Origin: an uncultured Candidatus Saccharibacteria bacterium | GTDB lineage: Bacteria > Patescibacteriota > Minisyncoccia > Phycocordibacterales > UBA9973 | Reading direction: 5' to 3' | Assembly: GCA_964496425.1 (NCBI GenBank) | Contig: CAZBZO010000003.1 | Coordinates: forward strand, 55,728-119,727 | DNA: 64,000 nt | In this document: positions 1 to 64,000 of the stretch, in pieces | How the letters are laid out: each line of letters opens with the position of its first letter | Numbering within the stretch: the stretch's first letter is position 1 | Position numbers and translations under genes: made by a program | Notes under the pieces: generated by a model | The model's database searches: none | Told to the model about the DNA's origin: nothing | The model's input: only the letters and a program-made list of their open reading frames with translations

Positions 1-251
1 CTCTCCGGCTTTTCCATTAATCGGCCATTACAGACTGCGACTACATCACTTGAAATAAGTATTGCTGGCTCCTGTATAAGCGGGAGTAAGGCGTCAGCCT
101 TGGCTTCAGCGAGCAAAAGCGGAAGCATATAAAAATCATCATGCCGTATCGCCTTCTCGTCGATATCAGCAGACATGACTTCAAATTCAAAGCCAGCTTT
201 TGCAAGTTCTTCTTTTTTTGTTGGAGAGGCAGAACCTAAAATGAGTTTCAT
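1..251 (-). CDS. Maf-like nucleoside triphosphate pyrophosphatase. Partial: the 3' end lies beyond the window start.
   Basis: Reverse-complement translation from the ATG at 251 gives MKLILGSASPTKKEELAKAGFEFEVMSADIDEKAIRHDDFYMLPLLLAEAKADALL. This matches the Maf/Ham1 N-terminal pattern (LILASxSPRRxELL...E). It is not in the ORF track because it is truncated by the window edge. Confidence 0.55.
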   Translation of the reverse strand, partial: MKLILGSASPTKKEELAKAGFEFEVMSADIDEKAIRHDDFYMLPLLLAEAKADALLPLIQEPAILISSDVVAVCNGRLMEKPE

Positions 252-257
252 ACAAAT

Positions 258-1085
258 TTAAGACATCGCACAAACAGTTTCTGTATACGTCATTTCTTTA
301 CTTACAAGTCCAAGTTGTCCGGTGTAACATTTATTTTGACTGCTATCGATCGTACCAAATACGCGTATGTATGCTTCACCACCTTCGCCAGCAAACGGTT
401 CATTATGACTCTCTGCGTTTTCCTTATCCCAAAAATACTGGAAGTCGAACTTAAAAATAGAAGGATTGGTACCAGAGAGACCGTAATGATTCACATAATA
501 ATCAACTGCACTTAAACTGTTTGAAAAAGCGAACGCGTCATTGAGATTGATCGTTGAGAGACCTTGTCGACCGCTGACTTCAATGCTTCGCTCGAGCGGC
601 CATTCTGACGGCGTTGCAAGATGAGTGCGAGTAGCATTGTAAAGCAAAAACTGATCTTCCCGCTGTACAATAACCCAGGATTTTGTGATTGTGTAATCGA
701 CAATATACTCGTAATTTGTTCCGAATGTATTGAAATCAGTTGATTTAATCGAGATGTAAGAATTGAATAGTGCATCAGTAAGATTGTTTTCTGCTTTAAA
801 TGCCGAGATCCAGGCATTTTTGTATGCATCACAACTATACCCTGTTACAAGTGCGCATTCATCATTTTGAGGCGGGATAGGTGTAGGGCTAGGGATCGGC
901 GATGGAGTAGGAGTAGGTGCGGGAGTAGAAGGAAGAGTTTCTTCCTGGGTCTCTTGGGTTTCTGGAAGCGGAGTGGTCGGGACAAAGACAATTTCAGGTT
1001 CGGGACGTGGGACAAGTACGAGGATAATGAAGATACCAGCAAGGATAATAGCGATAATGGAAAGTAAGAAATTTTTGTTTTTCAT
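258..1085 (-). CDS. Membrane-anchored secreted protein of unknown function, with an N-terminal TM helix and a Pro/Thr-rich linker
   Basis: 275-aa ORF. It has a hydrophobic N-terminus (LLSIIAIILAGIFIILVLV) and a PEPEIVFVPTTPLPETQETQEETLPSTPAPTPTPSPIPSPTPIP linker, followed by a Cys-containing globular domain. Confidence 0.5.
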   Translation of the reverse strand: MKNKNFLLSIIAIILAGIFIILVLVPRPEPEIVFVPTTPLPETQETQEETLPSTPAPTPTPSPIPSPTPIPPQNDECALVTGYSCDAYKNAWISAFKAENNLTDALFNSYISIKSTDFNTFGTNYEYIVDYTITKSWVIVQREDQFLLYNATRTHLATPSEWPLERSIEVSGRQGLSTINLNDAFAFSNSLSAVDYYVNHYGLSGTNPSIFKFDFQYFWDKENAESHNEPFAGEGGEAYIRVFGTIDSSQNKCYTGQLGLVSKEMTYTETVCAMS

Positions 1086-1143
1086 GTAAATATGGAAACT
1101 TTATTAATATTTATATATGACGATACATAAACCCTAATCTTAC

Positions 1144-4100
1144 TTAGGCCTTGAGCAGGATTTTGATTGTGAGGGATTCGATTTTTATGCTTTCTCCATC
1201 ATTTTCTGCAAATTCCACATCCTTGGCAAGTACTGTTTTTTTGAAGTCATCCATGAATAGTTCGATAAGCCCAAGAGCATTGTCTGAAATTGTGATTGAA
1301 ATAACATCCTTAGGAGTTAGCCCTTGTTTTTTGCGAAGATCTTGCACAGCGCGAACGAGCTCGCGATACTGACCTTCCTGCTTGAGTTCAGGGGTAATTT
1401 CTGTATTGATTTGTAATTCTGTACCACTTAATACTTCTTTAACATTCAGTTCATCTTTAATAAGACCATGGAATTGTTCCTCAAGAACAGGGGTACTTGG
1501 AATTGTAATACTCTGTAATGTTTGTCGCACTGGGATACCTGCCTTCTGGCGAAGCGCATTTCCCTGCTGGCAAAAACCAATTACAATTTCCATTTTTGTA
1601 ATAAGTTCTTCATTTTCCGCCTTTTTCATTTCTGGCCATTTTGCCAAATGCACACTCTCCTGGTCTCCTTCAATCTTTAATTTCTGCCACAAGTCTTCCG
1701 CAAAAAATGGTGCGAATGGTGCCATGACTTTTGCAAGATTTTTCAAAACAAAATACAAAGTCATTTTTGCCTCTTCCCCGTCCCTCGTCTCGCCGGAGCC
1801 TTGCGCGGAGGCGGATTTCAGTCGATCTCGTGAACGACGCAGATACCAGGTGGAAAGATCGTCAATAAATTCCCGTATGGCTCGCGCTGGCTCGAGCACT
1901 TTATATTCATCAAGTGAGCTCGTTGTAAGTGCGATAAGCTGGTCGAGTCGTGCCACAATCCACGCATCCAAAACGTTCTCGTGCAACTCGTAACTTGTAA
2001 CTCGTAACTCCAAACTTTTATCTCTGTATAGTTCATAAAATGCCACGACGTTGTCGAGTAAGGTGAAAATCTTTCCCTGAAGTTCCTTCACAGTTTTTTC
2101 ATCAAAGTTTTTTGATTCACCTGGCTGATTGACCGAATACATCCACATGCGAAGCGTATCGACACCGTATTTGTCGATCATAGCCCATGGCTCAATAATG
2201 TTACCTTGCGACTTGCTCATTTTTTTACCTTTGTCGTCGAGGATGTGGCCAAGACAAATCACATTCTTATACGCTTTGCCGCGACCAAGAAGCGTCCCAA
2301 CAGCATGCAGTGTGTAGAACCATCCACGTGTTTGGTCGATCGCTTCGCAAATATAGTCTGCCGGATATCCAGCGCCATCTACCCACTCCTTATTTTCGAA
2401 AGGATAATGATCCTGCGCGAGCGGCATCGCGCCACTATCAAACCAGACATCCATGACTTCTTTTACTCGACGATATTCCTTCTTCGTCACGCCGGAGCCA
2501 TCGGCAGAGGCGGGGCCGTCTTTCTCAAGCACTATCTCATCAATGTACGGCCTATGCGGATCAAATTCGTAGTTTTCATTGTGCGGGAGTGGAGCGAAAG
2601 AGAGCTCGCGGATTTCAGCGTTTAGTAAATCAGAATGTTCGTTATTCTTTTTTTCTAAATCCCTAAATGTAAATCCTGAAGCGACAAATTCGAGCGCTCG
2701 ACTCGATGCTGCATGACCGACAATGAGAATATTTTTATTCTGAAATTTTGATTCAATATCATAAATAAAATCTCCCTGCCGTTTTAGCACATCCGCAAAG
2801 CTTTCTCCCCCTGCCAATCTTTTTTCTGGAGAATACACATAATCGTGATTGTAATATTGTTTCACTGCCGAAAGTTCTTGACCTTCAAACTCATTACCGG
2901 GTTCAAGTTCTTGAAGCCGTGCATCATACATCACTTCATCCGAAGGAAAACCTAGTTTCTGACAAACAATTTCTGTACTTTGGCGGGCTCGCTCAAAGGG
3001 CGAAGAAAAGACAACATCAATCTTTTCCCCCAGTTTTGAAATGCTCTCCAAGACTTGTCCTTGTCCTTTTTCTGTCAAAACAGCGTGATGATGATATTCG
3101 TCGGTCCACATTTTACTTGTATTGTTACCCGCTTCTCCGTGCCGCATCACAAAATATTTATTGCCAGATTTCTTGGCATATTTTTTGAGCATGTCGTACG
3201 AATCCACGACCAATCGCTCTCCATCTTCAGCCACCCAAATCGGAAGCGGTGTACCCCAGTACCGCTCACGCGAAATCGCCCAGTCTTTGATGTCTTTCAA
3301 CCATTCACCAAAACGGCCTTGCTTGATGTAACTCGGCTCCCAATTAATTCCTTCGTTTGCTTGTATGAGCTCTTCACGAAGCGTGGACATGCCGATATAC
3401 CACGAATCTCGCGCGTAGTAGATAAGCGGTGTTTTACAACGCCAGCAATGCGGATATGAGTGCGTATAGAGTTCTTTTTTGAAAAATAAATTTTTTGCTG
3501 TGAGGTAGCGAATGATGTCGACGTCGAGCGTCGGTTTGCCGGCTTCATCTTTTTCTTTTACAAATCGTCCTTCGAATTCACCAGTGCCTTTTACAAATGT
3601 GCCGTCAGGATTGACCAGATGAAATTTCGGCAAGCCGACTTTGGTACCAAGCTCAAAGTCTTCTTGTCCATACATGACTGCCGTGTGCACAATACCGGTA
3701 CCGTCCGTCGTCGTCACGAAGTCTGCTGGATAGACTTTATATGCGTTTGCGAGTTTTGGATCACCGGCATCAAGCTCTTGTAAATATGGAAAAAGCGGTT
3801 CATATGAGAGGCCAATTAAATCTCTTCCTTTCATTTCCTTTTCCATTATTTTCTCTGAACCAATCTCCATCTTTTGGAAGAAATCTTTAGAAGCAATAAA
3901 TATATCGTCTGATATTTTAATAAGAGTAGGCTTTTCCGCATCAAAATCCTGGCGATAGTATTTAAAAGCTACATAATCAATATCTTCTCCGACCGCAAGT
4001 CCAACATTCCCAGGTAAAGTCCAAGGTGTTGTTGTCCACGCGAGCAAATAGGTATTTTCTTGTCCAACAATTTTAAATTTCGCAGTGATCGAGAGATCCT

Positions 4101-4758
4101 TATCATCTTGATAGCCTTGTGCAAGTTCGTGACTCGAAAGCGCTGTGCCACAGCGCGGACAGTAGGGCACGACTTTGTAATCTTTATAGAGCAATTTTCG
4201 CTCGTCCACTTTGGCGAGCACGTTCCAAAGCGATTCGATGTAATCGTTGTGATAGGTCACATATGGATGCTCTTCGTCCACCCAGTAGCCGATGCGCTTG
4301 GTAAAGTCTTGCCAGGCATCGACGTATTTCCAGACATTTTCGCGACATTTTTGATTGAAAGCGGCAATGCCGTACTCTTCAATTTCTTTTTTTGATTTGA
4401 GACCAAGCGTTTTCTCGACTTCAAGTTCTACCGGAAGTCCATGCGTATCCCAGCCACCCTTGCGACGCACATGAAAACCCTGCATAGTTTTGTAGCGTGG
4501 AATAATGTCTTTGAATGAGCGGGATTCGAGGTGGTGGATACCCGGCTTGCCGTTGGCAGTCGGCGGACCCTCATAAAAAACAAATTCCTTTCCGCCTTCA
4601 TTTTTGGCCACTGATTGTTCAAATATTTTTCCTTCTTCCCAAAACTCTAAAACGCTCTCTTCACGCTGCGCAAGTGGTGATTTGCTTGTCCCGTTAGAAG
4701 TAGGTTCTACTTGGGAACCGTTAGTTCTAACGGGATGATTTTTTTTATTTTCATCCAT
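1144..4758 (-). CDS. ileS: Isoleucine--tRNA ligase (type 2) carrying an inserted histidine-phosphatase (PGAM-like) domain
   Basis: 1204-aa ORF. Class I HIGH region PPTANGKPGIHH and KMSKS are present, together with the IleRS-specific YPHCWRCKTPLIY and WAISRERYWGTPLP motifs. Between the WAISRERYWG motif and DVWFDSG there is a roughly 270-aa segment, against about 80 aa in E. coli IleRS. The segment contains RHGEAGNN, SSPFERARQSTEI and IVGHAASSRAL, which are the hallmark motifs of the histidine phosphatase superfamily. Confidence 0.9.
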   Translation of the reverse strand: MDENKKNHPVRTNGSQVEPTSNGTSKSPLAQREESVLEFWEEGKIFEQSVAKNEGGKEFVFYEGPPTANGKPGIHHLESRSFKDIIPRYKTMQGFHVRRKGGWDTHGLPVELEVEKTLGLKSKKEIEEYGIAAFNQKCRENVWKYVDAWQDFTKRIGYWVDEEHPYVTYHNDYIESLWNVLAKVDERKLLYKDYKVVPYCPRCGTALSSHELAQGYQDDKDLSITAKFKIVGQENTYLLAWTTTPWTLPGNVGLAVGEDIDYVAFKYYRQDFDAEKPTLIKISDDIFIASKDFFQKMEIGSEKIMEKEMKGRDLIGLSYEPLFPYLQELDAGDPKLANAYKVYPADFVTTTDGTGIVHTAVMYGQEDFELGTKVGLPKFHLVNPDGTFVKGTGEFEGRFVKEKDEAGKPTLDVDIIRYLTAKNLFFKKELYTHSYPHCWRCKTPLIYYARDSWYIGMSTLREELIQANEGINWEPSYIKQGRFGEWLKDIKDWAISRERYWGTPLPIWVAEDGERLVVDSYDMLKKYAKKSGNKYFVMRHGEAGNNTSKMWTDEYHHHAVLTEKGQGQVLESISKLGEKIDVVFSSPFERARQSTEIVCQKLGFPSDEVMYDARLQELEPGNEFEGQELSAVKQYYNHDYVYSPEKRLAGGESFADVLKRQGDFIYDIESKFQNKNILIVGHAASSRALEFVASGFTFRDLEKKNNEHSDLLNAEIRELSFAPLPHNENYEFDPHRPYIDEIVLEKDGPASADGSGVTKKEYRRVKEVMDVWFDSGAMPLAQDHYPFENKEWVDGAGYPADYICEAIDQTRGWFYTLHAVGTLLGRGKAYKNVICLGHILDDKGKKMSKSQGNIIEPWAMIDKYGVDTLRMWMYSVNQPGESKNFDEKTVKELQGKIFTLLDNVVAFYELYRDKSLELRVTSYELHENVLDAWIVARLDQLIALTTSSLDEYKVLEPARAIREFIDDLSTWYLRRSRDRLKSASAQGSGETRDGEEAKMTLYFVLKNLAKVMAPFAPFFAEDLWQKLKIEGDQESVHLAKWPEMKKAENEELITKMEIVIGFCQQGNALRQKAGIPVRQTLQSITIPSTPVLEEQFHGLIKDELNVKEVLSGTELQINTEITPELKQEGQYRELVRAVQDLRKKQGLTPKDVISITISDNALGLIELFMDDFKKTVLAKDVEFAENDGESIKIESLTIKILLKA

Positions 4759-4761
4759 AAT

Positions 4762-5040
4762 TTAAATAAAAGCTGTGATAACAGTAAAAATTCCTAGCGC
4801 TATTCCTGGAAGATTCGCCCAAAACAAAAACCAGTCTTTCCTCCAATATGCGTATAGGGACCAGACACTACAGTTGATAGTTACCAAGATAGGTTGAATA
4901 AATATATTGCTCTCCCCATGTAGGTTTGAAAGTGCAACTTCAATAAGCGCAAAAAACATACCGAGCGCTAAGCACGTACCCATAAAACCAAATATTTTTA
5001 TAATTTTCTCGTTCATAAAAAAGAAAACTCGTCCGGACAC
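4762..5040 (-). CDS. Small 3-TM membrane protein, possibly SemiSWEET/PQ-loop-like
   Basis: 92 aa with three predicted TM helices. WSLYAYWRKDWFLFWANLPG resembles the SemiSWEET W..YG...D.P....AN..G pattern, but the TM1 PQ motif is not clear. Confidence 0.35.
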   Translation of the reverse strand: MSGRVFFFMNEKIIKIFGFMGTCLALGMFFALIEVALSNLHGESNIFIQPILVTINCSVWSLYAYWRKDWFLFWANLPGIALGIFTVITAFI

Positions 5041-5059
5041 AACAATATCTTGTCATGCA

Positions 5060-5258
5060 AGGACGAGTTTCCTCGTGGTACCACCTTGGTTCCTCTCTTT
5101 CGAGAGCTTATTTAGGACTATGACGGGTCTATCCGCTGGATTCTACTTTGTCACGCCGTAGTTTTACACGAAGGCGGACTTTCTTCCCAGAGCTGCCCGC
5201 CGCATTGGTGGGCTTAGAGGTGATTCCTGCCCGGATTTTCAGACGGGGCCTCTTTTTA
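5060..5258 (+). ncRNA. Candidate structured RNA or cis-regulatory leader ending in a terminator-like hairpin. Its class is unidentified.
   Basis: A 290-nt divergent intergenic region whose GC content is visibly higher than the flanks. The only ORF here (4907-5161) has no protein-like composition. GCCCGGATTTTCAGACGGGGC followed by CTCTTTTTA at 5229-5258 forms an intrinsic-terminator-like element on the plus strand, about 70 nt upstream of the ATG at 5328. Confidence 0.25.
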
Positions 5259-5327
5259 GCTTGTACTCCTATCATACTTGAAATAATGCCTCTGTAAAGC
5301 TCTCATGTTTCCTGATACAATATATCT

Positions 5328-5591
5328 ATGGATTTTACTTCCAACCTTCCTAAGTTGCCATCTTCCATCCCGGATCCAAGCACCTGGTTTCACCCGTCAT
5401 ATCTTGTCGCTGGTTTTTGGATCGTAGTAGCGATCGTCATGATCATTTCTATGGTGTTGGTCTGGCATTGGAAAGAATATGGCGAAAATTATGTGAGAGG
5501 ATTTCTCGTCCAAGCAATATATGGATTTGGACTTTTACTGATCCTAAGCACACTCCTAACAAAAGTGCATGCTCTCGCCGCACTTCTATGA
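5328..5591 (+). CDS. Small membrane protein (2 TM), hypothetical
   Basis: 87-aa ORF with two hydrophobic helices. Its TGA stop overlaps the ATG of the next gene (ATGA). Confidence 0.5.
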   Translation: MDFTSNLPKLPSSIPDPSTWFHPSYLVAGFWIVVAIVMIISMVLVWHWKEYGENYVRGFLVQAIYGFGLLLILSTLLTKVHALAALL

Positions 5592-6121
5592 AACTCCATC
5601 CGCATGAAAAGAAAATAGCTGTCTTTCGTAAGCATCCCTTTTACATCGCCGTCGATGCCGCACTCTTTTTATTTTTGGCCATACTGCCGATCGCACTCTA
5701 TCGATACGGCCTGCCATTTTTGGGAATAGAACTCTCCATCGTACTCGTCACCGTACTCGACACGTTGTTTTGGCTCTGGGTATTGTTTCTCTGGGTTGGA
5801 TTTTTTGTAGCTTGGACCAACTACTCGCTTGATCTCTGGATTCTCACCAACGAACGCCTCGTCGATGTCGAACAACTCGGGCTTTTTTCTCGAAGTGTCG
5901 CCACCTTGGAGCTTTCGCATGTCGAAGACGTCACTATAGAAACTCATGGCATGTGGGACGAGCTACTTCGTAGTGGCACAGTCAAAGTCCAAACCGCCGG
6001 CACTAAAGATGAATTTCGTATCAGAAATGTCGCCCTCCCCGAATCCGTCAAAGATACGATCCTTATCGCTCATCGAGCAAAGCGAGACGAAGTGAAAAAA
6101 GTGGAAGTCGTCAACGGATAA
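5588..6121 (+). CDS. Membrane protein with a bacterial PH-like (bPH_2/YdbS-like) domain
   Basis: An in-frame ATG at 5588 overlaps the upstream stop; the track ORF 5417-6121 is N-terminally over-extended. The protein has an N-terminal two-TM hairpin (FYIAVDAALFLFLAILPIAL...FWLWVLFLWVGFFVAW) followed by WILTNERLVDVEQLGLFSRSVATLELSHVEDVTIE...GTVKVQTAG, which is typical of the DUF304/bPH_2 fold. Confidence 0.55.
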   Translation: MKLHPHEKKIAVFRKHPFYIAVDAALFLFLAILPIALYRYGLPFLGIELSIVLVTVLDTLFWLWVLFLWVGFFVAWTNYSLDLWILTNERLVDVEQLGLFSRSVATLELSHVEDVTIETHGMWDELLRSGTVKVQTAGTKDEFRIRNVALPESVKDTILIAHRAKRDEVKKVEVVNG

Positions 6122-6231
6122 AAACACTTTCGTAAAAATAAGGTATTTCTCCTCCCACTTTTACTTCTTGCCACACAAGGAGTAGAATCATAGTAAATCA
6201 CACCCTTTCAAGTCACCTTAAAAACTCTCCC

Positions 6232-7086
6232 ATGAAAAAGACACTGCTCTTTTCATTGATGCTCATCTCGGCTACCGTGTGCGCTCAATACACTCCCAAA
6301 TCTCCGGGAAACGACACAATCATTTCTCGTTTTAATGCGCAAAGCGAATTTTTACTTTCGTATATCGCTTCCCCGATGTGTTTCAAGCACCTCAGGAGTT
6401 CGTATGCTTATCAAGCACAGATCATGTATATTGGTTCTGAAACAGATCCCTTAGACTCGATTCTTGCTCGAAATGAACAAAATATCCGCTATGATCGTGT
6501 CTGCACTGCATCGTATGCTATTCAAGAAAAAACAATATTGGATATGCTAATCGAACTTGCCACGAGTAACGGTGTAAGTTTTATCGGCCTCTACGCCGTC
6601 GAATCACCAGTGGCTATTTTTACTATCAGACCAAGCTACGGCATACTACATCACGTAGACAAAGGATCAATACTTTTTTCGCCGCTCGCACACGAAAAAT
6701 TGTATCGCACCTGTCCGATCCACGAACTCACACATCGAAGTACTGACGGTTCAGTGCGACTCAATCGAGGGACAATTATGCGCATCAGAGAAAAAACCAA
6801 ACTCGACACTGTGAGTTCCGGATTGTTTCTCGATCTGCGTACCAATACAATACATTGCTACTATGACAATCCATGTGAAGTGACAGCGCGACTCAATGCA
6901 CTTCGATATATTTTGTACCAGGCTGGAATATATGATCCACGATACCAGGAATTCAAAAAAGAATACCTGAGCTTTACTCAAAAATATTGTTCGGAGAAAA
7001 ATCCAGAATTCGACACCAATGTAGCTGATTTACTATCCATAGCCTCTCCAGACGATTTAGTCTGGCTAATGAATAATATTGATTGA
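6232..7086 (+). CDS. Secreted protein with a signal peptide and one HExxH motif, hypothetical
   Basis: MKKTLLFSLMLISATVCAQ is signal-peptide-like. There is a single IHELTHR (HExxH) motif. No other family resemblance was recognised. Confidence 0.45.
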   Translation: MKKTLLFSLMLISATVCAQYTPKSPGNDTIISRFNAQSEFLLSYIASPMCFKHLRSSYAYQAQIMYIGSETDPLDSILARNEQNIRYDRVCTASYAIQEKTILDMLIELATSNGVSFIGLYAVESPVAIFTIRPSYGILHHVDKGSILFSPLAHEKLYRTCPIHELTHRSTDGSVRLNRGTIMRIREKTKLDTVSSGLFLDLRTNTIHCYYDNPCEVTARLNALRYILYQAGIYDPRYQEFKKEYLSFTQKYCSEKNPEFDTNVADLLSIASPDDLVWLMNNID

Positions 7087-7090
7087 AATG

Positions 7091-7130
7091 AACGCCTGAC
7101 CGTTTTCCCAAACTGGTCAGGCGTTTTTTA
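7091..7130. terminator. Bidirectional intrinsic terminator between convergent genes
   Basis: AACGCCTGACC-(13 nt)-GGTCAGGCGTT followed by TTTTTT, located between the stop of the 6232-7086 gene (+) and argS (-). Confidence 0.7.
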
Positions 7131-8897
7131 CATCCTCTCCGGCATTTTGATGCCAAGGAGATAGAGGCCATTTTTCATGGTCGCTATAAATGCTTCCGTA
7201 AGCGCTATTTTGTACGGCGAATACTGGTCATCTTTACTCACAATTGGGTGCTGTGCATAGAAAGCATTGAACTCGCCGGCAAGCGCAGTGAGGTACGTAA
7301 CGATATGGTGTGGTTCGTATTCTTCTAAAGCGCGGGTGACCACTTCTGGAAATCGATATAAATATTTTTCGAGGGTAAAAATTTCTGCTGGCGTATCTCC
7401 CGTATTTGAAGCCAGGCTTTCTCCTTCGGCCTTTTTCAACACCGAACCAGCGCGCGTGGCACTGTATTGTAAGTACGGACCCGAATCACCCTCGAAAGAA
7501 ATAGACTTCTCTGCGTCGTAGACGATATCACTACCGATGCCAGAGCGAAGGATCGAATACTTAAGTGCCGCCACGCCAACGATCTCGGCGATTTCTTTTT
7601 TCTCACCATCGGCAAATTCTCGCTCGGCTATTTTTTCCAAAATCATATTTTGCGCATCAGCAAGGAGTGCCTCTCCGGTCACCACATTGCCTTTCCGCGA
7701 GCCCATCTTGCCTGTCGTAAGACGCATCATGCCGTGAGTGATATGCTTCATGCGAGCTGCTATATCGGGCTTCATAAGCTCGATAGCCTTTTGTACGACT
7801 TTCATATACTCAGCTTGTTCATTGGCAGTGATGACGATAGAGAGAGCGAGGTCAGATTCTTTTTCAAATTTGGTCTCAGTGAGACCAAGCTCTTTGGTTT
7901 CATACGTCGGCAGACCTTGCGAAGTGATGAACACGCGAGTATGAAGCTTCGGATCATGCTCTTCGGCTTTAAAGACGATCGCTCCATCACTTTCACTAAA
8001 CACTGAACCAACATTGTTTTTCACAATATCTACTCCGATCGGCGCCATGTCACTTTCAAAAAAATAATGCACAAACTTTGTACCCAAAAGTGCGTAAATC
8101 TCTTCAAATGCAGCAAGTGTCACTTCGCGACCCCAGTCATACAGCGCATTGATTTCAGGATCGCTCTTTTCATAGATTTTTTTATTGATCGCATCAATCT
8201 CTTTTTTGGCGTTTTCGTCTTCGTCATAGAGATTGGAACCTTCACTGTATCGCATACCGATATACTGCGCTTGAACCGAATCCGGCAAAGTTTCTTCCGG
8301 TTTACCGGTTTGCAAAAGTCGGTAGATAGTTTTAGCAACATGAAGACCGACATCTCCTTGATAGTTGGCACGGATCACCTGGGCGCCACTCCACTCCCCA
8401 AGACGAGCAATCGACTCACCAATAACATTGGTCATCAAGTGACCGATATGAAATGGCTTGAAGGGATTGGGGTCGGTGTACTCGACCATGATCTTTTTGC
8501 CGGCACTCATGCTATTTTGCCCCCATGTTTTAGTGTCTTTCAAAATGCCAATGGTCGCATCGGAGAAGAATCCGCGGGAGAGGTGGAAGTTGATAAAGCC
8601 GGGACCTGCAACTTGAATTTCCTGTATTTCAGGAAATTCACCCTGAGTCTGCCGAAGGGTCGCCACTATTTTCTCCGCAAGCTCGCGAGGATTTGTTTTG
8701 GCTTGGTTTGCCAAAACGAGTGCCACATTGGTCGAATAGTCTCCATGCGTAATATCGCTCGGATGCTCAAGCGCAAAATCCACCTCGGGCAATCCGAGCT
8801 GGGCAAGACTTTTTTGTATGAGATTTCGTATAGAATCGACGATCACGGAATCAGTGTAACATAAAAAAATGGACTCCTGCATTGAGCTGAAGTCCAT
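7128..8897 (-). CDS. argS: Arginine--tRNA ligase
   Basis: 589-aa ORF. PFHIGHLMTNVIGESIARL is the class I HIGH region in ArgRS context, and a DALR-type anticodon-binding C-terminus is present. The N-terminal SIRNLIQKSLAQLG...GDYSTNVAL aligns with the E. coli ArgRS N-terminus. The true start may be the GTG at 8846, because a terminator-like hairpin (8861-8899) covers the first ATG. Confidence 0.9.
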   Translation of the reverse strand: MDFSSMQESIFLCYTDSVIVDSIRNLIQKSLAQLGLPEVDFALEHPSDITHGDYSTNVALVLANQAKTNPRELAEKIVATLRQTQGEFPEIQEIQVAGPGFINFHLSRGFFSDATIGILKDTKTWGQNSMSAGKKIMVEYTDPNPFKPFHIGHLMTNVIGESIARLGEWSGAQVIRANYQGDVGLHVAKTIYRLLQTGKPEETLPDSVQAQYIGMRYSEGSNLYDEDENAKKEIDAINKKIYEKSDPEINALYDWGREVTLAAFEEIYALLGTKFVHYFFESDMAPIGVDIVKNNVGSVFSESDGAIVFKAEEHDPKLHTRVFITSQGLPTYETKELGLTETKFEKESDLALSIVITANEQAEYMKVVQKAIELMKPDIAARMKHITHGMMRLTTGKMGSRKGNVVTGEALLADAQNMILEKIAEREFADGEKKEIAEIVGVAALKYSILRSGIGSDIVYDAEKSISFEGDSGPYLQYSATRAGSVLKKAEGESLASNTGDTPAEIFTLEKYLYRFPEVVTRALEEYEPHHIVTYLTALAGEFNAFYAQHPIVSKDDQYSPYKIALTEAFIATMKNGLYLLGIKMPERM

Positions 8898-8899
8898 TT
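8861..8899 (-). terminator. Terminator-like hairpin with a U-run, probably ending the upstream dut operon
   Basis: On the minus strand, AAATGGACT-(15 nt)-AGTCCATTT is followed by TTTTTTT. It lies between the dut stop (9099) and argS. Confidence 0.45.
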
Positions 8900-9098
8900 A
8901 TCGACTAAATTATTAGCAGATTTGCTAATAACCGATGTAGTCGAATTTACCAAATTGTTCCCAATACCAATCAGGTTTTGGAGGCAGTTCCACTTTTTCG
9001 GGTGGATTTTTTTTCTTTTTTTTCACAGATTTATTTTTTTATACAATACCATAAAAATAGAAAATAATCAACAGCCTGCAATTCTTACTCTTAAAGTC

Positions 9099-9521
9099 TT
9101 ATTTTCTTCCTGTGGAGCCAAATTGGCCCATACCGCGCGAAGAATCCGAAAGCTCGTCTACCTCTTCGAGCTCCACGATTTCTACTGGCATAATAAGAAG
9201 CTGAGCGACTTTGTCGCCTTTCTCCACCGCATAGGGCTGGTCTCCAAGATTCACCAGGTGCACATTGTATTCACCACGAAAGCCGGCATCAAAGGTACCA
9301 CCCATAGTGTGGAGTCCTGCTTTGGAAATACTACTTTTGTCTTTTACAAGCGCTGCATAACCTTCTGGAAATTCAAGCGCAAAGCCGCTCATAAAACGAT
9401 GGTGCTCGCCTGGCGGGATCACCACGTCTTCCATGGCGTACATATCGAGACCCACATCCCCTGGATGGGCGTAGCTCGGCATTTTCGTTTCAGAATATAA
9501 TTTTTTAATTTTGATTTTCAT
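9099..9521 (-). CDS. dut: dUTP diphosphatase
   Basis: 140 aa. PGDVGLDMYA, the HTMGGTFDAGFRGE motif and the C-terminal RGMGQFGSTG are conserved dUTPase motifs. Confidence 0.85.
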   Translation of the reverse strand: MKIKIKKLYSETKMPSYAHPGDVGLDMYAMEDVVIPPGEHHRFMSGFALEFPEGYAALVKDKSSISKAGLHTMGGTFDAGFRGEYNVHLVNLGDQPYAVEKGDKVAQLLIMPVEIVELEEVDELSDSSRGMGQFGSTGRK

Positions 9522-10005
9522 TGTTTAAAAAATAATTTGAATACATTCCAAAGTTTTTTAGAAATATGCTTGGATCTTTTTGATAAGCACTCAATAATTC
9601 TTCTGTGGTAAACCACCGTACTTCTTCGACTTCTTTCTTCTCGATTACAAGTAACGTATTCTTTGGTATCACGAGAGTAAACCATTGTACAAAATATTCG
9701 TGGGTAGTGGAACGACGCATCTTAGGCCCAAGTTTTGGTTTAATATTTTTTAACCCAATTTCTTCTTCTGCTTCTTTGATGATATTTGATTCATATGTTT
9801 CTCCTTCTTCGACTGTGCCTGCTACCGCTGGCCCCCACAGTCCAGGAAGTTTTCGTTTCAGATATGATCTTTGTGCAAGCAATATTTTGCCGGACGAATC
9901 AGTAATCCATAGGCCAGTCACACGCGTGATCTCTTTTTCGCCTCGTAGATCACGATCTTTATACTCTATGATTTCATCTTGTTCATTAACGATTGGAATT
10001 TTCAT
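9505..10005 (-). CDS. Nudix hydrolase
   Basis: GTVEEGETYESNIIKEAEEEIGL matches the Nudix box GX5EX7REUXEEXGU. It overlaps dut by 17 nt. Confidence 0.7.
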   Translation of the reverse strand: MKIPIVNEQDEIIEYKDRDLRGEKEITRVTGLWITDSSGKILLAQRSYLKRKLPGLWGPAVAGTVEEGETYESNIIKEAEEEIGLKNIKPKLGPKMRRSTTHEYFVQWFTLVIPKNTLLVIEKKEVEEVRWFTTEELLSAYQKDPSIFLKNFGMYSNYFLNNENQN

Positions 10006-10703
10006 TTGAATATCTTCTTTACTTTCTCGTAAATTTCTTCATGTATATCGTCTATCATGCGAAGTGCATTGTTGGGTGTACAGTCGATTTGAATATAATT
10101 CTTTTGTGTTTTCGAAAGCCAAAGCGCACTCTTACGAGAATTTTCCATATACGCAACATTGCCTTCCACAATATCTTTTTTCTTGCCAAGGTACGCCCGC
10201 TTGGTCTTTTTGTTGCGCTCTTTAATGAGATTTTTTATAAAGCTCATGGAAAGATTGAGGTAGAACACAGCTGCCGGACGCGGAATTTTGAATACTTCAT
10301 ATTCCATCTGATCGAGCCAGCGGATAAATTCTTGACGTTTCTTAGGGTTTCGGATTTTGCCGCCTTGATGGATTTGGTTCGCACTGGCATAACGATTGGC
10401 AAGTACGATATAGCCTTTTTTAAGCCATCCATTGATCTCTTCTTTGGATTCCCATCGATCAGCTGCATAGGCAAGCGAGGCGATTTTTGGATGAATCGTG
10501 ACCCAATTGTAGTAGCTTTCTGAAAGACACTCTCCGATGAATTTGCCAAAGAAGTTTTTGTAGTACTCGGGAAAGTCCACCACTTTCACTTTTTTGCCTT
10601 CTTTTAGGAGTCGCTTCCGCAAGAGCTCTACTTGAGTCGCCTTCCCGGAGCCATCCGTACCGTCTATGACAATGAGTTTGCCGCTTTTCATGCCCTTCAT
10701 CAT
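10002..10703 (-). CDS. tmk: Thymidylate (dTMP) kinase
   Basis: IVIDGTDGSGKATQVELLRKRL is the P-loop in dTMP kinase context. There is a 4-nt overlap with both neighbours. Confidence 0.8.
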   Translation of the reverse strand: MMKGMKSGKLIVIDGTDGSGKATQVELLRKRLLKEGKKVKVVDFPEYYKNFFGKFIGECLSESYYNWVTIHPKIASLAYAADRWESKEEINGWLKKGYIVLANRYASANQIHQGGKIRNPKKRQEFIRWLDQMEYEVFKIPRPAAVFYLNLSMSFIKNLIKERNKKTKRAYLGKKKDIVEGNVAYMENSRKSALWLSKTQKNYIQIDCTPNNALRMIDDIHEEIYEKVKKIFK

Positions 10704-11488
10704 AGCATACCGGTCTTTTCTCGAAGTTGCTTAAAATGTTTGAGGTAGGCGACGATTATGAAGCTGATGATGACCATGAGAAACCAGGAGCTAATCTTGT
10801 TGGCTGAAACTACATTCCACACATGGACTTGGTCCGGGTACTGCCAAGCTCCGAGAAATGTTGAAATGTTCTCTGCGATCCAGATAAAAAAAGCAATGAG
10901 AAGAAAAGAGATTCCGAGCGGCATACGGCGACGCTTCGTGGTGACAGTGAAGTAGACCTTTGTTTTCCAAAAAAATATAAATACGAGCGGAATAAGGAAA
11001 AGCCGAATATCAGGTAAGAAATGATTGGTAAAAAAGTTGAGGTAGATAAGTATTCCAAGTACAAAGCAACCGGTGTACGAATAGAGATGAGAGAGCTCAA
11101 GCTTGAAAATTTTCCAGGCTGCGACTATATAGCTTCCGATAGCTGCGTACATAAACCCGCTATAGAGTGGCACGGTCCAGATTTTGAAAAAAGCGTCTTC
11201 CGGATAGCTCCATGAACCGACAAAAGCGCTGGTCTTGTAGATCTCGAGCATGAGACCGATAATATGAAAAAGAAAAATAGTTTTGAGCTCATCTTTGGTT
11301 TCTAGTTTGAAGACATAGAGTAATACCTGGACGAGCACGCTGGCAAGAAAGAGAAAATCATAGCGCGCGAGCCCAAGCGTCGTAATGTATTGTGAGGTAA
11401 AGAGAAGCAGAAAAAATACTCCAGCAAAGAGCGCAGCTTGTGCCTGCTTTAAACCAAAAATGAGAAACTCTTTAGCGAAATTCTTCAT
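10700..11488 (-). CDS. Polytopic membrane protein of unknown function, embedded in the nucleotide operon
   Basis: 262 aa with about 8 hydrophobic helices and no recognisable motif. Its position suggests a transporter, possibly for a nucleoside or base. Confidence 0.45.
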   Translation of the reverse strand: MKNFAKEFLIFGLKQAQAALFAGVFFLLLFTSQYITTLGLARYDFLFLASVLVQVLLYVFKLETKDELKTIFLFHIIGLMLEIYKTSAFVGSWSYPEDAFFKIWTVPLYSGFMYAAIGSYIVAAWKIFKLELSHLYSYTGCFVLGILIYLNFFTNHFLPDIRLFLIPLVFIFFWKTKVYFTVTTKRRRMPLGISFLLIAFFIWIAENISTFLGAWQYPDQVHVWNVVSANKISSWFLMVIISFIIVAYLKHFKQLREKTGML

Positions 11489-11913
11489 TGAGATTCAATA
11501 TCAAAATAATTTCTTCCAGTTTTAAGTGCCTCAAAATATGAAGGGATGGTTGAAAAAAGAGGAGTTGGTAATTGCTCAGGATCATACCAATCCCAACCTT
11601 CACATTTTTCTGGCTCTCGTACTTCCGGCTCACCACTTTTCCAATCTGCCACCATGGCAATATCAACATAATGCTTACCGTAATTTGTCATATTCAACAA
11701 CCGTAGAAATTTAATATTTGTGACCTCAATTCCAGTTTCTTCTTTTACTTCCCGGCATACACACTCGCTGATTGATTCCATAAATTCCAAATGTCCTCCT
11801 GGCCATGCATACTCGCCTTCTCCATGAGAACTTTTACGCTTCCCCATTAACACCTTCCCATCCTTAAAAATCATCACCCCTACCCCTACTTTTGGCCGTT
11901 GTTCGTCTGTCAT
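11485..11913 (-). CDS. Nudix hydrolase
   Basis: GGHLEFMESISECVCREVKEETGIE is a Nudix box. Confidence 0.7.
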   Translation of the reverse strand: MTDEQRPKVGVGVMIFKDGKVLMGKRKSSHGEGEYAWPGGHLEFMESISECVCREVKEETGIEVTNIKFLRLLNMTNYGKHYVDIAMVADWKSGEPEVREPEKCEGWDWYDPEQLPTPLFSTIPSYFEALKTGRNYFDIESQ

Positions 11914-11916
11914 AAA

Positions 11917-12462
11917 TTAATTAGGTTTAATCTTTTGAATTAATCCTTCTTCAAGCAAACGAACCGCCGCCGGTGGTACATATTCTTTCCATTTATTGTT
12001 CCCCAAGACAATCATGCTGCGGATTTCGCTACCGCTAATTATTTTCTTTACTTCTCGTGATCTCACATCAAGACCAAGCTTTGCTAAAACTTTTTCTTTC
12101 TTTTTTCCCCATTCATCATATATATCGATAAAATAAATTGCGTCCGGAGGAGCATAATATTTTATCTTCTCTGGAAAATTAATCGGGAAAGGCACAATTT
12201 CAAATCTATCTCTGGAAATTCCTATATCAATCAAGGTGTCGCGAATCATCTCCAAGCGTTCCCAGTAAGAAAAAGGATTATTGATCTCTTCGGAACGATG
12301 AGGATTGGCATCATCAAAGCGGGTAAGGTCAGGATCTGGATTACATATACCGATTATAACTTTTTCGCATTCTTCAAATGCATGTAAAATCAAATCGTCC
12401 ACGTGGCCGTTATGAAGTATCTGAAATCGCCCATGCACTACCCCTATTTTTTCTTTTTTCAT
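11917..12462 (-). CDS. NadM/archaeal-type NMN adenylyltransferase-like nucleotidyltransferase
   Basis: IGVVHGRFQILHNGHVDDLI matches the (H/T)xGH nucleotidyltransferase motif in the GRFQPxHxGH form typical of NadM-type NMNATs. The start is taken at MKKEKIGVV, which abuts the DNPH1-like gene. Confidence 0.6.
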   Translation of the reverse strand: MKKEKIGVVHGRFQILHNGHVDDLILHAFEECEKVIIGICNPDPDLTRFDDANPHRSEEINNPFSYWERLEMIRDTLIDIGISRDRFEIVPFPINFPEKIKYYAPPDAIYFIDIYDEWGKKKEKVLAKLGLDVRSREVKKIISGSEIRSMIVLGNNKWKEYVPPAAVRLLEEGLIQKIKPN

Positions 12463-12463
12463 A

Positions 12464-12874
12464 CTAAAATTTATGGATGCTAATAAATTCCTCAAGAATT
12501 CGAGGTACGTCTTCAATGGTTTGATATTCACGCACGGTCACATGTGGACTCCCTGCAATCATGTTTGAGAGTTTGCGATCAGAGCCTGAACGGTAAAGAC
12601 ATAGTATGGGAATCTTGAGATGCTCTGCAGAAGCGATCTCATACCCAACCCCGAGACTTGGCGTCGTCACTTCAGCAATGAGTATATCAGTGGATTTGAG
12701 TTCTTCTCTATCTCTTTCATAGCTTTCTTGATCAGACATTATCTTGGTCTCTTCGCGAGGTCGGAGATGAAAAGAAATCACTTCACCATATTTTTGAATT
12801 TCACGAATGATCTCTTGGTAAAGCTCCTTATCATCACTTCCTCCTCGCACTGATCCAGAAAAATAGATTTTCAT
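12464..12874 (-). CDS. DNPH1/Rcl-like 2'-deoxynucleoside 5'-phosphate N-hydrolase (nucleoside 2-deoxyribosyltransferase fold)
   Basis: MKIYFSGSVRGG...ILIAEVTTPSLGVGYEIASA...IPILCLYRSGSDRKLSNMIAG aligns closely with mammalian Rcl/DNPH1 (YFCGSIRGG...VVVAEVTQPSLGVGYELG...RILCLFRPQSGRVLSAMIRG), including the catalytic Glu of PSLGVGYE. Confidence 0.7.
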   Translation of the reverse strand: MKIYFSGSVRGGSDDKELYQEIIREIQKYGEVISFHLRPREETKIMSDQESYERDREELKSTDILIAEVTTPSLGVGYEIASAEHLKIPILCLYRSGSDRKLSNMIAGSPHVTVREYQTIEDVPRILEEFISIHKF

Positions 12875-12876
12875 GG

Positions 12877-13527
12877 TTATGCGGTCGGCCGTTTAATGAT
12901 TAATTCTTCTTCCGGATTTTCTCGCTCGAGATTGTTTACAATTTTTTGAGCTACAAAATCAGAATCCATATACTCTTCAAAATTCGCTGGCTTATTTTCA
13001 CCATACAAATCCGTACGCGTACCTCCAGGATATACAGAAAAAATATTAACACCAGATCCTTCGTTCTCGGCTTTTAAGGCTTGTACATAGCCACGAATCG
13101 CCCATTTGCTGGCTGCATAAATCTTTGCATTCTTAGCACGAGTGGCATCAAGTGCCGCGCTTGAGAGAATATTTACTACTACACCACTATTGTTCGTTTT
13201 CATATATCCGAGCGCTGTTCGACAGCCAAATATAGTACCAAAAAGATTCGTGTCAATAATTTCATGCACTTTAATCATATCAATCAATGCTTCTTCAGGA
13301 GAAAATGTGTGGAACACGCCAGCATTGTTAATCCACACATCAATGCGGCCAAATTCTGCCACAGTTCTTTTTGCCAACGCTTGTACTTCCGTTTCCTTGC
13401 GCACATCGGTATCACTGCGGTCTGAAGCCACGACCTGTGCGCCTTTGTTTGTAAATAAAACAGCTAAGGATTTTCCTATCCCTTTTGACGCTCCAGTAAT
13501 AACAATGACTTTATCTTTGAGGATCAT
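12877..13527 (-). CDS. Short-chain dehydrogenase/reductase (SDR)
   Basis: VIVITGASKGIGKSLA is a TGxxxGxG Rossmann motif, and NAG plus YAASKWAIRGY gives the YxxxK catalytic motif. Confidence 0.75.
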   Translation of the reverse strand: MILKDKVIVITGASKGIGKSLAVLFTNKGAQVVASDRSDTDVRKETEVQALAKRTVAEFGRIDVWINNAGVFHTFSPEEALIDMIKVHEIIDTNLFGTIFGCRTALGYMKTNNSGVVVNILSSAALDATRAKNAKIYAASKWAIRGYVQALKAENEGSGVNIFSVYPGGTRTDLYGENKPANFEEYMDSDFVAQKIVNNLERENPEEELIIKRPTA

Positions 13528-13530
13528 TTT

Positions 13531-13974
13531 TTATTTTGAATGAGTGCTTTCACTAGCAAGTTTTTCCAGAAGTTTATCTCTAAATTTCATAACCATCATC
13601 TCTTGAGTAATAACTGAAGGATCTGAAGAATCAGTGAGCTCGTTGCCATAGTGTTCATGCATAAGCCAAGTACGAATGTATTTCTCATCTCTTTCATCTG
13701 GCATCGCTTCTGCAATCGCAATAAGTTTCTTCACAAAATTATTTTGCCGCATCGCGCGAAGTTTATCTAAATTCTTTTCAAGGCCTGCTGCAGTATCGAT
13801 TTTCAAAAGTGGTTTATCTTCAAAACCCTTTTGTACCATCTTTTGTTGGGTAATACCTTTTGTAAGCGGAACACCATTAAGGACAATAATAGGCTCCCCT
13901 TTTCTAATGATGTAAGTATCACGGGGTTTTTCGGAACTCCCAAAGTTATTCATATTTTCACTAAATCGAATCAT
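13531..13974 (-). CDS. Hypothetical protein
   Basis: 147 aa with a charged, non-repetitive composition and no recognised motif. It is translationally coupled within the operon. Confidence 0.4.
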   Translation of the reverse strand: MIRFSENMNNFGSSEKPRDTYIIRKGEPIIVLNGVPLTKGITQQKMVQKGFEDKPLLKIDTAAGLEKNLDKLRAMRQNNFVKKLIAIAEAMPDERDEKYIRTWLMHEHYGNELTDSSDPSVITQEMMVMKFRDKLLEKLASESTHSK

Positions 13975-13979
13975 ATCTT

Positions 13980-15236
13980 TTACACAAACTTCTCCGGTAT
14001 CGGATGACTTTCCGCCAGCGCTTTGATTTCAGCGCGAATGCGGTCTTTTACTCCGCTATCATCTTTATTACGCAAAGTTTCGATCAAGAGCTCCGCCACG
14101 CGAGCACAATCTGCTTCCATAAATCCTCGTGTGGTAATAGCTGGCGTGCCGAAGCGAATACCTGACGGATCAAGTGGCTTACGAGTGTCACCCGCAATAG
14201 AGTTCATATTGAGCGTAATGCCGACTTCATCGAGCACCGTCTGGGCTTCTTTGCCGGTCACACCGAGCGAGCCGAAAACATCAGCCAAGATCAAGTGATT
14301 GTCCGTGCCGCCGCCGATCATGCGCACGCCTTCTCGCTTGAGGACTTCTTCCATAGCTTTAGCGTTTTTGAGTATTTGCTTGGTATACGCTTGGTACGCT
14401 GGAGTCATAGCTTCACCAAAGGCCACGGCTTTAGCGGCAATGGTATGCATGTGCGGACCGCCTTGAATACCAGGAAAAATGGATTTGTCGATCTTCTTGG
14501 CAAGCTCTTCACTCTCACGGGTGAGTATCATGCCCCCACGTGGACCACGAAGTGTTTTGTGGGTCGTCGTGGTGATGATATCAAAACCATAATCAAATGG
14601 ATTCTCCAGTGCCTTACCTGCAATGAGTCCAGCGATATGCGCCATATCAGCCATGGTGATCGCCCCGACTTCGCGAGCAATCTCCACAAACTTTTTATAA
14701 TCGAGCGTGCGTGAGTACGCAGAAAATCCAGCGAGAATTATTTTTGGCTTCTTCTCGATAGCGACTTGTCGGAGGGCCTCGTAGTCAATCTCCCCTGTTT
14801 CCGGATCTTTCATTTTGTAAGTCACGAAGTTGTAAATCTTCGCCGGCAAAGTCATTGGATGACCATGGGTAAGGTGCCCACCATGAGAGAGATCCATACC
14901 AAGCACGGTATCGCCAGGAGAAAGAAGTGCGGCGTAGACTGCCAAGTTGGCCGGGGCACCGGAGTGCGGCTGGACATTGGCGTAGGCGCAATTAAAAAGT
15001 TTTTTCGCTCGCTCGATAGCAAGTGTCTCCACGATGTCAGTAAAATCCTGTCCGCCATAATAGCGCCGCCCTGGATACCCTTCGGAATATTTGTTGGTAA
15101 ACACCGAGCCGTTGGCTTCAAGGACGGCGCGCGATACGTAGTTTTCAGATGGAATGAGCTCAAGCCCTTCCCGCTCGCGCTTCTCTTCGCCTTCGATAGC
15201 CGCTAATACTTCAGGATCTTGTTGTAAATAATGCAT
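13980..15236 (-). CDS. glyA: Serine hydroxymethyltransferase
   Basis: 418 aa. The PLP-lysine region TTTTHKTLRGPRGG and the general SHMT signature are present. Confidence 0.95.
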   Translation of the reverse strand: MHYLQQDPEVLAAIEGEEKREREGLELIPSENYVSRAVLEANGSVFTNKYSEGYPGRRYYGGQDFTDIVETLAIERAKKLFNCAYANVQPHSGAPANLAVYAALLSPGDTVLGMDLSHGGHLTHGHPMTLPAKIYNFVTYKMKDPETGEIDYEALRQVAIEKKPKIILAGFSAYSRTLDYKKFVEIAREVGAITMADMAHIAGLIAGKALENPFDYGFDIITTTTHKTLRGPRGGMILTRESEELAKKIDKSIFPGIQGGPHMHTIAAKAVAFGEAMTPAYQAYTKQILKNAKAMEEVLKREGVRMIGGGTDNHLILADVFGSLGVTGKEAQTVLDEVGITLNMNSIAGDTRKPLDPSGIRFGTPAITTRGFMEADCARVAELLIETLRNKDDSGVKDRIRAEIKALAESHPIPEKFV

Positions 15237-15255
15237 GGAATATAAAAATTAATTA

Positions 15256-15765
15256 TTAATCAAACTGATGCCCAACAATATTCTGTGGATCTTTAATATT
15301 GAAAAGTTTCTCGCTATTTTTAAGTAAAGTAGCGTCTGAGATACCTGCTTTCAACATTTTATCCCAACATGGCTTGCAACACCACCAATGTCCCCATAAA
15401 TACAGCCGAGCTCCTCGCATATCAGCTTTATGCTTTTCTCCATCACGCACGGCGCGAAACTCTCCATGGTTTTTATGAGATGCACAGCCAGGGCAAAGAA
15501 AATAAAGTTTTCCAGATGGAACACCGAACAATCGTCGTATGCAATATTTTTTATGAAGTGCGACGAGCCTTGGATCTCGAAGTGCTGATTGATTGGCTCC
15601 TTTGGCGACAACTTTCCCGTCTTTAACGATGATCGCCCCCGTGGAGATGCTTGCATCAGTCGAATACCTCCGCGCTTCTTCTTTGGCTTCTGCCATATAA
15701 GGATCAGAGATTTCCACATAGGCAATTTTTCCACTTTGTGGCATATAGGGATATTGGATTTCCAT
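15256..15765 (-). CDS. dCMP deaminase-like zinc deaminase (CDA fold) with an extra Cys-rich insertion
   Basis: ISTGAIIVKDGKVVAKGANQ...HGEFRAV...GARLYLWGHWWCCKPCWDKMLKAGI aligns with the dCMP deaminase H(A/C)E...PCxxC...AGI zinc site. An extra CIRRLFGVPSGKLYFLCPGC block is inserted. Confidence 0.6.
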   Translation of the reverse strand: MEIQYPYMPQSGKIAYVEISDPYMAEAKEEARRYSTDASISTGAIIVKDGKVVAKGANQSALRDPRLVALHKKYCIRRLFGVPSGKLYFLCPGCASHKNHGEFRAVRDGEKHKADMRGARLYLWGHWWCCKPCWDKMLKAGISDATLLKNSEKLFNIKDPQNIVGHQFD

Positions 15766-15804
15766 ATGTAGCTATACTAACAGCTTTTATAGTAGAATGA
15801 AAAC

Positions 15805-16656
15805 ATGACAAAGTTCGACCAGCTCTACCAGGATCTTCTGAGAAATATTATGGAAACTGGTATTGCAGAGCACAACGAACGCACGGGCCATGAGACCAAA
15901 GCTTTGCCGGGAGTCTCGTTTTCGACCGATATTGAGCGTGACGGTCTCCCTATTCTTACGCTTCGCAAAATCCCCGTCAAAAGTTTCATCGCTGAACAAA
16001 TCTGGTTTATATCTGGTGCCAAACGTCCAGATGAATTTTTAAATAAACACACTCAAATCTGGAACGACTTTATGGAAACTGATGGCACGATTGCGGCCGC
16101 ATACGGCTATCGGTGGCGACACCATTTCGGACGCGATCAACTCGGACAACTCATCGCTCACTTAAAAGCTGAGCCACATTCCCGCCAAGGCGTCATCATC
16201 ACCTGGGATCCAGCCGACGACGGACTCTATGGGGATGGGCTTACCGCCACATACAAAAAAAATGCACCGTGTCCGTTTGCATTTACCGTCAATATTATCG
16301 GCGGACGACTTCACATGATGAATATCGTGAGATCAAATGATGCCATACTCGGTCTGCCTTTTGATGTCGCTGGATTTTCAATCCTGCAATGTATTCTTGC
16401 TCAAAAGCTCGGCGTGACGCCAGGTATCTATACCCACGTCATTGCCAACGCGCATGTCTATGACAATCACTATGAAGCGGCGAAGGAAATCGTTGCACGA
16501 GACCATGATCATACGCCAATCATATTGCACTTGCCAGAACATTCATTTGAACGCGCAGAAAAAAAAGATGATGCGCTCCTTGAAGAAATACAAAATGATA
16601 TCGCCTCGCAATATCAACCACTTGAATCAATTAAAGGACTGAAGATAGTACTGTAA
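15805..16656 (+). CDS. Thymidylate synthase-family enzyme with Asp at the Asn177-equivalent position, predicted dCMP-specific methylase or hydroxymethylase
   Basis: The region after the catalytic Cys aligns with E. coli ThyA without gaps. APCPFAFTVNIIGGRLHMMNIVRSNDAILGLPFDVAGF lines up with [38 protein letters not shown], and ANAHVYDNH with GDTHLYSNH. R21, R166, S167 and D169 are conserved. N177 is replaced by D (codon 16363-16365) and H147 by P. Confidence 0.8.
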   Translation: MTKFDQLYQDLLRNIMETGIAEHNERTGHETKALPGVSFSTDIERDGLPILTLRKIPVKSFIAEQIWFISGAKRPDEFLNKHTQIWNDFMETDGTIAAAYGYRWRHHFGRDQLGQLIAHLKAEPHSRQGVIITWDPADDGLYGDGLTATYKKNAPCPFAFTVNIIGGRLHMMNIVRSNDAILGLPFDVAGFSILQCILAQKLGVTPGIYTHVIANAHVYDNHYEAAKEIVARDHDHTPIILHLPEHSFERAEKKDDALLEEIQNDIASQYQPLESIKGLKIVL

Positions 16657-16668
16657 GTACATTCTTAT

Positions 16669-17079
16669 ATGAATACTCGCCACGTCGTTGTGGGTCTCGT
16701 CACCCACAAAAAGAAGGTATTGATATTGAAACGATCTGAAAATGATCCGACATACCCTGATATGTGGGAATTTATTTCCTGGGTCTCCAGAGAAAAAGCC
16801 ACACCGAAAATAGATGCGGTAAAACGGCACATCTGCCATGCCACAGGACTTTCTTTATCGGAGCCATATGCAGGGAAAAAATTTCGGGTAGCAAGCGTGC
16901 ACAGCACGTTGTATATGCACCCGTTTATTTTTCAGGCCGATAGTGATGAGGTCACGCTACTGCCAGAAAAACACGAGAGTTATAGATGGGTGCGGCCGCA
17001 AGATATAGGTAAATATGCCTTAGTGCAAGATTTGGACAACTGCCTCAAACTTCTTAGTATTTTGCTTGAACACTGGTAA
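16669..17079 (+). CDS. Nudix-fold protein with a degenerate Nudix box
   Basis: 136 aa. The N-terminal VVVGLVTHKKKVLILKR and overall length are Nudix-like, but the box region REKATPKIDAVKRHICHATGL lacks the REUXEE glutamates. Confidence 0.4.
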   Translation: MNTRHVVVGLVTHKKKVLILKRSENDPTYPDMWEFISWVSREKATPKIDAVKRHICHATGLSLSEPYAGKKFRVASVHSTLYMHPFIFQADSDEVTLLPEKHESYRWVRPQDIGKYALVQDLDNCLKLLSILLEHW

Positions 17080-17088
17080 ACTAGAGGT

Positions 17089-17607
17089 ATGATACTTTCT
17101 TTTATTGCCGCTATCGGCAAAAACCACGAGCTCGGCTTCGGCAATCAGTTGCCGTGGCATTTGCCGGACGATCTGAAGCGTTTCAAAGACATCACCCGCG
17201 GACACACAGTGCTGATGGGCCGAAAAACGTATGATTCCATCGGGCGACCACTCCCCGACCGACGTAACATAATCATCACTCGGGATACGACCTTTGTGGC
17301 GCCGGGTATTGAAGTCGCACATTCACTTGATGAAGCACTCCGCCTCGCCTCGCTTGATAATGGAAAACGATTTGAAGAGGTACCAGAAGAGCCTGAAGTA
17401 TTTGTGATCGGCGGAGGACAAGTCTTCACCGAGGCTCTCCCTCGCGCCCAAAAAATGTATCTCTCTCATGTCGAGACTGCTCTCCCCGCTGATTCTTTTT
17501 TCCCAAAATTTGATCTAGGGGAGTGGAAAATCCTAAGCGAAGAATTTCATCCAAAAGACGAAAAACATCTCTACGATTTTACCTTTAAACAATATGAACG
17601 AAAATAA
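17089..17607 (+). CDS. folA: Dihydrofolate reductase
   Basis: MILSFIAAIGKNHELGFGNQLPWHLPDDLKRFKDITRGHTVLMGRKTYDSIG is the canonical DHFR N-terminus, and the VIGGGQVF motif is present. Confidence 0.85.
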   Translation: MILSFIAAIGKNHELGFGNQLPWHLPDDLKRFKDITRGHTVLMGRKTYDSIGRPLPDRRNIIITRDTTFVAPGIEVAHSLDEALRLASLDNGKRFEEVPEEPEVFVIGGGQVFTEALPRAQKMYLSHVETALPADSFFPKFDLGEWKILSEEFHPKDEKHLYDFTFKQYERK

Positions 17608-17610
17608 CTA

Positions 17611-18195
17611 TCAGAGTAGAGCGTTTGGGAAATCTGATTGAAACTGAGATGCTGTGGTAAATAAGAGTGCACGCATACCAAGTCCAGCTGCAGCAGCAAT
17701 ATTTGCCGGGTTGTCATCCGTAAAAAGAATTTCATTTGCCATAAAGCCAGTTTTCTCAATAAAATATTTAAAAAAGTTTGGATCAGGCTTGATCATGTGG
17801 ACATCTCCTGAGATAGCAGTAGTATCAAAGAGAGCGAGTTTCTCTTTTAAAACATTTTCAATTAAACTTCGAGGGGCATTCGTGAGCAGGCCAATCTGGT
17901 ATTTCTTTTTTAATTCTAAAATAAACGTTAACAATTCTTCGTTTAAAATAGCATACTCATACGAACGCTGCTTGAGTTCACTAGAATCTTGATTAACTTC
18001 TGCCGCGAGTCTGCCGACAAATGCATCCTCCGAAACATCTCCAATATCGAGATCATGCACAACAATTTTCATCCATTCATTATATTTATTTTCGTCTCCG
18101 GAAAATACATCGCGCAAAAAGCCACCATACATTGGTGGACACAACACCCCAAAGAAATCGAATGCAATCATTTTAACCATAGTGCTATGGATCAA
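17611..18195 (-). CDS. HAD-superfamily hydrolase, 5'-nucleotidase-like
   Basis: The N-terminal MIAFDFFGVL is HAD motif I-like. GLLTNAP and a C-terminal DD... motif are present. It resembles the small HAD nucleotidase/phosphatase family. Confidence 0.5.
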   Translation of the reverse strand: MIHSTMVKMIAFDFFGVLCPPMYGGFLRDVFSGDENKYNEWMKIVVHDLDIGDVSEDAFVGRLAAEVNQDSSELKQRSYEYAILNEELLTFILELKKKYQIGLLTNAPRSLIENVLKEKLALFDTTAISGDVHMIKPDPNFFKYFIEKTGFMANEILFTDDNPANIAAAAGLGMRALLFTTASQFQSDFPNALL

Positions 18196-18514
18196 GCGGG
18201 GTACGCATGCGGATAAATATGTCTTTACCGTCCGGTGATTTCTCCTTTTTGTATTTTCTATTTTTATTTATTTCAATCTTGCGCACCAATTCTTTCTCGA
18301 GGTCGTAGCCAAGTGTTTCGCACATACCAAGAAGAAAAATAGCAACGTCGGCGAATTCTTCCGCTACTCCAGGCTGGTTTTTACTGTATTTAGAAAATGC
18401 CTCGGAAAGCTCTTCGTGTGCGCGACAGAATTCAAAGGCAATATCACTGGTATTAAAGCCCTTTTCGAGCTTATTACGCATGACTTCCGCCTGTAAAACT
18501 TTAAGATCAATCAT
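18185..18514 (-). CDS. MazG-like all-alpha nucleoside triphosphate pyrophosphohydrolase
   Basis: 109 aa. AHEELSEAFSKY...GVAEEFADVAIFLLGM carries the EExxE...E..D metal-binding pattern of small MazG/dCTPase-like NTP-PPases. Confidence 0.55.
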   Translation of the reverse strand: MIDLKVLQAEVMRNKLEKGFNTSDIAFEFCRAHEELSEAFSKYSKNQPGVAEEFADVAIFLLGMCETLGYDLEKELVRKIEINKNRKYKKEKSPDGKDIFIRMRTPLDP

Positions 18515-18551
18515 AGGTACAGTATAAAGTATTATGTATAAAGTATAAAGC

Positions 18552-19832
18552 CTAAAAACTCTTCCGATTCTTCAAAACATATTCCTCAGAATACCAACGC
18601 TTGCGAAGCTCGCCAATCAAATAGAAAGAGCCAGTGACCAAAATCAGATCACCCTTGGTAGCATTTTTCATCGCTTTATCCAGGGCCTGACCAGGATCAA
18701 GAAACATCTCAAGTGTCATAGTTTTCTTTTTGTATTTTTTTGAAAGCTGATAGAGTTCTCGTGGATTGGCCGCCTTGTGACCAGACCCGAGCTGAGTCAG
18801 ATAGACATGGTCTGCGAGAGACAAAAGTGGAGCAAGCGTATGAAGCGGATTTTTGCCTTGCTTCATACCGAAGACGAGGTGGAGTTTCTTGTATTTTAAT
18901 TTTTTTACATTCTCAACGGTTGTTAAAATCTTGGCTCTATTGTGGGCACCATCGAGCACAACAAGTGGAGACTTTTGCATCGTCTCAAATCGCCCCGGCA
19001 ACCGACACTTCTCTATCGCCTCCTTTACTTTTATTTCCGGTAAACCAATGTAGGCACAGATAGCTTCTACAAGCATTCGGTTGGCTTTCTTATACTCCTG
19101 AGTGACAGGGAGCGGCATATACTTGGCCCCGACTTTTTTCGCCAAGGTCACCAAATAGCTCCGGATCGCAGGACGAGTTTCGGTTGTAAAAAATGCACTT
19201 CCCCTTTTTAGAATACCAGCTTTGTTCCAAGCAATATTTTTGAGCGTGGGCCCGAGAAGTTCAATGTGGTCATAATCGATATTGGTGATCGCTGTCACTT
19301 GAGGCTTTGCGATAATATTTGTCGAGTCATACCTGCCACCACAGCCGACTTCAAGTACAACATGCTCGCATTTCATATCGCGAAAGTAGAGGAGCGCAAT
19401 CGCAGTCTTAAGCTCGGTATATGACGGGCCGCCATACGGCGCGTCACGATAGGCTTTATCAACCAACGGTTTGCATTGCTCCATATAGGCTGCAAAAGCC
19501 CCCGGTGCAATATAGGTATCATTTACTTTTATATTTTCAATCGCGGAGGAAACATAGGGCGACGTATAGAGGCCAACTTTTTTGCCGCTTCTCCATAAGG
19601 CTTCCGCTACTGTAGCTGAAATCGTACCTTTGCCTGACGTACCGGTAATATGAATATATTTCATTCCCCGCTCCGGATGACCGAGAAGATCTAGAAAATA
19701 TTCCATCCGCTTGAGATAGAACGTCGTGTGTTGGCGATCACGCATATAATCGCGGTTGGCGACATTTGCCAGACTCGTGAGATACTCGTGAGCCTTGTGA
19801 TATGCTGTGAAATTTTTATCCTTTACGTTCAT
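18552..19832 (-). CDS. folC: Folylpolyglutamate synthase / dihydrofolate synthase (Mur ligase family)
   Basis: IHITGTSGKGTISATVAEAL is the Mur-ligase P-loop, and the FolC-type central and C-terminal domains are present. Confidence 0.8.
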   Translation of the reverse strand: MNVKDKNFTAYHKAHEYLTSLANVANRDYMRDRQHTTFYLKRMEYFLDLLGHPERGMKYIHITGTSGKGTISATVAEALWRSGKKVGLYTSPYVSSAIENIKVNDTYIAPGAFAAYMEQCKPLVDKAYRDAPYGGPSYTELKTAIALLYFRDMKCEHVVLEVGCGGRYDSTNIIAKPQVTAITNIDYDHIELLGPTLKNIAWNKAGILKRGSAFFTTETRPAIRSYLVTLAKKVGAKYMPLPVTQEYKKANRMLVEAICAYIGLPEIKVKEAIEKCRLPGRFETMQKSPLVVLDGAHNRAKILTTVENVKKLKYKKLHLVFGMKQGKNPLHTLAPLLSLADHVYLTQLGSGHKAANPRELYQLSKKYKKKTMTLEMFLDPGQALDKAMKNATKGDLILVTGSFYLIGELRKRWYSEEYVLKNRKSF

Positions 19833-19864
19833 CGAAAGATTTTAGAATATAACAGATCAGTGCA

Positions 19865-20536
19865 CTAAACTTTTGTACCCTGCACATTAAAATTTGTTTC
19901 ACTTGTTGTGTGCGCTCCGCGAAGCAATCGAATACCAAGATATGAGAATGGTGTATAGAGTGCACCCATAGCTACTTTATAGAGCCACCAGGGAATGATC
20001 ATGAGGATAAGCGTTTTGATATCATATACTCCCACAAACGCAATCGCCATCCAGAGCACGGTATCAAGAAGTTCAGACCAGAGATTGGAAAGGTTTGAGC
20101 GAAGCCAAAATTTCTTGCTGCCAAACTTTCTCTTCAAAAAAAAGAACGCCGTAACATCTTGATATTCCGCGACCGCAAATGCGACAACAGATGCGATCGA
20201 CATTCGGATCGAAATACCAAAAAGCGTATTGTATGAATCATGCGCCCAGAGGCTCGCGTCCGACCATGGCATCACGATCGAAAGAATATTCCAGAGTGTA
20301 AATAAAACAGTTGTAATAATCCCCGCGAGGACAAAGGACCTGGCCATTGGTTTCCCATATACCTCGCCAACCACGTCGGTGATGATGTAAACAAAGGGAA
20401 AATAGAAGATCGACACCGACAGATGAGTGCCAAAAAGAAACGGCATGGTTTTAACGCCAAGGGTATTGGCTGCCAAAAGCGCCGTGAGGTAGAGCGCGAG
20501 CGCTATAATGATTTTCCGATCAATGATTTTTTCCAC
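19865..20536 (-). CDS. YhhQ/DUF165-family queuosine-precursor/vitamin uptake transporter-like membrane protein
   Basis: SIFYFPFVYIITDVVGEVYGKPMARS and NLWSELLDTVLWM parallel E. coli YhhQ (FSFPFIFLATDLTVRIFGAPLARR and LFGNVSDTLAFF). It has 6 TM helices. Confidence 0.6.
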   Translation of the reverse strand: MEKIIDRKIIIALALYLTALLAANTLGVKTMPFLFGTHLSVSIFYFPFVYIITDVVGEVYGKPMARSFVLAGIITTVLFTLWNILSIVMPWSDASLWAHDSYNTLFGISIRMSIASVVAFAVAEYQDVTAFFFLKRKFGSKKFWLRSNLSNLWSELLDTVLWMAIAFVGVYDIKTLILMIIPWWLYKVAMGALYTPFSYLGIRLLRGAHTTSETNFNVQGTKV

Positions 20537-20576
20537 TGTAAAAAACTAAAAATACCCGCAAGGGTATTTTTAGTGG

Positions 20577-21002
20577 TTAGTCTTTGATGTCGATACCGGC
20601 TGAGCGAGCAGATCCCGCAACAATCGCCATTGCACCTTCGATGTTTTTTGCATTCAAATCAGGAAGTTTCTTCTCAGCAATCTCTCGCACTTGTGCCTTG
20701 GTGATTTTGCCTACTTTGGAGCTATTGGGTTTACCAGAACCTTTCTCCACGCCTGCGGCTTTGAAAATGAGACCTGCAACAGGAGGTGTCTTGATGACAA
20801 AGTCATAACTGCGGTCTTCGTAGACAGAAAGAAGGACTCCGACAGTGTTGCCGATATCGTCCTTGGTCGCAGCGTTGAATTTGGTGACAAAGTCTCCAAT
20901 ATTCACACCTGCCTGACCCAAGGCGGGACCAAGTGGTGGCGCAGGGGTAGCTTTACCAGCCGGTACGTTTAATTTGATTTTTTTGAGTATTTTTTTAGCC
21001 AT
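20577..21002 (-). CDS. rplK: 50S ribosomal protein L11
   Basis: [43 protein letters not shown] is the canonical L11 N-terminus. Confidence 0.95.
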
Positions 21003-21100
21003 ATATACAAGGTATACGATTTAATGATAGAGATAAGAAGCGAGCGTAACGAGAGCACAATACCAGAAATATCTTTTAAAAACAAGTGTCGAGAGACAGC

Positions 21101-21649
21101 TTAGATCTTCTTCACTTGGAGGAAGTCGAGCTCTACAGGTGTTTCGCGGCCAAACATAGCCACGAGCACCTTGACCTTGCCACGCTCCTGGTCGACTTCT
21201 GAAACTTTACCTTCAAGTTCTTTAAACGGTCCGTCGGCAATAGTCACCATTTCTCCTGGTGCAAGATCGATCAGATGCTTTGAAGTGGTGCCTGCTTCCA
21301 TTTTAGAGAAGAGGGCATCTACTTCAGACTTTTCAAGTGGCACCGGATTGACGCCGGCGCCGACGAAACCAGTAACCCGTGGAGTGTTGCGCACAACATA
21401 CCAAGAATCATCAGTCACCATCATGTCGACCAAGACATAGCCAGGATACACTTTTTCTTCGACTTCGACGCGCTTACCACCTTTGATTTTGACTTTCTTC
21501 TCAGTTGGCACGATGACGTTAAAAATTTTGTCGTTCATGCCGAGACTATCGATACGCTGCTTCAAATTACGCAGCACAGCATTTTCATAGCCGGCATACG
21601 TATGAATGGCGTACCAATTTCGCTCAGGACGTAGTTCTTGTTTTGACAT
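21101..21649 (-). CDS. nusG: Transcription termination/antitermination factor NusG
   Basis: [14 protein letters not shown] is the NGN domain, and the C-terminal KOW is [22 protein letters not shown]. Confidence 0.9.
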
Positions 21650-21685
21650 AAGGATAATGAAAATTTAGTAATAAAGAAAAGCGAA

Positions 21686-21868
21686 TTAAAAACGTATCAA
21701 TTCAGCAACGCCTTTTGAAAAAATATAATCAAACACACCAAGCAAGTACGCTACGCCGACTGAAATCACAATAACAAAAGCCGTATAAATAATAGTCTGC
21801 TGTCGTGTTGGCCAGTTGACGTGCTTAAGCTCTGTGTGTGTATCTTTTAAGTATGTAATGATGCTCAT
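21686..21868 (-). CDS. secE: Preprotein translocase subunit SecE
   Basis: 60 aa with a single C-terminal TM. ELKHVNWPTRQQTIIYTAFVIVISV is SecE-like. It sits in the conserved position upstream of nusG. Confidence 0.7.
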   Translation of the reverse strand: MSIITYLKDTHTELKHVNWPTRQQTIIYTAFVIVISVGVAYLLGVFDYIFSKGVAELIRF

Positions 21869-22024
21869 AGTGTTGTAGTGTAATTATTAGTAAATAGGTA
21901 GTAAATAAAAGGGTTTTTCCTCTTACTGTTCTTCAATTTTCCCAATTTAAAAAGCCCGCGGGGGCTTTATATTTCTATACTACTTTATTTAAAATAAAAG
22001 TCAAACACACTATCTATGCTCAAT

Positions 22025-22060
22025 CAAAAAACCGCTCCTCTGCTATGAGGGCGGTTTTTT
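22025..22060. terminator. Intrinsic terminator downstream of the SIMPL gene, with a second hairpin at 21946-21972
   Basis: AAAAAACCGCTCCTCTGCTATGAGGGCGGTTTTTT, plus AAAGCCCGCGGGGGCTTT flanked by A and T runs, lie between the 22081 stop and the secE promoter region. Confidence 0.6.
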
Positions 22061-22080
22061 GAAGATTGCAGTAATCTATT

Positions 22081-22902
22081 TTAGCGAATCTCGTAGGTAA
22101 TCGAAACAGTGGAAACAAATTTATTTTCACCGGTTGGTATGCTTGGAGCTGACTCAACTTTGTTGGCAGAGCCCATAGCCATATCTGCAGCATAATACAT
22201 TGGAGGTGTGTAGCCTCCGTCGGATTCTGAGAAGTTCACAATACGGACCAAATTGACGCCGAGCTCATCGGCAAGTTCATCGGCTTTCGCTTTGGCATCT
22301 GAAATAGCATCTGCGCGAGCTTGTGCGAGTACCGCATCTTTATCGTCAATTGCAAACTCTGGACCAGAAATATTTGTTACGCCTTTTGTACCAAGCAAAG
22401 TAAGGACGTCCCCGGTCTTTGCTGTGTCACGAACCTTTACTGCGATTGTCTGTGATACTTCATAGCCTATGATTTTTGGAGTTTGTGTAGGACATGGATA
22501 AAACGTGCATGGCTTGCCGTAATCATATTTGGGATTGGCGCTATAGTTTGCAGTTTTAATATCTTTTTCTTCAATGCCACTTTCTTTCAGCGCGTCGATT
22601 GCTGCGTTTACTTTGTCAGTGGCGCTTTTTTGTGCAATTGCCGTCGTCGCGCCTTCTGTGTTTACCGTAAAGGTAATCGTGGCGATATCAGGAATTGCAA
22701 ATGCTTCACCAGTGCCTGACACCGTAATAGTATTTGAAGACGGCACCCCGCCGCCAATATACTTCAAGCCTTTCGCTTCACCAATAAATTTAACGAACAT
22801 AAACAAGGATGCGATAACCAAGAACACAAACAAGACACCGAGCACTTTTTTAGCTTCACGCGGCGGCACAGGAAACACATGCACATTTTTATTTTCTTCC
22901 AT
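22081..22902 (-). CDS. SIMPL-domain (DUF541) membrane-anchored protein
   Basis: An N-terminal TM is followed by ITVSGTGEAFAIPDIATITFTV...AIDALKESGIEEKDIKTANYSANPKY, which is characteristic of the SIMPL/26-kDa periplasmic immunogenic protein family. Confidence 0.6.
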   Translation of the reverse strand: MEENKNVHVFPVPPREAKKVLGVLFVFLVIASLFMFVKFIGEAKGLKYIGGGVPSSNTITVSGTGEAFAIPDIATITFTVNTEGATTAIAQKSATDKVNAAIDALKESGIEEKDIKTANYSANPKYDYGKPCTFYPCPTQTPKIIGYEVSQTIAVKVRDTAKTGDVLTLLGTKGVTNISGPEFAIDDKDAVLAQARADAISDAKAKADELADELGVNLVRIVNFSESDGGYTPPMYYAADMAMGSANKVESAPSIPTGENKFVSTVSITYEIR

Positions 22903-22974
22903 ACGATAATATAAAATTATATAAATTAATAATATTCTACCTCTTTTGACGGTTCGTAAGACAAAATCTTACGC

Positions 22975-23514
22975 CTATTGTTTTGGTGCTGATGTATACA
23001 CTATCTTAATATCATCGATCATACCAAGATTGCCGGCATCATATGTTCCTTTTCCAGTGATTGAGTATGCGTCGTATTCGGTATTCTCTACACCGTTGAC
23101 ATACATGGTAATCGTACCTCCCGAAGCACTCGTATTGCCTAAAATAGAATCCTGAGAAAAATCTTTACCCCAGACTTTAAAAAAGTTGCCAATATCAAGC
23201 ATGTCGTAGGTCACCATGCCCGCGAACTCCGCGTGAACAACACCATCAGGCTCATGGGTGTGAAGCTCCATTGGATCTCCACCTGCTCCCATTGGGCCGT
23301 TTACACCAATATTGGCTGGCACGGGCACATCTACTCCGTTTACTTCAATAGCAAGATGAGCATGCCAATGCAGGCCATTTTTGGAGGCAACATCTGGAGT
23401 GGCAATTTTGGGTGCGGTTGCGATTTTATAAATCCCAAGACCTGCAAGAACAATAACGACGACGATAACAAGCGCTGTAGTGATTTTAGCAGACATACAA
23501 GAAGTATAACGCAA
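22975..23514 (-). CDS. Membrane-anchored secreted protein with His-rich motifs, hypothetical
   Basis: N-terminal TM with HWHAH and HTHEPDGVVH clusters, which may bind metal. No family assignment. Confidence 0.4.
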   Translation of the reverse strand: MRYTSCMSAKITTALVIVVVIVLAGLGIYKIATAPKIATPDVASKNGLHWHAHLAIEVNGVDVPVPANIGVNGPMGAGGDPMELHTHEPDGVVHAEFAGMVTYDMLDIGNFFKVWGKDFSQDSILGNTSASGGTITMYVNGVENTEYDAYSITGKGTYDAGNLGMIDDIKIVYTSAPKQ

Positions 23515-23593
23515 AACAAAGAAATAAAAAATATCTTGAATAAATACTATTATTGGAATCCGCTATAAAAATAAGGGAAGAGATTCTATCCGA

Positions 23594-24271
23594 CTAGCGA
23601 TTCACCACATCAGAAATCAGCTTTCCGTCAGAAAGCGTGAAGACTCGATGCCCGAGAGCGGCATATTCTGGCTCATGAGACACCATGACGATCGTCTGCC
23701 CGTCGCGGTTGAGGTCGAGAAATACTTGAATGACTTGATCGGAAGTTTCAGAATCGAGGTTGGCAGTCGGCTCATCGGCAAAAATGATTTTCGGGTCATG
23801 GGCGATGGCGCGCGCAATCGCTACACGCTGCTGCTGACCACCCGAGAGCTGGGATGGCAGATTGTTCATGCGGTCAGCAAGCCCGACTTTTTCCAGCGCT
23901 CGCATGGATTTTTTGCGAGCCTCGGCCAGACTGTACCCCTGCATTAAAAGCGGCACTTGAGTGTTCTCAAGCGCAGTGAGCGACGGCAAGATAGCATAAT
24001 CTTGAAAAATATACCCGAGCTCATTGAGACGAATCATCGTACGCTCATTTTCTGGAAGACCAACTACCTCTTTGCCATCAATAAAAATCTCTCCGGAAGT
24101 TGGGATATCAAGAAGGCCGAGCTGGTAGAGAAGTGTGGATTTTCCGGAACCAGACTTACCGGTAATCGTAAGAAATTGCCCTTCAGGTACAGAGAACGAA
24201 AGATCATTAATAGCAATAATTTCCTGATCGCCGCTTTGAAATATTTTTTTTATTTTTTCAACTTTAATCAT
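23594..24271 (-). CDS. ABC transporter ATP-binding protein (MacB/LolD-like)
   Basis: Walker A GKSGSGKST, signature LSGGQQQRVAIARA and Walker B IIFADEPT. Confidence 0.9.
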   Translation of the reverse strand: MIKVEKIKKIFQSGDQEIIAINDLSFSVPEGQFLTITGKSGSGKSTLLYQLGLLDIPTSGEIFIDGKEVVGLPENERTMIRLNELGYIFQDYAILPSLTALENTQVPLLMQGYSLAEARKKSMRALEKVGLADRMNNLPSQLSGGQQQRVAIARAIAHDPKIIFADEPTANLDSETSDQVIQVFLDLNRDGQTIVMVSHEPEYAALGHRVFTLSDGKLISDVVNR

Positions 24272-24276
24272 ATGTT

Positions 24277-25554
24277 TTATCGTCCCAAAATTGCCGATAG
24301 TGTATTTTGCTTCACGACCAATCGCGCAGGAATAAAGCCGGCCAAAATCGTAGCTACGAGCAAGATCCCCGCCCGAGTCAATGTGCCAGGAAGTGTCGCC
24401 ACCAAAATACCGTCTGAGAATGGGAAATTAATCGGGTGAGCGGCAAAGTAGGGTTTGATCAGGAAAAATATCAGCACCATGCCGATCAACACTCCAAGCA
24501 ATGCATAAATAAGCGCTTGGATCATATACGAGAAAAGAATGGCGCGCTTATGAATACCTATTCCCTTTAAGATTCCGATATATCGGCGGCGAGTAATTGC
24601 GTTTACGAATATCACGATAAAAATAGTAATCGACGCTACCACAAGACCAATCGCGGAAATGGCACTCCCCAAAATCCCAAACGTCGCTTTAATGTCTTTC
24701 AGAAATTTTGGAAAGGCTTCTTCCGCTGTCTGGACTCGGGCAAATTCCCCTACTCCGTTATCAAGCAGAAACTTTTGTGCAAAGAGAAGATCAGTACCGG
24801 GCATAAGCTGGATCGCAATTGTATTGGCATTCAAATCACCCCGGCCGAGAAGCTTCCTTACTTCGCTATCAATCGCAATGATTGAGGTATCAAATTCGTC
24901 CACCTTACTCGAGACAAAACCTTTCACATAGTATTCTTTGATAGTGTCGCCGACCGTGATTTTTACTCGCGAACCAATTTCCACATTTTTTAGCGTTTGA
25001 AATCCTGGTGCTTCAATTGGAGTAAATTCGTAGAGCAAGTTTTTACCGATGAGCACGCTGTCTGAATCTTGCGGCGTGAGATACGAGCCGCGAGTCACAA
25101 ACTTTGATATGCCAGAAAATTCTTCTTCCTGCACTGGATCAATACCAAGGAGCACTCCTCCGGCTCCGTCGCGAAGCTCGCCCGGCTTTACCGTTTTGCG
25201 ATAATCTGATTCGATACGGGCAGTGCCGCTATAGCGCACCGTATGATCTTTATAGCCAGGAATCGTTTTAACAATATTAACCACCTGTGGCGTCTGGTCG
25301 ATCGAGATTTTATTTAAATATGGCGAAATAACAATGTCTCCGATCGCGTATTTCTTTTGCGCATCTTCCGAACCTTGAATCAGTCCGACTAAAATTCCTG
25401 AAACGACAACAAGATTTAAAAAGGTCAGAACCATGACCGCGACAATAAGAAGCGTCGTCCAAATATTGGCCCGCTTTATATCGCGCTTGGCCAAAAACCA
25501 GCCGACGCGCGCCTGGGTCACGAGAGTATGTTCTTTCGGATGACGATCAGCCAT
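24277..25554 (-). CDS. ABC transporter permease, FtsX/MacB family
   Basis: 425 aa. TM1 is followed by a large periplasmic domain and then 3 C-terminal TM helices, which is the MacB-type FtsX topology. It is operon-coupled to the ATPase. Confidence 0.8.
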   Translation of the reverse strand: MADRHPKEHTLVTQARVGWFLAKRDIKRANIWTTLLIVAVMVLTFLNLVVVSGILVGLIQGSEDAQKKYAIGDIVISPYLNKISIDQTPQVVNIVKTIPGYKDHTVRYSGTARIESDYRKTVKPGELRDGAGGVLLGIDPVQEEEFSGISKFVTRGSYLTPQDSDSVLIGKNLLYEFTPIEAPGFQTLKNVEIGSRVKITVGDTIKEYYVKGFVSSKVDEFDTSIIAIDSEVRKLLGRGDLNANTIAIQLMPGTDLLFAQKFLLDNGVGEFARVQTAEEAFPKFLKDIKATFGILGSAISAIGLVVASITIFIVIFVNAITRRRYIGILKGIGIHKRAILFSYMIQALIYALLGVLIGMVLIFFLIKPYFAAHPINFPFSDGILVATLPGTLTRAGILLVATILAGFIPARLVVKQNTLSAILGR

Positions 25555-25555
25555 A

Positions 25556-27070
25556 CTATTTATCCTGCATTATTTCTACTTGTTCGCCGCCAGAGAGACC
25601 AGACACAATTTCTACCAAATTCCCGTCCCCGATTGATCCAGTCACGACAGCCACATCAGTAGTCGCATTTTTTTTATCAGGCGAAATGACACGAACAAAC
25701 TCTGTGCCGTCTTTTGTGCCGATAGCTTTCTGTGGCACCACAAGCACATCTTTTTTCTCGAAAATTGTAATTGTCATGTTCGCAGTCATATCAGGGCGAA
25801 TGTCAGGATTTTTCTCGATTGCGGCTTTGATTTTGTAGTTTACGACGCCGTCATCAATAGTGCCTGAAGGTTCAACTTCAGAAATCGTGGCTGGGAAGTG
25901 GCGGTCAGTACCGAACGCATCAAACGTCACGTCAACAACTAGCCCGAGAATAATATTTTGAATGTTGGTTTCGTTTATTTTCGCTTCGATATAGAGATTG
26001 TCGACATCTTGAAGAACCATGACTTCATCGAGCGCTTGAGCAATTTCTCCATATTTGATATCAACCCGAGTAATCGTGCCAGTGGTGGGCGACACAAGGA
26101 TAGTTTTATCATATTTGGCCCGCGCAGTATCAAGTGCTGCTTCGGCAGAGAGTACGTCAGTGGAAAGATTGGAGAGTGAGAAATCAAGATTAGCTTGTTT
26201 TTCTGCAACTGCCGCTTGAGCAGTAGCTATTTCTGTATCTTTGTTCTTTAATGCCTCTTGGTACGCATTGTAATTGGCGACATAAGAATCTGTTTTCGTA
26301 TTTGGAATTGTAACGTACCAGATCGTATCCACATATTCTGATAAATCACCAGAAAAACTAATAAAAAGACCGTGAGTACCGAGCATAGTAGGCTCATTTT
26401 CGAGTACTTCTGCAACCGTTGTTTCAAGGTCAAACGTTCGAATTTCAAAATCATCTTGGCTGCTTGAACCACGTTTGAAAATAATCTTATAGGTTCCTTC
26501 CTGGCCGTTATAAATACCTGTAACGGTCGGCGGTACGACATTGTACGTATCGGATTCAGCCACAGCAGTAAGTCCACTTGAAAGAAGTGTGCGGTAGGCG
26601 CTTGCAACAAGTGAGTCTTGTTTTATCTTCGTATTTGAAAGTGCAACCATAGCACTATTGAGCGCTGCTTCGGAGATACCGATCTCCCCTGTTTTTGCCT
26701 TTGCAAGATCAGCTTCAGCGCTTTTAAGTGAAGCAAGTTCATCTTTATTATCAAGGCTCGCAAGGAGCTGGCCTTGCTTCACCACATCGCCGACTTTTAC
26801 CGTCACAGATCGTACGATCCCGCTCCCGGTAAAAGAGAGCCCGAGATCAGTTCCAGAAGTGACAGTCCCTGTCGCCAGCACTGTTTTCCGGAGATCAATG
26901 CGATTGACCGTCTCAGTTACGGCATTGCTTGCGCTATTGCCAGATGCTGTAAAAAAAATAATGACGATAAGTACGAGCGCGCCGAAAATACTCGACTTTT
27001 TGTGAGTTTTTACAAACATTTTTAACCGAAGGAAAAAAGCATTTAATTTTTCACGAATTGATTGAGCCAT
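25556..27070 (-). CDS. Periplasmic adaptor / membrane-fusion protein (HlyD/MacA-like)
   Basis: An N-terminal TM is followed by coiled-coil segments and a barrel-like C-terminus. It lies directly upstream of the MacB-like pair. Confidence 0.6.
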   Translation of the reverse strand: MAQSIREKLNAFFLRLKMFVKTHKKSSIFGALVLIVIIFFTASGNSASNAVTETVNRIDLRKTVLATGTVTSGTDLGLSFTGSGIVRSVTVKVGDVVKQGQLLASLDNKDELASLKSAEADLAKAKTGEIGISEAALNSAMVALSNTKIKQDSLVASAYRTLLSSGLTAVAESDTYNVVPPTVTGIYNGQEGTYKIIFKRGSSSQDDFEIRTFDLETTVAEVLENEPTMLGTHGLFISFSGDLSEYVDTIWYVTIPNTKTDSYVANYNAYQEALKNKDTEIATAQAAVAEKQANLDFSLSNLSTDVLSAEAALDTARAKYDKTILVSPTTGTITRVDIKYGEIAQALDEVMVLQDVDNLYIEAKINETNIQNIILGLVVDVTFDAFGTDRHFPATISEVEPSGTIDDGVVNYKIKAAIEKNPDIRPDMTANMTITIFEKKDVLVVPQKAIGTKDGTEFVRVISPDKKNATTDVAVVTGSIGDGNLVEIVSGLSGGEQVEIMQDK

Positions 27071-27075
27071 GAGAT

Positions 27076-27579
27076 TTAGTTGATTGCCACCAGCTCGACA
27101 TCAAAAATAAGAGTTGCATTAGCAGGAATCGGTCCGTGAGCAGTCGCGCCATATCCTTTCTCCGGTGGTATTGTCAAAGTTCTCTTTTCGCCAACTTTCA
27201 TGCCGATAAATCCTTCGTCCCAACCCTTTATGACCTGCCCAGCACCGACTGTAAACTGAAATGGGCTCACGTGATTGAACTGTGGGAGCACATTGGAGTC
27301 AAAGACCGTGCCGTCTGTGAGTTTACCAGTGTAATTGACCGTGAGAAGATCTCCAGCTTGAGCGACAGATGCTGCTTGGTTTGTATTTTCGTCAGTAGTT
27401 TGCATGGTAGTAGTGGGAGCTGCTGGAGCATCAGTTTTTTTAAAACCAAAATACACCGCCGCGCCGATAATAACTAAAACAATAATAATAGAAGTGAGAA
27501 GACTCAAGTTTCCTTTATTTTGCTGCATATAATTTTTTATATTGCCTAATAAGTGCCTAGTATACACCATAGAGGGCAT
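27076..27579 (-). CDS. FKBP-type peptidyl-prolyl cis-trans isomerase, membrane-anchored
   Basis: [21 protein letters not shown]...[38 protein letters not shown] is the FKBP domain. Confidence 0.8.
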
Positions 27580-27606
27580 ATTAAAAACTCTGGAGAATTG
27601 TTGCTT

Positions 27607-28737
27607 TTATTGAGCACTCGCTGATACGGCACCGTTTAAAATCGGCGCACAAACACTGTTGAGTGATGCCCGAGTCAGCGGCCCAACAATGCCGATCGGA
27701 TCAATACCGTGAGCAGATTGATATTCGCGAAGTGCTTTGTCAGTTATGCTGTAAAAGCCACCCGTAATCGGCGTGCTCGCACCATAACTTGTCGTCACTG
27801 CACGCAAACACAGTTGGAGGCGTGTTACTTCAGGATGCGTTGAACCAAACAAAAGTGTGGTAGTGAAAAACCCACCCGGAAAAACTGAAGAAGGGAGTGC
27901 GGTAAAAGAAAGTGTTTGGCCCACAAACGGAACGAGTCCTGGTGGAGTGAGGCCTGTTGGTCCTGATGAAAAACGATAGTAATACGTTGTCCCTGGAACT
28001 AAATTGGATAGCGCGGCCGTATATCGTGTACTACCATCAGGATTTGCGACGAGTGCCATGATCGGCTGAGCAAAGGCATAATTACCCAATGCTAAAGACG
28101 TGCCATAGTCGAAGTGAAATTCTTGTGGATTTGGTATTTGAGAATTTATTTGTGGAAAAAAAGCACCATTGATAAAGGCGGAAGTGGTGGTGAGATTGGT
28201 TGCAGGCAGTGTTTGAATGCCGATTACACTATTTCCAAATGTAGTAAATGTAAATGTATTGCCGTAAAAATAGGCAGTTTCAGTACTGTTTTGCAAACGC
28301 CAACTTACAACAAAACGATAATAGTAGGTTGTGCTCGATTGTAAATTGGTAAGTTGAGCATTATACATAGAGCGACCATCAGTGACCGGAACGAGTGTCG
28401 GTACTGGTTGTGCAGTGACTTCATTCCCAAAAGAATTGGTGGGGCCGTATTCGAAATAAAAACTACTCCACAAAACTGGGTTCTGGGGAGTTGAATCTGC
28501 AAGCATTCGATAATAATCCCCTGACACATATGCGCCCGTAGACGTTACCCCGCCGGCAGTGCCAGTAACAGCAGGATACGGATAAGAATTGGCGAAGACG
28601 GTTGAACTTATGAGTAGAAAACTGAAGCTCAAAAGGGATATAACAGTGGTTTTTTTCATCTGGTTTATAGGTGTTATTAGCTTATAGTAGGTAAGACGCA
28701 TGAACGAACCTCTATCTGACGCAATGAAATATACCAT
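27607..28737 (-). CDS. Secreted protein with two FN3-like repeats and a C-terminal peptidoglycan-binding domain
   Basis: Signal peptide, two ...TTYYYRF... repeat modules, and a C-terminal LREYQSAHGIDPIGIVGPLTRASL matching PG_binding_1. Confidence 0.5.
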   Translation of the reverse strand: MVYFIASDRGSFMRLTYYKLITPINQMKKTTVISLLSFSFLLISSTVFANSYPYPAVTGTAGGVTSTGAYVSGDYYRMLADSTPQNPVLWSSFYFEYGPTNSFGNEVTAQPVPTLVPVTDGRSMYNAQLTNLQSSTTYYYRFVVSWRLQNSTETAYFYGNTFTFTTFGNSVIGIQTLPATNLTTTSAFINGAFFPQINSQIPNPQEFHFDYGTSLALGNYAFAQPIMALVANPDGSTRYTAALSNLVPGTTYYYRFSSGPTGLTPPGLVPFVGQTLSFTALPSSVFPGGFFTTTLLFGSTHPEVTRLQLCLRAVTTSYGASTPITGGFYSITDKALREYQSAHGIDPIGIVGPLTRASLNSVCAPILNGAVSASAQ

Positions 28738-28751
28738 GATAAAATGAGATC

Positions 28752-29861
28752 ATGAAAAAAATGCACTTCGGTACGACACTCATCCTCTTCGTAGGGATTA
28801 TGGAGATCGCTTCGTGGATCATACTCGAAGTCGCGCGTGCAGTTGGCTTTCTTCCCCCTTCATCAGTTTCTATTCTCCCTACGATTCTTTTTATATGTAT
28901 GCCGCTGGTATTTATTTTCACGATGGCAATCGGTATGAAACATTACAGCACGTTTCTAGTAATTGCTTACACAAAAAGCGTTATGTGGCTCGGCGCTTTT
29001 TTATTTTTCTTTTGTGGCGCCATACTACTCTGGCTTTTATATCTCATAGAAATATTTGTAGGAATTGAGATGCCGCTTATAGTACTCGCCTGGATCATCA
29101 CCCTCAGCACAATCATTTGCCTTTCCTATGGCATATGGAATGCCTCACGTCCGCGCATCACCAAGCGAACAATATCTTCTATGGCACTTTCAAAAGATTG
29201 GAAAGACAAAACAATGGTGCTGGTATCAGATATACACCTCGGACTTATTCGACAAGGAAAATTCTTGACTAAAGTGGTGAATCTAATTAATGCCCAAAAT
29301 CCTGATATTGTTTTTATCGCCGGCGACATTATCGATGGACCGAAATTCCCCTATGAGAACGAGCTAGCACCATTAAAAAACCTCCGCGCTCCGCTTGGAG
29401 TGTTTTACACACCAGGCAATCATGAAGCCTACAACCAAGAGCCAAATCAATGGAAACCGCTTGTTAAAGCGGCAACAAAAATGCTTGTTGATGAAAAAAT
29501 GCTCGTGAATGGTACGCAAATCATAGGACTTGATTATGCTTCAGAGACTCCGTCGGAATCCACAGCAAAGCTTTTACATACCGGTTTTGATAAAACTATT
29601 CCTTCGATTGTCATACTTCACGATCCTAGGCATGCAAAAGCGCTTCAAGAAGCTGGGGTTTCCCTCGTGCTCTCCGGCCATACGCACCGCGGACAGTTTT
29701 TTCCTATGACAATAATCGTAAAACTTATCTATAAAAAGTACACCTATGGACAAACAGTATACAAAGGAAATACGAGCATCACAACTTCAGGTGTCGGCAC
29801 AGCGATGACGCCAATTCGCTTAGGGACAAATCCTGAAATCGTAGTAATCAAGATTGTGTAG
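28752..29861 (+). CDS. Membrane-anchored calcineurin-like metallophosphoesterase
   Basis: About 4 N-terminal TM helices followed by the phosphoesterase motifs VSDIHLG, AGDIIDG, GNHE and SGHTHRGQ. Confidence 0.75.
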   Translation: MKKMHFGTTLILFVGIMEIASWIILEVARAVGFLPPSSVSILPTILFICMPLVFIFTMAIGMKHYSTFLVIAYTKSVMWLGAFLFFFCGAILLWLLYLIEIFVGIEMPLIVLAWIITLSTIICLSYGIWNASRPRITKRTISSMALSKDWKDKTMVLVSDIHLGLIRQGKFLTKVVNLINAQNPDIVFIAGDIIDGPKFPYENELAPLKNLRAPLGVFYTPGNHEAYNQEPNQWKPLVKAATKMLVDEKMLVNGTQIIGLDYASETPSESTAKLLHTGFDKTIPSIVILHDPRHAKALQEAGVSLVLSGHTHRGQFFPMTIIVKLIYKKYTYGQTVYKGNTSITTSGVGTAMTPIRLGTNPEIVVIKIV

Positions 29862-30744
29862 CACTCCACCTTGCAAAAATACCCGCAGGCAGGAGACGAT
29901 CTGAGCTTTCTTCAGCAATAGTAAGTTCGCCGATTTCAGTTTTTCCCTTCCATTCTTTCATCAGATCTTTCAGATTATTTTCATAGGCAATCGGTGAATA
30001 CCCAGAGGCATATCCATTGATGAGAAAGAAAAGTGGCTCATCAGAAAGCACCTGCTTACAGAGTTGAAGCAGCTCACCAAAATGCTCTTCGATCTTCCAG
30101 AGTTCCCCTTTTGGCCCATGGCCGAAAGATGGCGGATCCATAATGATGCCGTCATAACGCACGCCTCGTTTTACCTCACGGCGTAAAAATCCACGAGCGT
30201 CATCGAGGATCCAACGAATTGGGCAGTCGGCAAGCCCCGACAATGCTGCATTTTTTCGCGCCCACGTGATCGCCATAGAACTACCATCAAGATGCACTAC
30301 TTCTGCACCAGCTTGAGCGCATGCGAGCGTCGCACCGCCAGTGTAGCCAAATAAATTTAAAACTTTTGGCTTTTCATTACTCCTTGATGATTTGTAATGT
30401 GTAATTATTTCCTTCATCCAGTCCCAGTTGGGTAACTGCTCCGGGAAGAGCCCGGTATGCTTAAATGACGTTGGCCGAATCTCAAATAGCAGTCCGCCGA
30501 AATCAATTGTCCATTCTTTTGGTAAGGTTTTTTTCTTTTTCCATTCAGTGGTTTTGCCACTTCGCACAAAAATGGCGTCGGCGTTTCCCCATTCTTTTTT
30601 CTCTAGTCGCTTGGGCCAGAGGGCTTGCGGATCAGGCCGCGCAAGCACAAACTCTCCATAGCGCTCGAGCTTTTCGCCATCACCGGAATCAAGGAGGCTG
30701 TAGTTTTTTTCACCGTGGGTTTTCGTGACTTCCATACTCATCAC
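29848..30744 (-). CDS. Class I SAM-dependent RNA methyltransferase (RlmI/RlmK-like)
   Basis: LNLFGYTGGATLACAQAGAEVVHLDGS is SAM-binding motif I, and IIMDPPSFGHGPKGELW is the DPP catalytic motif typical of m5C/m2G rRNA methyltransferases. Confidence 0.65.
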   Translation of the reverse strand: MMSMEVTKTHGEKNYSLLDSGDGEKLERYGEFVLARPDPQALWPKRLEKKEWGNADAIFVRSGKTTEWKKKKTLPKEWTIDFGGLLFEIRPTSFKHTGLFPEQLPNWDWMKEIITHYKSSRSNEKPKVLNLFGYTGGATLACAQAGAEVVHLDGSSMAITWARKNAALSGLADCPIRWILDDARGFLRREVKRGVRYDGIIMDPPSFGHGPKGELWKIEEHFGELLQLCKQVLSDEPLFFLINGYASGYSPIAYENNLKDLMKEWKGKTEIGELTIAEESSDRLLPAGIFARWSATQS

Positions 30745-30780
30745 TCTAGCAAGTTATGCTCTGTTTTAAAAGCGGAGGTA

Positions 30781-30822
30781 GATAAAAAGAAAAATCCTCA
30801 TATGAGGATTTTTCTTTTTATC
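30781..30822. terminator. Perfect 42-nt palindrome acting as a bidirectional intrinsic terminator
   Basis: GATAAAAAGAAAAATCCTCAT|ATGAGGATTTTTCTTTTTATC is a perfect palindrome with A-run and T-run flanks in either orientation. Confidence 0.65.
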
Positions 30823-30830
30823 TACAGTAA

Positions 30831-32135
30831 TTATTGGATCTTTGAGAGACCGCTATATTCTTGTGGACAACTCTCGACAATCAATTCTTCATACGCCATC
30901 GGGATTACGACTGCATCGATCGCATCATCTTCATTTAGACTGTGGTCGGATCCAGGAAAACATTGGAAGTAGCTCGGAACACCGAGCACACTCAGCGCTG
31001 CCGTGAACACTTCTCCTGTTGCACACGTCCATCCATGCGTCAGATCAAGACCACCTAAAAATAAAACTGTTGGCGGATCTTTTGCATCAGCCAAGGTATT
31101 CGTAGATACCATCGGTGCACCAGAGTTACTTTTTGCCATACAGCTCCATGAGGGCACGATATCCCCATTGGAATACGTTGCATTGGTTCTGTTTATGAGC
31201 GGATCAGAAGTTGGGAACCAGTTTGTACTATCAAGATTATCGCCTGTGGTCGCTGCTTCCAGAGCAGTAGTGCCTCCAGCCGACACACCGGCAAGCATAA
31301 TTTTGTTTGGATCAATACGATATTCGCTGGCATGGAGGCGAGCGAAACGTATGAGAGCATGCATATCTGACGTAGCACGTTTTTGTTCAGTTGATGAAAA
31401 CCCGGGAATACTATTGTCATTTCGGTAAATTCCCGACATACACACATACCCGAGTCTTGCTGCTTGTCCGCACGGAGCAGCTCCTCCTTCAGCTGTCCCG
31501 CCGCCGCCTGGGAAAAATATTTCAAGCGGACGATTGGTTGCTGTATCAGAGAGTGGTGGAGTATAAAGATCAAATGTGAGATTAGTGGAAGCAATAGTAG
31601 AATACGTGATTCCCGAAGTAACTACAATTTCTGATTCATCAAAAATTTCATTGCAATAGCGGACAGCGCCTGACGCTCCGGGGTTGGTACATGTAAGGGG
31701 TATATATGATGAATTAACAGTAAATATCTCACTCGTACCGACAGTCAAAGTGGCCGATGCAACAGTAACATAGTAACTCCCCGGAGGTGTTGAAGTAGGA
31801 TCTATGGTTACTGTGAGGGATTTATTATTGACTGTTGCGGTAGTCCCTAACACAGTAGCAAAACCAGAACCTGCCTTAATAAGACTTACCGTATATGGCC
31901 CAGGAGCATCACACGCAGACCATTTCACAGCAAAAGAAGTCCCAGCTGTAATAACAGTTGCAGCAACTGGTTTTTTGATTGTCACCGACGGAGGAAGGCC
32001 CACACACTGCGCTGGACCAGCCATAAAACCAATACCTCGACTTTGGCTCGCAATAATAAATATACTAACAATGATTATCACTAGTAATAACAGGAGCAAT
32101 AACGGATTATTTGACGGGTCTTTAAAAAATCTCAT
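30831..32135 (-). CDS. Membrane-anchored secreted alpha/beta-hydrolase (esterase/lipase) with an N-terminal Ig-like domain
   Basis: N-terminal TM and an Ig-like segment (VAATVITAGTSFAVKW...). The C-terminus has FFPGGGG (oxyanion region) and the GVSAGG nucleophile elbow (GxSxG). Confidence 0.55.
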   Translation of the reverse strand: MRFFKDPSNNPLLLLLLLVIIIVSIFIIASQSRGIGFMAGPAQCVGLPPSVTIKKPVAATVITAGTSFAVKWSACDAPGPYTVSLIKAGSGFATVLGTTATVNNKSLTVTIDPTSTPPGSYYVTVASATLTVGTSEIFTVNSSYIPLTCTNPGASGAVRYCNEIFDESEIVVTSGITYSTIASTNLTFDLYTPPLSDTATNRPLEIFFPGGGGTAEGGAAPCGQAARLGYVCMSGIYRNDNSIPGFSSTEQKRATSDMHALIRFARLHASEYRIDPNKIMLAGVSAGGTTALEAATTGDNLDSTNWFPTSDPLINRTNATYSNGDIVPSWSCMAKSNSGAPMVSTNTLADAKDPPTVLFLGGLDLTHGWTCATGEVFTAALSVLGVPSYFQCFPGSDHSLNEDDAIDAVVIPMAYEELIVESCPQEYSGLSKIQ

Positions 32136-32245
32136 ATTAAATTACGATATTAGCTTAATTATTAATTTCACTCTACGAGTATATATACGTACAAGGCGTC
32201 TATTTGTAACTTTGATTCGACACCATCTCACCAGCAAAATTGACT

Positions 32246-32282
32246 CAAAACAAAAATCTCCGGATAGGAGATTTTTGTTTTG
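32246..32282. terminator. Intrinsic terminator (A/T-rich long-stem hairpin)
   Basis: CAAAACAAAAATCTCCGGATAGGAGATTTTTGTTTTG lies between the two esterase paralogues. Confidence 0.6.
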
Positions 32283-32301
32283 AGTATCTCTAGATCATTT
32301 C

Positions 32302-33333
32302 CTATTGTGAACACCCTTTGACTATCATTTCTTCATAGGCCGCCGGAATTACGACTGCGTCAATTTCCTCAGCGTGACCTAAACTGTGATTGGTATCTTC
32401 AAAACATTGGAAATAGCTTTGGATTCCAAATCCTACAAGAAGGTCATTGAAGACTTGGCCGGTCGTACACGTCCATCCATGAGTTACGTCGTCTTCACCC
32501 AAAAACAGTGAGGTACGAGGATCACCGGCATCAATCAAAATATTTGTTGATTCCATGGGCGCCCCAGAATTACTTGTCGCATAGCAACTCGCTGATGATA
32601 CAACACCAAATTGATTGTCTCTATTGACAGCCAAGTCACTCGCAGAAAACCAATTGACGTTATCGAGATTGTTCCCGGAAATAGCAGCTTCGAGGGAAAC
32701 AGTGCCGCCAGCTGATATACCACTTAACATTATTTTATTTGGATCAATTCCAAAATCACTCGCATGAATCCTAATATAGCGAAGAAGTGCAAGTGCGTCG
32801 CTCGCTGCATGTTTTTGTTCTGCGGAGCTAAATCCTTGTGGAGGGTTGTCGTTTCTATAGTCTCCCGAGAAGCAGACGTATCCAAGGCTTGCATATTGTT
32901 TACAAGGACCAACACTCGTCTCATCAGATCCGCCTCCGTGAAAATTTATAACAGCGGTCCGATTTTTCACTGTATCAGAGGCTGGTGGAGCATAGACATC
33001 CATCTTAAGACCGTAGGTTGAAGAAAAAACTATTCCTGAAGTAATGACTACATCGAGTGGATTAAAGATTTCATTACAATAACGGAGTGTGCCCGCTACG
33101 CCAGCATTGCTTGCATTACAGTCTACTCCCGGCTCAGTTCCAGGAACTACAACATTTATTCCTGTTTGCACGTTATTATTAACAGGAGCAATAACTGTAT
33201 CTCTTTTGTTGAAGACACGACCAAGGAGACCCCCATTTGTTCCTCCGGCGATAAACACACCAGAAATTACAATAAGTGCCAAAAGAAAAAAAACTTTTAC
33301 AGAATCATATGATTGGTCTTTAAAAAATGGCAT
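32302..33333 (-). CDS. Secreted alpha/beta-hydrolase (esterase), paralogue of 30831-32135
   Basis: Same C-terminal architecture: NFHGGGS, GISAGG and an identical tail pattern (IDAVVIP.AYEE.IV). It lacks the Ig-like insert. Confidence 0.55.
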   Translation of the reverse strand: MPFFKDQSYDSVKVFFLLALIVISGVFIAGGTNGGLLGRVFNKRDTVIAPVNNNVQTGINVVVPGTEPGVDCNASNAGVAGTLRYCNEIFNPLDVVITSGIVFSSTYGLKMDVYAPPASDTVKNRTAVINFHGGGSDETSVGPCKQYASLGYVCFSGDYRNDNPPQGFSSAEQKHAASDALALLRYIRIHASDFGIDPNKIMLSGISAGGTVSLEAAISGNNLDNVNWFSASDLAVNRDNQFGVVSSASCYATSNSGAPMESTNILIDAGDPRTSLFLGEDDVTHGWTCTTGQVFNDLLVGFGIQSYFQCFEDTNHSLGHAEEIDAVVIPAAYEEMIVKGCSQ

Positions 33334-33437
33334 ATATACTCTTTGTTATGGTTTCTAATATAGAAAGTATAAATCTATCTCATGAACATGTCAACAACGC
33401 TGCGTAAACTGACAGCATATGTACCAAGCTAAAGTTC

Positions 33438-35213
33438 CTACGCACCGATTGTTATTTCGGTAATCGAATACGGACGAATCATTACCTCTTCGAGGGTGAT
33501 ATATGACGTCACGCCTTCCACAACAATAGGAGTAAATAGATCTCCATGACCTTTTTCGCCATACGTAGAGGTAAGACTTGTCCCATGCATATCTTTTGAA
33601 GTAATAACTCCAGTTCCAATAAGTGGTACGCCACCAATTGAAAATGATGTAAGCGGAATATTACTTCCTCCTCGATTGATAATATACATACGCAGACCAC
33701 CAGTCGGGTTTGCAAATGCATATGCTCGTACAATACTCCCAAAACCTGCAGTCGTACTTTGTACCGGCGAAGCGACTAAACGATAAGTGCCATCAAAAAG
33801 ATCGCGGAGAAGCGCATAGGCTTGCCACGGTTCGCGTTTTACAAATGCTCCCTTGCCGCTCCCTTCCATGACGACGTGTCCGCTATCGCTTGAGTTTGGG
33901 ATCGTATCACCGATCATATTGCGAATACTACCGCCGCCGCCAAAATTCATAAAGCTAGCATTTTTTACTATTGCGCCGTGCTTTGCATCATACTCAGCAA
34001 GTGTGAGTAAGAAATCCGCCACATGAATAGCATGAAGCATAGAATTGTTGAATGTCACATCGGTTGAACCACCTCCTGGTGTATCAGAAAAATTACGCGT
34101 AGAAATATTGTACTGTCCGATCCAGATTGATTTGCCAGGAAACAAACTCCGCATACTATCGAGCGATGCCGGCAAGGTCACATGACGAAAGGTATCTGAA
34201 TAAATATCCATACAGGCGTATGCAGCTTTTGTAAGTCCTGAACAATCCACGTCTTCAGGTCTAATCCACGCATACATGATTACGCCATCGTACCAGCTTG
34301 AATCAGCACCCAAGCCTTCATTCCAATCTTTACCTCTCCCAGCTTTCGTGGGGAGCGCTGGATGAACAGTAATAGTAATACTTGGGTATGCAGCGCGGAT
34401 CGCAAGCGCAACTGGCTTGGCGCGGGTAATATAGTCGGCAACAGTCGGATACACGGCCCGCATATCTTCACTTCCGAGATGATTCTCTGCTCCGAGCTGT
34501 ACTGAAACTATTTTTACGCCTTTGGCTTGAGCATCGGATAAAATAGCCAAATTTTCACCTATGGCTTCTTGCGCAGAACCTTGGGTCATAATATTGAGCG
34601 AAATCATACCAACACTTCCGGTATTTTGAAGCAACTTGATATATTTATCATAAAATCGATACGACAGTGTTGTTGTCCAGGATGCTTCCGGATCTTTTTG
34701 AGGACTGGCATTAAACGCATTGACCTCGCTTTGAAGTACTCCTAAGCCATTTCCTTCTAAAAGATGTGTATAGTTTGCTGTAATACCCGGGACAAACCGC
34801 AAGAGATTGATGCCTCCATCAGTCACCATTTTATAAAATGCCGATGTATCGGTTTCCATATTTTCAAATGTGCTATCGATACCTGAACCCGGAAGCGTGG
34901 CGGGTATCGCTTCCCCTACGACAGGCCATACACTCTGCAAAGCAGATGATTGTGGCGAAAAAATTTTGGTCAGTGATGTGGAGATTACGGGATCATGTGC
35001 ACTATTTGAACCTGTAAAAAAATCCTCGACGGCGTTTTTTGCTTTTTCCCCGATTGACGTAAGTCCCGTGCTCGGCAAAGTAGCATCGGAAACACTTTCC
35101 TCTACAACCGGGGGGAATGAATTTTTGGATATCCCACCGGAACGAGTGGCTCCATACCCAATGAGGGCGAGGACGAGACAAACACATAGTATAAAAATCT
35201 CAGTACGATCCAT
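33438..35213 (-). CDS. Secreted protein, possibly a TIM-barrel glycoside hydrolase
   Basis: 591 aa with an N-terminal TM or signal. The central region (KIVSVQLGAENHLG..., IWIGQYNIS) loosely resembles a clan GH-A (beta/alpha)8 hydrolase. Confidence 0.3.
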   Translation of the reverse strand: MDRTEIFILCVCLVLALIGYGATRSGGISKNSFPPVVEESVSDATLPSTGLTSIGEKAKNAVEDFFTGSNSAHDPVISTSLTKIFSPQSSALQSVWPVVGEAIPATLPGSGIDSTFENMETDTSAFYKMVTDGGINLLRFVPGITANYTHLLEGNGLGVLQSEVNAFNASPQKDPEASWTTTLSYRFYDKYIKLLQNTGSVGMISLNIMTQGSAQEAIGENLAILSDAQAKGVKIVSVQLGAENHLGSEDMRAVYPTVADYITRAKPVALAIRAAYPSITITVHPALPTKAGRGKDWNEGLGADSSWYDGVIMYAWIRPEDVDCSGLTKAAYACMDIYSDTFRHVTLPASLDSMRSLFPGKSIWIGQYNISTRNFSDTPGGGSTDVTFNNSMLHAIHVADFLLTLAEYDAKHGAIVKNASFMNFGGGGSIRNMIGDTIPNSSDSGHVVMEGSGKGAFVKREPWQAYALLRDLFDGTYRLVASPVQSTTAGFGSIVRAYAFANPTGGLRMYIINRGGSNIPLTSFSIGGVPLIGTGVITSKDMHGTSLTSTYGEKGHGDLFTPIVVEGVTSYITLEEVMIRPYSITEITIGA

Positions 35214-35262
35214 GACTAGAGTATACTACGCGCACGCTTTGCTAGAGTGACAATAGAAGTTG

Positions 35263-35568
35263 TTATTTCGCTCTTCGACGTTTTTCTCTTCGGACAAAAA
35301 ACGTAGTTATGACCACCGCAAGTGCAGTAACAACTATGGAATAGAGGAGTTTTTGGCTCAACTCTTCTGTGGGACCAAATATAAAATGAAAAACTTCACG
35401 CAAAGTTTCATCCCAGGCGAGCGCAGTGATAAGTCCGAGTGATGCCACAAGGAGAGTAAACACGTGGTTGGAAAACTTATTGCCAAGCTCGACCACGGTC
35501 GTACCTTCGATTTGTTTTAATAATTCATCTCCGCGGATATGCCGCGAATGTTCATTGATTTCTTGCAT
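35263..35568 (-). CDS. Small membrane protein, hypothetical
   Basis: The start is taken at MQEINEHSRH, downstream of the terminator hairpin at 35589-35611. Two TM helices. Confidence 0.4.
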   Translation of the reverse strand: MQEINEHSRHIRGDELLKQIEGTTVVELGNKFSNHVFTLLVASLGLITALAWDETLREVFHFIFGPTEELSQKLLYSIVVTALAVVITTFFVRREKRRRAK

Positions 35569-35580
35569 AGAAAAAGTATA

Positions 35581-35611
35581 ACAAAAAGTCCGGCAGGATA
35601 CACCTGCCGGA
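35581..35611 (-). terminator. Intrinsic terminator (GC-rich hairpin plus U-run) after the propeller-protein gene
   Basis: On the minus strand, CCGGCAGGTGTATCCTGCCGG is followed by ACTTTTT. Confidence 0.6.
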
Positions 35612-35635
35612 CGCATTAGATTTTAGTGTGCAAAA

Positions 35636-36949
35636 CTATCGAATAATTGCAAATATACTCTGGTAATCATCCGCAACAATAGCATACAATCCGCTCGAAA
35701 GTGATTCGGTATTTATTTGTAAGCGTGAACCAATTCGCGATAATGGTACATACCTCTGTACTCCTAATAAAGAATAGACTTTCGGGATTTCATCTCCAGG
35801 AATATCGCCTACAATGAAGTCTCGCGCGGGATTTGGATAAAACTGAACGGAAAATATTTCCGGAATATTATTTGCTGCATCAAGTCGCAACAAATTTTTC
35901 CCGCCAAAATATAAATCCCCGGCAAATACTGTCGCACACCCGACTCCTTCGAATTCACTCTCCTCTGAAGTAACGGATGCCCAGAGGAAGCCGTCGTATG
36001 AAGAAACATAATGGGTATGCAACACACCATTCACATCGGCAAAATCACCAGCAGTATAGAGTCGATCGTCATATCCAATCATTACTTTTGGTAAACTTTC
36101 TGAGAATGTGCCTATGGTTTGCCAATTCGTTTCAGTAATTCGCTTTTTGATAACAAAAATATTTTCAAATTCTCCAGCCAAATAGAGAGACGCGTTCCAG
36201 ATATAGGCCGAGGAAATAAAACTATTTGGAGGCACTTCAAAATTGATCCAATAATTCCCAGATATCGACCAAACAGAAAAATTCTGTGTAGATAAACCTT
36301 CCGAATCATAGACAACATACACCAAATCACCTTCAATGATAATTTGTGTGACATTACCAATAGGACGAAGTGAATCGCCAAGCATTGTATTTACTCCACC
36401 GTTTGCATCAACAATGGCGATATACGGTGAGCGAATACCATTCACAGTATCAAATGCCCCACCATACATCATTGATGAACCGATCGCTGCCATAGTGTAT
36501 ACAAGACCGTTGGTGCTGTCCTTGTAATTTAGGAAAGATTTTGTCTGTGGGTCCACTTTTTTAATATGTGGTTTCGCACCAACAGACACCAGGTGCTCAC
36601 CTGTAGAAGTCCCTGCCTGCTCAAAACAAATACCAGCCGGGAACCCGACTATCGCAGTATTGGGAATACCGGCAGAATTATATTCCGCATAATTTATACA
36701 ACTCGTTTTTTGGCTACCAGAAAAATATCCGGCAGCAGAGAGAAGTGTGTCATTGAGATTGAAAAGCGATCCAATAATCCCATTATATGAGTCTTTCTGG
36801 TCAATTTGTGCCGAAACAGCACCTGCTGCTAATGTAGCCAGCGAAAGGAGAAGTAACTTTTTCATAGTTTTAATTTTTAAAGTGAATGAATTACTTAAAC
36901 TATATGAAAAAATGTACCCACCTTGCAAGTACATGGTAAAAATAGGCAT
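35636..36949 (-). CDS. Secreted beta-propeller-like protein with a T9SS-type C-terminal sorting domain-like tail
   Basis: Signal peptide MKKLLLLSLATLAAGAVSAQ. The C-terminal approximately 70 aa (FYPNPARDFIVGDI...VYSLLGVQ...SLSSGLYAIVADDYQSIFAIIR) matches the pattern of Por-secretion CTDs (PNPA.D...LSSGLY.....D). Confidence 0.45.
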   Translation of the reverse strand: MPIFTMYLQGGYIFSYSLSNSFTLKIKTMKKLLLLSLATLAAGAVSAQIDQKDSYNGIIGSLFNLNDTLLSAAGYFSGSQKTSCINYAEYNSAGIPNTAIVGFPAGICFEQAGTSTGEHLVSVGAKPHIKKVDPQTKSFLNYKDSTNGLVYTMAAIGSSMMYGGAFDTVNGIRSPYIAIVDANGGVNTMLGDSLRPIGNVTQIIIEGDLVYVVYDSEGLSTQNFSVWSISGNYWINFEVPPNSFISSAYIWNASLYLAGEFENIFVIKKRITETNWQTIGTFSESLPKVMIGYDDRLYTAGDFADVNGVLHTHYVSSYDGFLWASVTSEESEFEGVGCATVFAGDLYFGGKNLLRLDAANNIPEIFSVQFYPNPARDFIVGDIPGDEIPKVYSLLGVQRYVPLSRIGSRLQINTESLSSGLYAIVADDYQSIFAIIR

Positions 36950-37005
36950 ACAGAAAAATTCGAAGCTTTGCAGGCTTCGACTTTTTCTGTAGGTAATGTT
37001 AAAAC

Positions 37006-38004
37006 TTACTTATCCTCCTCTTTCTTTGTGTGCCCGTGGGCATCGACTTCGTATGCAGTGTTCTGGGCTTCAAAGAAGTTCACAAGTTCATAGACATCGG
37101 TGGCGCCGGCCATCCATTTTGCTGGATTGGTAGCATTGTAATGCTTCGGCATACCGAGCTCTTCCAAGCGGCGATCTGCTACGTATTTCACATATTGATT
37201 TACATAGTCAGCATTGAGGCCTAAAATGCCGTTTGGAAAGAGGTCTTTGTTGTAGGCGACTTCAAGATCGACACCTTCCACAACAATCGTCCGGATTTCT
37301 TCAGCAAATTCTGGCGTCAACAAATCAGGATTCTCTTCAAGAATATGCATGATGAGATTCATGCCAAACTTCAAGTGGAGTGACTCGTCGCGAATAACCC
37401 AGTTGATCATACTCGCAAAGTTTCGAAGTTTATTGCGCTGGCGGAACGACAAGACCACCATGAAGCCCGAATAGAACCAAACACCTTCCATGACAATATT
37501 GGTTGCTACGAGATTGCGAATAAAATCTTTTTTCCCTTGTGTCGTTTCAATATCTAGCGTGTCTTCGGTCATGCGGCGCAAATATTTTGTGATGAAGGCC
37601 TCTTTTTTTACCATTGAATCAGTCTGCGTGTGCACTTCATATATCGTATCGCGACCCATAGGAAATGTTTCAAGCACGTACTCAAAGGCTACACAGTGGT
37701 TGGCCTCTTCCCACATTTGCTTCGCAAGATACAAATGGCATTCAGGAGACTTAATATACGGATAGACACCGAGCGCAAGAGAGCGGTTCACAATAAGCTC
37801 TGCCGGATTGAAAAATGACATGAGGAATTTTACGGCATGACGTTCATCTTCCGTCATATCGTTCCAGTCTTTCAAATCTTCCCCGAGCGGGATCTCATGA
37901 GGGAACCATGTGTTGCGCACAGCTTGGTTGTAGAGTTCATAGGCCCACTTATAGTGCATGGGATGCAGGGATGTATCTTCTGGTGTAGCTTTTCCGATCA
38001 ACAT
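37006..38004 (-). CDS. nrdB: Ribonucleoside-diphosphate reductase beta (small) subunit, class I
   Basis: Ferritin-like di-iron sites (EANHCVAFEYVLETF, RDESLHLKFG) and the tyrosyl-radical region. It is adjacent to nrdA. Confidence 0.9.
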   Translation of the reverse strand: MLIGKATPEDTSLHPMHYKWAYELYNQAVRNTWFPHEIPLGEDLKDWNDMTEDERHAVKFLMSFFNPAELIVNRSLALGVYPYIKSPECHLYLAKQMWEEANHCVAFEYVLETFPMGRDTIYEVHTQTDSMVKKEAFITKYLRRMTEDTLDIETTQGKKDFIRNLVATNIVMEGVWFYSGFMVVLSFRQRNKLRNFASMINWVIRDESLHLKFGMNLIMHILEENPDLLTPEFAEEIRTIVVEGVDLEVAYNKDLFPNGILGLNADYVNQYVKYVADRRLEELGMPKHYNATNPAKWMAGATDVYELVNFFEAQNTAYEVDAHGHTKKEEDK

Positions 38005-38094
38005 AATAGTAGTTAGTAGTTAGTAGTAAATAGTTAGTAGGACGACATAGTTAGTGTATTTTTCTACTTACTACTAACTACTTTCTACTAACTG
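38005..38094. repeat. Inverted repeat of TAGTTAGTAG-type units (long imperfect hairpin) in the nrdA-nrdB intergenic spacer
   Basis: AGTTAGTAGTAAATAGTTAGTAG (left arm) pairs with CTACTAACTACTTTCTACTAACT (right arm), giving an approximately 23-bp imperfect stem around a roughly 25-nt loop. The arms are built from direct repeats of (T)AGTTAGTAG. Confidence 0.6.
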
Positions 38095-40659
38095 TTATTG
38101 GCATCCTTCACACAACAATGCATCTTGCGGATCCTCCGGTCCATGAACAACAAGTGTTGGTTTTTCCTTTTTTAATACGAGAGGAGGAGTCTCAATAGCA
38201 ATCTCAGGCATTGCCGCAACTACAGGAGTAGGTTCCACATATGGAGCTTCGGCAACCTCCTCTTTCTTTTCTTTGGTGCTAAATACTGCTGAAAATCCTT
38301 TATGTCCTTGCGCTTCGGATTTGTTGACTCGCGTCGTAGATTGCTCCGCATTGTGCTTCGGCTTCATGTGAAGATAGTACGTCGTCTTCAATCCCTTCTC
38401 CCACGCTGTCGAATAAATCTTCATTATTTCATCAACATCCCGGATTTCAAGATACATATTGCGCGAAATAGCTTGGTCTACCCATTTTTGCGCTCGAGCT
38501 GCAACTTCCACGAAAGCATATGGTGAAGTAGAAAATGATGTCTTATACATTGCTTTGATGTGCTCGGGGATTTCAGGAATATCGGCAAGGTCGCCATGCT
38601 GTTCAAGAATGGTCTCGCGATGCTTGTCCCAAAGATCAAGCGCGCGCAAATCGTTCACCAGGTTTGGATTGATCTCAAGATATTTTCCGGAAATTTTATT
38701 TCGAGAAAACATTTGAGCAAAGCGCGGATCAATGCCTGGCGACGTACCGGCGACGAGACCGATGTTCGCATTTGGAGCGATAGCAAGCACCGTAGCATTG
38801 CGAACACCTTTACGTACTTTTTTACGAAGTGCATCCCAATCCACTTGCGGAATCACTTCAAGACTTTCGGTCGGAATCGTCACCGCGAGTCCACGCTCAG
38901 ATTCAAGTTTTTTAAATGTATCCATCGGCACCATACCTTTACTCCAGCCGGAACCCTCGAAATTGTCATAACTACCACGTTCTGCAGCTAAATTGGCCGA
39001 CTCATCGATCGCCATGTAGCTAATGAATTCAAATACTTTGTCCGATAGATCAAACGCTTCTTTGTCTTCATATGAAAACCCGAGTTGTTCAATAGCGTCG
39101 GCAAAACCCATAAGTCCGAGTCCCACAGCACGGTTTTCAGAGTCGGCCTTGATCGCTTCTGCGATCGGGAGCTTGTTGACGTCGATCAAATTGTCGAGCT
39201 GGCGGATCGCTAAGCGTACGCTCTCTTCAAGACGCATCCAGTCGATCTGGCGGGCCACGATATGGCGCGGTAAGTTGATGGAAACCAAATTACAGACTGC
39301 CACATTGTCTTTATTTTGCGGCAAAGTGACTTCGGTACAGAGGTTGGAGGCATGGATCGTCCCGGTGTTGTTATTGAGTGCACGGAGATTGATGGTATCT
39401 TTCCAGGTTAGCCATGGATGCGATGTGGTCTCAAGGGAAACAAGGATATTCTTATACTGCTGGCGAGCTGGCATTTTCTTCCACATTTTCATATCGCCTG
39501 CTTCGGCCATTTGGGTATATTCCCCATAGCGCTTGGAAAAAGCTTTACCGTAGAGCTCTATCAAATCTGGTGTTTCTTTCGGATCAAACAAGTACCAATC
39601 ACTATCTTCTTTGACGCGCTTCATAAATTCGTCCGAAAGATAGACTGCGGTATCGGCGGTACGAGTACGACGATAGTCATCCCCTGCGTTTTGCTTCAGA
39701 TCGAGAAAATCTTGGAAATCAATATGCCAGTTTTCCATATAGAAACACAGAGCACCTTTTTTCTTGCCCCCGCGCTGCACGGCACGCACGGCCGAGTCAA
39801 TAATATGAAGAAATGGCACTGGGCCAGACGAGACAGTGTTGTTTGATTTGAGTACCGATCCATTGGCGCGAAGTTTAGTGACCGCAAGGCCGATGCCGCC
39901 GGTAGCCTTCGAGAGCATCAGCACATCCTTCACAGTTTTTCCAATATGATCCATATCGTCTTCGACTTGCATCAAGAAACAGTTGGAAAGCGAAGGACGA
40001 GTTGTCGCGGCACCAATGTTGGTCGAACCGGCAGAGAGATATTCAAGTTTGCTCATTTTGTCATAAAACTTTTTCGCCCAATCAGTCGGATTTTTTTCTT
40101 TCAAGGACATACCCATAGCAACTCGCATCCAAAAATATTGTGGTGTCTCGAGTGGTTTCTGGCTCGCATCTTTAATAAGATAGCGATCCATCATTGTTGA
40201 GATACCAGAATACTTATAGAGCTCATCGCGTTCGATCTTGAGCGCTTTGGAAAGTTCGTCGAGATCGAAAACTTTCGCAAGCTTTGGATCAAGAAGTCCA
40301 AGTTCGATACCGAGACGAATATAATGAGGGAAATGTCCGCGGTGAAGCGTGGTGAGCTCTTCTTTGGTGTCGAATCCGCCGATGACTTTCTTGTAGAGCG
40401 TTTTCAAAAGGAGACGTGTGGCAATTTTATCGTAATCGAGATCATACTGCGCGTTTTGAAGAGCCGCATTGATCGTCGCTTGATCCATTTCCTCCGTCGT
40501 AATCCCGTCATAGACCGTGAGCTCGGTCTCGGAAGCGATTTGGGTCACCTTACCGATCGGATCAGAGAGACCATAACATGCACGTTCGATCGAACGATTG
40601 ATTCGATCGGCGTTAAAAGGCTCTCGGGTTCCGTCTCGTTTGGTGATTGAAATGCTCAT
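38095..40659 (-). CDS. nrdA: Ribonucleoside-diphosphate reductase alpha (large) subunit, class I, with an ATP-cone
   Basis: 854 aa. The N-terminal ATP-cone is ISITKRDGTREPFNADRINRSIERA. The catalytic NLCTE thiyl-radical cysteine region and the C-terminal Cys pair (CEGC) are present. Confidence 0.9.
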   Translation of the reverse strand: MSISITKRDGTREPFNADRINRSIERACYGLSDPIGKVTQIASETELTVYDGITTEEMDQATINAALQNAQYDLDYDKIATRLLLKTLYKKVIGGFDTKEELTTLHRGHFPHYIRLGIELGLLDPKLAKVFDLDELSKALKIERDELYKYSGISTMMDRYLIKDASQKPLETPQYFWMRVAMGMSLKEKNPTDWAKKFYDKMSKLEYLSAGSTNIGAATTRPSLSNCFLMQVEDDMDHIGKTVKDVLMLSKATGGIGLAVTKLRANGSVLKSNNTVSSGPVPFLHIIDSAVRAVQRGGKKKGALCFYMENWHIDFQDFLDLKQNAGDDYRRTRTADTAVYLSDEFMKRVKEDSDWYLFDPKETPDLIELYGKAFSKRYGEYTQMAEAGDMKMWKKMPARQQYKNILVSLETTSHPWLTWKDTINLRALNNNTGTIHASNLCTEVTLPQNKDNVAVCNLVSINLPRHIVARQIDWMRLEESVRLAIRQLDNLIDVNKLPIAEAIKADSENRAVGLGLMGFADAIEQLGFSYEDKEAFDLSDKVFEFISYMAIDESANLAAERGSYDNFEGSGWSKGMVPMDTFKKLESERGLAVTIPTESLEVIPQVDWDALRKKVRKGVRNATVLAIAPNANIGLVAGTSPGIDPRFAQMFSRNKISGKYLEINPNLVNDLRALDLWDKHRETILEQHGDLADIPEIPEHIKAMYKTSFSTSPYAFVEVAARAQKWVDQAISRNMYLEIRDVDEIMKIYSTAWEKGLKTTYYLHMKPKHNAEQSTTRVNKSEAQGHKGFSAVFSTKEKKEEVAEAPYVEPTPVVAAMPEIAIETPPLVLKKEKPTLVVHGPEDPQDALLCEGCQ

Positions 40660-40952
40660 AGATGTTTTTTAAATAATGTTACGTGAGTAATAATAGATGC
40701 AAAAATAAATTGATATGGGGAATCAATTATAACTTAAAAAAACAAAGAAGGATACACGGGCGACATCAGTAGGAGTAATGCGGGTACAATTGTAGCATCG
40801 GAAAAATCACTCGCAAGTGGGGATAACCCTACGATATATAGGTTTTTTGATGAGTGGTAAACGAGCTTACGGTAATTGATTTATTTACCGCAAAAAAACA
40901 TGGATTAGACTCGGAGTCTATACTATGAGGAGAAAAATCGGCTTAGAAAAAT

Positions 40953-41612
40953 TTAAACTGGTGTAAAATCCAAAAATTTTTCACAATATGGAGCGACGGA
41001 AGCGTCAGTAATAGCGGCAATTGAACCAATTAACTGCTTTTCAATCTCTTTTTCAAGCAAAAACACGCCTTGATGGAATTTTTCTCGCTCTTCACGCTTA
41101 TCTTGATCTTCCGGCATGCCATAACGGACAATACCGTCGGAAATTCTCTCTACAACAGAGACCACGCCCTGCGGAACAACTCGTAAATCAGCATATGCAC
41201 AAATATATTTTGAAAAATCCTTGGAATCAAGAACAAAAAATACTCGATCGAACCCAACACCATCTATACACTCCTGCGTAAACGGAGAAACACCAAGATC
41301 TTTCGCAATACGCACATGCACCTGATGTTCATTGGTGCCGTAACGAGCAATAAAATCTTTTTTCACAATTTCCCAGTACGGGATATCGATTTCAGGATAA
41401 AACTTTTTAGTCTTTTCAAAATCAAATTTGATAATATTTCCCATATCATGAAGCAGGCAAGCGGAAATAATTTCGTCTCGATGTAATTGTTTTTGTACTT
41501 CTTCACTCGTGTGGTCACATACCCACGCCGCGACGCCTGCCACGCGCAGCATGTGCTCGCGGAGATTCGGAATAATATTATACTCGTCGTAAATTTCAGA
41601 AATAGTTTTCAT
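40953..41612 (-). CDS. HD-domain phosphohydrolase
   Basis: H...(28)...HD is the metal-binding pattern (HMLRVAGVAAWVC...CLLHDMGN). Confidence 0.7.
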   Translation of the reverse strand: MKTISEIYDEYNIIPNLREHMLRVAGVAAWVCDHTSEEVQKQLHRDEIISACLLHDMGNIIKFDFEKTKKFYPEIDIPYWEIVKKDFIARYGTNEHQVHVRIAKDLGVSPFTQECIDGVGFDRVFFVLDSKDFSKYICAYADLRVVPQGVVSVVERISDGIVRYGMPEDQDKREEREKFHQGVFLLEKEIEKQLIGSIAAITDASVAPYCEKFLDFTPV

Positions 41613-41675
41613 GCTGTGAGTATATAAAAAATGACCCGTAACTCAAAACAAGTTACAGGCCAAGTCAAAATAATT

Positions 41676-42341
41676 TCAGTCACCTTCCATCAATAAATAC
41701 CGAGTACTGGTGAAATGCCAATGATCTCCATACCAAAACAATTTGATTTTCTGGTAATTCCCAATATCATTCTCGACAGACTTCTCAATTGAAAATGTAT
41801 ACGCAATATCTTTTCTCATACATATACCCCAAAGCTTCTCCGCTTGTTTTGATTTTTTAAACAAAACGAAGAGAATACGCCAGAACATTTTTTCTTTAAT
41901 GGGAGCGAATTCAGAATTCATTCGTATTTCATCAATCGGATCGCCTATAAATACTGGGGAAATAATATTCTTCAATCCAGTAAGAATTTTTGGGACAGCA
42001 ATAATTTCATTTTTTGTAGGGAGGTAGAAAGTCTTCTCGAATTCTTCTTCAAAACTAAAATGATCTCGAGAGAACACTTCCCAAACTTTAAAGAGTTTAC
42101 ACTCATCCAGTTCCCCGTCCTTGATTTTTTCAAGGGCATATTGAAGCAACATAGGATTAAGTTTGCAGCAACGACTACGATATTGCTTCTCGATTTCGAA
42201 AATTATACTGCTTAAGTGATCACGCTGATCACTACTAACGCTAAAGAACGTCATAAAAAAGATTTTATTTGAAATGAAAAGAAACTGTTTCAGGAGAGCT
42301 AAAGAGCTCAACAGCAAACCGAAGAGAGAAACTTCAACCAC
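41676..42341 (-). CDS. Hypothetical protein
   Basis: 221-aa ORF. The N-terminal approximately 30 aa are probably an over-extension, and MTFFSVSSDQRDH is a plausible start. No family was recognised. Confidence 0.35.
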   Translation of the reverse strand: MVEVSLFGLLLSSLALLKQFLFISNKIFFMTFFSVSSDQRDHLSSIIFEIEKQYRSRCCKLNPMLLQYALEKIKDGELDECKLFKVWEVFSRDHFSFEEEFEKTFYLPTKNEIIAVPKILTGLKNIISPVFIGDPIDEIRMNSEFAPIKEKMFWRILFVLFKKSKQAEKLWGICMRKDIAYTFSIEKSVENDIGNYQKIKLFWYGDHWHFTSTRYLLMEGD

Positions 42342-42362
42342 ATTTAAGCACGACAGAATAGA

Positions 42363-43619
42363 TTAGTCAACGGAAGCAGCTGTCAGTTTTGGTTTGAAGA
42401 AAAAATTGAAAATAATTCCTCCGACCATGATCACGATACCCCCGATAATGATCGGTGTGGAGGGCGTCAGTGTCGCCGCAACAAATCCTGAGATGATTGG
42501 CGGGATAGCTTGGGCAAGAGCTTGGACGCTCGCATTGATACCAAGTATTTCGCCTTGAATCGAAGGCTCAACTGATCGAGACAAAAGAGCAGTTAGGTTG
42601 GCCATTGAAAGCCCAGCGGGAATTGAAACAAACGGCACCACAAAGAGAAGCTGCCACGGCATATTCGGCAAGAAATATAAAAAGAGACACGCACCAGCGG
42701 CGACAAGCGTAATCCGTACAATTTTATCTTCGCTAAATCGCTTATTCATCCGCCGTGTGATGACGACTTGAGTAAATGCTGTCCAAAGTCCAAGGTAGGC
42801 AAAAAAGTCCCCAATGTTGCCTTGGCTAAAACCGAATTTCTTGATCAGAAAAACGCTAAAGAATGTGGTGAAAAATGTGAAGCCGGCGTAAAAGAAAAAG
42901 TTGGTAAGAAATAAAACATTCACGCCTTTCATACTAAACGCTTTTTTAATATTTTGTATTGAGCGATTCCATGTGACTTTTCCATGGATAAGATATTTAT
43001 TCGTCTCGGGAAACCGGATGATGACGGAAATAGCATTGGCACCGGCCAAAAGAGCCGCAAACCAAAATGGCGTGGCAGCGTTAAACCACGATATGACTGA
43101 CGGATCAGAAAGTTTGCCACCAATGAAAGGACCGACGATGAAACCGAGTCCAAAGGCGGCTCCGATCAAACCAAAATTCTTTGCACGTTTTTCAGGCGGT
43201 GTGACGTCCGCGATCGCCGCTTGTGCAACCGCAATATTGCCGCCCGTAAGACCATCAAAAAATCGTGCCGCAAACAAAAGCGGGATATTATGGGTGATGA
43301 CGCCGATAGCGAAAACGATATAGGAAAGCGAGGTACCGGCAATAGAAAATGCCAGCACTTTCCTGCGACCATAAAAATCAGAAAGCTGACCGAGTATCGG
43401 AGTGGCGATGAATTGTCCGATCGGAAAAATCGCGATTAAAAGTCCTAGCAATATGTATCCATGGGAAACTGAAGCTCCAATGGGTAGTAAATAAAATGGC
43501 GATGCTGGATCAGCGAGAAGCTCGGGAATAACCGGGATAAGAATTCCGAAACCTAACAGATCGATAAATATCGTAAAAAAAATAAGTCCGATGGGGCTTT
43601 TTGGTTTCGTATCTGACAT
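42363..43619 (-). CDS. MFS transporter
   Basis: 12 TM helices with the MFS motif GxLSDRxGRRKVL (GQLSDFYGRRKVL). Confidence 0.8.
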   Translation of the reverse strand: MSDTKPKSPIGLIFFTIFIDLLGFGILIPVIPELLADPASPFYLLPIGASVSHGYILLGLLIAIFPIGQFIATPILGQLSDFYGRRKVLAFSIAGTSLSYIVFAIGVITHNIPLLFAARFFDGLTGGNIAVAQAAIADVTPPEKRAKNFGLIGAAFGLGFIVGPFIGGKLSDPSVISWFNAATPFWFAALLAGANAISVIIRFPETNKYLIHGKVTWNRSIQNIKKAFSMKGVNVLFLTNFFFYAGFTFFTTFFSVFLIKKFGFSQGNIGDFFAYLGLWTAFTQVVITRRMNKRFSEDKIVRITLVAAGACLFLYFLPNMPWQLLFVVPFVSIPAGLSMANLTALLSRSVEPSIQGEILGINASVQALAQAIPPIISGFVAATLTPSTPIIIGGIVIMVGGIIFNFFFKPKLTAASVD

Positions 43620-43701
43620 ATTCTTATCCTAACACAATTTTTATGTGAATTTAAAAAATGTGCGTTCAGGCACATTAGAAAAAAATTAACTAATTACAAT
43701 C

Positions 43702-44331
43702 TTAGCTCAGATGCCGATAGTCGTTCCATTCTATCAAATGCCAATGAGCTGGTTCACGATGCTCAAAGACCACGAGACCTCCGGTCTTAATATTTGTGGA
43801 AAGTAAAAAGCGATAGTAGATATCAAAGGTCAGATGTTCTTCAAACATCAGCGTGAGTGCAAGTGCCTTAATAAAAGTACTGTGGGTAACGATCGCAATC
43901 TTTTCTTTATTGAGAGCGATCAAGTATGCGATCGCTTTCTCTGCACGAGCACGAATGTCGAGAAAATTTTCTTCGTCCTCATAGTGCCACAGCGGCTCTG
44001 TACGATTGTGCTCGCGAATGGTCGTACGAATCTTTTGTATCGACTCTTCATAAAATGGCTTATTCAAAAATGAGCTGGCAATTTTTTTCTCTCGAAAAAT
44101 ATCATGGGCGACTGGAGTTCTGCCGATCGCTCGGCCCACGATAGTGGCTGTTTCTTCTGCTCGCGATATTGGGCTTGTGATAAGAGCATCAAATGGCGCT
44201 TCTTTCGCAAGATGCTCTGCCAAAAGCCGAGCCTGATGTATACCAGCATCGTTTAAATGATCAGCATCTGGGCCAAAAATCTTGTCCCGGGCGTTGTCTG
44301 TCTCTCCATGTCGAATAAAATAAAATTTCAT
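43702..44331 (-). CDS. Histidine phosphatase family protein (phosphoglycerate-mutase-like)
   Basis: MKFYFIRHGETDNARDKIFG is the RHGE motif, ITSPISRAEETATIV is the SPLxRAxxTA motif, and the C-terminal His motif is present. The track ORF start at 44349 is a TTG. The ATG at 44331 is preferred. Confidence 0.75.
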   Translation of the reverse strand: MKFYFIRHGETDNARDKIFGPDADHLNDAGIHQARLLAEHLAKEAPFDALITSPISRAEETATIVGRAIGRTPVAHDIFREKKIASSFLNKPFYEESIQKIRTTIREHNRTEPLWHYEDEENFLDIRARAEKAIAYLIALNKEKIAIVTHSTFIKALALTLMFEEHLTFDIYYRFLLSTNIKTGGLVVFEHREPAHWHLIEWNDYRHLS

Positions 44332-44351
44332 AGTATTTCCAACTCCCAAAG

Positions 44352-44446
44352 TTGAAATAGCATTTTTGAGGTCTCTCGCAGGCCGGCGGGCCGAGAGGGA
44401 GCAAATTTTAGTAAAAAATTATGCGACCTCAAAAATACTATTTCAA
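44352..44446. repeat. 22-bp inverted repeat (1 mismatch) enclosing a GC-rich inner hairpin, between glmS and the histidine-phosphatase gene
   Basis: TTGAAATAGCATTTTTGAGGTC at 44352-44373 matches GACCTCAAAAATACTATTTCAA at 44425-44446. The inner element CTCTCGCAGGCCGGCGGGCCGAGAG is itself self-complementary. Confidence 0.6.
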
Positions 44447-44453
44447 TGCCCTT

Positions 44454-46274
44454 CTATTCCACCGTCACCGACTTCGCCAAGTTACGCGGCTTGTCGACCG
44501 GTTTGCCGGAGAGTGACGCGATATAGTAGGCGAAAAGCTGAAGTGGTACTGCCGCCAAAATCGGAGAAAGCATTTCTTTTGTTTCTGGAATAAAAAACAC
44601 GTCACTCACAAGCTCTTCGACATCCTTATCCCCCACCGTCGCAAGCGCCAAGACCGGTCCCTTGCGAGCGCGTACTTCAGTCACATTGGAAATCATTTTT
44701 TCATACACACTATCTTTGAGGAGAAGTGCAACAGTCGGGAAAAGCTCATCAATCATAGCAAGCGGTCCATGTTTCATTTCACCGGCACCATAACCTTCCG
44801 CGTGAATATATGAAATCTCTTTGAGCTTGAGCGCTCCTTCAAGTGCCGAAGGATAATTGTATTTGCGGCCGATAAACATAAAGTCTCGATATCCGCTGTA
44901 TCGCTCGGCGAGAATTTTAATTTCCTCTCGCGCATGCAGTATCTCGTCGAGCTTAGCGGGAATATCCAAAAGACCCTGCACAAGCGATTTACCTTCTTCT
45001 TCTGTCATGCTTCTTTGTCGTCCAAGATACAACGTAAAAAGAGAAAGCACGATGAGTTGTGAAATAAAAGCTTTGGTGGATGCGACACCAATCTCCGGCC
45101 CAGCATGATTGTAGACGCCGGCATCAGTTTCGCGAGCAATGGTGGATCCAACGACGTTTACAATACCCAAGGTCAGTGCACCCTTACGCTTGGCCTCACG
45201 GATCGCTTCAATTGTGTCTGCTGTTTCACCGGATTGTGATACGGCAAGAAGGACCGTATCTTTGTCGATCACGGGCGAGCGATAGCGGAATTCAGAGGCA
45301 ATCTCCACTTCCACTGGTATCCCCGCATATTCTTCAAGCATGTATTCTCCGACCAGTCCTGCATAGTAGGCCGTACCGCAACCGACAATAATGATCCGTT
45401 TAATATTTTTGAGTTTGTCTGCCACATCGATCAAGCCGCCGAGCTTTGCCATGCCACGCTCAGCAATCAGCCGGCCACGAAGCGTATTGCGCACGACTTC
45501 CGGCGCTTCCATCATTTCCTTCAACATAAAATGCTCGTAGCCACCTTTGGTGATCTCTTCAATATTGAAATCAATAATGTCAGGCAGTCGATCAATCAGC
45601 GTTTGCTCGAGCGTGTAAATCTTATATGCGTTCGGCGTAAGCACTGCTACTTCCCCATCGTTTAAGTACACGACATTTTTTGTATGCTGCATGAGTGGTG
45701 TAGCATCGGACGCAATAAAATTCTCATCCACACCCACACCGATGATGAGCGGGCTCCCCATGCGCGCAGCAATTATTTTTTCGGGCTCCTTCGTATCCAC
45801 GACCGCGAGTCCATAGGTGCCGCGAAGTTCTTTAAGCACGATCATCATGGCATCGAGTATCTTTGGTGTCGTTTTCAAAGTCTCAGCGATCAAATGCGCA
45901 ATGACTTCCGAATCGGTATCAGATGCAAATTGGTGCCCACGACCAGCAAGCATTGTTTTCAACTCTTTATAGTTTTCAATGATGCCATTGTGTACCAAAG
46001 ATATCCGCCCGGTATCGTCTGCGTGCGGATGAGCATTTTTTTCAAGCGGCTCACCATGAGTCGCCCAACGAGTGTGAGCAATGCCTGACGTACCTGTAAA
46101 ACCCGTAGGAATTTTTTTCTCGAGGTTATCAACTGGTCCGACTGCCCGAACAACTCCTGTCCCAGGAATAAAAATACCTGAGGAGTCATAGCCGCGATAT
46201 TCAAGCGCATGCAAGCCTTCAACCAAAAGGGTTGTAGCATTTCGTTTACCAGTGTAGGCGATAATTCCGCACAT
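44454..46274 (-). CDS. glmS: Glutamine--fructose-6-phosphate aminotransferase (isomerising)
   Basis: MCGIIAYTG is the Ntn-Cys start, two SIS domains are present, and the C-terminal KSVTVE end is present. Confidence 0.95.
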   Translation of the reverse strand: MCGIIAYTGKRNATTLLVEGLHALEYRGYDSSGIFIPGTGVVRAVGPVDNLEKKIPTGFTGTSGIAHTRWATHGEPLEKNAHPHADDTGRISLVHNGIIENYKELKTMLAGRGHQFASDTDSEVIAHLIAETLKTTPKILDAMMIVLKELRGTYGLAVVDTKEPEKIIAARMGSPLIIGVGVDENFIASDATPLMQHTKNVVYLNDGEVAVLTPNAYKIYTLEQTLIDRLPDIIDFNIEEITKGGYEHFMLKEMMEAPEVVRNTLRGRLIAERGMAKLGGLIDVADKLKNIKRIIIVGCGTAYYAGLVGEYMLEEYAGIPVEVEIASEFRYRSPVIDKDTVLLAVSQSGETADTIEAIREAKRKGALTLGIVNVVGSTIARETDAGVYNHAGPEIGVASTKAFISQLIVLSLFTLYLGRQRSMTEEEGKSLVQGLLDIPAKLDEILHAREEIKILAERYSGYRDFMFIGRKYNYPSALEGALKLKEISYIHAEGYGAGEMKHGPLAMIDELFPTVALLLKDSVYEKMISNVTEVRARKGPVLALATVGDKDVEELVSDVFFIPETKEMLSPILAAVPLQLFAYYIASLSGKPVDKPRNLAKSVTVE

Positions 46275-46310
46275 ATGGGTCTATCGTAACAGAAAACAAA
46301 CAACTCGCAA

Positions 46311-46481
46311 CTATATGAACCCGAGCAAAATAGCAAAAATAAAGAGGCTACCAAGGAAGCCGAGGACGGGATGGATGCGGTAGAGGATGATATCAGCCAC
46401 CAAAAGCACGAAAAACACCACATAGCCGAGGTCCTGAATACGAACGAGTATATCTTGGGCGATTTGTTGTAGGGATTCCAT
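46311..46481 (-). CDS. Possible small hydrophobic protein (56 aa), below the ORF-track threshold
   Basis: Manual translation gives MESLQQIAQDILVRIQDLGYVVFFVLLVADIILYRIHPVLGFLGSLFIFAILLGFI. Two TM-like segments. It sits in the glmS upstream intergenic region. Confidence 0.25.
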   Translation of the reverse strand: MESLQQIAQDILVRIQDLGYVVFFVLLVADIILYRIHPVLGFLGSLFIFAILLGFI

Positions 46482-46583
46482 ACATAAATTATATCATCGC
46501 TACTGCTCTTGTCGAGCTTTGACTCAAGGTAAAGGAAAGGATATAGTAGGGGCAAAATTTAACTCATTGTAAAAAACAAACTC

Positions 46584-47066
46584 ATGAAACTGAAAGAAAT
46601 AGCTCGTTACATGTTGAAAAAACATGGCATCCCTTCTGTTGCCGCAATCCCCAAAGCTTGTGGATTTTGTCTCGGTAATGTCCTTTTTAATGACACCCAT
46701 GGTGAACCGGGAAGAATTTTATTTTGTCCGTACTGTGAAGAAACTGGAGAAGAATCGCTAATCCACGTAAACATCCCAAAAGGGAAAGATTTTGTGATGT
46801 TAAAAATTCAACGTACAAAAAAATCTTTCATTTTGCCGGCTGGTGCTACCAACTCTTCCAGAATTTATATGATGGCTAAAAATAGCAACCATCGTAGAAC
46901 AGATGATAGTTACACTTCTGTTTCTGTTTCCGAATATAAGCACGGCAAACGACCAGAGAAAAAGGTTGCTCCAATCAACTCAGAACCGACCCGAACTAAC
47001 GAGCCTCGAATATCGGGGAATAATAAGAAGCAAAAAATAAACCTCCACACGATTTTTGACGAATGA
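46584..47066 (+). CDS. Zinc-ribbon-containing hypothetical protein
   Basis: CGFC...(16)...CPYC is a four-Cys cluster near the N-terminus. The rest is basic and low-complexity. Confidence 0.4.
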   Translation: MKLKEIARYMLKKHGIPSVAAIPKACGFCLGNVLFNDTHGEPGRILFCPYCEETGEESLIHVNIPKGKDFVMLKIQRTKKSFILPAGATNSSRIYMMAKNSNHRRTDDSYTSVSVSEYKHGKRPEKKVAPINSEPTRTNEPRISGNNKKQKINLHTIFDE

Positions 47067-47089
47067 ATGACAACTAACCATCTCTATCA

Positions 47090-47130
47090 GAAAAGCGCTC
47101 AATGTAATATACTGAGCGCTTCTTTTTTTC
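47090..47130. terminator. Bidirectional intrinsic terminator between convergent genes
   Basis: GAAAAGCGCTCAATGTAATATACTGAGCGCTTCTTTTTTT. The mscL stop is at 47131 on the opposite strand. Confidence 0.65.
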
Positions 47131-47544
47131 CTACAAATGTTTTTCTTTGAGCAAATCTCTGATTTCAATAAGAAGTTTTTCTTCCGTCGTTGGTGCGGGT
47201 GGAGTTTCTGGCGCTTTTTCTTTACGAAAGCGATTGACCTGTTTGATGATGAGATAAATTGCAAAGGCAACGATGATAAAATTTATAAGTGCGGTAATAA
47301 ACATGCCGTAATTCCAAGTGACAGCCTTGCTCGTTTCAGTCGCTGCTTTAAGAATGAGGAGTTTGTCAGAAAAATCGAGCCCGCCAGTGACAAGCGATAG
47401 AACAGGCATAATAATGTCGTTTACAAATGATGTCACCACGGAGCCAAACGCCGCACCGATAATGACACCGACTGCAAGGTCTACCATATTGCCTTTCATG
47501 GCAAACTCTTTAAATTCCTGAAGCGTAGAACTGTGTGTTTCCAT
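47131..47544 (-). CDS. mscL: Large-conductance mechanosensitive channel
   Basis: [25 protein letters not shown] is nearly identical to the E. coli MscL N-terminus ([25 protein letters not shown]). The start was chosen at the METHSS Met. Confidence 0.85.
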
Positions 47545-47666
47545 ATAATACAATTATACGCGCCACATTATAAAAGCCAACCTGGTATCACATATTGGTT
47601 TGTCATTCGTTTATATTAGTGGACCGATTATTATTCGATTTAATTGCTAATTTTTAGCCTACTATC

Positions 47667-47834
47667 ATGCTTGGATGGAGTATTACATTTCTAATCGTTG
47701 CGCTTATCGCAGGAGTTTTGGGATTTACCTCGATTGTCGGTATTTCAATCGGAATCGCTAAGATTTTATTCTTCGTCTTTTTGGTTCTGTTCATTATCTC
47801 GCTGATTACCGGCCGCGGCACTACTGCTGCCTAA
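47667..47834 (+). CDS. DUF1328/UPF0391-family small membrane protein (55 aa), below the track threshold
   Basis: Manual translation gives [55 protein letters not shown]. It is a paralogue of 48753-48941 ([44 protein letters not shown]...). Confidence 0.5.
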
Positions 47835-47885
47835 CTCTCCCTACACAACGAACATTAAAAAATCGAGACTGATAGTCGCGATTTT

Positions 47886-48593
47886 TTAATGTTCGTATAT
47901 GAAATGACCATCACCGTTTTGATCCGGCAATTCGCCCCGACGGAAACTATTGACCAGGTTGTGCGCCAGACGTGTGACGTCTGGCAAACGATATTTGTGC
48001 GAAGTGGCAAGTGCAATATCAGCGGCATCAGCAATCGTTGCGCGATGTCCGGGAGAAACAAAGATGGGTTTTACTTTATCTTTCGTCCGAAGCACCACGC
48101 CGAGCCTTTCATTATTTTTGGGATCTTTAAGGTATGAAAAATCACCCTTCACCATACCCGGCTCCTCATAGCTGCCATAGAGAATACTTTTTGCAAAACC
48201 GATCGTCGGTATATCGATCGCAAGACCGAAATGCGCCGCAATCCCAAGCCGTCGTGGATGAGCAATACCATGTCCGTCGACAACAACCACATCCGGTCGA
48301 TGTGTTATTTTTTCCCAGACAAGAAGCAACGGCGGGATCTCGCGAAATGAGAGAAGCCCCGGAATGTATGGAAAATCCACTTCGATCTTTACGAGTGCAT
48401 GTTCGATCGGCAAAAGATCAGGATACGAAAGTACGATTATCCCGGCATAGACATCTTTTTCATATTTATTAAATGACACATCAGCTCCCGCAATACGAGT
48501 GATGGGCCGCGCAATTGGTTCTTGTCTGAGCTCTTCGCGTATCTTTTTTTGTATTTCTATGGCCTCACGTGGCGTAGCGTTCCAGGTATGCAT
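47886..48593 (-). CDS. nfi: Endonuclease V (deoxyinosine 3' endonuclease)
   Basis: IAGADVSF...PYIPGLLSFRE...VVVDGHGIAHPRRLGIAAHFG are the conserved EndoV catalytic motifs. Confidence 0.85.
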   Translation of the reverse strand: MHTWNATPREAIEIQKKIREELRQEPIARPITRIAGADVSFNKYEKDVYAGIIVLSYPDLLPIEHALVKIEVDFPYIPGLLSFREIPPLLLVWEKITHRPDVVVVDGHGIAHPRRLGIAAHFGLAIDIPTIGFAKSILYGSYEEPGMVKGDFSYLKDPKNNERLGVVLRTKDKVKPIFVSPGHRATIADAADIALATSHKYRLPDVTRLAHNLVNSFRRGELPDQNGDGHFIYEH

Positions 48594-48752
48594 ACTCTTA
48601 GTATACCCGGGTTCACTTTAAGAAAAATAAATAACCACGAAAAGCCTGTATTGCCAAGAATCACAAGATACAAGTCCATACGTCTTAAACACTAGACCAC
48701 TACGCTCTATGGCGTATAATGGAAATATTATTAATTAAGATATAATAAATAT

Positions 48753-48941
48753 ATGCTTAAATGGAGTTTTATTTTTCTCGTTATCGCGCTTATCGCTGGA
48801 CTTCTCGGATTTACTACAATAGCAGGTACATCGATTGCTATTGCCAAGATACTCTTCTTTGTTTTCCTTATCGTCTTTATCGTTATGCTTGTGCTCGGTA
48901 GTGCAGCAGTCAAAGGAATCAAAAATACTATTCAGAAATAG
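48753..48941 (+). CDS. DUF1328/UPF0391-family small membrane protein
   Basis: 62 aa with 2 TM. It is paralogous to 47667-47834. Confidence 0.5.
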
Positions 48942-48953
48942 TTTCTTAAAATA

Positions 48954-48983
48954 AAAAACAACCACTATTGTGGTTGTTTTTTA
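48954..48983. terminator. Bidirectional intrinsic terminator between convergent genes
   Basis: AAACAACCACTATTGTGGTTGTTTTTTATTTT lies between convergent genes. Confidence 0.65.
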
Positions 48984-48999
48984 TTTTGTTTTCAATTCT

Positions 49000-49839
49000 T
49001 TAGATAACATAGATATCCTGATTGTACTCGCCGACCCCTATATGAGTCGCCTCACCTCGAAGTATTTTTTCAAATGGCGTGCACGAAAAACAACCCCCTT
49101 CCCCTCTCGGGCACGCAAATTCTTTTTTGGCGCGCGCGTTTTTGACCTTGCGTGCGACTGCCAGGACTCGTTCTTTCGCTTCGACTAGATCAGGCACCGT
49201 CATCGTCTCCGGCATATCGGAGCGATCCAAGTACCAATACGAAACTCCAGATACTTTTCGCTTTTGGAGAGCGTTCAAAAGGAGTGCATAGATCGGCAAC
49301 TGAAGTGAACCCTCTTTTTCATCATGCTTGCCGGTTTTAAAATCAAGGACATGGATCGAATCATCTGCCGGCACGTACGAGAGCCAGTCGATTTTGCCAC
49401 AGAGTATTATATTGTCGTCGTCCGAAAGGAAAAAATTCGGCGGCATACCATTGTGTCCCTCTGGAAGTTTTACAACTTTTTCGCGAAGCATACCAGGATG
49501 AGCCGCGACGCGCTCGATCATTTCCCGTCCACGCGCTTTACTCGCTGCTTCCTCTTCTTCACTTTTAAATCCACCCTTGAGGCCAGTAAATTTTTTCCAC
49601 GCTACTTCGAAGTCAGTCAGCAGATCGTGATCAAATCGCTCTTCGGCTTTAAAGCGCGCCAAACCTTCAACGACTTCATGCACCGCGGAGCCAAGCGAAA
49701 GTGCCGGACTCGCGAGTGTCATCTTGCGATTGGTCTTTGGATCTTTGTAGACATTGTGCAGATAATACGCCCGCGGGCAAGAAAGATAGTCCCCCATAGA
49801 CGAATGTGACACCCACACTGCACTGTATTTGTCTTGCAT
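49000..49839 (-). CDS. PD-(D/E)XK nuclease with a Cas4/AddB-like Fe-S cysteine cluster
   Basis: An N-terminal Cys (YLSCPRAYYL), a core GKIDWL...VLDFKTGK (D...D/ExK) and a C-terminal CPRGEGGCFSC give the four-Cys arrangement typical of Cas4/RecB-family nucleases. Confidence 0.55.
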   Translation of the reverse strand: MQDKYSAVWVSHSSMGDYLSCPRAYYLHNVYKDPKTNRKMTLASPALSLGSAVHEVVEGLARFKAEERFDHDLLTDFEVAWKKFTGLKGGFKSEEEEAASKARGREMIERVAAHPGMLREKVVKLPEGHNGMPPNFFLSDDDNIILCGKIDWLSYVPADDSIHVLDFKTGKHDEKEGSLQLPIYALLLNALQKRKVSGVSYWYLDRSDMPETMTVPDLVEAKERVLAVARKVKNARAKKEFACPRGEGGCFSCTPFEKILRGEATHIGVGEYNQDIYVI

Positions 49840-49863
49840 GTATTGATTATATAGCGAAAAGAA

Positions 49864-50643
49864 ATGAGAGGAAAGAATATGCTACAATCACGCCATATGA
49901 CTAAGCCAAAGGCCAAATTTATTGAGTCTCTCCACCTAAAAAAAGCACGGAAGGAAAAAGGATTGTTTTTGGTTGAGGGCGGGAAAAGCATCCTCGAGCT
50001 TGCACGATCTTCGTTTGAAATTCTCGAACTTTACACTACGAAAGAATTTTATACGGAGCACCTCGATATTCTCTCAAAATATAAAAAAATCTTGGAAATC
50101 GTTGAATCTGGTGAACTTCAGAAAATAACGACACTTGAACACAACGACACCAGCATTGCTATCGTCAAACAAAAAGAAAATATTGCATTTGAAATCAAAG
50201 ACAATGATATTATTATCGCCCTCGATGATATTCGCGACCCGGGCAACCTTGGCACCATCATCCGCACGGCTGATTGGTATGGAGTAAGTAAGATAGTCTG
50301 CTCGAAGGAAACGGCAGAATTTTATAATCCGAAAGTTATCGCCGCTTCGATGGGATCTTTTACTCGCGTCGCTGTCTACTACACCGATCTTGCGACATTT
50401 TTCCAAAAAAATAAAACACCAGTGATCGGTGCAGTTTTAAAGGGTACTTCGGCTCATAGCTTTGATTTTCCTACATCCGGAATTCTACTTCTCGGCAATG
50501 AATCAAACGGTATTCATGGATCCCTTCTCCCGCTCATCACACACCCAGTCACAATACCAGCATACGGAAGCGCAGAGTCGCTCAATGTCGCTCTAGCAAC
50601 AGGCATACTCTTGGATAATTGGAAGCGATCAGAGAAGGCCTAG
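49864..50643 (+). CDS. TrmH/SpoU-family RNA 2'-O-methyltransferase
   Basis: IIALDDIRDPGNLGTIIRTADWYGV is SPOUT motif 1, and LLLGNESNGI...ESLNVALATGILL are motifs 2 and 3. The start could be the internal MTKPK Met at 49897. Confidence 0.75.
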   Translation: MRGKNMLQSRHMTKPKAKFIESLHLKKARKEKGLFLVEGGKSILELARSSFEILELYTTKEFYTEHLDILSKYKKILEIVESGELQKITTLEHNDTSIAIVKQKENIAFEIKDNDIIIALDDIRDPGNLGTIIRTADWYGVSKIVCSKETAEFYNPKVIAASMGSFTRVAVYYTDLATFFQKNKTPVIGAVLKGTSAHSFDFPTSGILLLGNESNGIHGSLLPLITHPVTIPAYGSAESLNVALATGILLDNWKRSEKA

Positions 50644-50645
50644 TT

Positions 50646-52850
50646 TTATTTTTCAATCGCAAAGCGAGCAAGCAAGTAGGACAGCGTAGATTCAGCACCT
50701 TGATTGAGATTGATTTCTTTTTCCAAAATCCCGTCATAGCACCCACCGTCTGGCGTACACATCGTCTGATGGTGAACATTGTTGCCCAAAAACCAATCAA
50801 AGGCAAGGTCTATTTTTTGCTCGTACTTTTCTTCATGTGATATCTGATACATTGCACCGAGCACGCACACCAGTGCCGCTACTTCTTCTGGCTGTTGATC
50901 AAAAATATGTTTTGTTCCTCCCCGCTTAAGCCAGCCTGCTTGTCCCACCGGTGCACACAAATCGCCGTCAAAACTTTTTGTTACTAAAAAATCAAGTGTG
51001 GCTTGCGCGACATCAAAATATCGCTGTTTCCCTGTTGCGACAAAAGCGACAAGCAATGCTTCAGGCAATACGCCATTGGAGTAAGAGAGCACTTCTTCAA
51101 ACCATTGCCATTCGTCACTTGCAACATGCTCGTAGTGAGCAATCAATACCCGCGCGTACTCTTCAAGGATTGTGCGCACTCCATCATCATTGTGCTCCGT
51201 AAGCCATGTACCGAGCGCCTTGATATAAAAGGCAATCGCTCTCGGCGAATGGAGCGTCTCTTTCAAATGAGACCTCAGAGAAAATATTTCTTTCGCTTGG
51301 TCTTTTTCTGCTTGACCGATCGAGGAAGTGGCTGCCACCGAGAGAGCATAGAGTGCGCGAGCATTGGCATCATCAAGGTTTTCATTTTGATTGCGCTCAA
51401 CATCCGGCAGACCTTCTTTTGTAAAATAATTTATAAATCCTCCACTTGATTTCATGGAGCGCTCCATAAAATCCAAATATATTTTGATGAGGGGAAGTAT
51501 TGTTGTGTCGCCGCTCGTATCCCAATATCTGATTGCAACAATAAGTGCGCGGGCATTGTCGTCGAGCGTGTATCCCCACTCTGGATCTGGCTCGTCGAGT
51601 ACAGCAAATTGAAACATCCCAAACGAATCCGTGAGCCTGCGGAAATGAACAAGAGAAATTGGTGGCACATTTTTTTCTTTCCGTGCAATCTGTGGCGACA
51701 GCTCACGAAAGACCCTCATATGCGAAAGCGCCACATTTTGCCAGGCCATACTACGAGTGCGAAAATATGCTGCTCGGCCCATACTCAACAGAAGACTCGG
51801 ATCGCTCAAAAGCGCACAGACTTCTTTTTCTATGCCTTCAGATTCACCAAAAGAGATGAGCCGCCCAATCTCTGGCGTCACTACTTCCCGAGCTTGCGTA
51901 AACGGTGTTGAAATCACCGGCCGTCCGGCGCCGAGCGCATAGGTGAGCGTACCGGAAACCGCTTGATCGGGGTCTTGTACGAGTGACAAATAAATATCAG
52001 TTGCTTGGAGAAAATCGAGCAATTTCGGCACATTAAAATATTCATTATAAAAAATAACGTTCTTTTCAAGTCCGAGTCTCCGTACAGTTTCTTCTAAAAA
52101 TTCACGGTAGCGCTCTCCTTCGTGACTTAAGATCACAGGATGCGTCGCGCCGATCACGAGATAGACAGTATCAGGATATATCTGGACAATTTTCTGTAGT
52201 GCCGCAATCCCGTACTCAATGCCTTTGCCACGGCTCAACAAGCCAAATGTTGAAAGAACATGTTTACCCGTAAGTCCAAGATGCGCTTTGGCATCCGTCG
52301 TATCACGATACGGTGCAAAATGAAGTCCGTGCGGGATGATGCGAACCTTTTCCTCCAAAACACCGTACACCTCGTGCAAGATTTTTTTTGATGCTTCTGT
52401 CATGACAATGAGTCGGTCGGCCCGCGCTACGAGCGCTTCCATGAGTGCTTTCATTTCGTCTCCCGGATGCGGGAGTACCGTATGAAGCGTGATCACGACT
52501 GGTTTATTAAGTCCCTGTAAAAACGTCAGAATATTTTTCCCATAGTCATCGCCGAAAATTCCAAATTCGTGTTCAATAAGGACGAGCGACACATCCCGCA
52601 TGGCGTTTATTTTATCTCTCGTCTCTATATAGTCGCTTTGATTATTCTCAGAAATCTTCATTACCACTTTTTTGCCGTAAGAAAGGTGCGCCAAGATATC
52701 GCTTTCAAGCGCAACAACACCGGTGGTAACTCCATCCGAATACACCCGGTCAAAATTTTCGACTAGATCAGAACTATAAGTGGCAATACCACATTCTCGC
52801 GGCGGATATGTCGAAATAACAACAATTGTATTTTTTTTGTCTTTTGGCAT
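50646..52850 (-). CDS. Fused GT4-family glycosyltransferase and six-hairpin (GH63/GDE-like) glycoside hydrolase domain protein
   Basis: The start is taken at MPKDKKNTIVVISTYPPRECGIATYS, immediately after the upstream stop. The preceding approximately 98 codons of the track ORF look non-coding. The N-terminal approximately 420 aa are GT-B/GT4-like (EX7E-type C-terminal motif region). The C-terminal approximately 330 aa (FQFAVLDEPDPEWGYTLDDNARALIV...) are alpha/alpha-toroid hydrolase-like. Confidence 0.55.
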   Translation of the reverse strand: MPKDKKNTIVVISTYPPRECGIATYSSDLVENFDRVYSDGVTTGVVALESDILAHLSYGKKVVMKISENNQSDYIETRDKINAMRDVSLVLIEHEFGIFGDDYGKNILTFLQGLNKPVVITLHTVLPHPGDEMKALMEALVARADRLIVMTEASKKILHEVYGVLEEKVRIIPHGLHFAPYRDTTDAKAHLGLTGKHVLSTFGLLSRGKGIEYGIAALQKIVQIYPDTVYLVIGATHPVILSHEGERYREFLEETVRRLGLEKNVIFYNEYFNVPKLLDFLQATDIYLSLVQDPDQAVSGTLTYALGAGRPVISTPFTQAREVVTPEIGRLISFGESEGIEKEVCALLSDPSLLLSMGRAAYFRTRSMAWQNVALSHMRVFRELSPQIARKEKNVPPISLVHFRRLTDSFGMFQFAVLDEPDPEWGYTLDDNARALIVAIRYWDTSGDTTILPLIKIYLDFMERSMKSSGGFINYFTKEGLPDVERNQNENLDDANARALYALSVAATSSIGQAEKDQAKEIFSLRSHLKETLHSPRAIAFYIKALGTWLTEHNDDGVRTILEEYARVLIAHYEHVASDEWQWFEEVLSYSNGVLPEALLVAFVATGKQRYFDVAQATLDFLVTKSFDGDLCAPVGQAGWLKRGGTKHIFDQQPEEVAALVCVLGAMYQISHEEKYEQKIDLAFDWFLGNNVHHQTMCTPDGGCYDGILEKEINLNQGAESTLSYLLARFAIEK

Positions 52851-52851
52851 A

Positions 52852-53889
52852 TCATTTCTTCGAAGGAGAAGAATTTTTAAGTTCAGTAAGAAGCTCTGAA
52901 AGAGACCCTGTCGCAAGTCCGATGTATCGGTCGGAGGCACCGTAGTAAATGAAAAGCGTATCGCCATCGATATACCCGCCCGATGGAAAGACCACACCGG
53001 AAACGGTGTCCCACACGCTTTCGCGCTCATACCATTCTTCCGGTTCCAAAATATTATACGAGAGCTTACCAATACACACACGAGGATCCTCAAGCTTAAG
53101 GAGTGCTGCGCGGGCAGCATAAACAACCTTACCACCTTCACCACGTTCCACGTGATGATAAATCACCAGCCAGCCTTCAGGAGTTTCCAAGGGCGGCAGG
53201 CCTGGACCGATACGTGCATCAGCTTCGTGTGTCGGCCAAATAAGGGAATACTGATCCGACCAATTTTTTAAATCTGTAGAAAATGAAATCCAAATCGCCG
53301 GTAAGTTTGGCAAATGAAGCGGAAAATGTGACACAACATCTTCCTTTTTTTCCGCAAGCATGCGCTCCTGCCAACTTCTGGTCCAGTGATAGGGGCGATG
53401 AAGCATGGCATAGCGGCCGCCGATTTTTTTCGGGAAAAGTACCAAGTCTTTATTGTCTGAGCCTTCAGGAGATATAATGCCAAGATTTTCGTATGTTATA
53501 AAATCGCGAGTTTTTAAAAGTGCGATCGATGTCACGATCGGAGTCGGAGATGGAGCGCCGTCATACATAACACGAGACGGTACCGCTACGTAGGTAACAT
53601 AAAATTCTCCATCGATCGCCACCACGCGCGGATCTTCAGTCGCCCACGCATCAAAGGTTTGGTGCGGACCAAACACAGGCACTGACGACGCACGTTCAAA
53701 CGAAATACCATCCGTACTTTTGGCCAAACCAAAATGTGATGTATAGGAGTGCCGCTCGCCAACGGCTCGATAGAGCATCACGATACCACTATCAGTTTTG
53801 ACAATGCCAGGATTGAATACGCCCGCCTCTTCCCATGGAAGAGTCGGGGTAAGTATTGGGTTTGAAGAATGACGGGTCAGCTTATACAT
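52852..53889 (-). CDS. GH130-family beta-mannoside phosphorylase/hydrolase-like protein
   Basis: MYKLTRHSSNPILTPTLPWEEAGVFNPGIVKTDSGIVMLYRAVGE is the characteristic GH130 N-terminus (5-bladed propeller). Confidence 0.65.
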   Translation of the reverse strand: MYKLTRHSSNPILTPTLPWEEAGVFNPGIVKTDSGIVMLYRAVGERHSYTSHFGLAKSTDGISFERASSVPVFGPHQTFDAWATEDPRVVAIDGEFYVTYVAVPSRVMYDGAPSPTPIVTSIALLKTRDFITYENLGIISPEGSDNKDLVLFPKKIGGRYAMLHRPYHWTRSWQERMLAEKKEDVVSHFPLHLPNLPAIWISFSTDLKNWSDQYSLIWPTHEADARIGPGLPPLETPEGWLVIYHHVERGEGGKVVYAARAALLKLEDPRVCIGKLSYNILEPEEWYERESVWDTVSGVVFPSGGYIDGDTLFIYYGASDRYIGLATGSLSELLTELKNSSPSKK

Positions 53890-53891
53890 AA

Positions 53892-54242
53892 TTAGATTCG
53901 CCCATATTTATCTTCGAGCCTCGTAATGTCTTCTTCGCGAAAATTCCCAAATGCGATTTCAAGTATCTCTACATCGTCTTTCGGCGCGGCGATCTGGTGT
54001 ATTGCTTTCACTGGAACTGTAAACTCATCACCTGGTTTGGCTTCTACTATAGTGTCCCCAATCCTGATAGTCGGATGGCCGGAGATGACATGCCAAAATT
54101 CGCTCCGTTCATTGTGATATTGAAGGCTCAAGCTAGCACCAGCATGTACGGAAATAACCTTTACTGTAGAAGGATCATTTAGCGTAAAACGCCGAAAACG
54201 CCCCCAAGGGCGTTCTTCTTCATAGGATGAAATTGATGACAT
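53892..54242 (-). CDS. Cupin-domain protein, mannose-6-phosphate isomerase type II-like
   Basis: EERPWGRF...SLQYHNERSEFWHVISGH...GDEFTVPVKAIHQI is the cupin 2 motif set found in PMI/GMP C-terminal domains. Confidence 0.6.
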   Translation of the reverse strand: MSSISSYEEERPWGRFRRFTLNDPSTVKVISVHAGASLSLQYHNERSEFWHVISGHPTIRIGDTIVEAKPGDEFTVPVKAIHQIAAPKDDVEILEIAFGNFREEDITRLEDKYGRI

Positions 54243-54293
54243 ACATTGATTATGCCACTCTTTACCCCCTATCGGCAAGTAAATTAAGCTTTA

Positions 54294-54683
54294 TTAGTTG
54301 GCAGCTTTCGGGATAGATTGTATGCTACTGCTAAAACTAACCGGATCATTATTAACGCTTATGATAGGAGTACAGGTGTCCATGTTGCCGCAATTCCCGA
54401 CGCTCCCTGTCCCGCACCAAAACTGCGTACCACCCGCTGCTCCGCTACAAATAGCGCCACAGCCGCCATTATCATTTTCCCACCACATACAACTAATCTC
54501 TTGCATCGGGTCACCAGCATGCCCATCAATCACAACCGTAGGAGCAGTGTTGACGACGCGTGCCGTACCACCGAGGGAGTCACCGTGGCCAGCTGTGTAG
54601 GCAAAATAGCCAACACCAACAATAATCGCAACGAGAAGAAACATACGAACCGCACTATACTCAGGATTTTTTAAAAAATTCAT
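54294..54683 (-). CDS. Small secreted Cys/Gly-rich protein, hypothetical
   Basis: N-terminal TM or signal with 9 Cys in a Gly-rich C-terminal half (CMWWENDNGGCGAICSG...WCGTGSVGNCGNMDTC). Confidence 0.4.
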   Translation of the reverse strand: MNFLKNPEYSAVRMFLLVAIIVGVGYFAYTAGHGDSLGGTARVVNTAPTVVIDGHAGDPMQEISCMWWENDNGGCGAICSGAAGGTQFWCGTGSVGNCGNMDTCTPIISVNNDPVSFSSSIQSIPKAAN

Positions 54684-54749
54684 GTGTGTAAGCTCTGAGA
54701 GCTAAAATTATTTATACTAATTCGACAATAAAAAAAATTATACTACAAT

Positions 54750-55097
54750 TTAATTACTCATACTTTTAATCTCCTCAGGTGTCACACTCGGTGGCAACAT
54801 ATTGTTTTTGATTTTTGAAATCACCAACTCGGCAACATATTGCGCCTCGGCTTCGGTCGCAAATCCTGTGTTGCCACCAACGGCAGGCTTGGTAGGCTGA
54901 TGCACGTAGATATTGCCGTCGATCAAAATGTCGTAGCCAAATGTTCCGTCAGAGTTGGTAAGGATGGTAGTCGTAACAACCGAATCAGCATACGGATTTA
55001 CTGTCTCTTCTTTTTTATTCTTATCCAAATACAACGCTCCGCCAACAATGACTGCAAGAAAGACTACAACAATAATAATTTTTTGAGTGGTGTTCAT
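54750..55097 (-). CDS. Small membrane-anchored protein, hypothetical
   Basis: 115 aa with an N-terminal TM and the motif DGTFGYDILIDGNIYVHQP. Confidence 0.4.
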   Translation of the reverse strand: MNTTQKIIIVVVFLAVIVGGALYLDKNKKEETVNPYADSVVTTTILTNSDGTFGYDILIDGNIYVHQPTKPAVGGNTGFATEAEAQYVAELVISKIKNNMLPPSVTPEEIKSMSN

Positions 55098-55142
55098 GAT
55101 TTCAATTTGTAATTAGTAATTTTAAATTCTTAATTATCTATC

Positions 55143-57161
55143 TTACGGGCAGTATTCCCAGAAGTCTTTTGTCACCCCAAAAATAGTCGATCCTGTTCCC
55201 AAATATCCTTTTGAACCAATGGAAAAGCCGATGGCACGAAAACGCGCACTTCCCCCAAAATCTGCTTTCTGTGTCCAAATATTTGTGGCAGGATCATATT
55301 CCCAGAAATCTTTCGAAGGAGTAGTATAATTTATCACCCCTGTTCCAATATATCCTTTTGAACCAATAGAAAAAGAAGTTGCAAAATTCCTTTCTGTTCC
55401 CCCAAAATCAGCTTTCTGTGTCCAGATATTTAAAGTTGGATCATACTGCCAAAAGTCTTTTTTAAAACTATTACCATCGTGTCCAATAGCGATATATCCT
55501 TTCCCATCAATCGAAAGACCAGCGGCTGCAAAGCGCGCTGTACTGAAATCTGCCTTTTGTGTCCACGTATTCGCCATTGGATCATACTGCCAGAAATCTT
55601 TTAGATAGGAATTACTACTGCCGGTACCTTGATATCCCTTACTGCCAATCGAAAAACCGACGGCTCCCTGGCGCGCTGTACTGAAATCTGCCTTTTGTGT
55701 CCACGTATTCGCCATTGGATCATACTGCCAGAAATCACCTGAATTATTACCAAGTCCAATCGATCCTGTTCCCAAATATCCTTTTCCATTTAAAGAAAAT
55801 CCTGTCCCTGCAGTACGTGCACTCCCTCCAAAATCAGCTTTCTGTGTCCAGATATTTGTTGAGGGATCGTATTCCCAGAAGTCTTTAGAGAGAGCAGTGT
55901 CCCAACCCGTTCCAACATATCCTTTCCCATCAACCGAAAAACCGACGGCTGCTTCTCTTGCTGTCCCTCCAAAATCCGCCTTCTGCGTCCAAGTATTCGG
56001 TGTACATGCAAGCGGCGTCACCGTAATTGTCGTCTGCTTGGTGACATTCCCCGGCTGGGCAGTGATAGTAAATGTTTTTGTTTCTGTCAGAGTTCCAGTT
56101 GAAGCAGTACCCGTCGGTACAGTAACTGTTCCAATATTTTGATCAATTAATGCAGAGGTGCAGTTGGTTGTTGCCCATGACAGTGTGGATGAAGATCCGC
56201 TTGCAATCGTGGTTGGATTGGCGATGAAAGTTGAAATAGCACAAGGGGGTGGAGCTGTCACTGTAATGGTTTTGATGGCTGTGATGTTGCCTGGCTGTGC
56301 CGTAAGTTTGTAGGTCGTGGTTTGCGTCAGTGGACTCGTGAGTACGGTCCCAAGTGATACTGGAGTGACAGATCCAACGTTGTTGTCGATAGTTGTGCTA
56401 GTACAGTTGGTAGTGCTCCATTTCAGTGTTGATGTTTGTCCAGAGGTGACGGAGGCGGGCAATGCATTGAAGTAGTTGATTGCACATGGTGGAGGTGCAG
56501 TGACGGTGACAGTTTTGGTGGCCGTGGCAGAGTTGATGGCATTGCTTGCGGTGAGAGTGAAGGCGGTAGTGGTGGAGAGGATCGGAGTAGTGGTGGAGCC
56601 GATGCCGACAGGTGTGACTGGACCGATGCCGGAGATGGAAGCCGCAGTGCAATTGAATGTTTTCCAAGAGAGAGTAGATGTTTGGCCAGTGATGATGGAA
56701 GGTGGTGTGGCAGAAAAAGCTTGGATGACGCATTGGGGTCCGACGGTGACCGTGATGGTAGCGTTGACTACGTTGCCACCATTGGCGGTGAGGGTAAATG
56801 GTGTGGTGGTAGTAAGTGGACCGGTGGAAATTGTGCCGCCGTTGGGATTGACTGGACCGATACCGGAGATGGAAGCAGAGGTCAGACAACCGTGAGTACT
56901 CCAAGTGAGAGTGGATGCAGTGTTGGTGGCAATGACGGAAGGAGTGGCAAAGAAAGAAATGATTTCACAACCGGCAAAGGAGGGATGGGTTTCTTCTTCA
57001 GCTGGGGTGGAAGGGAGAGAGGTGGATTGTTTTTCAATGTTGAGGGCTCTTCCAGAAAAATCACCGCTACGGTCGCCAGAGAAGTAGTAGACCGTGCCAC
57101 CTAAGAGTGCAACAACTGCGAGGAATGCAATGACTTTCAGAGAGTTATATTGTTGATCCAT
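55143..57161 (-). CDS. Large surface protein with an N-terminal TM, about 4 tandem Ig-like domains and about 6 beta-propeller-type 48-aa repeats
   Basis: Ig-like repeats of about 88 aa (PPPCAI..F.A.P..V.SGQTSTL.W.T.NCT...ID.N.G.V...) are followed by repeats WTQKADFGG.AR..A.GFS..GKGY.GTG...KDFW.YDP..N. Confidence 0.6.
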   Translation of the reverse strand: MDQQYNSLKVIAFLAVVALLGGTVYYFSGDRSGDFSGRALNIEKQSTSLPSTPAEEETHPSFAGCEIISFFATPSVIATNTASTLTWSTHGCLTSASISGIGPVNPNGGTISTGPLTTTTPFTLTANGGNVVNATITVTVGPQCVIQAFSATPPSIITGQTSTLSWKTFNCTAASISGIGPVTPVGIGSTTTPILSTTTAFTLTASNAINSATATKTVTVTAPPPCAINYFNALPASVTSGQTSTLKWSTTNCTSTTIDNNVGSVTPVSLGTVLTSPLTQTTTYKLTAQPGNITAIKTITVTAPPPCAISTFIANPTTIASGSSSTLSWATTNCTSALIDQNIGTVTVPTGTASTGTLTETKTFTITAQPGNVTKQTTITVTPLACTPNTWTQKADFGGTAREAAVGFSVDGKGYVGTGWDTALSKDFWEYDPSTNIWTQKADFGGSARTAGTGFSLNGKGYLGTGSIGLGNNSGDFWQYDPMANTWTQKADFSTARQGAVGFSIGSKGYQGTGSSNSYLKDFWQYDPMANTWTQKADFSTARFAAAGLSIDGKGYIAIGHDGNSFKKDFWQYDPTLNIWTQKADFGGTERNFATSFSIGSKGYIGTGVINYTTPSKDFWEYDPATNIWTQKADFGGSARFRAIGFSIGSKGYLGTGSTIFGVTKDFWEYCP

Positions 57162-57268
57162 GGATATGTGATCTTTTGTGAGAAGTTAGGTTGATATGCA
57201 TATATAGTAGCCTGAGGAGGAAGTGAAACAAAGTGGGGTTATGCACAGAGCAAAAGATCGAGCTTTTC

Positions 57269-59920
57269 CTATGTTGCTTTGATGTGCTTCCTGCGATTGC
57301 TTAAATACCGAAACCACAATTTGGCAAGTTCAACTAAGGCAACATTCAACACGAGCCACACGCCGATAAGCCAGAGCCACGACAGTGGCAGGGGGGCAAT
57401 ACCAAAGATATCGCGCATAAACGGTATGGTCATCGTGGCAATCAATATTGCAAAGGCAATGAGAACACTCAGGTTGAGTTTTTTGTTTGAAAAAATATTG
57501 TATGAAAAAAGTGGTCGGTGCAGTGACCGAAACGAAAACGCTACCACCAAAATATACGAGGAAAAACACACGAAAAATATTGACCGCGCTACGGATATGT
57601 CGAGTCCGATTTTAAGGAGCCAGTAATATAAAAAGAAGAGAAGTGTCGAGGTAAACACACCGATGCCAAAAGAAATGAGCTTCACTTCACTAGTAAATAG
57701 ATCTTTGGCAAACGAATGATGGTTTTTTTCTTTGTCCAAATCCTGATCAAACGCAAACGCCAAGGCCGGCAAACTGCCAGTAAACAAATTAACCCAAATG
57801 ATCTGGAGTGCCGTGACGGGAAGCGCAATACCAGCGATCAGGCTGCCGCCGACCACAAACACTTCGTCGAGTGAGTTGGACATGAGATACATAAACGTTT
57901 TGCGCACGTTGGCCAAAATCCGTCGGCCTTCGTCGATCGCCATCGTGATAGTTTGAAAATTATCATCGAGAAGTACGAGATCCGCTGCGCTTTTTGCCAC
58001 ATCAGATCCCGAGCCAAGCGAGACGCCAATATCCATGGCTTTGAGTGCCGGCGCGTCGTTGACCCCGTCTCCGGTCATCGCCACTACTTCTCCTAAACTA
58101 CGGAAAAGCGTACCGATCCGCAGTTTATCTTCTGGAGTCACCCGCGCAAATATTTTGATGCGTGAAATAATTTCGCGGAGTTCCTCATCGCTCATGCTAT
58201 GAATATCGCCACCAGTGATAATTTCGTCATCTGCCACACTCCAACCGAGGTCGGTCGCCACTGCGCGCGCCGTACCTGCGAGATCCCCGGTCATGATTAC
58301 CACCCGCACGCCGCGCCCTTCAATGGTACGGATCGCTTCTGGCACTTCTTCGCGAATCGGATCATGAAAAGAAAGTATTCCTTCCAAGGTGATCCCGGTG
58401 ATCGCTTCCAGTTTGATATGCGATAAATGTCCTTTAGGGAATGTGCCGACAGCAATCAACCGCTCTCCACGCTCACTGGTATCGGCGATCCAGGACTCGA
58501 TTGCAAGATAGGTATCCTTATCAACCGTAGAACGTTTGAGAAGTACATCCGGTGCGCCCATGACAATATATCTGTGCGCATCTGAAGACACGGAAAATTT
58601 ATTAGTGGAATTGAATGGAATATGAAGTTCTGTTTTTTTGAGAAGAGCTTCTCGAACAGGGATGTGATGTGTAACGCAGGCTTTGGCGATATTGACTTCA
58701 AAGGGCCGGCCGACAAAGTGCCACAATGCTTCCGGCTGATTTCCATTCTCCACCACGACATCGATGTTTGAAAGTGCCAGTGTAAGAATATGTTTCTGCG
58801 CATCTGAGAGGTGCGTGATGCGTTCTTTAAACGCAGATTTATACAGTAAGGTATCTACGATATGCACCCCGACCAATTCCATGTCAGCTTTGGTAAGCGT
58901 GCCAGTCTTGTCCGTCATGATCATAGTAGTGGACCCAAGCGTTTCAGACGCCGAAAGGTTGCGCACGATGCCTTTCTTGGCGGCAATGCGTTCTGCTCCA
59001 ACGGCCAGGATCACCGTGAGCGCAATCGGCAATGCTTCAGGCACCGCCCCGACAGCGACCGCAAGGGAGAGCACCAGCATCGCAAGAAGCGGCTCACCGT
59101 TTGAAATACCAAGAAGGAAAATACCTGCCACGATCACTAGCGTGATGCACAAGATAAACCATGATAGTTTTTTGATTCCGGCTTGAATCGGGGTGGGCGT
59201 GCGATCAATCGAAGAAACAATACCGGCGATTTTACCGATTTCAGTGTTACTACCAGTCGCAACAACAACCGCTGTCGCAAATCCTTCAACGACGAGAGTT
59301 CCGGCATGAACCATATTGGTCCGATCGGCAACGAGAGATCCTTCAGGAACAAGCTCTGTCTTTTTTTCAATCGGTAAAGATTCGCCAGTGAGAATCGCTT
59401 CGTCGATCCGTATATTGTTGACCGAGATCAATCGAGCATCAGCTGGTACACGAGAACCATAGGACAATTTGATAATATCTCCTGGTACCAAAAGCGCTGA
59501 GTCAATTTCTTGATCCGCCCCGCCGCGGATGACCCGCGAACGATCTTTGATGTAGGTCGCGAGCTGGTCAAGCGTATGCTCAGCATGATATTCGCGATAA
59601 AATCCAAGTCCGACATTTACGATAATCGCTCCGACGATCACACCCATGTTGATCCATTCACCAAGTATGCCGGTAAGAACTGCGGCACCGACTAATATAA
59701 AAATGAGTGGACTTGTAAATTGTTTTGCGAAAATGCGCGGCGCGCTGGCGCGCTCACGACTTTGAAAATTATTTCCTCCGAAACGCATCCGACGTGTGGT
59801 CGCTTCTACTTCAGAAAGCCCTTCGGGGTGAGTACCAAGCAGATTGTATATATCATCAATTGAAGTGAACCATGGAGCAGGAACTAGATTTTTTTTATCC
59901 ATTATATTTTTTATTGGCAT
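57269..59920 (-). CDS. P-type cation-transporting ATPase (type IIA/IIB, Ca2+/Mg2+-like)
   Basis: DKTGTLT phosphorylation site, TGES, MTGDGVNDAPALKAMDIGV hinge, and 10 TM helices. Confidence 0.9.
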   Translation of the reverse strand: MPIKNIMDKKNLVPAPWFTSIDDIYNLLGTHPEGLSEVEATTRRMRFGGNNFQSRERASAPRIFAKQFTSPLIFILVGAAVLTGILGEWINMGVIVGAIIVNVGLGFYREYHAEHTLDQLATYIKDRSRVIRGGADQEIDSALLVPGDIIKLSYGSRVPADARLISVNNIRIDEAILTGESLPIEKKTELVPEGSLVADRTNMVHAGTLVVEGFATAVVVATGSNTEIGKIAGIVSSIDRTPTPIQAGIKKLSWFILCITLVIVAGIFLLGISNGEPLLAMLVLSLAVAVGAVPEALPIALTVILAVGAERIAAKKGIVRNLSASETLGSTTMIMTDKTGTLTKADMELVGVHIVDTLLYKSAFKERITHLSDAQKHILTLALSNIDVVVENGNQPEALWHFVGRPFEVNIAKACVTHHIPVREALLKKTELHIPFNSTNKFSVSSDAHRYIVMGAPDVLLKRSTVDKDTYLAIESWIADTSERGERLIAVGTFPKGHLSHIKLEAITGITLEGILSFHDPIREEVPEAIRTIEGRGVRVVIMTGDLAGTARAVATDLGWSVADDEIITGGDIHSMSDEELREIISRIKIFARVTPEDKLRIGTLFRSLGEVVAMTGDGVNDAPALKAMDIGVSLGSGSDVAKSAADLVLLDDNFQTITMAIDEGRRILANVRKTFMYLMSNSLDEVFVVGGSLIAGIALPVTALQIIWVNLFTGSLPALAFAFDQDLDKEKNHHSFAKDLFTSEVKLISFGIGVFTSTLLFFLYYWLLKIGLDISVARSIFFVCFSSYILVVAFSFRSLHRPLFSYNIFSNKKLNLSVLIAFAILIATMTIPFMRDIFGIAPLPLSWLWLIGVWLVLNVALVELAKLWFRYLSNRRKHIKAT

Positions 59921-59998
59921 TTCTAAAACCGTATAGGTATATGCCTAGTTCTTACTATACTATATATACAATTCTACAGAAATCTCCCTGACGAAAGA

Positions 59999-60757
59999 TT
60001 ATGCTGACAACCAGTCTCGAAGTATGTGTTTAGTGTCTGACACATTCGCAACTTCCACACACCGAGCTCCCATCTCCATCACCGATGCATCATTACCGCC
60101 CGGGAAAAGAGCATCGCCGACATAGACTAAATCATTTTTTTCGAGATTGAGATATTGGAGAAGATGCGTAAGGCCATACGCTTTATCAATTCCGCCATGT
60201 GTAATATCAAGTGAAGACGTGCCACCGATACTGATAGAGAAATCTGGTAAATATTTTTTGAGTATATCACGCAAAATTGTACGCTTGGTTCCGCCGACAT
60301 CCCATGGACCTTTGACTTCTATCGGCGCTTCACTACCAAATGCTGAAAACGTCACTTGGCTTCCTCGATCTTCAATCTGGATACCATAAATTTTCTCGGA
60401 AACAAAAAATCCTGTTTTATTAAATTCCTCCTTTGTTTTTTCAAAAGCTCCAAATATTGCATGTTTCTCGTCTTCGGTAAGTATATTAGTATAGACTTCC
60501 TGCCAGCCATCTTTATATGCGTAAAGCTTCGCACCGTTGGTCGGCAAAATATATAAATTAGAAAGTGCTGATACTGGCGCATCAAGGTGTGAAAGAAATT
60601 GCTTTTCAAATTGATGATACGCCGCACCAGAAATCACGGCAACTTTCTTTTTTTCTAAAAGTCGAGTAAGAAGCCCTGACATTTCACTATCAATCGGCAG
60701 CTTGCTCTCGGCCAGTGTACCATCAAGATCAAAGGCAATAAGTGATTCATCAATCAT
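59999..60757 (-). CDS. HAD-IIB hydrolase resembling eukaryotic-type phosphomannomutase
   Basis: FDLDGTLA (motif I), VISGAAY and GNDASVM parallel PMM2 FDVDGTLT, VVGGSDY and GNDFEIF. Confidence 0.5.
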   Translation of the reverse strand: MIDESLIAFDLDGTLAESKLPIDSEMSGLLTRLLEKKKVAVISGAAYHQFEKQFLSHLDAPVSALSNLYILPTNGAKLYAYKDGWQEVYTNILTEDEKHAIFGAFEKTKEEFNKTGFFVSEKIYGIQIEDRGSQVTFSAFGSEAPIEVKGPWDVGGTKRTILRDILKKYLPDFSISIGGTSSLDITHGGIDKAYGLTHLLQYLNLEKNDLVYVGDALFPGGNDASVMEMGARCVEVANVSDTKHILRDWLSA

Positions 60758-60758
60758 A

Positions 60759-61232
60759 TCATTTTTTATTTTTCTTCTGATTCAGAACACTTTTCTTCAC
60801 AAGTTCGGAGGAGCTTTGCACCTTGCCACCAAACCCGACATCGTTTACGATAGCGCAGCCGATTTCGTTGCAAACTAATACCTCGGGCGATGGAATATTG
60901 CCTTGATTGCGATCTCCTCCTTTGGCAAAAACGTGGGGGCGAAGTGCGCGCAAATCTTCGCTAATACTAATATCTTTGGTATTTTTTGTATGACTACTCA
61001 AAATCACTCGATCGACAGCCGCGAAAGCTTCGATGATTTCTTTGCGCTCATGCTCGGGCATAAAGACATAGCCTTTTTTGAGCATGAGCCAATTGTCGTT
61101 GTTGATCACTACCACAAGCTCGTCGCCGAGCGCTTTGGCTTCTTCAAACATCCGCACATGCCCAATATGGACTGGATCAAATCCGCCTGAGACCATAACG
61201 ATTTTCTTCTTCTTTCGAGGGGTAGGGCTCAT
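60759..61232 (-). CDS. Cytidylyltransferase-like nucleotidyltransferase (HldE domain II / RfaE-like)
   Basis: VMVSGGFDPVHIGHVRMFEEAKALGDELVVVINND is the GxFDxxHxGH motif plus a (V)INSD-like element, as in ADP-heptose synthase domain II and glycerol-3-phosphate cytidylyltransferase. The start is taken at MSPTPRKKKK. Confidence 0.65.
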   Translation of the reverse strand: MSPTPRKKKKIVMVSGGFDPVHIGHVRMFEEAKALGDELVVVINNDNWLMLKKGYVFMPEHERKEIIEAFAAVDRVILSSHTKNTKDISISEDLRALRPHVFAKGGDRNQGNIPSPEVLVCNEIGCAIVNDVGFGGKVQSSSELVKKSVLNQKKNKK

Positions 61233-61304
61233 TATCCGACTATTGTACAACGCTATAGGCAGAATGTACACGCCGCCGTACACCTGTCCATTTGAAATTA
61301 CATG

Positions 61305-61844
61305 TTAGTTTTTCTGGATTTTTCTCCGCCAGAAAATCAGATAGGCAATAGCAACCCCAACAATGGCACCGATAACCATATAATGAATCTGTTCGCCATA
61401 TGACATCGCGAGGGCTGAAACTGTCGCAGCTTGAATGCGGGACTCGACAAGAAATCCCACTTCCCCGCTAGCCTTTGTCGTCGGATCAATAAAATCAAGA
61501 TCGATATCGAAATAATTTTCTTTGGTGAATGTATATGTAAAATCGAGACTACCATTTACATCAGTTGTCATATCTTGCGAGAAAATTTCTGTATCTTTGC
61601 TTTCATCGCCTGGGAACGTATCGATCAAAGTGAGCGTCACCGGAAGATTTTTCAGAGCTAGATCAGTGGCAGCATCAGTAAAAGTAAAATAAAATTTCAC
61701 TTCTTCTCCGACGAGTGGTGAGAGCGGTTCTTGTTTCAAAAACACTCGCACGTTGTCGTCGTGCTTTTCGACACCGCCGTGAGCACATGCATATCCAAAA
61801 CTTACAAAAAACAAAATGAACACTACGAGCAGTTTATATTTCAT
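61305..61844 (-). CDS. Bitopic secreted protein, hypothetical
   Basis: N-terminal signal/TM (MKYKLLVVFILFFVSFGYA) and a C-terminal TM. The ATG overlaps the upstream MFS stop. Confidence 0.4.
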   Translation of the reverse strand: MKYKLLVVFILFFVSFGYACAHGGVEKHDDNVRVFLKQEPLSPLVGEEVKFYFTFTDAATDLALKNLPVTLTLIDTFPGDESKDTEIFSQDMTTDVNGSLDFTYTFTKENYFDIDLDFIDPTTKASGEVGFLVESRIQAATVSALAMSYGEQIHYMVIGAIVGVAIAYLIFWRRKIQKN

Positions 61845-63004
61845 ATTTTTTTCTCGGTGAGTGTAGAAAGAATAAGGAGCCCGATCACCACGCACACTCC
61901 ACTTATAAAAAGTGCTTGCACAATACCTCCATGTTGCCAGAGATAGCCACCCACAATACCTGCAAACAAAAGTCCAAATCCTGTCGCCGCATTCATGAGT
62001 CCATACGCTCCAGCCCGATCTCCACTTTCCGTAAGGGAAGATGCATAGGCCCGACCGACGCCGTCGGTGAGTGCTGGGAAAAGTCCGAGTACTAAAAATG
62101 CTACCACGAGCATCAGCGTAGTGTGAGATACACCAAGAAGTACATACCCAACCAAAAGAACTATGTAGCCCGTGATCATAACTTTGCGCGCCCCGATTTT
62201 GTCACCTACTTTTCCGGCAGAAATAGAAAAAATAATGTAGGAGAGATTGTAGAGCATGTAAAAAAGCGGGATAGTCGCAAGCGCGAGACCGATGTGTTCG
62301 GTTTTAAGAAGCATGACGGCAACTGGCAGACTACCAAGCGATAAAATAAAAAGTGCGAGCAGAAACCGTTTGAATGATGCTGGATAGTGACTCACCACTC
62401 CCCAAGAAAGTTTTTTGCCACTCCATACACCTCTTACATCTTTCACCAGAAAAATAGTACCCACAGCCAGGAGTCCGACGATAAATGCCGTAATAAATAC
62501 TTTGTTGAACGCCAGCGGATAGGCGCGCAAAATAAGATATGCGCCGAGCGGTCCAAGCAAGGCGCCGGCTGTATCCATGGCTCGATGATAGCCGAATGAT
62601 TTTCCAAGTTCTTCTTTGGGAACGGAGAGCGAAATGATAGCATCGCGTGGTCCTTCGCGCAGTCCTTTACCGACCCGATCCAAAAATCGCAGCCCTGCAA
62701 CGCCAGGTACGGCGCTCATTAATATATAGAATGGCCGAATCGCGACTGAAAGCGCATAACCCGCGAACATAAATGGTTTGCGTTTTTGAATGCGATCGGA
62801 AAATGAGCCGGCATAGACTTTGATAATATTGGACGCGCCGTCGGCAATACCTTCTACGAGTCCGAGTGAGGCTGCACCGGTTTTAAGTACTGAGGTAAAA
62901 AATGCCGGGAAAATGGAGAGAATCATTTCGGAGGAGAGATCGTTGAAAAAACTTACCAGTCCCAACAGAAAAATATTTTTTTGTATGCCGAATATTTTTT
63001 TCAT
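61841..63004 (-). CDS. MFS transporter
   Basis: 12 TM helices, with the GxLxDRxGxR-like motif GSFSDRIQKRKPF. Confidence 0.8.
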   Translation of the reverse strand: MKKIFGIQKNIFLLGLVSFFNDLSSEMILSIFPAFFTSVLKTGAASLGLVEGIADGASNIIKVYAGSFSDRIQKRKPFMFAGYALSVAIRPFYILMSAVPGVAGLRFLDRVGKGLREGPRDAIISLSVPKEELGKSFGYHRAMDTAGALLGPLGAYLILRAYPLAFNKVFITAFIVGLLAVGTIFLVKDVRGVWSGKKLSWGVVSHYPASFKRFLLALFILSLGSLPVAVMLLKTEHIGLALATIPLFYMLYNLSYIIFSISAGKVGDKIGARKVMITGYIVLLVGYVLLGVSHTTLMLVVAFLVLGLFPALTDGVGRAYASSLTESGDRAGAYGLMNAATGFGLLFAGIVGGYLWQHGGIVQALFISGVCVVIGLLILSTLTEKKI

Positions 63005-63060
63005 AACGGTATATTACTAAGTGTATCTTATTTATGAAAAAATCGACGAGGGAATTTTAT

Positions 63061-64000
63061 TTACGGGCAGTATTCCCAGAAGTCTTTACTATAATTCCCA
63101 AAAGAAGAGCTCCCTGTCCCGATATATCCTTTTAAGCCAACAGAAATACCTGTTGCAAAAATACGTTCTCCTCCTCCAAAGTCTGCTTTTTGAGTCCAAA
63201 CATTTGTTACTGGATCATATTGCCAGAAGTCTTTTTTGTACGCAAAGTTTTGATCTCCTGTACCCAAATATCCCTTACTACCGATAGAAAAACCAACTGC
63301 AAGTTGTCGAGCTGTTCCCCCAAAATCTGCTTTCTGTGTCCACACATTTGTTAACTGATCATATTCCCAGAAGTCTTTTAAGTAACCACTATTGTTATTA
63401 TATCCTGTACCAATATATCCCTTACTGCCAATCGAAAAGCCAACGGCTCCTTGACGCGCCGTGCTAAAGTCTGCCTTTTGTGTCCAGGTGTTTGCCATTT
63501 GATCATACTCCCAGAAATCTTTAGCTTGAGTATTATTTAAACTATGATTACCTGTACCAATATAACCTTTTGTGCCGATCGAAAAACCAATTGCAGCATA
63601 ACGAGGATCACCCCCAAAATCTGCCTTTTGTGTCCAGGTGTTTGTTGTTGGGTTATACTCCCAGAAATCTTTACGATCATTACCATCATTCCCCGTACCA
63701 ATATATCCTTTGTTGCCAATAGAGAATCCAGCAGTGGCACTACGTGCAGTTCCACCAAAATCTACTTTCTGTGTCCACACATTCGTTGAAGGATCGTATT
63801 CCCAGAAGTCTTTCTTAAGAGCATTCGAAGTTGATCCCATGCCTATATAACCTTTTGAGCCAATCGAGAAACCGGAAAGAATATTATATCGCTCTGCTCC
63901 CCCAAAATCTGCTTTCTGAGTCCAGGTATTCGGTGTACACGCCAGCGGTGTCACGGTAACAGTGGTTAACGCTGTCACCGTATTGTTGATGCCCGCTGCC
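63061..64000 (-). CDS. Paralogue of the 55143-57161 surface propeller-repeat protein. Partial: the 5' end lies beyond the window.
   Basis: It has the same WTQKADFGG...GFSIGSKGY.GTG repeats and the same TVTVTPLACTPNTW junction. The reading frame stays open to the window edge. Confidence 0.6.
   Translation of the reverse strand, partial: AAGINNTVTALTTVTVTPLACTPNTWTQKADFGGAERYNILSGFSIGSKGYIGMGSTSNALKKDFWEYDPSTNVWTQKVDFGGTARSATAGFSIGNKGYIGTGNDGNDRKDFWEYNPTTNTWTQKADFGGDPRYAAIGFSIGTKGYIGTGNHSLNNTQAKDFWEYDQMANTWTQKADFSTARQGAVGFSIGSKGYIGTGYNNNSGYLKDFWEYDQLTNVWTQKADFGGTARQLAVGFSIGSKGYLGTGDQNFAYKKDFWQYDPVTNVWTQKADFGGGERIFATGISVGLKGYIGTGSSSFGNYSKDFWEYCP

Follow-up and report, generated by a model that had tools for sequence, protein, structure and literature searches.

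A histidine-phosphatase domain nested in the CP3 subdomain of a type-2 isoleucyl-tRNA synthetase from Paceibacteria

Aminoacyl-tRNA synthetases (aaRS) are among the most conserved enzymes, and idiosyncratic inserted domains have time and again added functions to them, among these editing, signalling and resistance. The described isoleucyl-tRNA synthetases (IleRS) closest to the protein studied here are Priestia megaterium IleRS2 (8c8u/8c8w) and Thermus thermophilus IleRS (1ile), with which it has in common the Rossmann halves, the CP1 editing domain, CP2, CP3, the KMSKS loop and the anticodon-binding and type-2 C-terminal domains. An IleRS with an added enzymatic domain, as here, is modelled in NCBIfam as ileS_w_GNAT (NF040702, 'isoleucine--tRNA ligase, N-acetyltransferase domain-containing'), so that an enzymatic domain within IleRS is not wholly without precedent. 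tRNAs can be blocked for charging by (pyro)phosphorylation of their CCA ends, a state that phosphohydrolases reverse (bioRxiv 10.1101/2021.04.30.441581, PMC11559606). In the window, by which we mean the whole stretch of 64,000 nucleotides that was analysed, ileS encodes a protein that is without a GNAT domain (338 bits versus the NF040702 cut-off of 1999) and that carries a histidine-phosphatase domain inside its catalytic body.

The gene lies at positions 1144–4758 on the minus strand, as do all features given below on their positions in the window, and is read as one uninterrupted ORF of 1204 aa. The protein scores 855.4 bits with the ileS model TIGR00392 (cut-off 621.4), the match being split in two stretches by the insert, and a Pfam search finds tRNA-synt_1, His_Phos_1, Anticodon_1 and DUF5915, with tRNA-synt_1 on both flanks of His_Phos_1. 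Its top PDB matches are IleRS2 (8c8w/8c8u) and 1ile, while IleRS1 (8c9e/1ffy) ranks lower; for IleRS2 and 1ile the sequence E-value is 1e-231 and the model TM score 0.73–0.87 (normalised to target length). By these nearest matches and by its C-terminal DUF5915 domain (residues 1116–1202, positions 1153–1413, E 2.2e-14) the product is classed as a type-2 (eukaryote-like) IleRS. The profiles of the acquired mupirocin-resistance enzymes MupA/MupB (NF000257/NF000258) yielded 739 and 728 bits and their cut-off of 1900 was not reached. The class I signature has the swapped form GIHH (residues 73–76, positions 4531–4542), a GXHH variant of HXGH that is tied to mupirocin hyper-resistance in IleRS2 (PMC10485003) and is thus shared with the hyper-resistant enzymes. 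The CP1 motifs TTTPWT (residues 242–247) and GTGIVH (residues 353–358), which together span positions 3685–4035, are invariant or nearly so in an alignment of 112 orthologues, and the editing site looks intact. The KMSKS loop is found at residues 846–850 (positions 2209–2223) and the anticodon-binding domain at residues 931–1082 (positions 1513–1968; Anticodon_1, E 2.8e-31).

The CP2–CP3 linker WAISRERYWG covers residues 493–502 (positions 3253–3282); the equivalent linker of yeast IleRS, 453-ARDWNVSRNRYWG-465, lines the tRNA A76/reveromycin pocket (PMC7955072). CP3, defined as in PMC7191050, follows in two halves: residues 503–528 (positions 3175–3252) align with 8c8w residues ~456–478, and residues 728–769 (positions 2452–2577) with 8c8w residues 482–~514. 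Behind them DVWFDSG (residues 770–776, positions 2431–2451) marks the return to the Rossmann fold with its second half. Unlike the type-2 references, the window protein no longer has the cysteines of the Zn knuckle: CxxC is gone from the N-terminal half and the second Cys pair from the C-terminal half, where the orthologue consensus retains WxCxxC and CxCGG, respectively. As far as can be read from its sequence, this ileS specifies a functional IleRS of type 2, and the bacterium is a member of the Patescibacteria (Paceibacteria/Parcubacteria).

A first-pass annotation of this DNA had placed a histidine-phosphatase domain at positions 2449–3261, in a stretch of about 270 aa between WAISRERYWG and DVWFDSG. 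We count 267 residues there, compared with ~59 in an insert-less relative and ~60 in P. megaterium IleRS2. Pfam His_Phos_1 (PF00300) matches residues 536–701 with an E-value of 2.3e-23 (83.3 bits versus a gathering threshold of 21.7). In the alignment to 8c8w, residues 30–528 of the query pair with chain residues 11–478 and residues 728–1129 with chain residues 482–869; residues 529–727 (positions 2578–3174) thus represent a clean insertion of ~200 aa, whose borders are based on this alignment and on BLAST against insert-less IleRS. The annotated coordinates were essentially right, covering the whole inter-motif stretch around the insert proper. The insertion site is the CP3 Zn-knuckle subdomain, a few residues past the WxISRxRYWG linker, where 8c8w has only residues 478–482. 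An AF2 model of the insert reached a pLDDT of 95.1 and a pTM of 0.91, and Foldseek matched it to 6s2q, 4ij5, 4pz9 and 1h2e (TM ~0.71, probability 1.0), giving a phosphoglycerate-mutase-like alpha/beta fold. The insert is accordingly predicted to fold on its own within the connective-polypeptide region of IleRS. Besides the two IleRS motifs, all phosphatase motifs quoted in the annotation are present, namely RHGEAGNN (residues 539–546), SSPFERARQSTEI (residues 585–597) and IVGHAASSRAL (residues 679–689), and the catalytic His and Arg residues are found on alignment. Profile, catalytic set (RHG/Arg/Glu/His) and fold all place the insert in branch 1 of the histidine phosphatase superfamily, in agreement with the domain that had been proposed.

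The unusual length of the protein could by itself suggest an artefact or a removable element, that is a chimeric assembly, an intein or an intervening sequence lost before the mature enzyme, and the C-terminal junction (...PLPHN/E) superficially resembles the His-Asn end of an intein. However, there is no Cys, Ser or Thr at +1 (junctions K529... and ...HN/E728), the Pfam search of the protein detected no HINT or intein family, and the fold is that of a histidine phosphatase. An identical protein is encoded in two independent assemblies (Logan SRR10036058 and NCBI GCA_013573075.1), and the ORF recurs in at least 80 species genomes in frame and with conserved borders, starting with KKSGNKY... 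and ending with ...NAEIRExxFxPLPHNE; the first-pass judgement against a misassembly is borne out. Two fragments that looked 'standalone' (P0030 and P0057) are explained as frameshift-split ileS genes. As far as sequence data go an artefact or intein is refuted, and we consider its probability negligible.

PF00300 was detected in 120 of the 120 best homologues, which share the nested architecture, and at least 387 GTDB species genomes hold a relative. Among the best 80 GTDB loci (Paceibacteria/Parcubacteria) the domain is nested in all 80, at about residue 500 of an IleRS ORF of 1120–1350 aa. This arrangement is standard in a large clade of Paceibacteria and already stands, unremarked, in public databases. 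The earlier statement that this is not a described IleRS architecture holds for the literature, since full-text searches found no published description of a phosphatase nested in IleRS, but not for the databases, where it is common in this clade and GNAT-bearing IleRS have a model of their own. In some of the orthologues an HD phosphohydrolase domain (HD_3, YfbR-like nucleotidase-type) is present in addition, and one Patescibacteria IleRS bears the CP3 phosphatase plus a GNAT domain after DCWFES. More generally, IleRS of Patescibacteria are also host to GNAT, HD and even RAYT transposase domains.

By conservation, the active site of the insert comprises the RHG motif (residues 539–541, positions 3136–3144) with H540 as the predicted phospho-acceptor nucleophile, the phosphate-binding R590 of an SSPFxR motif (positions 2989–2991), E617 of an RLxE motif as the predicted general acid (positions 2908–2910) and H682 in IVGHAA as the second catalytic His (positions 2713–2715). 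R539, H540, R590, E652, R660 and H682 are unchanged in 80/80 of the best GTDB loci. E617 is Glu in 79 of these and Asp in one, and Glu or Asp among standalone relatives. R539, H540, R590, E617 and H682 are all invariant in the alignment of 112 orthologues, R590 and H682 also in an alignment that includes the standalone relatives, and the catalytic residues are kept even in the extra domain copies of multi-insert IleRS. Sequence change is faster in the insert than in the IleRS core (mean pairwise identity 45.6% versus 69.6%). Purifying selection is centred on the active site of the insert, whose catalytic set is essentially invariant across ~190 orthologues, and near-perfect catalytic residues in a domain that otherwise diverges are the signature of a retained active site. 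We infer an active phosphomonoesterase with a phospho-His540 intermediate and E617 as acid; that the nested domain is an active phosphatase appears probable. Alternatively, the insert might be a pseudo-enzyme fold, a structural or tRNA-binding module that takes the place of the CP3 Zn knuckle or enlarges it. The loss of the Zn-knuckle cysteines in the window protein and the variable, poorly defined role of CP3 would fit such a module, yet the strict retention of the catalytic residues in orthologues, extra copies and standalone relatives speaks against it and makes it very unlikely.

We compared the insert with curated phosphatase families. The dPGM model NF038349 gave 58 bits (cut-off 225) and TIGR01258 was absent from the matches; the CobC alpha-ribazole phosphatase model TIGR03162 gave 60.6 bits for the window protein and 91–99 for standalone relatives (cut-off 162.9), the SixA phosphohistidine phosphatase model TIGR00249 29.6 bits (cut-off 74.5) and the PspA/iPSP phosphoserine phosphatase model NF045917 46.1 bits (cut-off 350). 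The nested domain reached no curated NCBIfam cut-off, for which reason its substrate specificity is unreadable from homology. The best PDB sequence match is 4ij5 (E 1.6e-7), and the nearest solved relatives are small-molecule phosphatases throughout.

The window contains a second His_Phos_1 protein, adjoining glmS at positions 43702–44349 (Pfam E 9.2e-29), which the first-pass annotation had named a standalone paralogue (43702–44331). It does belong to the superfamily; its similarity to the insert is limited to 28% identity over 72 aa, and it groups apart from the IleRS-associated phosphatase family. It is best regarded as a distant superfamily member from which the insert does not derive. On present alignments, the real counterpart in free-standing form is a small gene between argS and ileS in other Patescibacteria: the insert is collinear from end to end with free-standing phosphatases of 189–198 aa, and in six of seven genes examined, in Patescibacteria with an insert-less ileS, the order is argS, hp, ileS, with neighbouring genes spaced −4 to 113 nt apart; one standalone member is located away from ileS. 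In the window argS (arginyl-tRNA synthetase; Arg_tRNA_synt_N, tRNA-synt_1d, DALR_1) lies upstream of ileS at positions 7128–8897, and argS is upstream on the same strand in 55 of the 80 nested loci. The nested and the operon-adjacent forms are mutually exclusive, a second family member being nearby in only one of the 80 nested loci. It thus appears that a small histidine phosphatase gene of PhoE/GpmB/CobC-like type was captured into CP3 of IleRS with its coding sequence complete.

The family is associated with IleRS in further ways. Of 144 new top matches to the insert, 82 contain an IleRS core and none another aaRS. In other IleRS lineages the domain occurs at two additional sites around the KMSKS loop, which makes three sites, with up to four copies, flanking the ATP-binding DxWFDSG and KMSKS elements. 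A TsaC–hp fusion of the same family was found in four clusters, beside genes for a CCA-adding enzyme, TGT, Q-salvage and TruD. However, TsaC of Patescibacteria is also fused to MGMT-like, MPG, Nudix, GNAT, 2H phosphoesterase and TruB domains, and since so many unrelated small enzymes are joined to it, a fusion in this group is a weaker sign of mechanistic coupling. The standalone forms are mostly basic (pI 8.7–10 in 7 of 9) and the nested forms acidic (median pI 6.0); this contrast would be compatible with a free form that needs RNA affinity of its own, but is only suggestive because AT-rich CPR proteomes often contain proteins of high pI.

These data bear on whether the domain is merely carried along. 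An active, independent housekeeping phosphatase of broad-specificity PhoE/GpmB type, encoded upstream of ileS, could have been absorbed into a tolerant surface loop, the nesting merely securing co-expression in a streamlined genome. The solved and curated relatives, all small-molecule phosphatases with no specific equivalog reached, would agree with this, as would the promiscuous TsaC fusions, the faster evolution of the insert and the acceptance of GNAT, HD and RAYT transposase domains by Patescibacteria IleRS. CP3 is structurally variable among IleRS and hence a permissive insertion site (PMC7191050), and the conserved argS–hp–ileS synteny may record only the origin of the insert. Against this stands an association that is repeated and specific: the tight operon with ileS, three IleRS sites with up to four copies, and fusion partners and neighbours that are all tRNA enzymes, with no other aaRS or metabolic enzyme among the 144 top matches. 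The path from operon neighbour to nested domain, at several sites and in several copies, favours selection over accident, and we consider a mere passenger rather unlikely. Should it be one, the locus would still illustrate how streamlined genomes make room for enzymes within tolerant loops of proteins that are essential.

The best explanation overall, to which we assign a probability of roughly 0.45, is that of a captured active phosphatase domain working with IleRS and tRNA metabolism. A small phosphatase gene next to ileS would have been absorbed into the CP3 Zn knuckle, past the A76-pocket linker, and its product would act there as a phosphomonoesterase through phospho-His540 and E617, together with IleRS and tRNA metabolism and not as an unrelated metabolic enzyme. 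Taken by itself, a functional tie of the domain to IleRS and tRNA seems somewhat better than an even bet. As possible functions the first-pass annotation had suggested proofreading or phosphatase activity, for instance on a 2′,3′-cyclic or 3′-phosphorylated tRNA end or an aminoacyl-adenylate analogue. Of these, a role linked to tRNA is now favoured by the genomic association and proofreading of adenylates is less so, since an aminoacyl-adenylate is no phosphomonoester and the editing motifs of CP1 are preserved. The position of the insert may also point to tRNA, if the WxISRxRYWG linker ahead of CP3 is part of the A76 pocket as in yeast IleRS (PMC7955072).

Two other roles close to the synthetic site were considered. 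In the first, the domain hydrolyses PPi, AMP or a phosphorylated-nucleotide side product at the mouth of the synthetic site, with the effect that the activation reaction is pulled forward or nucleosides are recycled in an auxotrophic symbiont. IleRS, ArgRS, TsaC and the CCA-adding enzyme found as partners and neighbours all consume ATP or NTP and release PPi and/or AMP, the insertion sites flank the ATP-binding elements, and the HD_3 domain on some orthologues is of nucleotidase type; no PPase signature was found within the 64-kb window, a result that is uninformative for the whole genome. However, destruction of AMP would be wasteful, nothing would single out IleRS rather than every aaRS, and we know of no precedent for PPi hydrolysis by a branch-1 histidine phosphatase, so that such a role is improbable. 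In the second, the domain acts in cis as a protein phosphatase and IleRS is its substrate: it would take off an inhibitory phosphate carried, for instance, by a Ser/Thr in the KMSKS loop or close to it. Such phosphates are placed on GltX and TrpS by HipA-type kinases, the superfamily includes the protein phosphatases SixA, Sts-1 and PGAM5, and all three IleRS insertion sites bracket the KMSKS loop. This proposal accounts neither for the fusion to TsaC nor for the free-standing form in the operon; no kinase was associated in any neighbourhood examined and the SixA score is far under its cut-off. We regard it as having only a slight chance of being correct.

Within the favoured reading of a phosphatase tied to IleRS and tRNA, repair of the tRNA 3′ end is our preferred guess for the reaction, although in this specific form it is unlikely to be right. 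The nested domain would strip a blocking 2′- or 3′-terminal phosphate from the CCA end of tRNAIle, or alternatively the last phosphate left there after opening of a pyrophosphate or cyclic phosphate, and the tRNA would then be charged by the neighbouring synthetic site in a 'heal-and-charge' arrangement. Carried further, and as a clearly speculative proposal, the domain might be the first histidine-phosphatase-fold enzyme acting on RNA, a built-in 'eraser' that hands the repaired CCA end of tRNAIle to the synthetic site. Toxin action of the toxSAS type (pyrophosphorylation), cyclic-phosphate-forming tRNases or an endogenous regulatory kinase could be the origin of the blocking phosphate, and the gene in the argS–hp–ileS operon and the TsaC–hp fusion would supply this activity in free or alternative form. 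If so, Paceibacteria would have a synthetase that is in itself immune to phosphorylation of tRNA 3′ ends or able to control it. In any case, hundreds of uncultivated bacterial species that depend on a host are predicted to have, in an essential synthetase, an intact second active site of another enzyme class next to where the tRNA acceptor and ATP enter. If it acts on tRNA ends or charging products, a further level of quality control in translation, or of defence against toxins, would come to light in the candidate phyla radiation, and the substrate range of the histidine-phosphatase superfamily would be widened.

Compared with known systems, the insert has the fold of PhoE/YhfR (1h2e, 1ebb), Hydrogenobacter iPSP1 (4ij5), mycobacterial GpgP Rv2419c (4pz9), the hydrolases 6s2q/6s2r and CobC (6e4b, 6nru), with Foldseek TM scores of ~0.7. 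Like them, it combines the RHG/Arg/Glu/His constellation with a minimal size of ~200 aa and a small cap. Identity to them is only 17–24%, and whereas they are free metabolic enzymes, the window domain is nested in a tRNA synthetase and its relatives are operonic with one. A CobC-like histidine phosphatase is also joined to a nucleic-acid-acting enzyme in the bifunctional RNase H/acid phosphatase (NF005567, Rv2228c type), a model among the best NCBIfam matches of the insert (58 bits) and of the standalone relatives (76–84 bits). These scores are far under the cut-off of 326 bits, so that the insert is not a member, and the RNase H case is an end-to-end fusion, in contrast to the nested insertion into an aaRS seen here. 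The analogy behind the preferred mechanism is provided by the HD-domain SAH enzymes MESH1 and ATfaRel, which reverse toxSAS pyrophosphorylation of the CCA end so that a chargeable tRNA 3′-OH is regained. Bacterial CCA-adding enzymes have an HD domain as well, another case of an HD hydrolase in tRNA 3′-end repair. We know of no branch-1 histidine phosphatase shown to act on RNA ends. An HD domain, as in the SAH-type tRNA repair enzymes, is also present on some orthologues of the window IleRS. However, the HD hydrolases are metal-dependent and work outside an aaRS, whereas the window domain is predicted to use phospho-histidine chemistry and resides inside one.

The ileS gene of the window, encoding isoleucyl-tRNA synthetase (IleRS), is an unbroken reading frame of 1204 aa on the minus strand (1144–4758), and its product scores 855 bits on the NCBIfam ileS profile (cut-off 621). 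The first-pass annotation had placed a histidine-phosphatase domain within the body of this enzyme. Each of the motifs quoted there was recovered at its position by a motif search in the single frame: WAISRERYWG (residues 493–502), RHGEAGNN (539–546), SSPFERARQSTEI (585–597), IVGHAASSRAL (679–689) and DVWFDSG (770–776); KMSKS follows at 846–850. Pfam reports tRNA-synt_1 (split in two), His_Phos_1, Anticodon_1 and DUF5915, with His_Phos_1 covering residues 536–701 (E 2.3e-23, 83 bits; cut-off 21.7). Among solved structures, type-2 IleRS come closest, namely those of Priestia megaterium (8c8w/8c8u) and Thermus thermophilus (1ile). In the PDB sequence alignment window residues 30–528 correspond to 8c8w 11–478 and residues 728–1129 to 8c8w 482–869. 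The gap between 8c8w 478 and 482 thus defines a clean insertion of ∼200 residues (529–727, nt 2578–3174) that replaces about three loop residues, and motifs, Pfam and PDB alignment together bear out the proposed insertion. The G+C content of the insert DNA is 40.5%, compared to 44.3% in the remainder of ileS and 43.9% in the window, a small difference. The class I ‘HIGH’ signature of the window IleRS reads GIHH (residues 73–76, 4531–4542, minus strand), a swapped GXHH form; this variant has been tied to mupirocin hyper-resistance in type-2 IleRS (Brkic et al., PMC10485003). The best PDB match, 8c8w, is a GVHH mutant, which fits this signature.

The insert is predicted to fold independently: modeled alone it reached a pLDDT of 95.1 and a pTM of 0.91, and Foldseek matched it to branch-1 histidine phosphatases with a probability of 1.0 and a TM score of ∼0.71 (mycobacterial hydrolases 6s2q/6s2r, iPSP1 4ij5, GpgP 4pz9, PhoE 1h2e, TIGAR and CobC). 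The top PDB sequence matches belong to branch 1 as well. A full-length AlphaFold model of residues 25–1204, built from an alignment of 112 sequences, showed a mean pLDDT of 85 (insert >90) and a pTM of 0.78, and gave TM scores of 0.73–0.87, normalised by target length, when superposed on structures of IleRS2 and of yeast IleRS. Ten residues of the insert are invariant in 112 full-length orthologues (N533, Y535, R539, H540, G565, S586, R590, E617, R660 and H682). In 80 further species-level genomes R539, H540, R590, E652, R660 and H682 are present without exception, and E617 in 79, with Asp in the remaining one. At the same time the insert diverges faster than its host, with a mean pairwise identity of 45.6% versus 69.6% for the IleRS core. 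A fixed active site in rapidly diverging surroundings is the pattern of a working enzyme and not of a decayed passenger; the insert is intact, conserved in its active site and under selection. A purely structural role is less likely. The insert could not be assigned to a specific phosphatase subfamily, as its scores lie below all curated NCBIfam cut-offs; the thresholds for dPGM, CobC, SixA, PspA and GpmB were reached neither by the insert nor by its standalone relatives.

This architecture is widespread. The identical protein occurs on contigs of two independent assemblies (Logan SRR10036058 and NCBI GCA_013573075.1), and PF00300 is found together with the IleRS domains in all of the best 120 full-length homologues (57–71% identity, 1130–1348 aa), whose named labels are Paceibacterota, Nomurabacteria, Minisyncoccia and Parcubacteria. 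Relatives of the insert are present in at least 387 genomes among GTDB species representatives. The best 80 of these, which comprise Paceibacterota, Nomurabacteria, Zambryskibacteria, Kaiserbacteria, Vogelbacteria, Parcubacteria and many generically labelled MAGs, all carry it nested around residue 500 of a long IleRS frame. Misassembly or a chimeric contig is ruled out by the identical protein in two assemblies and the nested arrangement in 120/120 homologues and 80/80 loci. An intein or other removable element is likewise ruled out, since there is no HINT family and no +1 nucleophile and the fold is that of a phosphatase. Two apparent standalone phosphatases among the protein matches (P0030 and P0057) were rejected as frameshift-fragmented ileS genes; P0265, with a cluster mate of 723 aa, is probably an ileS fragment as well.

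The loop that receives the insert is part of the third connective-polypeptide subdomain (CP3). CP3 spans residues 473–534 in Candida albicans IleRS and 459–526 in yeast IleRS; its structure varies across IleRS, and the T. thermophilus form binds zinc (PMC7191050; PMC7955072). Directly before it lies the CP2-3 linker, in yeast ARDWNVSRNRYWG, which there helps to line the pocket that takes up the tRNA 3′ end and reveromycin (PMC7955072); the window counterpart of ARDWNVSRNRYWG is WAISRERYWG. In most orthologues a CxxC...CxCGG knuckle flanks the insert; the cysteines of this knuckle are gone in the window protein. There the two CP3 halves (residues 503–528 and 728–769; 3175–3252 and 2452–2577, minus strand) have all knuckle cysteines substituted, reading VAEDGE ... 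EKDGPASADGSG versus the orthologue consensus WxCxxC ... CxCGG, so that the CP3 zinc site has probably been lost.

An insert-only query against 1.84 billion representative proteins yielded 3438 matches at E ≤ 1e-3, of which 256 reach E ≤ 1e-10. An IleRS core was found in 82 of 144 new top matches, and no other aminoacyl-tRNA synthetase (aaRS) bearing a domain of this type was detected among the 144. Most of the 62 matches that have no IleRS core are proteins of 185–215 aa, which align with the insert from start codon to stop codon: MKLNNKYYILRHG of the standalone proteins corresponds to KKSGNKYFVMRHG of the insert, GELRELN-stop corresponds to NAEIRELSF, and the invariant residues are common to both. 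Seven standalone genes (hp) could be placed; six lie directly between argS and an ileS of 931–984 aa that has no insert, with intergenic distances of −4 to 113 nt, and one lies outside the argS–ileS gap. In 55 of the 80 nested loci argS lies upstream in the same orientation (in the window at 7128–8897), and a second member of the phosphatase family is nearby in only one of the 80. The operon placement in 6/7 cases and the second copy in 1/80 loci show that the nested and free states are complementary, and the 36–46% identity of the insert-less IleRS to the window IleRS places the two states in different Patescibacteria lineages. The same coding unit is either free in an argS-hp-ileS operon or nested in CP3. 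Judged from these alignments, the insert appears to have originated as an operon neighbour that was captured whole. In one genome (NCBI GCA_003555075.1) two HD_3/YfbR-like genes (L007 1–1629) lie ∼4–5 kb upstream of the argS-hp-ileS operon, reminiscent of the HD domain that other lineages carry fused to IleRS.

The window contains a second His_Phos_1 gene (43702–44349, minus strand; 215 aa from a TTG start, 209 aa from an ATG at 44331) that adjoins glmS (glucosamine-6-phosphate synthase, 44454–46274). It had been taken for a paralogue of the insert at 43702–44331, a relation that did not hold up: the two share only 28% identity over 72 aa and group separately. As a member of a distant subfamily this gene is ruled out as the source of the insert. 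Other genes of the window encode an HlyD-like protein (25556–27070), a class I ribonucleotide reductase (38095–40659), a Kelch-repeat protein (55143–57161) and a P-type ATPase (57269–59920). No tRNA genes or Rfam families were detected across the 64 kb.

The phosphatase family occupies two more sites in Patescibacteria IleRS of the WAISRNRYWG/DCWFES type: site 2 between DxWFxS and KMSKS, and site 3 after KMSKS. Up to four copies were found per IleRS protein. P0278 carries the CP3 insert together with sites 2 and 3. P0288 is a complete protein of 1419 aa whose cluster has six members, on contigs of up to 1.06 Mb; it is occupied at sites 2 and 3 and has no CP3 insert. P0384 and P0261 are further IleRS with such copies, and a 771-aa fragment (P0300) that is not an IleRS has copies in tandem. 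Every copy retains the Arg-His, Arg, acid and His residues. Same-site copies from different proteins tend toward mutual best matches, and the copies of P0261 look like internal duplications. The family is tied to IleRS specifically and repeatedly. Six orthologues (P0141, P0150, P0152, P0188, P0220 and P0229; 1306–1348 aa, ∼59–60% identical) have the CP3 phosphatase and an additional HD/HD_3 domain in the C-terminal DUF5915 region, located at residues 1133–1178 in P0220 and 1150–1228 in P0229. A JGI protein of 1066 aa (P0340) combines a RAYT/Y1_Tnp domain (REP-associated tyrosine transposase; residues 326–472), the CP3 phosphatase (680–854) and a GNAT domain (921–1065). The RAYT domain (81.3 bits, cut-off 80) is nested in the CP1 region; the GNAT domain follows DCWFES, and an NCBIfam model for GNAT-bearing IleRS already exists.

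Outside IleRS, four clusters (P0283 and P0395–P0397) have the family fused C-terminally to TsaC (Sua5/YrdC). One TsaC-His_Phos gene (L094 1964–3292) adjoins genes for the CCA-adding enzyme, TGT, queuosine salvage and TruD. All partners found, i.e. the ArgRS neighbour, IleRS, TsaC and this tRNA-maturation cluster, belong to tRNA metabolism. The main rival to a dedicated function is that a housekeeping phosphatase hitch-hikes in IleRS. In Patescibacteria the fusion partners of TsaC include many unrelated small enzymes (most commonly MGMT-like PF01035, also TruB, 2H phosphoesterase, MPG, GNAT and Nudix), which makes fusion a weaker functional signal in this phylum, and CP3 is a permissive site; on the other side stands the repeated and specific association with IleRS.

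We infer that the insert is an active phosphomonoesterase, operating through a phospho-H540 intermediate and working with IleRS. Homology does not disclose its substrate, as both the insert and its free relatives stay below every curated subfamily threshold. Proofreading of aminoacyl-adenylates by the insert is unlikely, given that adenylates do not belong to the phosphomonoesters and that the enzyme has intact CP1 editing motifs. Clearance of PPi, AMP or other nucleotide products is a less likely role; no PPase signature was found in the 64-kb window, a stretch too short to speak for the genome. Dephosphorylation of the KMSKS region in cis is also less likely. The specific model that we prefer, tentatively and with a probability of roughly one in five to one in four, is that the insert strips a blocking 2′- or 3′-terminal phosphate from tRNAIle, which would then be charged at the neighbouring site. 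This model is suggested by the position of the insert after the linker whose yeast counterpart lines the A76 pocket, by a partner set consisting of tRNA enzymes only, by the HD domains co-occurring in some orthologues, and by the isoelectric points: the free forms are basic (pI >8.7 in 7/9), whereas the nested forms are acidic (median pI 6.0). It is also in line with published work in which toxSAS toxins pyrophosphorylate tRNA CCA ends and block charging, and phosphohydrolases restore charging of the modified tRNA, sometimes tRNA-specifically (10.1101/2021.04.30.441581, PMC11559606).

A full-text literature search returned no paper on a histidine-phosphatase domain in IleRS or any aaRS, and IleRS evolution studies of 2023 and 2026 do not mention the insert. 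To the extent of this search, the first-pass view of an architecture not yet described for IleRS holds. Public databases already contain nested proteins, under the automatic names ‘class I tRNA ligase family protein’ and ‘isoleucyl-tRNA synthetase’, and the GNAT-bearing model is a precedent for an enzymatic domain in IleRS. The case for experiments comes from four features taken together: an invariant second active site, its nesting next to the pocket for the acceptor end, the trail from operon to insert and the recurrence at three sites. IleRS and the histidine phosphatases are both well-known families, and domain accretion is a known theme among aaRS.

Follow-up and report, generated by a model that had tools for sequence, protein, structure and literature searches.

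A predicted cytosine-type thymidylate synthase homologue within a chromosomal thymidylate/folate-cycle locus of Patescibacteria

The residues that separate cytosine-modifying thymidylate synthase (TS) homologues from TS itself have been delineated in published studies. N177D converts TS to a dCMP methylase, and the cytosine-modifying homologues are best told apart at positions 177 and 147; in mutagenesis studies the N-to-D exchange switches specificity both ways. According to the MilA paper, Asp is the mark of cytosine enzymes and Ser167/Arg126 that of deoxyribo enzymes, while hydroxymethylases yield THF and have no need for DHFR. Among phages, the Bradleyvirinae (Xp12/PaMx74 group) possess a pyrophosphatase (PPase)-TS-deaminase-DHFR module. 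A recent preprint (10.1101/2024.12.05.627091) reported that five of seven deaminase-linked Asp-type TSs gave 5mdC in vivo and that the linked deaminase is 5mC-selective and the proposed maker of dT nucleotides; the only characterised phage deaminase works on the triphosphate, not the monophosphate. The same study found a strong enrichment of co-localised Asp177 TS and deaminase among contigs whose cytosine is modified (70% versus 6%).

We analysed a 64-kb stretch of DNA (64,000 nt, hereafter the window) from a genome belonging to Patescibacteria (CPR; Paceibacteria/Nomurabacteria-like). Gene families were assigned by Pfam and NCBIfam profile searches, which agree on the 17 genes and families proposed in an earlier sequence-only reading (Table 1). 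The block is flanked by ileS-argS on one side and rplK-nusG-secE on the other, a chromosomal setting that is kept in relatives. That reading treated the block as a single super-operon, but the strand changes divide it into at least three transcription units. The first (minus strand) comprises 11 genes, from the deaminase through dut, the last gene; the second (plus strand) is thyA-nudixC-folA, and the third (minus strand) yhhQ-folC-mazG-HAD. The leading gene of the third unit, yhhQ, lies outside the end coordinate proposed earlier; several relatives also have it between mazG and rplK. Ahead of this unit is a strong terminator-like hairpin, which sets the upstream limit of cluster transcription. 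The block is indeed compact, with same-strand neighbours separated by a median of 3 nt (n=15) versus 80 nt in the rest of the window (n=36; Mann-Whitney p=2.6e-6). However, the overlaps of 1-17 nt attributed to nearly every gene occur at only four junctions (-17, -4, -4 and -4), the remaining junctions being gaps of 1-39 nt. As to context, the window also encodes a class I ribonucleotide reductase, a source of dCDP and dUDP; the 64 kb contain neither a second TS nor a ThyX, Tdk or Dcd.

Table 1. Coordinates of the locus and its context, counted from the first nucleotide of the window
Feature	Position	Strand	Evidence
dut (dUTP diphosphatase)	9099..9521	-	Pfam dUTPase E 4e-26; NCBIfam NF001862 115.2 > cutoff 103
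Nudix hydrolase A	9505..10005	-	Pfam NUDIX E 8e-20; intact Nudix box GTVEEGETYESNIIKEAEEEIGL
tmk-like dNMP kinase (thymidylate-kinase-like)	10002..10703	-	Pfam Thymidylate_kin E 9e-18
DUF817 membrane protein	10700..11488	-	Pfam DUF817 E 3e-92
Nudix hydrolase B	11485..11913	-	Intact Nudix box; NCBIfam match to Nudix domain of bifunctional NMN adenylyltransferase/Nudix proteins
NadM-like nucleotidyltransferase (NMN adenylyltransferase type)	11917..12462	-	Pfam CTP_transf_like; NCBIfam NF002243 E 1e-14, sub-cutoff
DNPH1/Rcl-type 2'-deoxynucleoside 5'-phosphate N-hydrolase homologue	12464..12874	-	phmmer E 7e-24 rat Rcl, 5e-22 human DNPH1
SDR (short-chain dehydrogenase/reductase)	12877..13527	-	Pfam adh_short E 4e-38; NCBIfam generic SDR matches, all sub-cutoff
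Hypothetical protein, 147 aa	13531..13974	-	Lineage-specific
glyA (serine hydroxymethyltransferase; 5,10-methylene-THF supply)	13980..15236	-	Pfam SHMT E 2e-157; NCBIfam NF000586 569.9 > cutoff 335
CDA-fold (dCMP-deaminase-like) zinc deaminase, divergent	15256..15765	-	Pfam dCMP_cyt_deam_1 36.7 bits
Divergent intergenic region, deaminase/TS homologue	15766..15804		39 nt
Thymidylate-synthase homologue, cytosine type	15805..16656	+	Asp177/Pro147; predicted dCMP C5-methyltransferase
Nudix-fold protein (third 'Nudix', nudixC)	16669..17079	+	Weak Pfam NUDIX, 24 bits
folA (dihydrofolate reductase)	17089..17607	+	Pfam DHFR_1 E 1e-55
HAD-IA family hydrolase	17611..18180	-	Pfam Hydrolase/HAD_2; TIGR01509 50.9 > cutoff 29.4
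MazG-like all-alpha NTP pyrophosphatase, 109 aa	18185..18514	-	Pfam MazG-like 26.7 vs cutoff 27; PHROG 3301 'pyrophosphatase' E 2.4e-14
folC (folylpolyglutamate/dihydrofolate synthase)	18552..19832	-	NCBIfam TIGR01499 299.9 > cutoff 162.65
yhhQ (YhhQ/Vut_1 family transporter)	19865..20536	-	TIGR00697 128.3 > cutoff 50.95
Terminator-like hairpin behind rplK	20545..20574	-	13-bp stem, then T-run
nrdB/nrdA (class I ribonucleotide reductase; context)	37006..40659	-	Pfam Ribonuc_red_sm E 2e-79; Ribonuc_red_lgC E 1e-164; ATP-cone

In the TS homologue, the residues equivalent to E. coli 177 and 147 are Asp and Pro. The protein's motifs are RSNDAILGLPFD and APCP, compared with RSCDVFLGLPFN and APCH in the E. 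coli protein and with RS.D...G.PFN and PCH at the same sites of solved ThyA proteins. The signature was checked by alignment to E. coli ThyA and T4 gp42, with the sequences verified against PDB. Other TS residues are retained (E58, W80, Y94, R126, C146, R166, S167, D169, H207, Y209), as are the TS-type C-terminal ~60 residues and tail (I.GL.I[VI][LK]), and an AF2 model (pLDDT 92) superposes on full-length ThyA (TM 0.80/0.85). The signature is not sporadic. Asp and PCP are present in 120/120 best homologues, in 33/33 TS ORFs of the fetched loci and in every one of the 29 independent related loci. In a ranking of the 150 best matches from 1.84 billion cluster representatives, approximately the first 87 all have Asp and a residue other than His at 147, and the canonical His/Asn pair appears only under ~140 bits. 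This cytosine-type signature, a key feature of the locus, is absent from the sequence-only reading. Judged from these residues, the protein is most likely of the cytosine type rather than a dUMP enzyme and would methylate dCMP via 5,10-methylene-THF.

The deaminase gene is divergent from the TS gene, an arrangement kept in most Paceibacteria-type loci, and lies within 700 nt of it in 26 of 28 informative independent loci, labelled as Nomurabacteria/Paceibacterota, Shapirobacteria and Uhrbacteria. The protein represents a distinct family (PGAP label 'hypothetical') with invariant zinc motifs H..E and C..C and a second Cys/His cluster; its start at 15765 agrees with the family N-terminal motif IxYPYLP. 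It scores 22.9 with the ComEB model against a cutoff of 219. The best fold matches of its AF2 model (pLDDT 90) are the T4, human, PBCV-1 and S. mutans dCMP deaminases (TM ~0.5). The deaminase-TS pair is usually accompanied by folA, located 3' of TS in 20/29 related loci and likewise in phage modules, and by the MazG-like pyrophosphatase (motifs HEELSE and AEEFADV). The latter is 70-85% identical across relatives, on a par with NusG and RplK; its PDB matches (a pyrophosphatase, MazZ, DCTPP1) are weak. Furthermore, glyA adjoins the deaminase gene in 12/29 loci, a tmk homologue is near TS in 10/29, and dut adjoins argS in relatives too. A check of synteny in relatives, as the earlier reading had advised, thus recovers dut, tmk, glyA, deaminase, TS, folA and mazG; these are the only genes of the 17 that recur, and the full assembly is lineage-specific.

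The region is best explained as a chromosomal thymidylate/folate-cycle locus to which this lineage has added accessory genes of nucleotide and NAD metabolism. Direct observations are the identities of the genes, the active-site signature and its conservation, synteny and kinship to phage enzymes; from these we derive a scheme whose every functional step is predicted from homology, gene neighbourhood and two residues of the active site. We give roughly even odds to a route in which dCMP would be methylated to a 5-methyl-dC nucleotide, which would then lose its amino group to give a dT nucleotide, while FolA/GlyA would recycle DHF. The TS homologue would convert dCMP and 5,10-methylene-THF to 5-methyl-dCMP and dihydrofolate; FolA would reduce the dihydrofolate, GlyA would reload the one-carbon unit and FolC would retain the folate. 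The putative substrate of the co-conserved deaminase would be the 5-methyl-dC nucleotide (mono- or triphosphate), yielding a dT nucleotide. The Tmk-like kinase (P-loop GTDGSGKAT and DRW motifs), which does not reach the NCBIfam cutoffs for dTMP kinase (66.8 versus 83; 90.6 versus 193), may phosphorylate the product or 5-methyl-dCMP. The MazG-like protein may provide dCMP from dCTP and/or destroy 5-methyl-dCTP, and Dut would remove dUTP. Compared with the textbook the order would be reversed, methylation first and deamination second, as proposed for Xp12-type phages, and 5-methyl-dC would presumably be kept out of DNA. These ultra-small bacteria may thus produce thymidine via 5-methyl-deoxycytidine nucleotides, or may even place 5-methylcytosine in their DNA.

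The same genes (dCMP-deaminase-like, TS, DHFR, SHMT, Dut, Tmk) make up the textbook set, and synteny alone is therefore blind to the order of steps. It might be argued that the locus is a lineage-specific but conventional salvage/de novo operon, in which the deaminase turns dCMP into dUMP and the Asp177 TS turns dUMP into dTMP. Annotation sources do name thymidylate synthase and deoxycytidylate deaminase, and the TS homologue passes TIGR03284 (125.7 versus 108.35), yet it fails the other seven of eight NCBIfam TS equivalogs by wide margins. Dut also fits the conventional order: its product dUMP would be a dead end for a TS unable to use it, which counts against methylation first. In relatives a DCD-like gene stands beside TS together with dut, but the Glu on which dCTP deaminases rely for catalysis is missing from its product. 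Moreover, Asp177/Pro147 is invariant in the clade, the N-to-D exchange flips specificity in both directions, the TS-specificity and MilA literature cites no natural dUMP-specific TS with Asp, and the nearest characterised relatives are phage enzymes forming 5mdCMP. We therefore consider the conventional cycle unlikely.

The nearest phage relatives of the TS homologue by sequence are the Asp/Pro-type TSs of Bradleyvirinae and Steinhofvirus. The best matches, from Xanthomonas phage Mallos, Pseudomonas phage ZQG1 and Achromobacter phage 83-24, show 36-38% identity (171-177 bits) versus 89-127 bits for canonical TS. All three have D177/P147 and reside in a PPase-TS-deaminase(-DHFR) module; the subfamily of Mallos and ZQG1 also contains Xp12 and PaMx74. 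The Bradleyvirinae module has the same four functions as the bacterial locus, but BLAST detected no kinship of the bacterial deaminase and MazG-like proteins to their phage counterparts, and the parallel is therefore one of functional analogy, not orthology. The earlier suggestion of a phage nucleotide-modification module thus holds as a likeness, through the Asp177/Pro147 TS with deaminase, DHFR and all-alpha NTP pyrophosphatase, though for a reason that the earlier reading did not name.

The parallel might extend to the Xp12-like use of the product: dCTP degraded, 5-methyl-dCMP phosphorylated and incorporated, genomic C largely or fully 5-methylcytosine, and dT made by the deaminase from the same pool. 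All four functions of the phage scheme are conserved (a pyrophosphatase as conserved as ribosomal proteins, an Asp-type TS, a Tmk-like kinase failing dTMP-kinase cutoffs and a deaminase), and the 70% versus 6% enrichment of Asp177 TS-deaminase pairs in modified-cytosine contigs (10.1101/2024.12.05.627091) points the same way. Such use would need dCTP-independent replication and 5mC-adapted repair, and the window has no sign of either; nor did we find a paper tying CPR bacteria to such DNA. We know of no cellular organism with wholesale C replacement, which also counts against this use, and we regard it as quite improbable.

The product of the TS homologue is predicted to carry a methyl rather than a hydroxymethyl group because of the TS-type tail, the superposition on ThyA and the folA linkage. 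A (d)CMP hydroxymethylase would share Asp177, which is common to T4 gp42, MilA and BcmA. The hydroxymethylated product could then be handled by the DNPH1-like glycosidase, the deaminase or both, in the manner of MilA/MilB or BcmA/BcmB, giving free 5-hydroxymethylcytosine, a derived metabolite or hm5dC nucleotides, and the 11-gene unit does include a Nuc_deoxyrib_tr-family glycosidase gene. However, T4 CH lacks the TS-type tail, MilA has a different C-terminal domain, and DHFR is co-conserved here although hydroxymethylases give THF. MilA and BcmA have Ala/Lys in place of the deoxyribo marks Ser167/Arg126, which counts against a MilA/BcmA-like identity. The glycosidase (12464-12874; alignment motifs YF.GS.RGG and AEVT.PSLGVGYE) matches MilB/BlsM with E values of only 0.002-0.02 versus 7e-24 for the DNPH1 type, so that it is classed with DNPH1 rather than MilB/BlsM, and its gene accompanies TS at >=40% identity in only 2/29 related loci. 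Taken together, these features make hydroxymethylation very improbable, and the DNPH1-centred hm5 and MilB/BlsM/BcmB-type chemistry of the earlier reading is not borne out. Its view that DNPH1 homologues are uncommon in bacteria finds no support either: 4184 clusters (90% identity, E<=1e-10) from many phyla, with sources such as Paceibacterota, Woesearchaeota, Gemmatimonadaceae, Acidobacteria and Rhodohalobacter, make them common in prokaryotes.

Besides DNPH1, the passengers outside the conserved core that are specific to this lineage are NadM with Nudix B, SDR, DUF817, HAD, the Nudix-fold protein and the 147-aa protein. The last has no match in Pfam, NCBIfam or PHROGs and no homologue in related loci, which also lack a DUF817 gene near TS. 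HAD scores far under the cutoffs of pyrimidine nucleotidase models. The 'pool-sanitising' role proposed for the Nudix proteins is at most putative and, for two of the three, doubtful. The Nudix-fold protein, whose gene is absent from related loci, has no GX5EX7REUXEEXGU Nudix box and is probably not a pyrophosphohydrolase. Nudix A has weak, sub-cutoff NCBIfam matches only. Nudix B is encoded directly downstream of the NadM-like gene (181-aa form by the gene caller; motifs GRFQILHNGH and ISGSEIR). It probably corresponds to the Nudix domain (ADP-ribose pyrophosphatase type) of a NadM-Nudix protein encoded here by two genes, and is more likely to act in NAD salvage than as a dNTP sanitiser.

ORF listing together with profile searches confirmed all 17 genes that the sequence-only reading had named in the block at 9099-19832. 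The block is compact, the median gap between same-strand neighbors being 3 nt (n=15) vs 80 nt (n=36) in the surroundings (Mann-Whitney p=2.6e-6). The accompanying claim that nearly every gene overlaps its neighbor stands as regards compactness but not as regards true overlaps, which occur at four junctions only (-17, -4, -4 and -4). Nor could the proposed single 'super-operon' be upheld: two strand switches divide the block into at least three transcription units, as predicted from gene layout. A promoter and terminator scan returned counts not above those in shuffled sequences (29 vs 26.5; 17 vs 12.5), and the sole convincing terminator signal was the hairpin behind rplK. An Rfam scan of the whole window (1-64000) at the gathering threshold found no riboswitches or tRNA genes that might explain the organization, nor any other family. 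Across the window, 54 of the 62 called genes lie on the minus strand.

Genes discussed in the text, with their positions in the window or in the related locus named
Feature	Source	Position	Strand	Remarks
IleRS-like class I aminoacyl-tRNA synthetase	window	1144-4758	-	tRNA-synt_1, Anticodon_1, DUF5915; His_Phos_1 histidine-phosphatase domain inserted at residues 536-701
Block, first minus-strand group	window		-	dut, Nudix, tmk-like, DUF817 membrane protein, Nudix (B), NadM-like nucleotidyltransferase, DNPH1-like, SDR, 147-aa protein without match, glyA, CDA-fold deaminase
CDA-fold deaminase	window	15256-15765	-	
TS homologue	window	15805-16656	+	
Block, plus-strand group	window		+	TS homologue, Nudix-fold protein, folA
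Block, second minus-strand group	window		-	HAD, MazG-like, folC
MazG-like protein	window	18185-18514	-	
YhhQ-family transporter	window	19865-20536		first gene of third unit, just after the terminator-like hairpin behind rplK
Class I ribonucleotide reductase	window	37006-40659	-	small and large subunits, large one with ATP-cone
Endonuclease V	window	47886-48593	-	
PD-(D/E)XK nuclease-superfamily protein	window	49000-49839	-	
Kelch-repeat protein, first	window	55143-57161	-	
Kelch-repeat protein, second	window	63061-63978	-	
DCD-like protein	related locus L005	10856-11485	+	directly after Asp-type TS
DCD-like protein	related locus L007	10901-11530	+	directly after Asp-type TS
Bacterial-type deaminase	L039 (IMGVR_UViG_3300028274_000021)	6001-6471		

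The block is flanked by ileS-argS on one side and by rplK-nusG-secE on the other. This arrangement is kept in relatives, and the argS / rplK-nusG setting is conserved across several Patescibacteria lineages. The G+C content is even over the whole window, and the homologues are labeled Candidatus Paceibacterota, Nomurabacteria, Parcubacteria, Colwellbacteria, Liptonbacteria or 'Patescibacteria group'. Based on these three observations, the locus is chromosomal housekeeping DNA of a CPR bacterium and not a prophage. Proteins identical to those of the window were found on metagenome contigs. Synteny with the closest relatives extends over part of the block: dut, tmk, glyA, the deaminase, TS, folA and mazG recur, but the rest does not, the genes for DUF817, NadM, SDR, the 147-aa protein, the Nudix-fold protein, HAD and folC being lineage-specific. 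Overall, the cluster is genuine and made up for the most part of ordinary genes. What is unexpected is the conserved core, which, judged by its sequences, is a bacterial chromosomal counterpart of the phage 5-methyl-dC nucleotide pathway.

The central member of this core is the TS homologue, in which the motifs RSNDAILGLPFD and APCP stand against RS.D...G.PFN and PCH in solved ThyA proteins (dUMP methylase, EC 2.1.1.45). We aligned it and its relatives with E. coli ThyA and T4 gp42, both reference sequences having been confirmed against PDB. The protein retains the ThyA fold and the catalytic residues Cys146, Glu58, Tyr94, Arg166, Asp169, His207 and Tyr209 (E. coli ThyA numbering), as well as Trp80, Arg126 and Ser167. 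Two positions are changed: Asn177, which recognizes uracil O4/N3-H, is Asp, and His147 is Pro; both replacements are invariant across the clade. Asp177 combined with a non-His residue at 147 characterizes the Xp12-type dCMP C5-methyltransferase (EC 2.1.1.54). It is known that N177D turns TS into a dCMP methylase and that no positions separate the TS homologues of cytosine-modified phage contigs from those of unmodified ones better than 177 and 147 (PMC8670742). Asp is likewise the mark of the cytosine-using members T4 CH, MilA and BcmA, while Ser167/Arg126' are typical of deoxyribo-specific members and Ala/Lys of MilA/BcmA, which are ribo-specific (PMC5175136). The TS homologue has the deoxyribo-specific pocket (RSND and SRQ motifs) and not the Ala at 167 and Lys at 126' of the MilA/BcmA CMP hydroxymethylases. 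Asp177 together with Ser167/Arg126 thus identifies it as a cytosine-type, deoxyribo-type enzyme, and on these residues its specificity for cytosine is highly probable.

The Asp/Pro signature is present in all of the best 120 homologues from a collection of 5.8 billion proteins and in all 33 TS ORFs of the fetched related loci. When 1.84 billion cluster representatives were searched exhaustively, about the top 87 all had Asp combined with a residue other than His at 147, and the His/Asn pair of canonical TS was seen only below ~140 bits. Among the cluster representatives the two positions covary almost perfectly. Within the 64-kb window, tblastn matched this one TS homologue only and revealed no second TS, ThyX, Tdk or DCD-like gene; the E. 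coli ThyA query was confirmed against PDB, that for the DCD-like protein came from a translation of locus L005, and those for ThyX and Tdk were unconfirmed sequences.

It is nevertheless conceivable, if unlikely, that the locus runs the ordinary dUMP pathway in spite of Asp177. The canonical thymidylate cycle (dCMP deaminase/ComEB or Dcd-Dut, ThyA, FolA, GlyA, Tmk) shares with the locus its enzyme families and its folate logic, with methylene-THF entering, DHF leaving, and FolA and GlyA regenerating the cofactor. The TS homologue also passes one NCBIfam ThyA equivalog, TIGR03284 (125.7 vs cutoff 108.35). However, it fails the seven others (e.g. 156.3 vs 327), has Asp/Pro in place of Asn/His, and is accompanied by a deaminase that fails the ComEB model TIGR02571 (22.9 vs cutoff 219); the order of methylation and deamination is, moreover, predicted to be reversed. 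In open-access papers and preprints we found nothing that links CPR/Patescibacteria to 5mC DNA, to a dCMP methylase or to an Asp-type TS; the papers of relevance deal with phages (PMC8670742; 10.1101/2024.12.05.627091) and MilA (PMC5175136).

A cytosine-type enzyme might transfer either a methyl or a hydroxymethyl group. Hydroxymethylases are without the C-terminal segment by which TS closes over folate, and they release THF, hence have no need of DHFR (PMC5175136). The TS homologue conserves the last ~60 residues typical of TS, including a tail that is constant in length and pattern (I.GL.I[VI][LK]). Its AF2 model (pLDDT 92) superposes on full-length E. coli ThyA (TM 0.80/0.85), and no hydroxymethylase, T4 CH included, is among its top 50 fold matches. 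The folA gene adjoins in the window, follows TS in 20 of the 29 independent related loci, and is also present in phage modules. The open folate site and THF product that define a T4-type hydroxymethylase are therefore not what the C-terminus suggests; rather, the conserved tail and the neighboring folA point indirectly to reductive chemistry, with TS-type C-terminal closure and a DHF output coupled to DHFR. From the conserved C-terminus, the superposition on ThyA and the folA linkage we infer reductive methylation with DHF as by-product, i.e. formation of 5-methyl-dCMP. Provided that the enzyme is specific for cytosine, sequence and model make the methyl product likely. The pathway of the T4 dCMP hydroxymethylase gp42 (CH; gp56 dCTPase, gp1 kinase, Cd deaminase) resembles the locus in the Asp at the equivalent of 177, the RSND motif and the companion pyrophosphatase, kinase and deaminase functions. 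In contrast, gp42 itself is without the TS C-terminal region, produces THF rather than DHF, and is 23% identical to E. coli ThyA in our alignment.

The second member of the core is the divergent deaminase. It is separated from the TS gene by 39-60 nt, or 39 nt with the start at 15765, which agrees with the N-terminal IxYPYLP motif of the family. The zinc motifs of the CDA fold, H(A/G)E and CxxC (H93, E95, C123 and C126), are invariant in 50 family sequences, and a second Cys/His cluster is also present. The search revealed no solved relative better than E 1e-3, and NCBI (PGAP) annotates family members as 'hypothetical protein'. The deaminase model (pLDDT 90) finds its nearest folds in dCMP deaminases from T4 (Cd, the top match), human, PBCV-1 and S. 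mutans (E 2e-6 to 3e-5), a modest similarity with TM ~0.5 and with matches interleaved with TadA and RibD. According to the family HMM, the gene is located within 700 nt of TS in 26 of the 28 informative independent loci, including loci labeled as Shapirobacteria and Uhrbacteria. It thereby also lies within the 3 kb of an Asp177 TS that marks 5mC-selective deaminases (mSCD). Among 50,697 phage records it had two weak matches, and IMG/VR contained only two loci with a bacterial-type deaminase, neither with a TS nearby. In one of these records, L039, a 38-kb 'viral' contig that may be CPR-phage DNA or CPR DNA wrongly classed as viral, the deaminase is 37% identical and no TS homologue occurs within 6 kb.

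The closest precedent comes from phages. The best phage matches of the TS homologue are those of Xanthomonas phage Mallos, Pseudomonas phage ZQG1 and Achromobacter phage 83-24 (171-177 bits, 36-38% identity), above the canonical TS (89-127 bits), and all three have D177/P147. Their genes are ordered pyrophosphohydrolase-TS-deaminase, with DHFR in addition in Mallos and ZQG1, two phages classed in Bradleyvirinae, the subfamily of Xp12 and PaMx74. Genes for dCMP deaminases lie beside TS homologues in 70% of cytosine-modified vs 6% of unmodified contigs; these deaminase-linked TS homologues mostly have Asp177, five of seven TS homologues assayed yielded 5mdC in vivo, and one TS-linked phage deaminase is selective for 5-methyl-dCTP (10.1101/2024.12.05.627091). 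Such deaminases are proposed to draw on the 5-methyl-dC pool for a supply of dT nucleotides in phages that have 5mC in place of all C (10.1101/2024.12.05.627091). The Xp12/PaMx74 module (TS-homologue dCMP methyltransferase, 5mC-selective deaminase, PRA-PH/MazG pyrophosphatase, DHFR) and the bacterial locus have in common a D177/P147 TS with TS-type C-terminus, an adjoining CDA-fold deaminase, DHFR and an all-alpha NTP pyrophosphatase. Unlike the phage genes, the bacterial ones are chromosomal housekeeping genes between argS and rplK-nusG and are divergent rather than co-linear. Furthermore, the bacterial deaminase and pyrophosphatase belong to other families with no detectable kinship (E 0.03-0.9 only for the deaminase against those of Mallos, ZQG1 and 83-24), so that orthology of either was discarded for want of BLAST support. 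The previously suggested likeness to a phage nucleotide-modification module therefore holds for the four functions and for the kinship of TS, but not for any detectable kinship of the deaminase or MazG.

Taken as a scheme, ribonucleotide reductase would provide dC nucleotides, from which a pyrophosphatase would yield dCMP. The Asp-type TS would methylate dCMP with methylene-THF from GlyA; FolA would reduce the resulting DHF and FolC would retain folate. The deaminase would then convert the 5-methyl-dC nucleotide into a dT nucleotide, the Tmk-like kinase would phosphorylate the monophosphate, and Dut would remove dUTP. With 5-methyl-dC taken as a passing intermediate, we give this scheme in its entirety about even odds. 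The same genes could also be read as a chromosomal, vertically inherited Xp12-phage pathway, in which a MazG-like dCTPase, the Asp-type TS and the Tmk-like kinase would feed 5-methyl-dC into DNA and the 5mC deaminase would provide dT. We consider it a slim prospect that 5mC is built wholesale into the genome, as happens in the phages. Likewise quite improbable is a replacement of the bulk or all of the genomic cytosine by 5-methylcytosine, at the nucleotide-pool level, in members of several Patescibacteria lineages.

The sequence-only reading emphasized the DNPH1-like glycosidase. The protein is indeed a homologue of DNPH1/Rcl, the 2'-deoxynucleoside 5'-phosphate N-hydrolase: rat Rcl matches at E 7e-24 and human DNPH1 at E 5e-22, and the alignment shows the GS.RGG phosphate loop, the AEVT motif with its catalytic Glu, and PSLGVGYE. 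A MilB/BlsM-type glycosidase was ruled out by similarity (E 0.002-0.02 only). Yet the supposed rarity of DNPH1 in bacteria was mistaken: more than 4000 clusters of homologues are spread over many prokaryotic phyla, so its presence here is not unusual. The resemblance to mammalian DNPH1 (5-hydroxymethyl-dUMP N-hydrolase) extends over 110 residues (~50% identity, phosphate-binding and catalytic motifs kept) and includes a predicted deaminase of 5-substituted dC nucleotides in the same bacterial locus; DNPH1 reportedly acts on a product made by DCTD. In contrast, prokaryotic homologues are widespread without any TS link. That the protein clears a hydroxymethyl side-product is speculation.

The glycosidase also bears on a hydroxymethylase/glycosidase pathway of the MilA/MilB kind, since in nucleoside antibiotic pathways MilA/MilB and BcmA/BcmB, each pairing a CMP hydroxymethylase with an hm-CMP N-glycosidase, likewise bring together a TS homologue of the cytosine type and a glycosidase of the Nuc_deoxyrib_tr family. 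We consider such a pathway highly improbable. The TS locus has Ser167/Arg126 rather than Ala/Lys, the C-terminal tail and the DHFR linkage; the glycosidase is not of MilB type and is missing from most related loci, so that its pairing with TS is not kept in relatives.

Returning to the 5-methyl-dC scheme, its candidate pyrophosphatase is the MazG-like protein of 109 aa, which has the EExxE/ExxD metal-binding motifs (HEELSE, AEEFADV), matches PHROG 3301 'pyrophosphatase' (E 2.4e-14) and scores 26.7 against Pfam MazG-like, just below the cutoff of 27. Across Paceibacteria loci (the window and L006-L026) it is 70-85% identical, on par with NusG/RplK and above the adjacent TS (60-69%), which indicates a strongly constrained function. 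By analogy with phage dCTPases and DCTPP1, the latter being among its weak PDB matches, our guess is that it may make dCMP from dCTP and/or remove 5-methyl-dCTP. The DCD-like (dCTP-deaminase-family) gene of some relatives was dropped as evidence for a dUMP route because its product has Pro (..TLP..) in the place taken by the catalytic Glu in solved dCTP deaminases (..TLE..), so that pyrophosphatase activity is more likely for it than deamination. As for the remaining genes, Nudix B is encoded next to the NadM-like protein and resembles the Nudix portion of fused NadM-Nudix proteins, which suggests a role in NAD/ADP-ribose metabolism; the Nudix-fold protein between TS and folA is without the Nudix box, and the HAD protein passes the generic HAD-IA model only. 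Thus, the label 'pool-sanitising' is largely unproven. The presence of ribonucleotide reductase means that the organism reduces ribonucleotides itself and is not reliant on deoxynucleotide salvage only. Endonuclease V, which acts on deaminated bases and is encoded close to a PD-(D/E)XK nuclease-superfamily protein, may be relevant to a cell with dC-nucleotide deaminases.

Thymidylate synthesis is treated as universal, ThyA or ThyX being the enzyme that methylates dUMP. A large bacterial radiation in which dCMP is methylated first and deamination comes afterwards would have a third, reverse-order cellular route to dTMP. In that case thousands of CPR genomes would carry misleading annotations of 'thyA' and 'dCMP deaminase', and metabolic models derived from them would be wrong on dUMP/dCMP flows. 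A phage DNA-modification pathway would also be tied to a housekeeping pathway of ultra-small bacteria that occur in the phage size fraction, with a bearing on virome studies in which modified phage DNA is recognized by 'Asp177 TS plus deaminase'. Should 5-methyl-dC be incorporated, these would be the first cells with wholesale, pre-replicative base substitution. The bacterial deaminase family, being distinct from the phage 5mC-selective deaminases now used in methylation sequencing, could be a new source of such enzymes.

A few observations concern other genes and loci. The domain architecture of the IleRS-like synthetase recurs in the related loci L006-L009. The window encodes two Kelch-repeat proteins, and its sole stretch of strongly positive GC skew (+0.24 at 56-58 kb) falls on the first of them. 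Finally, the related locus L031 (CAZPPQ010000002.1), labeled 'uncultured Gammaproteobacteria bacterium', encodes an Asp-type TS and the deaminase, and its rplK/nusG are 60-63% identical to those of the window; by these sequences the contig is probably mis-binned or mislabeled Patescibacteria.

Follow-up and report, generated by a model that had tools for sequence, protein, structure and literature searches.

The gene described here occupies positions 12464..12874 on the minus strand of the window, the whole 64-kb stretch of DNA analysed, and encodes a 136-residue homologue of the DNPH1/Rcl-family 2'-deoxynucleoside 5'-monophosphate N-glycosidases (start codon ATG, 12872-12874; stop codon TAG, 12464-12466). 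It lies within a minus-strand run of 11 genes, from 15765 down to 9099, whose ten junctions all lie between a 17-nt overlap and a 19-nt gap. The run opens with a dCMP/cytidine deaminase-family gene (15256..15765), followed by genes for serine hydroxymethyltransferase (SHMT; 13980..15236), a 147-aa protein with no family match that is missing from related loci (13531..13974), and a short-chain dehydrogenase/reductase (SDR; 12877..13527) directly upstream of the DNPH1-like gene, across a 2-nt spacer. Downstream lie genes for a NadM-like nucleotidyltransferase of the cytidylyltransferase superfamily (11917..12462), a Nudix hydrolase of the NUDX1/NUDT15 type, likely a (d)NTP diphosphatase (11485..11913), a DUF817 membrane protein (10700..11488), thymidylate kinase (Tmk; 10002..10703), a second Nudix hydrolase (9505..10005) and, last, dUTPase (9099..9521). 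A divergent plus-strand unit (15805..17607) encodes the thymidylate synthase ThyA (15805-16656), a third Nudix protein (16669-17079) and dihydrofolate reductase (DHFR; 17089-17607); beyond it, again on the minus strand, 17611..19832 hold genes for a HAD phosphatase (17611-18195), a small MazG-like protein and a FolC-like Mur ligase (18552-19832). The window also encodes a YfbR-like 5'-deoxynucleotidase-family HD protein. Independent contigs carry gene content identical to that of the operon, and its SHMT is 81-84% identical to those of Patescibacteria/Paceibacterota metagenome-assembled genomes with which it shares synteny; on these two grounds the DNA is assigned to the Patescibacteria/Paceibacterota. 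The 64-kb window yielded no tRNA or Rfam matches, and predicted promoters and terminators in the operon were no more numerous than in shuffled sequence. With dCMP deaminase, SHMT, Tmk, dUTPase and Nudix enzymes in one run and ThyA and DHFR divergent beside it, the operon appears to serve dTTP supply and nucleotide house-cleaning.

The product of 12464-12874 is a prokaryotic member of the DNPH1/Rcl family and a genuine relative of human DNPH1, as a preliminary description of this DNA had proposed. That description had suggested comparing the protein with the nucleoside 2'-deoxyribosyltransferase (NDT), DNPH1 and MilB/BlsM subfamilies; in phmmer searches against PDB sequences it matches rat Rcl at 6.8e-24 (87.6 bits) and human DNPH1 at 4.5e-22, against values of roughly 2e-3 or weaker for BlsM (E = 1.8e-3, 21.7 bits), MilB (E = 0.012, 18.9 bits) and the classical NDT 7m5h (0.025, 18.0 bits). 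Over 109 aligned positions, identity is 45% to the rat and 42% to the human fragment, and Pfam PF05014 matches over its cut-off (E = 5e-9). Each of the three motifs originally quoted in support of the assignment was found: IYFSGSVRGG at residues 3-12, AEVTTPSLGVGYE at residues 67-79, and ILCLYR...LSNMIAG at residues 90-108. An AlphaFold2 model of the monomer (mean pLDDT 91.2, pTM 0.87) has the five-stranded Rossmann-like alpha/beta core of the DNPH1 fold, and Foldseek's best 50 PDB matches to it all belong to DNPH1/Rcl (query-normalised TM-scores, 0.74-0.85). A phage or defence origin found no support: PHROG and PADLOC returned no matches, and viral contigs, from which the family is almost absent, contained a single partial match.

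Likeness to the mammalian enzymes extends to the active site. The human residues Y24, R30, H56, D80, S98, E104 and S128' are kept as Y4, R10, H36, D55, S73, E79 and S103, respectively, among them the catalytic Glu (E79) pointed to earlier. The triad Y4, D55 and E79 corresponds to Tyr24/Asp80/Glu104, whose catalytic roles have been described for human DNPH1 (PMC10603095), and is invariant in 120 homologues; the triad together with S73, S103 and M105 is invariant or almost so across 116 close homologues. The phosphate pocket is present, formed by S73, S103 and the loop G7-S8-V9-R10-G11-G12 (the GSxRGG loop of the mammalian proteins). In DNPH1 the 5'-phosphate is bound by the equivalent serines (rat Ser87 and Ser117', human Ser98 and Ser128'; PMC3834327, PMC10603095), of which Ser128' is contributed by the partner subunit (PMC10603095). 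Solved DNPH1 homologues are dimers, each active site being completed by a helical extension of the other subunit; the residues of this extension (L102, S103, M105 and G108) are conserved in the window protein, whose structure model is that of a monomer. The mammalian base contacts, through His (H56) and Arg/Asp (R30, D73), are likewise the same. We rejected a reading as an NMN nucleosidase, because the Tyr reported to exclude ribonucleotides (PMC12884076) is invariant.

Set against these conserved features, the window protein differs from mammalian DNPH1 at E55 (F35), I76 (S51), I29 (V9), T54 (S34) and W83 (E58), has a lid ('shielding') loop about 5 residues shorter, and is missing the eukaryotic N- and C-terminal tails. 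In the LTEHV element of the human enzyme, His56 touches the base and Glu55 activates the water that frees the covalent intermediate, and the substitutions E55Q and E55A trap that intermediate (PMC10603095). In the window protein the motif reads ISFHL, with H36 retained and Phe in place of the water-activating Glu. Phe or Tyr occurs at this site only in the window protein and its three nearest relatives (P0002, P0003 and P0006), whereas all 116 other close homologues, as well as rat and human, have Glu. Further out, Glu is found in 120 of the 150 best representatives from an exhaustive search; among more remote representatives of the family, about 20% have D, K, A or other residues instead, so Glu at this position is not universally required.

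Changes in the base pocket (Ile to Ser, Trp to Glu or Lys, and a shortened lid) co-occur with the loss of Glu. Two isoleucines of Rcl/DNPH1, Ile29 and Ile76 in human, sandwich the base (PMC3834327); V9 is a conservative change for the former, but with S51 for the latter the hydrophobic sandwich is not intact. The Ile76 site is I or V in 116/116 close homologues, all of which keep the LTEH motif and the Ile base sandwich, and 112 of which keep the Trp; Ser at this site was found in none of the best 150 exhaustive-search representatives. The Trp83 site, E58 in the window protein, is E or K throughout the subclade, and the combination F/Y-S-E/K is confined, among close homologues, to the window protein, P0002, P0003 and P0006. 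When a subclade profile was run exhaustively against 1.84 billion representatives, the best 150 matches included no further F/Y or Ser-51 sequences, although with clustering at 50% such a subclade may be hidden beneath an E-type representative. Because Phe replaces E55 and the base pocket is remodelled, both the second step of catalysis and the base preference may differ from those of the human enzyme: the protein could be a poor hydrolase, since F35 stands where mutation of Glu traps the intermediate in human DNPH1, and the human substrate preference is not transferable, since S51 replaces one of the two base-sandwiching isoleucines. An altered specificity or a transferase activity is conceivable for the F/Y subclade.

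Among other members of the superfamily, the E-type prokaryotic DNPH1-like proteins (COG3613 'RCL') are ~46-55% identical to the window protein and match it in length and architecture; in related Paceibacterota their genes likewise stand between SHMT/SDR and Nudix/Tmk genes. MilB and BlsM, which are CMP and hydroxymethyl-CMP N-glycosidases of nucleoside-antibiotic pathways, share the fold, the Glu nucleophile and nucleoside-monophosphate hydrolysis, but their sequence similarity is marginal; MilB has Glu in place of the His of DNPH1 and the window protein and holds the phosphate through Arg rather than a second Ser (PMC10603095), whereas the window protein has H36 and S103 and keeps the ribose-excluding Tyr. 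DmtZ of Z-genome phages, a member of the same superfamily modelled on Rcl, is a dAMP hydrolase and deoxyribose-5-phosphate transferase that serves the Z base (PMC12884076). It too takes a dNMP as substrate, the 5'-phosphate being accommodated by uncharged residues (PMC12884076), and its gene adjoins a dUTPase-like gene, as the window operon also carries a dUTPase. DmtZ differs in being dAMP/Z-specific, in having Asn in its triad, where the window protein keeps Asp, and in a water-excluding Pro, a residue reported to be conserved in transferases (PMC12884076); it is also a phage protein, unlike the window protein with its lack of a PHROG match.

The family is widespread. A pattern search of species-representative genomes found a relative encoded at no fewer than 589 of its first 600 matches, and the exhaustive search returned 895 cluster representatives at E <= 1e-10. 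We surveyed the context of 80 species-representative loci, using tblastn with all 16 operon proteins and Pfam to classify 72 upstream and 73 downstream neighbours. Within 3 kb of the DNPH1-like gene, Tmk occurs in 10 of the 80 loci, dUTPase in nine, SHMT in eight and a NadM-like gene in none. SHMT is a recurrent upstream neighbour in Patescibacteria, SDR holds the same position in some Paceibacterota relatives, and the Nudix gene is a conserved downstream partner; gene orders in relatives include SHMT-SDR-DNPH1-Tmk and SHMT-DNPH1-Nudix, and in the nearest relative DNPH1, Nudix and Tmk stand in direct succession. Among the 150 best exhaustive-search matches, some of which could owe their joined domains to metagenome gene-calling artefacts, DNPH1 domains are fused to Tmk (P0248), Nudix (P0252 and P0312), dCMP/cytidine deaminase (P0323) and ITP/XTPase (P0388) domains. 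Operons and fused proteins together give SHMT, Tmk, dUTPase, Nudix, ThyA and dCMP deaminase as the recurrent partners. No neighbour conserved across phyla was found in the 80 loci, where the thymidylate link is seen only in some of the Patescibacteria, and the link may therefore not hold family-wide.

Taken as a whole, these observations are probably best explained by a DNPH1-type dNMP N-glycosidase, encoded in a thymidylate operon, that cleans up or pares down the pool of pyrimidine dNMPs. By analogy with its homologues, the enzyme would bind a 2'-deoxynucleoside 5'-monophosphate, holding the 5'-phosphate with the GSxRGG loop, S73 and, from the partner subunit, S103. E79, aided by Y4 and D55, would attack C1', the base would leave, and the resulting covalent deoxyribose-5-phosphate-enzyme intermediate would then be resolved to free deoxyribose 5-phosphate. 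Judging from the context, its most likely job would be to eliminate unwanted dNMPs ahead of their phosphorylation by Tmk. The best candidate substrates would be non-canonical pyrimidine dNMPs (5-hydroxymethyl-dUMP, for example) or surplus dUMP, arising from the deaminase, from Nudix enzymes or from scavenged DNA. The logic would be that of the mammalian DCTD to DNPH1 route: mammalian DNPH1 acts downstream of dCMP deaminase, and the window gene is co-encoded with a dCMP deaminase, though in its case within a bacterial thymidylate operon. The literature that we searched yielded no activity for any prokaryotic DNPH1-family member, and none appears to have been studied biochemically despite the breadth of the family.

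The gene immediately downstream had suggested a different reading. From its ATG at 12460-12462 it encodes 181 aa and is separated from the DNPH1-like stop codon by 1 nt (12463), exactly the spacing first reported; the ORF list starts it instead at an upstream GTG (204 aa). Its likeness to NadM enzymes goes only so far: the protein matches PF01467 (2.5e-7), aligns end to end with the Methanocaldococcus jannaschii NMNAT (2.3e-7) and has GRFQxxHxGH and SGSEIR (SGxEIR) motifs like those of NadM NMN adenylyltransferases, yet it is divergent, falling under every NCBIfam cut-off (PRK01153, 55 bits against 127; TIGR01527, 42.5 bits against 181) and carrying an insertion of ~13 residues behind the first strand-helix unit. 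Although the Nudix gene that follows recalls NadM-Nudix proteins, we rejected a split NadM-Nudix: the Nudix domain of those proteins is an ADP-ribose pyrophosphatase, whereas the adjacent Nudix here is closest to the dNTP-sanitising NUDX1/NUDT15 enzymes (AtNUDX1 5e-32, NUDT15 1.4e-20) and is an older partner of the DNPH1-like gene. The preliminary description had proposed that this gene pair could form a couple for base release and re-activation; on such a model, a nucleotide-like product would be re-activated by adenylylation once the base is gone. The 1-nt spacer within a shared operon would fit such a couple, as would the occurrence of both gene families in Nudix-, MazG- and HAD-rich neighbourhoods, but the spacing is not distinctive, because no junction in the run exceeds 19 nt. 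No NadM-like gene lies within 8 kb of the DNPH1-like gene in any of the 80 loci, nor in the eight closest syntenic loci; the loci of three NadM-like homologues that we examined hold no DNPH1-like gene; and none of 19 multi-domain family members scanned bears a NadM (cytidylyltransferase-like) fusion. In L077, the nearest relative, the next gene downstream of the DNPH1-like one, across a 1-nt spacer, is an orthologue (61% identical) of the Nudix gene that lies beyond the NadM-like gene in the window. Because Nudix directly follows DNPH1 there, gene order indicates that the NadM-like gene is a lineage-specific, recent insertion into the DNPH1-Nudix junction, not a partner. The DUF817 gene, unseen in related loci and so apparently inserted locally, would be a second. 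Comparative genomics has thus already largely refuted the couple, which we regard as very improbable; the removal of modified dNMPs, which had been raised alongside it, remains viable on the strength of the thymidylate and house-cleaning context rather than of NadM.

Database names point elsewhere again. Most homologues are called 'nucleoside 2-deoxyribosyltransferase', the title of the Pfam family that the window protein matches, and NCBI and JGI give many of them this name, which would make the protein a classical NDT acting on nucleosides. PF05014, however, takes in DNPH1 as well, making the name generic, and the placement among classical NDTs that had been anticipated as the contrary outcome did not occur: the bit scores, the best fold matches, the phosphate-binding serines and the Tyr/Asp/Glu triad are all DNPH1-type. 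NDTs reportedly have acidic or amide residues, ligands of the 5'-OH, at the positions of Rcl Ser87 and Ser117', an equivalence taken here from published work (PMC12884076); both positions are Ser in the window protein. We consider a nucleoside-level enzyme scarcely credible. A purpose other than sanitation, served by the same chemistry, is a minor but real possibility: scavenged dNMPs could be broken down nutritionally, the free bases going to salvage and the deoxyribose 5-phosphate serving as a source of carbon. Patescibacteria rely on salvage, and the YfbR-like protein in the window would suit such a pathway. Bacterial rcl genes have been annotated as purine dNMP-degrading in a study of SAR11 (PMC12636525), and rat Rcl was first assayed on dGMP (PMC3834327). 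Against this, the recurrent partners SHMT, Tmk, dUTPase, Nudix and deaminase are biosynthetic or sanitising rather than catabolic, and no deoxyribose-phosphate aldolase was matched among the ~46 annotated ORFs of the window, a scan that left about ten long ORFs beyond 49.8 kb outside it.

The F35 variant raises a further alternative, namely that the protein is a natural phosphodeoxyribosyl transferase, in which loss of Glu keeps the deoxyribose-5-phosphate intermediate for an incoming free base and so permits base swapping on dNMPs; a scavenged dNMP might, for instance, be converted to one that the cell needs. The confinement of F/Y to the window protein and its three nearest relatives, the base pocket remodelled in step, the trapping of the intermediate in the human E55Q and E55A mutants, and the existence in this superfamily of a natural transferase, DmtZ, all favour this idea. 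It must nevertheless contend with the more distant representatives that also lack Glu, with the retention of the catalytic Asp, the classical general base, and with the Tyr of the three relatives, which could still position water. Residues 31-35, preceding H36, include no Pro and P39 follows the His, although the site equivalent to the transferase Pro may lie elsewhere. On balance we think a transferase unlikely. Equally speculative is the broader proposal that the subclade is a DNPH1 derivative in which hydrolysis of the intermediate has been suppressed, giving a dNMP:base phosphodeoxyribosyl transferase, or a sanitiser re-tuned to another modified base. Were it true, a salvage-dependent Patescibacterium could re-base scavenged dNMPs beside its thymidylate machinery.

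Human DNPH1 came to prominence in 2021-2023 for its removal of 5-hydroxymethyl-dUMP and as a target for drugs that would make cells more sensitive to PARP inhibitors. As our analysis shows, many bacteria and archaea have close orthologues, which lie within thymidylate operons in Patescibacteria and elsewhere are joined to Tmk, Nudix or cytidine/dCMP deaminase domains; this suggests that the sanitising route of a deaminase followed by a dNMP glycosidase is ancient. The preferred reading of the window protein, a glycosidase guarding the pyrimidine dNMP pool, gives a concrete and testable role to a gene usually mislabelled as a nucleoside deoxyribosyltransferase, and its F35 variant offers a natural experiment on the role proposed for Glu55 in the second step of catalysis.

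The DNPH1-like open reading frame runs on the minus strand from an ATG at 12872-12874 to a TAG at 12464-12466 and encodes 136 aa, in which all three motifs quoted in the preliminary description (IYFSGSVRGG, AEVTTPSLGVGYE and ILCLYR...LSNMIAG) are found. Searched by phmmer against all PDB sequences, the product matches rat Rcl at 6.8e-24 (87.6 bits) and human DNPH1 at 4.5e-22, with the other superfamily branches marginal (BlsM 1.8e-3, MilB 0.012, NDT 7m5h 0.025); identity is 45% to rat and 42% to the human fragment (109 aligned positions), a resemblance far exceeding chance. An AlphaFold2 model built with 31 homologues as input has a mean pLDDT of 91.2, and its best 50 Foldseek matches in the PDB are all DNPH1/Rcl entries (50/50).

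To compare residues, published roles in human and rat DNPH1 (PMC10603095, PMC3834327) were read onto the window protein through an alignment of 120 homologues and the rat and human fragments. The human catalytic triad of Y24, D80 (acid) and E104 (nucleophile) is kept as Y4, D55 and E79; so are the residues binding the 5'-phosphate (S98 as S73 and, from the partner subunit, S128' as S103), the GSxRGG loop that holds the phosphate through its backbone (G7-G12), the R30/D73 salt bridge contacting the base (R10/D48), the base contact H56 (H36), and the ribose contact Met119' of rat (M105). MilB, by contrast, has Glu where DNPH1 has the base-contacting His (PMC10603095); the window protein keeps the His. 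The kept features tell DNPH1 apart both from nucleoside-specific nucleoside deoxyribosyltransferases (NDTs) and from MilB. The DNPH1 assignment made in the preliminary description, which named membership of the classical NDT subfamily as the alternative, is borne out by phmmer, identity, Foldseek and kept residues, and DNPH1-type residues place the protein outside that subfamily. The name 'nucleoside 2-deoxyribosyltransferase' carried by most homologues matches the title of Pfam PF05014; annotation pipelines already name some family members '2'-deoxynucleoside 5'-phosphate N-hydrolase'.

Unexpectedly, one catalytic residue is changed. In human DNPH1, E55 of the conserved LTEHV element activates the water molecule by which the covalent deoxyribose-5-phosphate-Glu104 intermediate is released; with E55Q or E55A the intermediate stays trapped (PMC10603095). 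The corresponding residue here is F35, in the motif ISFHL. Only four of the 120 best homologues lack Glu at this site: the window protein itself, with F, and P0002, P0003 and P0006, its three nearest relatives, with Y. It is present in the remaining 116/116, as in rat and human. The same four sequences replace the base-sandwiching I76 with Ser (S51 in the window protein; I or V in 116/116 others), the second sandwich residue, I29, conservatively with Val (V9), T54 of the LTEHV element with Ser (S34), and W83, whose role is not defined, with E or K (E58; W in 112/116 others); their lid loop has 11-13 residues, against 14-15 in 107/116 other close homologues. A profile built from the four, run with HMMER in an exhaustive search of 1.84 billion cluster representatives, recovered 2,475 members at E <=1e-3 and 895 at <=1e-10; of the best 150 representatives, 120 carry E at the E55 site, 8 carry D and 22 some other residue, with no F or Y there and no Ser at the I76 site. 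F35 is not a sequencing error, because the sequence bearing it recurs unchanged on four or more contigs assembled independently. The window protein thus represents a rare variant within the DNPH1 family.

The DNPH1-like gene lies in an 11-gene minus-strand run transcribed in the order dCMP deaminase, serine hydroxymethyltransferase (SHMT), a 147-aa orphan, a short-chain dehydrogenase/reductase (SDR), DNPH1-like, NadM-like, Nudix, DUF817, thymidylate kinase (Tmk), Nudix and dUTPase. ThyA, a third Nudix gene and DHFR are transcribed divergently beside it, with a HAD phosphatase, a MazG-like and a FolC-like gene beyond, the whole forming a superoperon for dTTP supply and house-cleaning. The orphan (13531-13974, minus strand, between the SHMT and SDR genes) has no match in Pfam, NCBIfam, PHROGs or PADLOC and does not occur in related loci. 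Within the SDR gene, ~355 nt upstream of the DNPH1-like start, is a sigma-70-like near-consensus site (13229-13256, minus strand; TTGACA, 16-nt spacer, TATATT; 11/12 matches); such sites are no more numerous in the region than in shuffled sequence.

More nucleotide and DNA metabolism genes occupy 37006-41612 and 47886-48593 (both minus strand): the small subunit of a class I ribonucleotide reductase and its large subunit, which bears an ATP-cone, endonuclease V, and an HD-domain protein with a weak match to YfbR-like 5'-deoxynucleotidase. The reductase genes indicate that the organism makes deoxynucleotides by reduction, besides any salvage. Elsewhere, a 1204-aa class I aminoacyl-tRNA synthetase (1144-4758, minus strand), whose domains (tRNA-synt_1, Anticodon_1 and, at the C-terminus, DUF5915) make it IleRS-like, has an unusual architecture: its catalytic region is interrupted midway by an entire histidine-phosphatase domain (residues 536-701; PF00300, E = 2e-23). 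A free-standing protein of the same family is encoded at 43702-44349 (minus strand; PF00300, E = 9e-29).

The adjoining NadM-like gene was proposed to form, with the DNPH1-like gene, a couple for base release and re-activation. The adjacency itself is confirmed: the NadM-like ATG (12460-12462, minus strand; 181 aa) follows the DNPH1-like TAG after 1 nt. Junctions throughout the run lie between a 17-nt overlap and a 19-nt gap, and the 1-nt spacer is nothing special to this one. The neighbour has the motifs GRFQxxHxGH and SGSEIR, matches M. jannaschii NMNAT at 2.3e-7 and scores 55 bits on the NCBIfam NMNAT model (cut-off 127), and appears to be NadM-like but divergent; it carries a ~13-residue insert relative to the M. 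jannaschii enzyme. It is one of a small family, whose ~150 homologues (P0122-P0240; 180-195 aa) come from Saccharibacteria, gut Firmicutes, Asgard archaea and Deltaproteobacteria, and all fall below the NMNAT model cut-offs, leaving their substrate uncertain.

A functional couple is not supported by the related loci. No NadM-like gene was found in the best 80 DNPH1-like loci, and none of three NadM-like loci examined has a DNPH1-like gene beside it, their neighbours being Nudix, MazG and HAD genes in two, both from Firmicutes (within L089-L092), or unrelated genes. In the closest syntenic relative, a Paceibacterota MAG locus (L077; SHMT 84%, Tmk 75% and ArgRS 62% identical to the window), the DNPH1-like gene is followed after a 1-nt gap by a Nudix gene orthologous to the one that lies next to the NadM-like gene in the window (61% identical), and then by Tmk, from which it follows that the NadM-like gene, DUF817 and the orphan are insertions in the window's lineage. 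That downstream Nudix has its closest matches in Arabidopsis NUDX1 (5e-32) and human NUDT15 (1.4e-20), both (d)NTP sanitisers; we also considered it as the split-off half of a NadM-Nudix protein, and rejected this, as it is of NUDX1/NUDT15 type and bears no resemblance to the ADP-ribose pyrophosphatase half. At the P0006 and P0002 loci (L007 and L093), the Tyr-variant genes lie directly 3' of TauE-SHMT and are followed by Nudix gene clusters and a CYTH-domain (triphosphate tunnel) gene; in L077, too, a CYTH gene follows SHMT.

Across the wider family, with one genome per species, at least 589 of the first 600 pattern matches are DNPH1-like, from Patescibacteria, Bacteroidota, Balneolia, Acidobacteriota, Gemmatimonadota and Chloroflexota, with further relatives in Ignavibacteria, Gammaproteobacteria, Acidimicrobiia and several archaeal groups. 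Within 3 kb in the best 80 loci occur Tmk (10), dUTPase (9) and SHMT (8), all in Patescibacteria; Pfam scans of the immediate up- and downstream genes found every family in three loci at most per side, with Tmk, SDR, Nudix, SHMT and ThyA recurring. Pfam scans of the 19 of 150 best representatives clearly longer than a single domain revealed Tmk-DNPH1 (P0248), Nudix-DNPH1 (P0252), DNPH1-Nudix (P0312), DNPH1-cytidine/dCMP deaminase (P0323) and DNPH1-NTPase_I-T (P0388; PF01931, the ITP/XTP house-cleaning family), DNPH1 with GNAT acetyltransferase (P0254, P0353), DUF4269 (P0250) or DUF1801 (P0282), and a tandem DNPH1 (P0241); none of the 19 has a cytidylyltransferase-like partner. Fusion partners belong to the same functional classes as operon neighbours, and some fusions could be gene-calling artefacts.

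What is observed is homology, fold, retention of the residues for catalysis and phosphate binding, a place in the operon, and the genes that recur as neighbours or in fusions; from there, the solved homologues suggest that the window protein would act on a 2'-deoxynucleoside 5'-monophosphate, E79 displacing the base while D55 and H36 aid the leaving group, to give a covalent deoxyribose 5-phosphate-enzyme intermediate that would then be resolved. Without the Glu, resolution may fall to the classical general base D55 or to another acidic residue, such as E57 or E58, one helical turn past it; hydrolysis may just be slow; or the intermediate may be passed to an acceptor base, for which phage DmtZ (PMC12884076) is a precedent. 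The changes from Ile to Ser and from Glu to Phe/Tyr could just as well signal another base preference, with an aromatic ring from the lid helix now stacked on the base. That the window protein is a natural transferase or a re-tuned sanitiser strikes us as improbable. The context suggests a role in clearing unwanted pyrimidine-branch dNMPs ahead of their commitment to the dNTP pool by Tmk; such dNMPs would arise from dCMP deaminase acting on modified dCMPs, from Nudix or dUTPase acting on non-canonical dNTPs, or from scavenged DNA. In mammals, 5hm-dUMP arises through the action of dCMP deaminase (DCTD). Its removal by DNPH1 (PMC10603095) offers a parallel.

The window protein has no PHROG or PADLOC match and a single partial match among viral contigs, which gives no indication of a role in phage biology or defence. 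A literature search turned up no biochemical work on any DNPH1 orthologue from a prokaryote, and in a genomics paper on SAR11 a bacterial 'rcl' figures as a putative glycosidase for purine dNMPs (PMC12636525); given this and the existing N-hydrolase annotations, the family assignment is not new. What is new is the embedding in a thymidylate operon, the fusion pattern and the Glu-less variant. The window gene is a variant of a known, widespread and experimentally neglected prokaryotic enzyme family, set in an informative operon.
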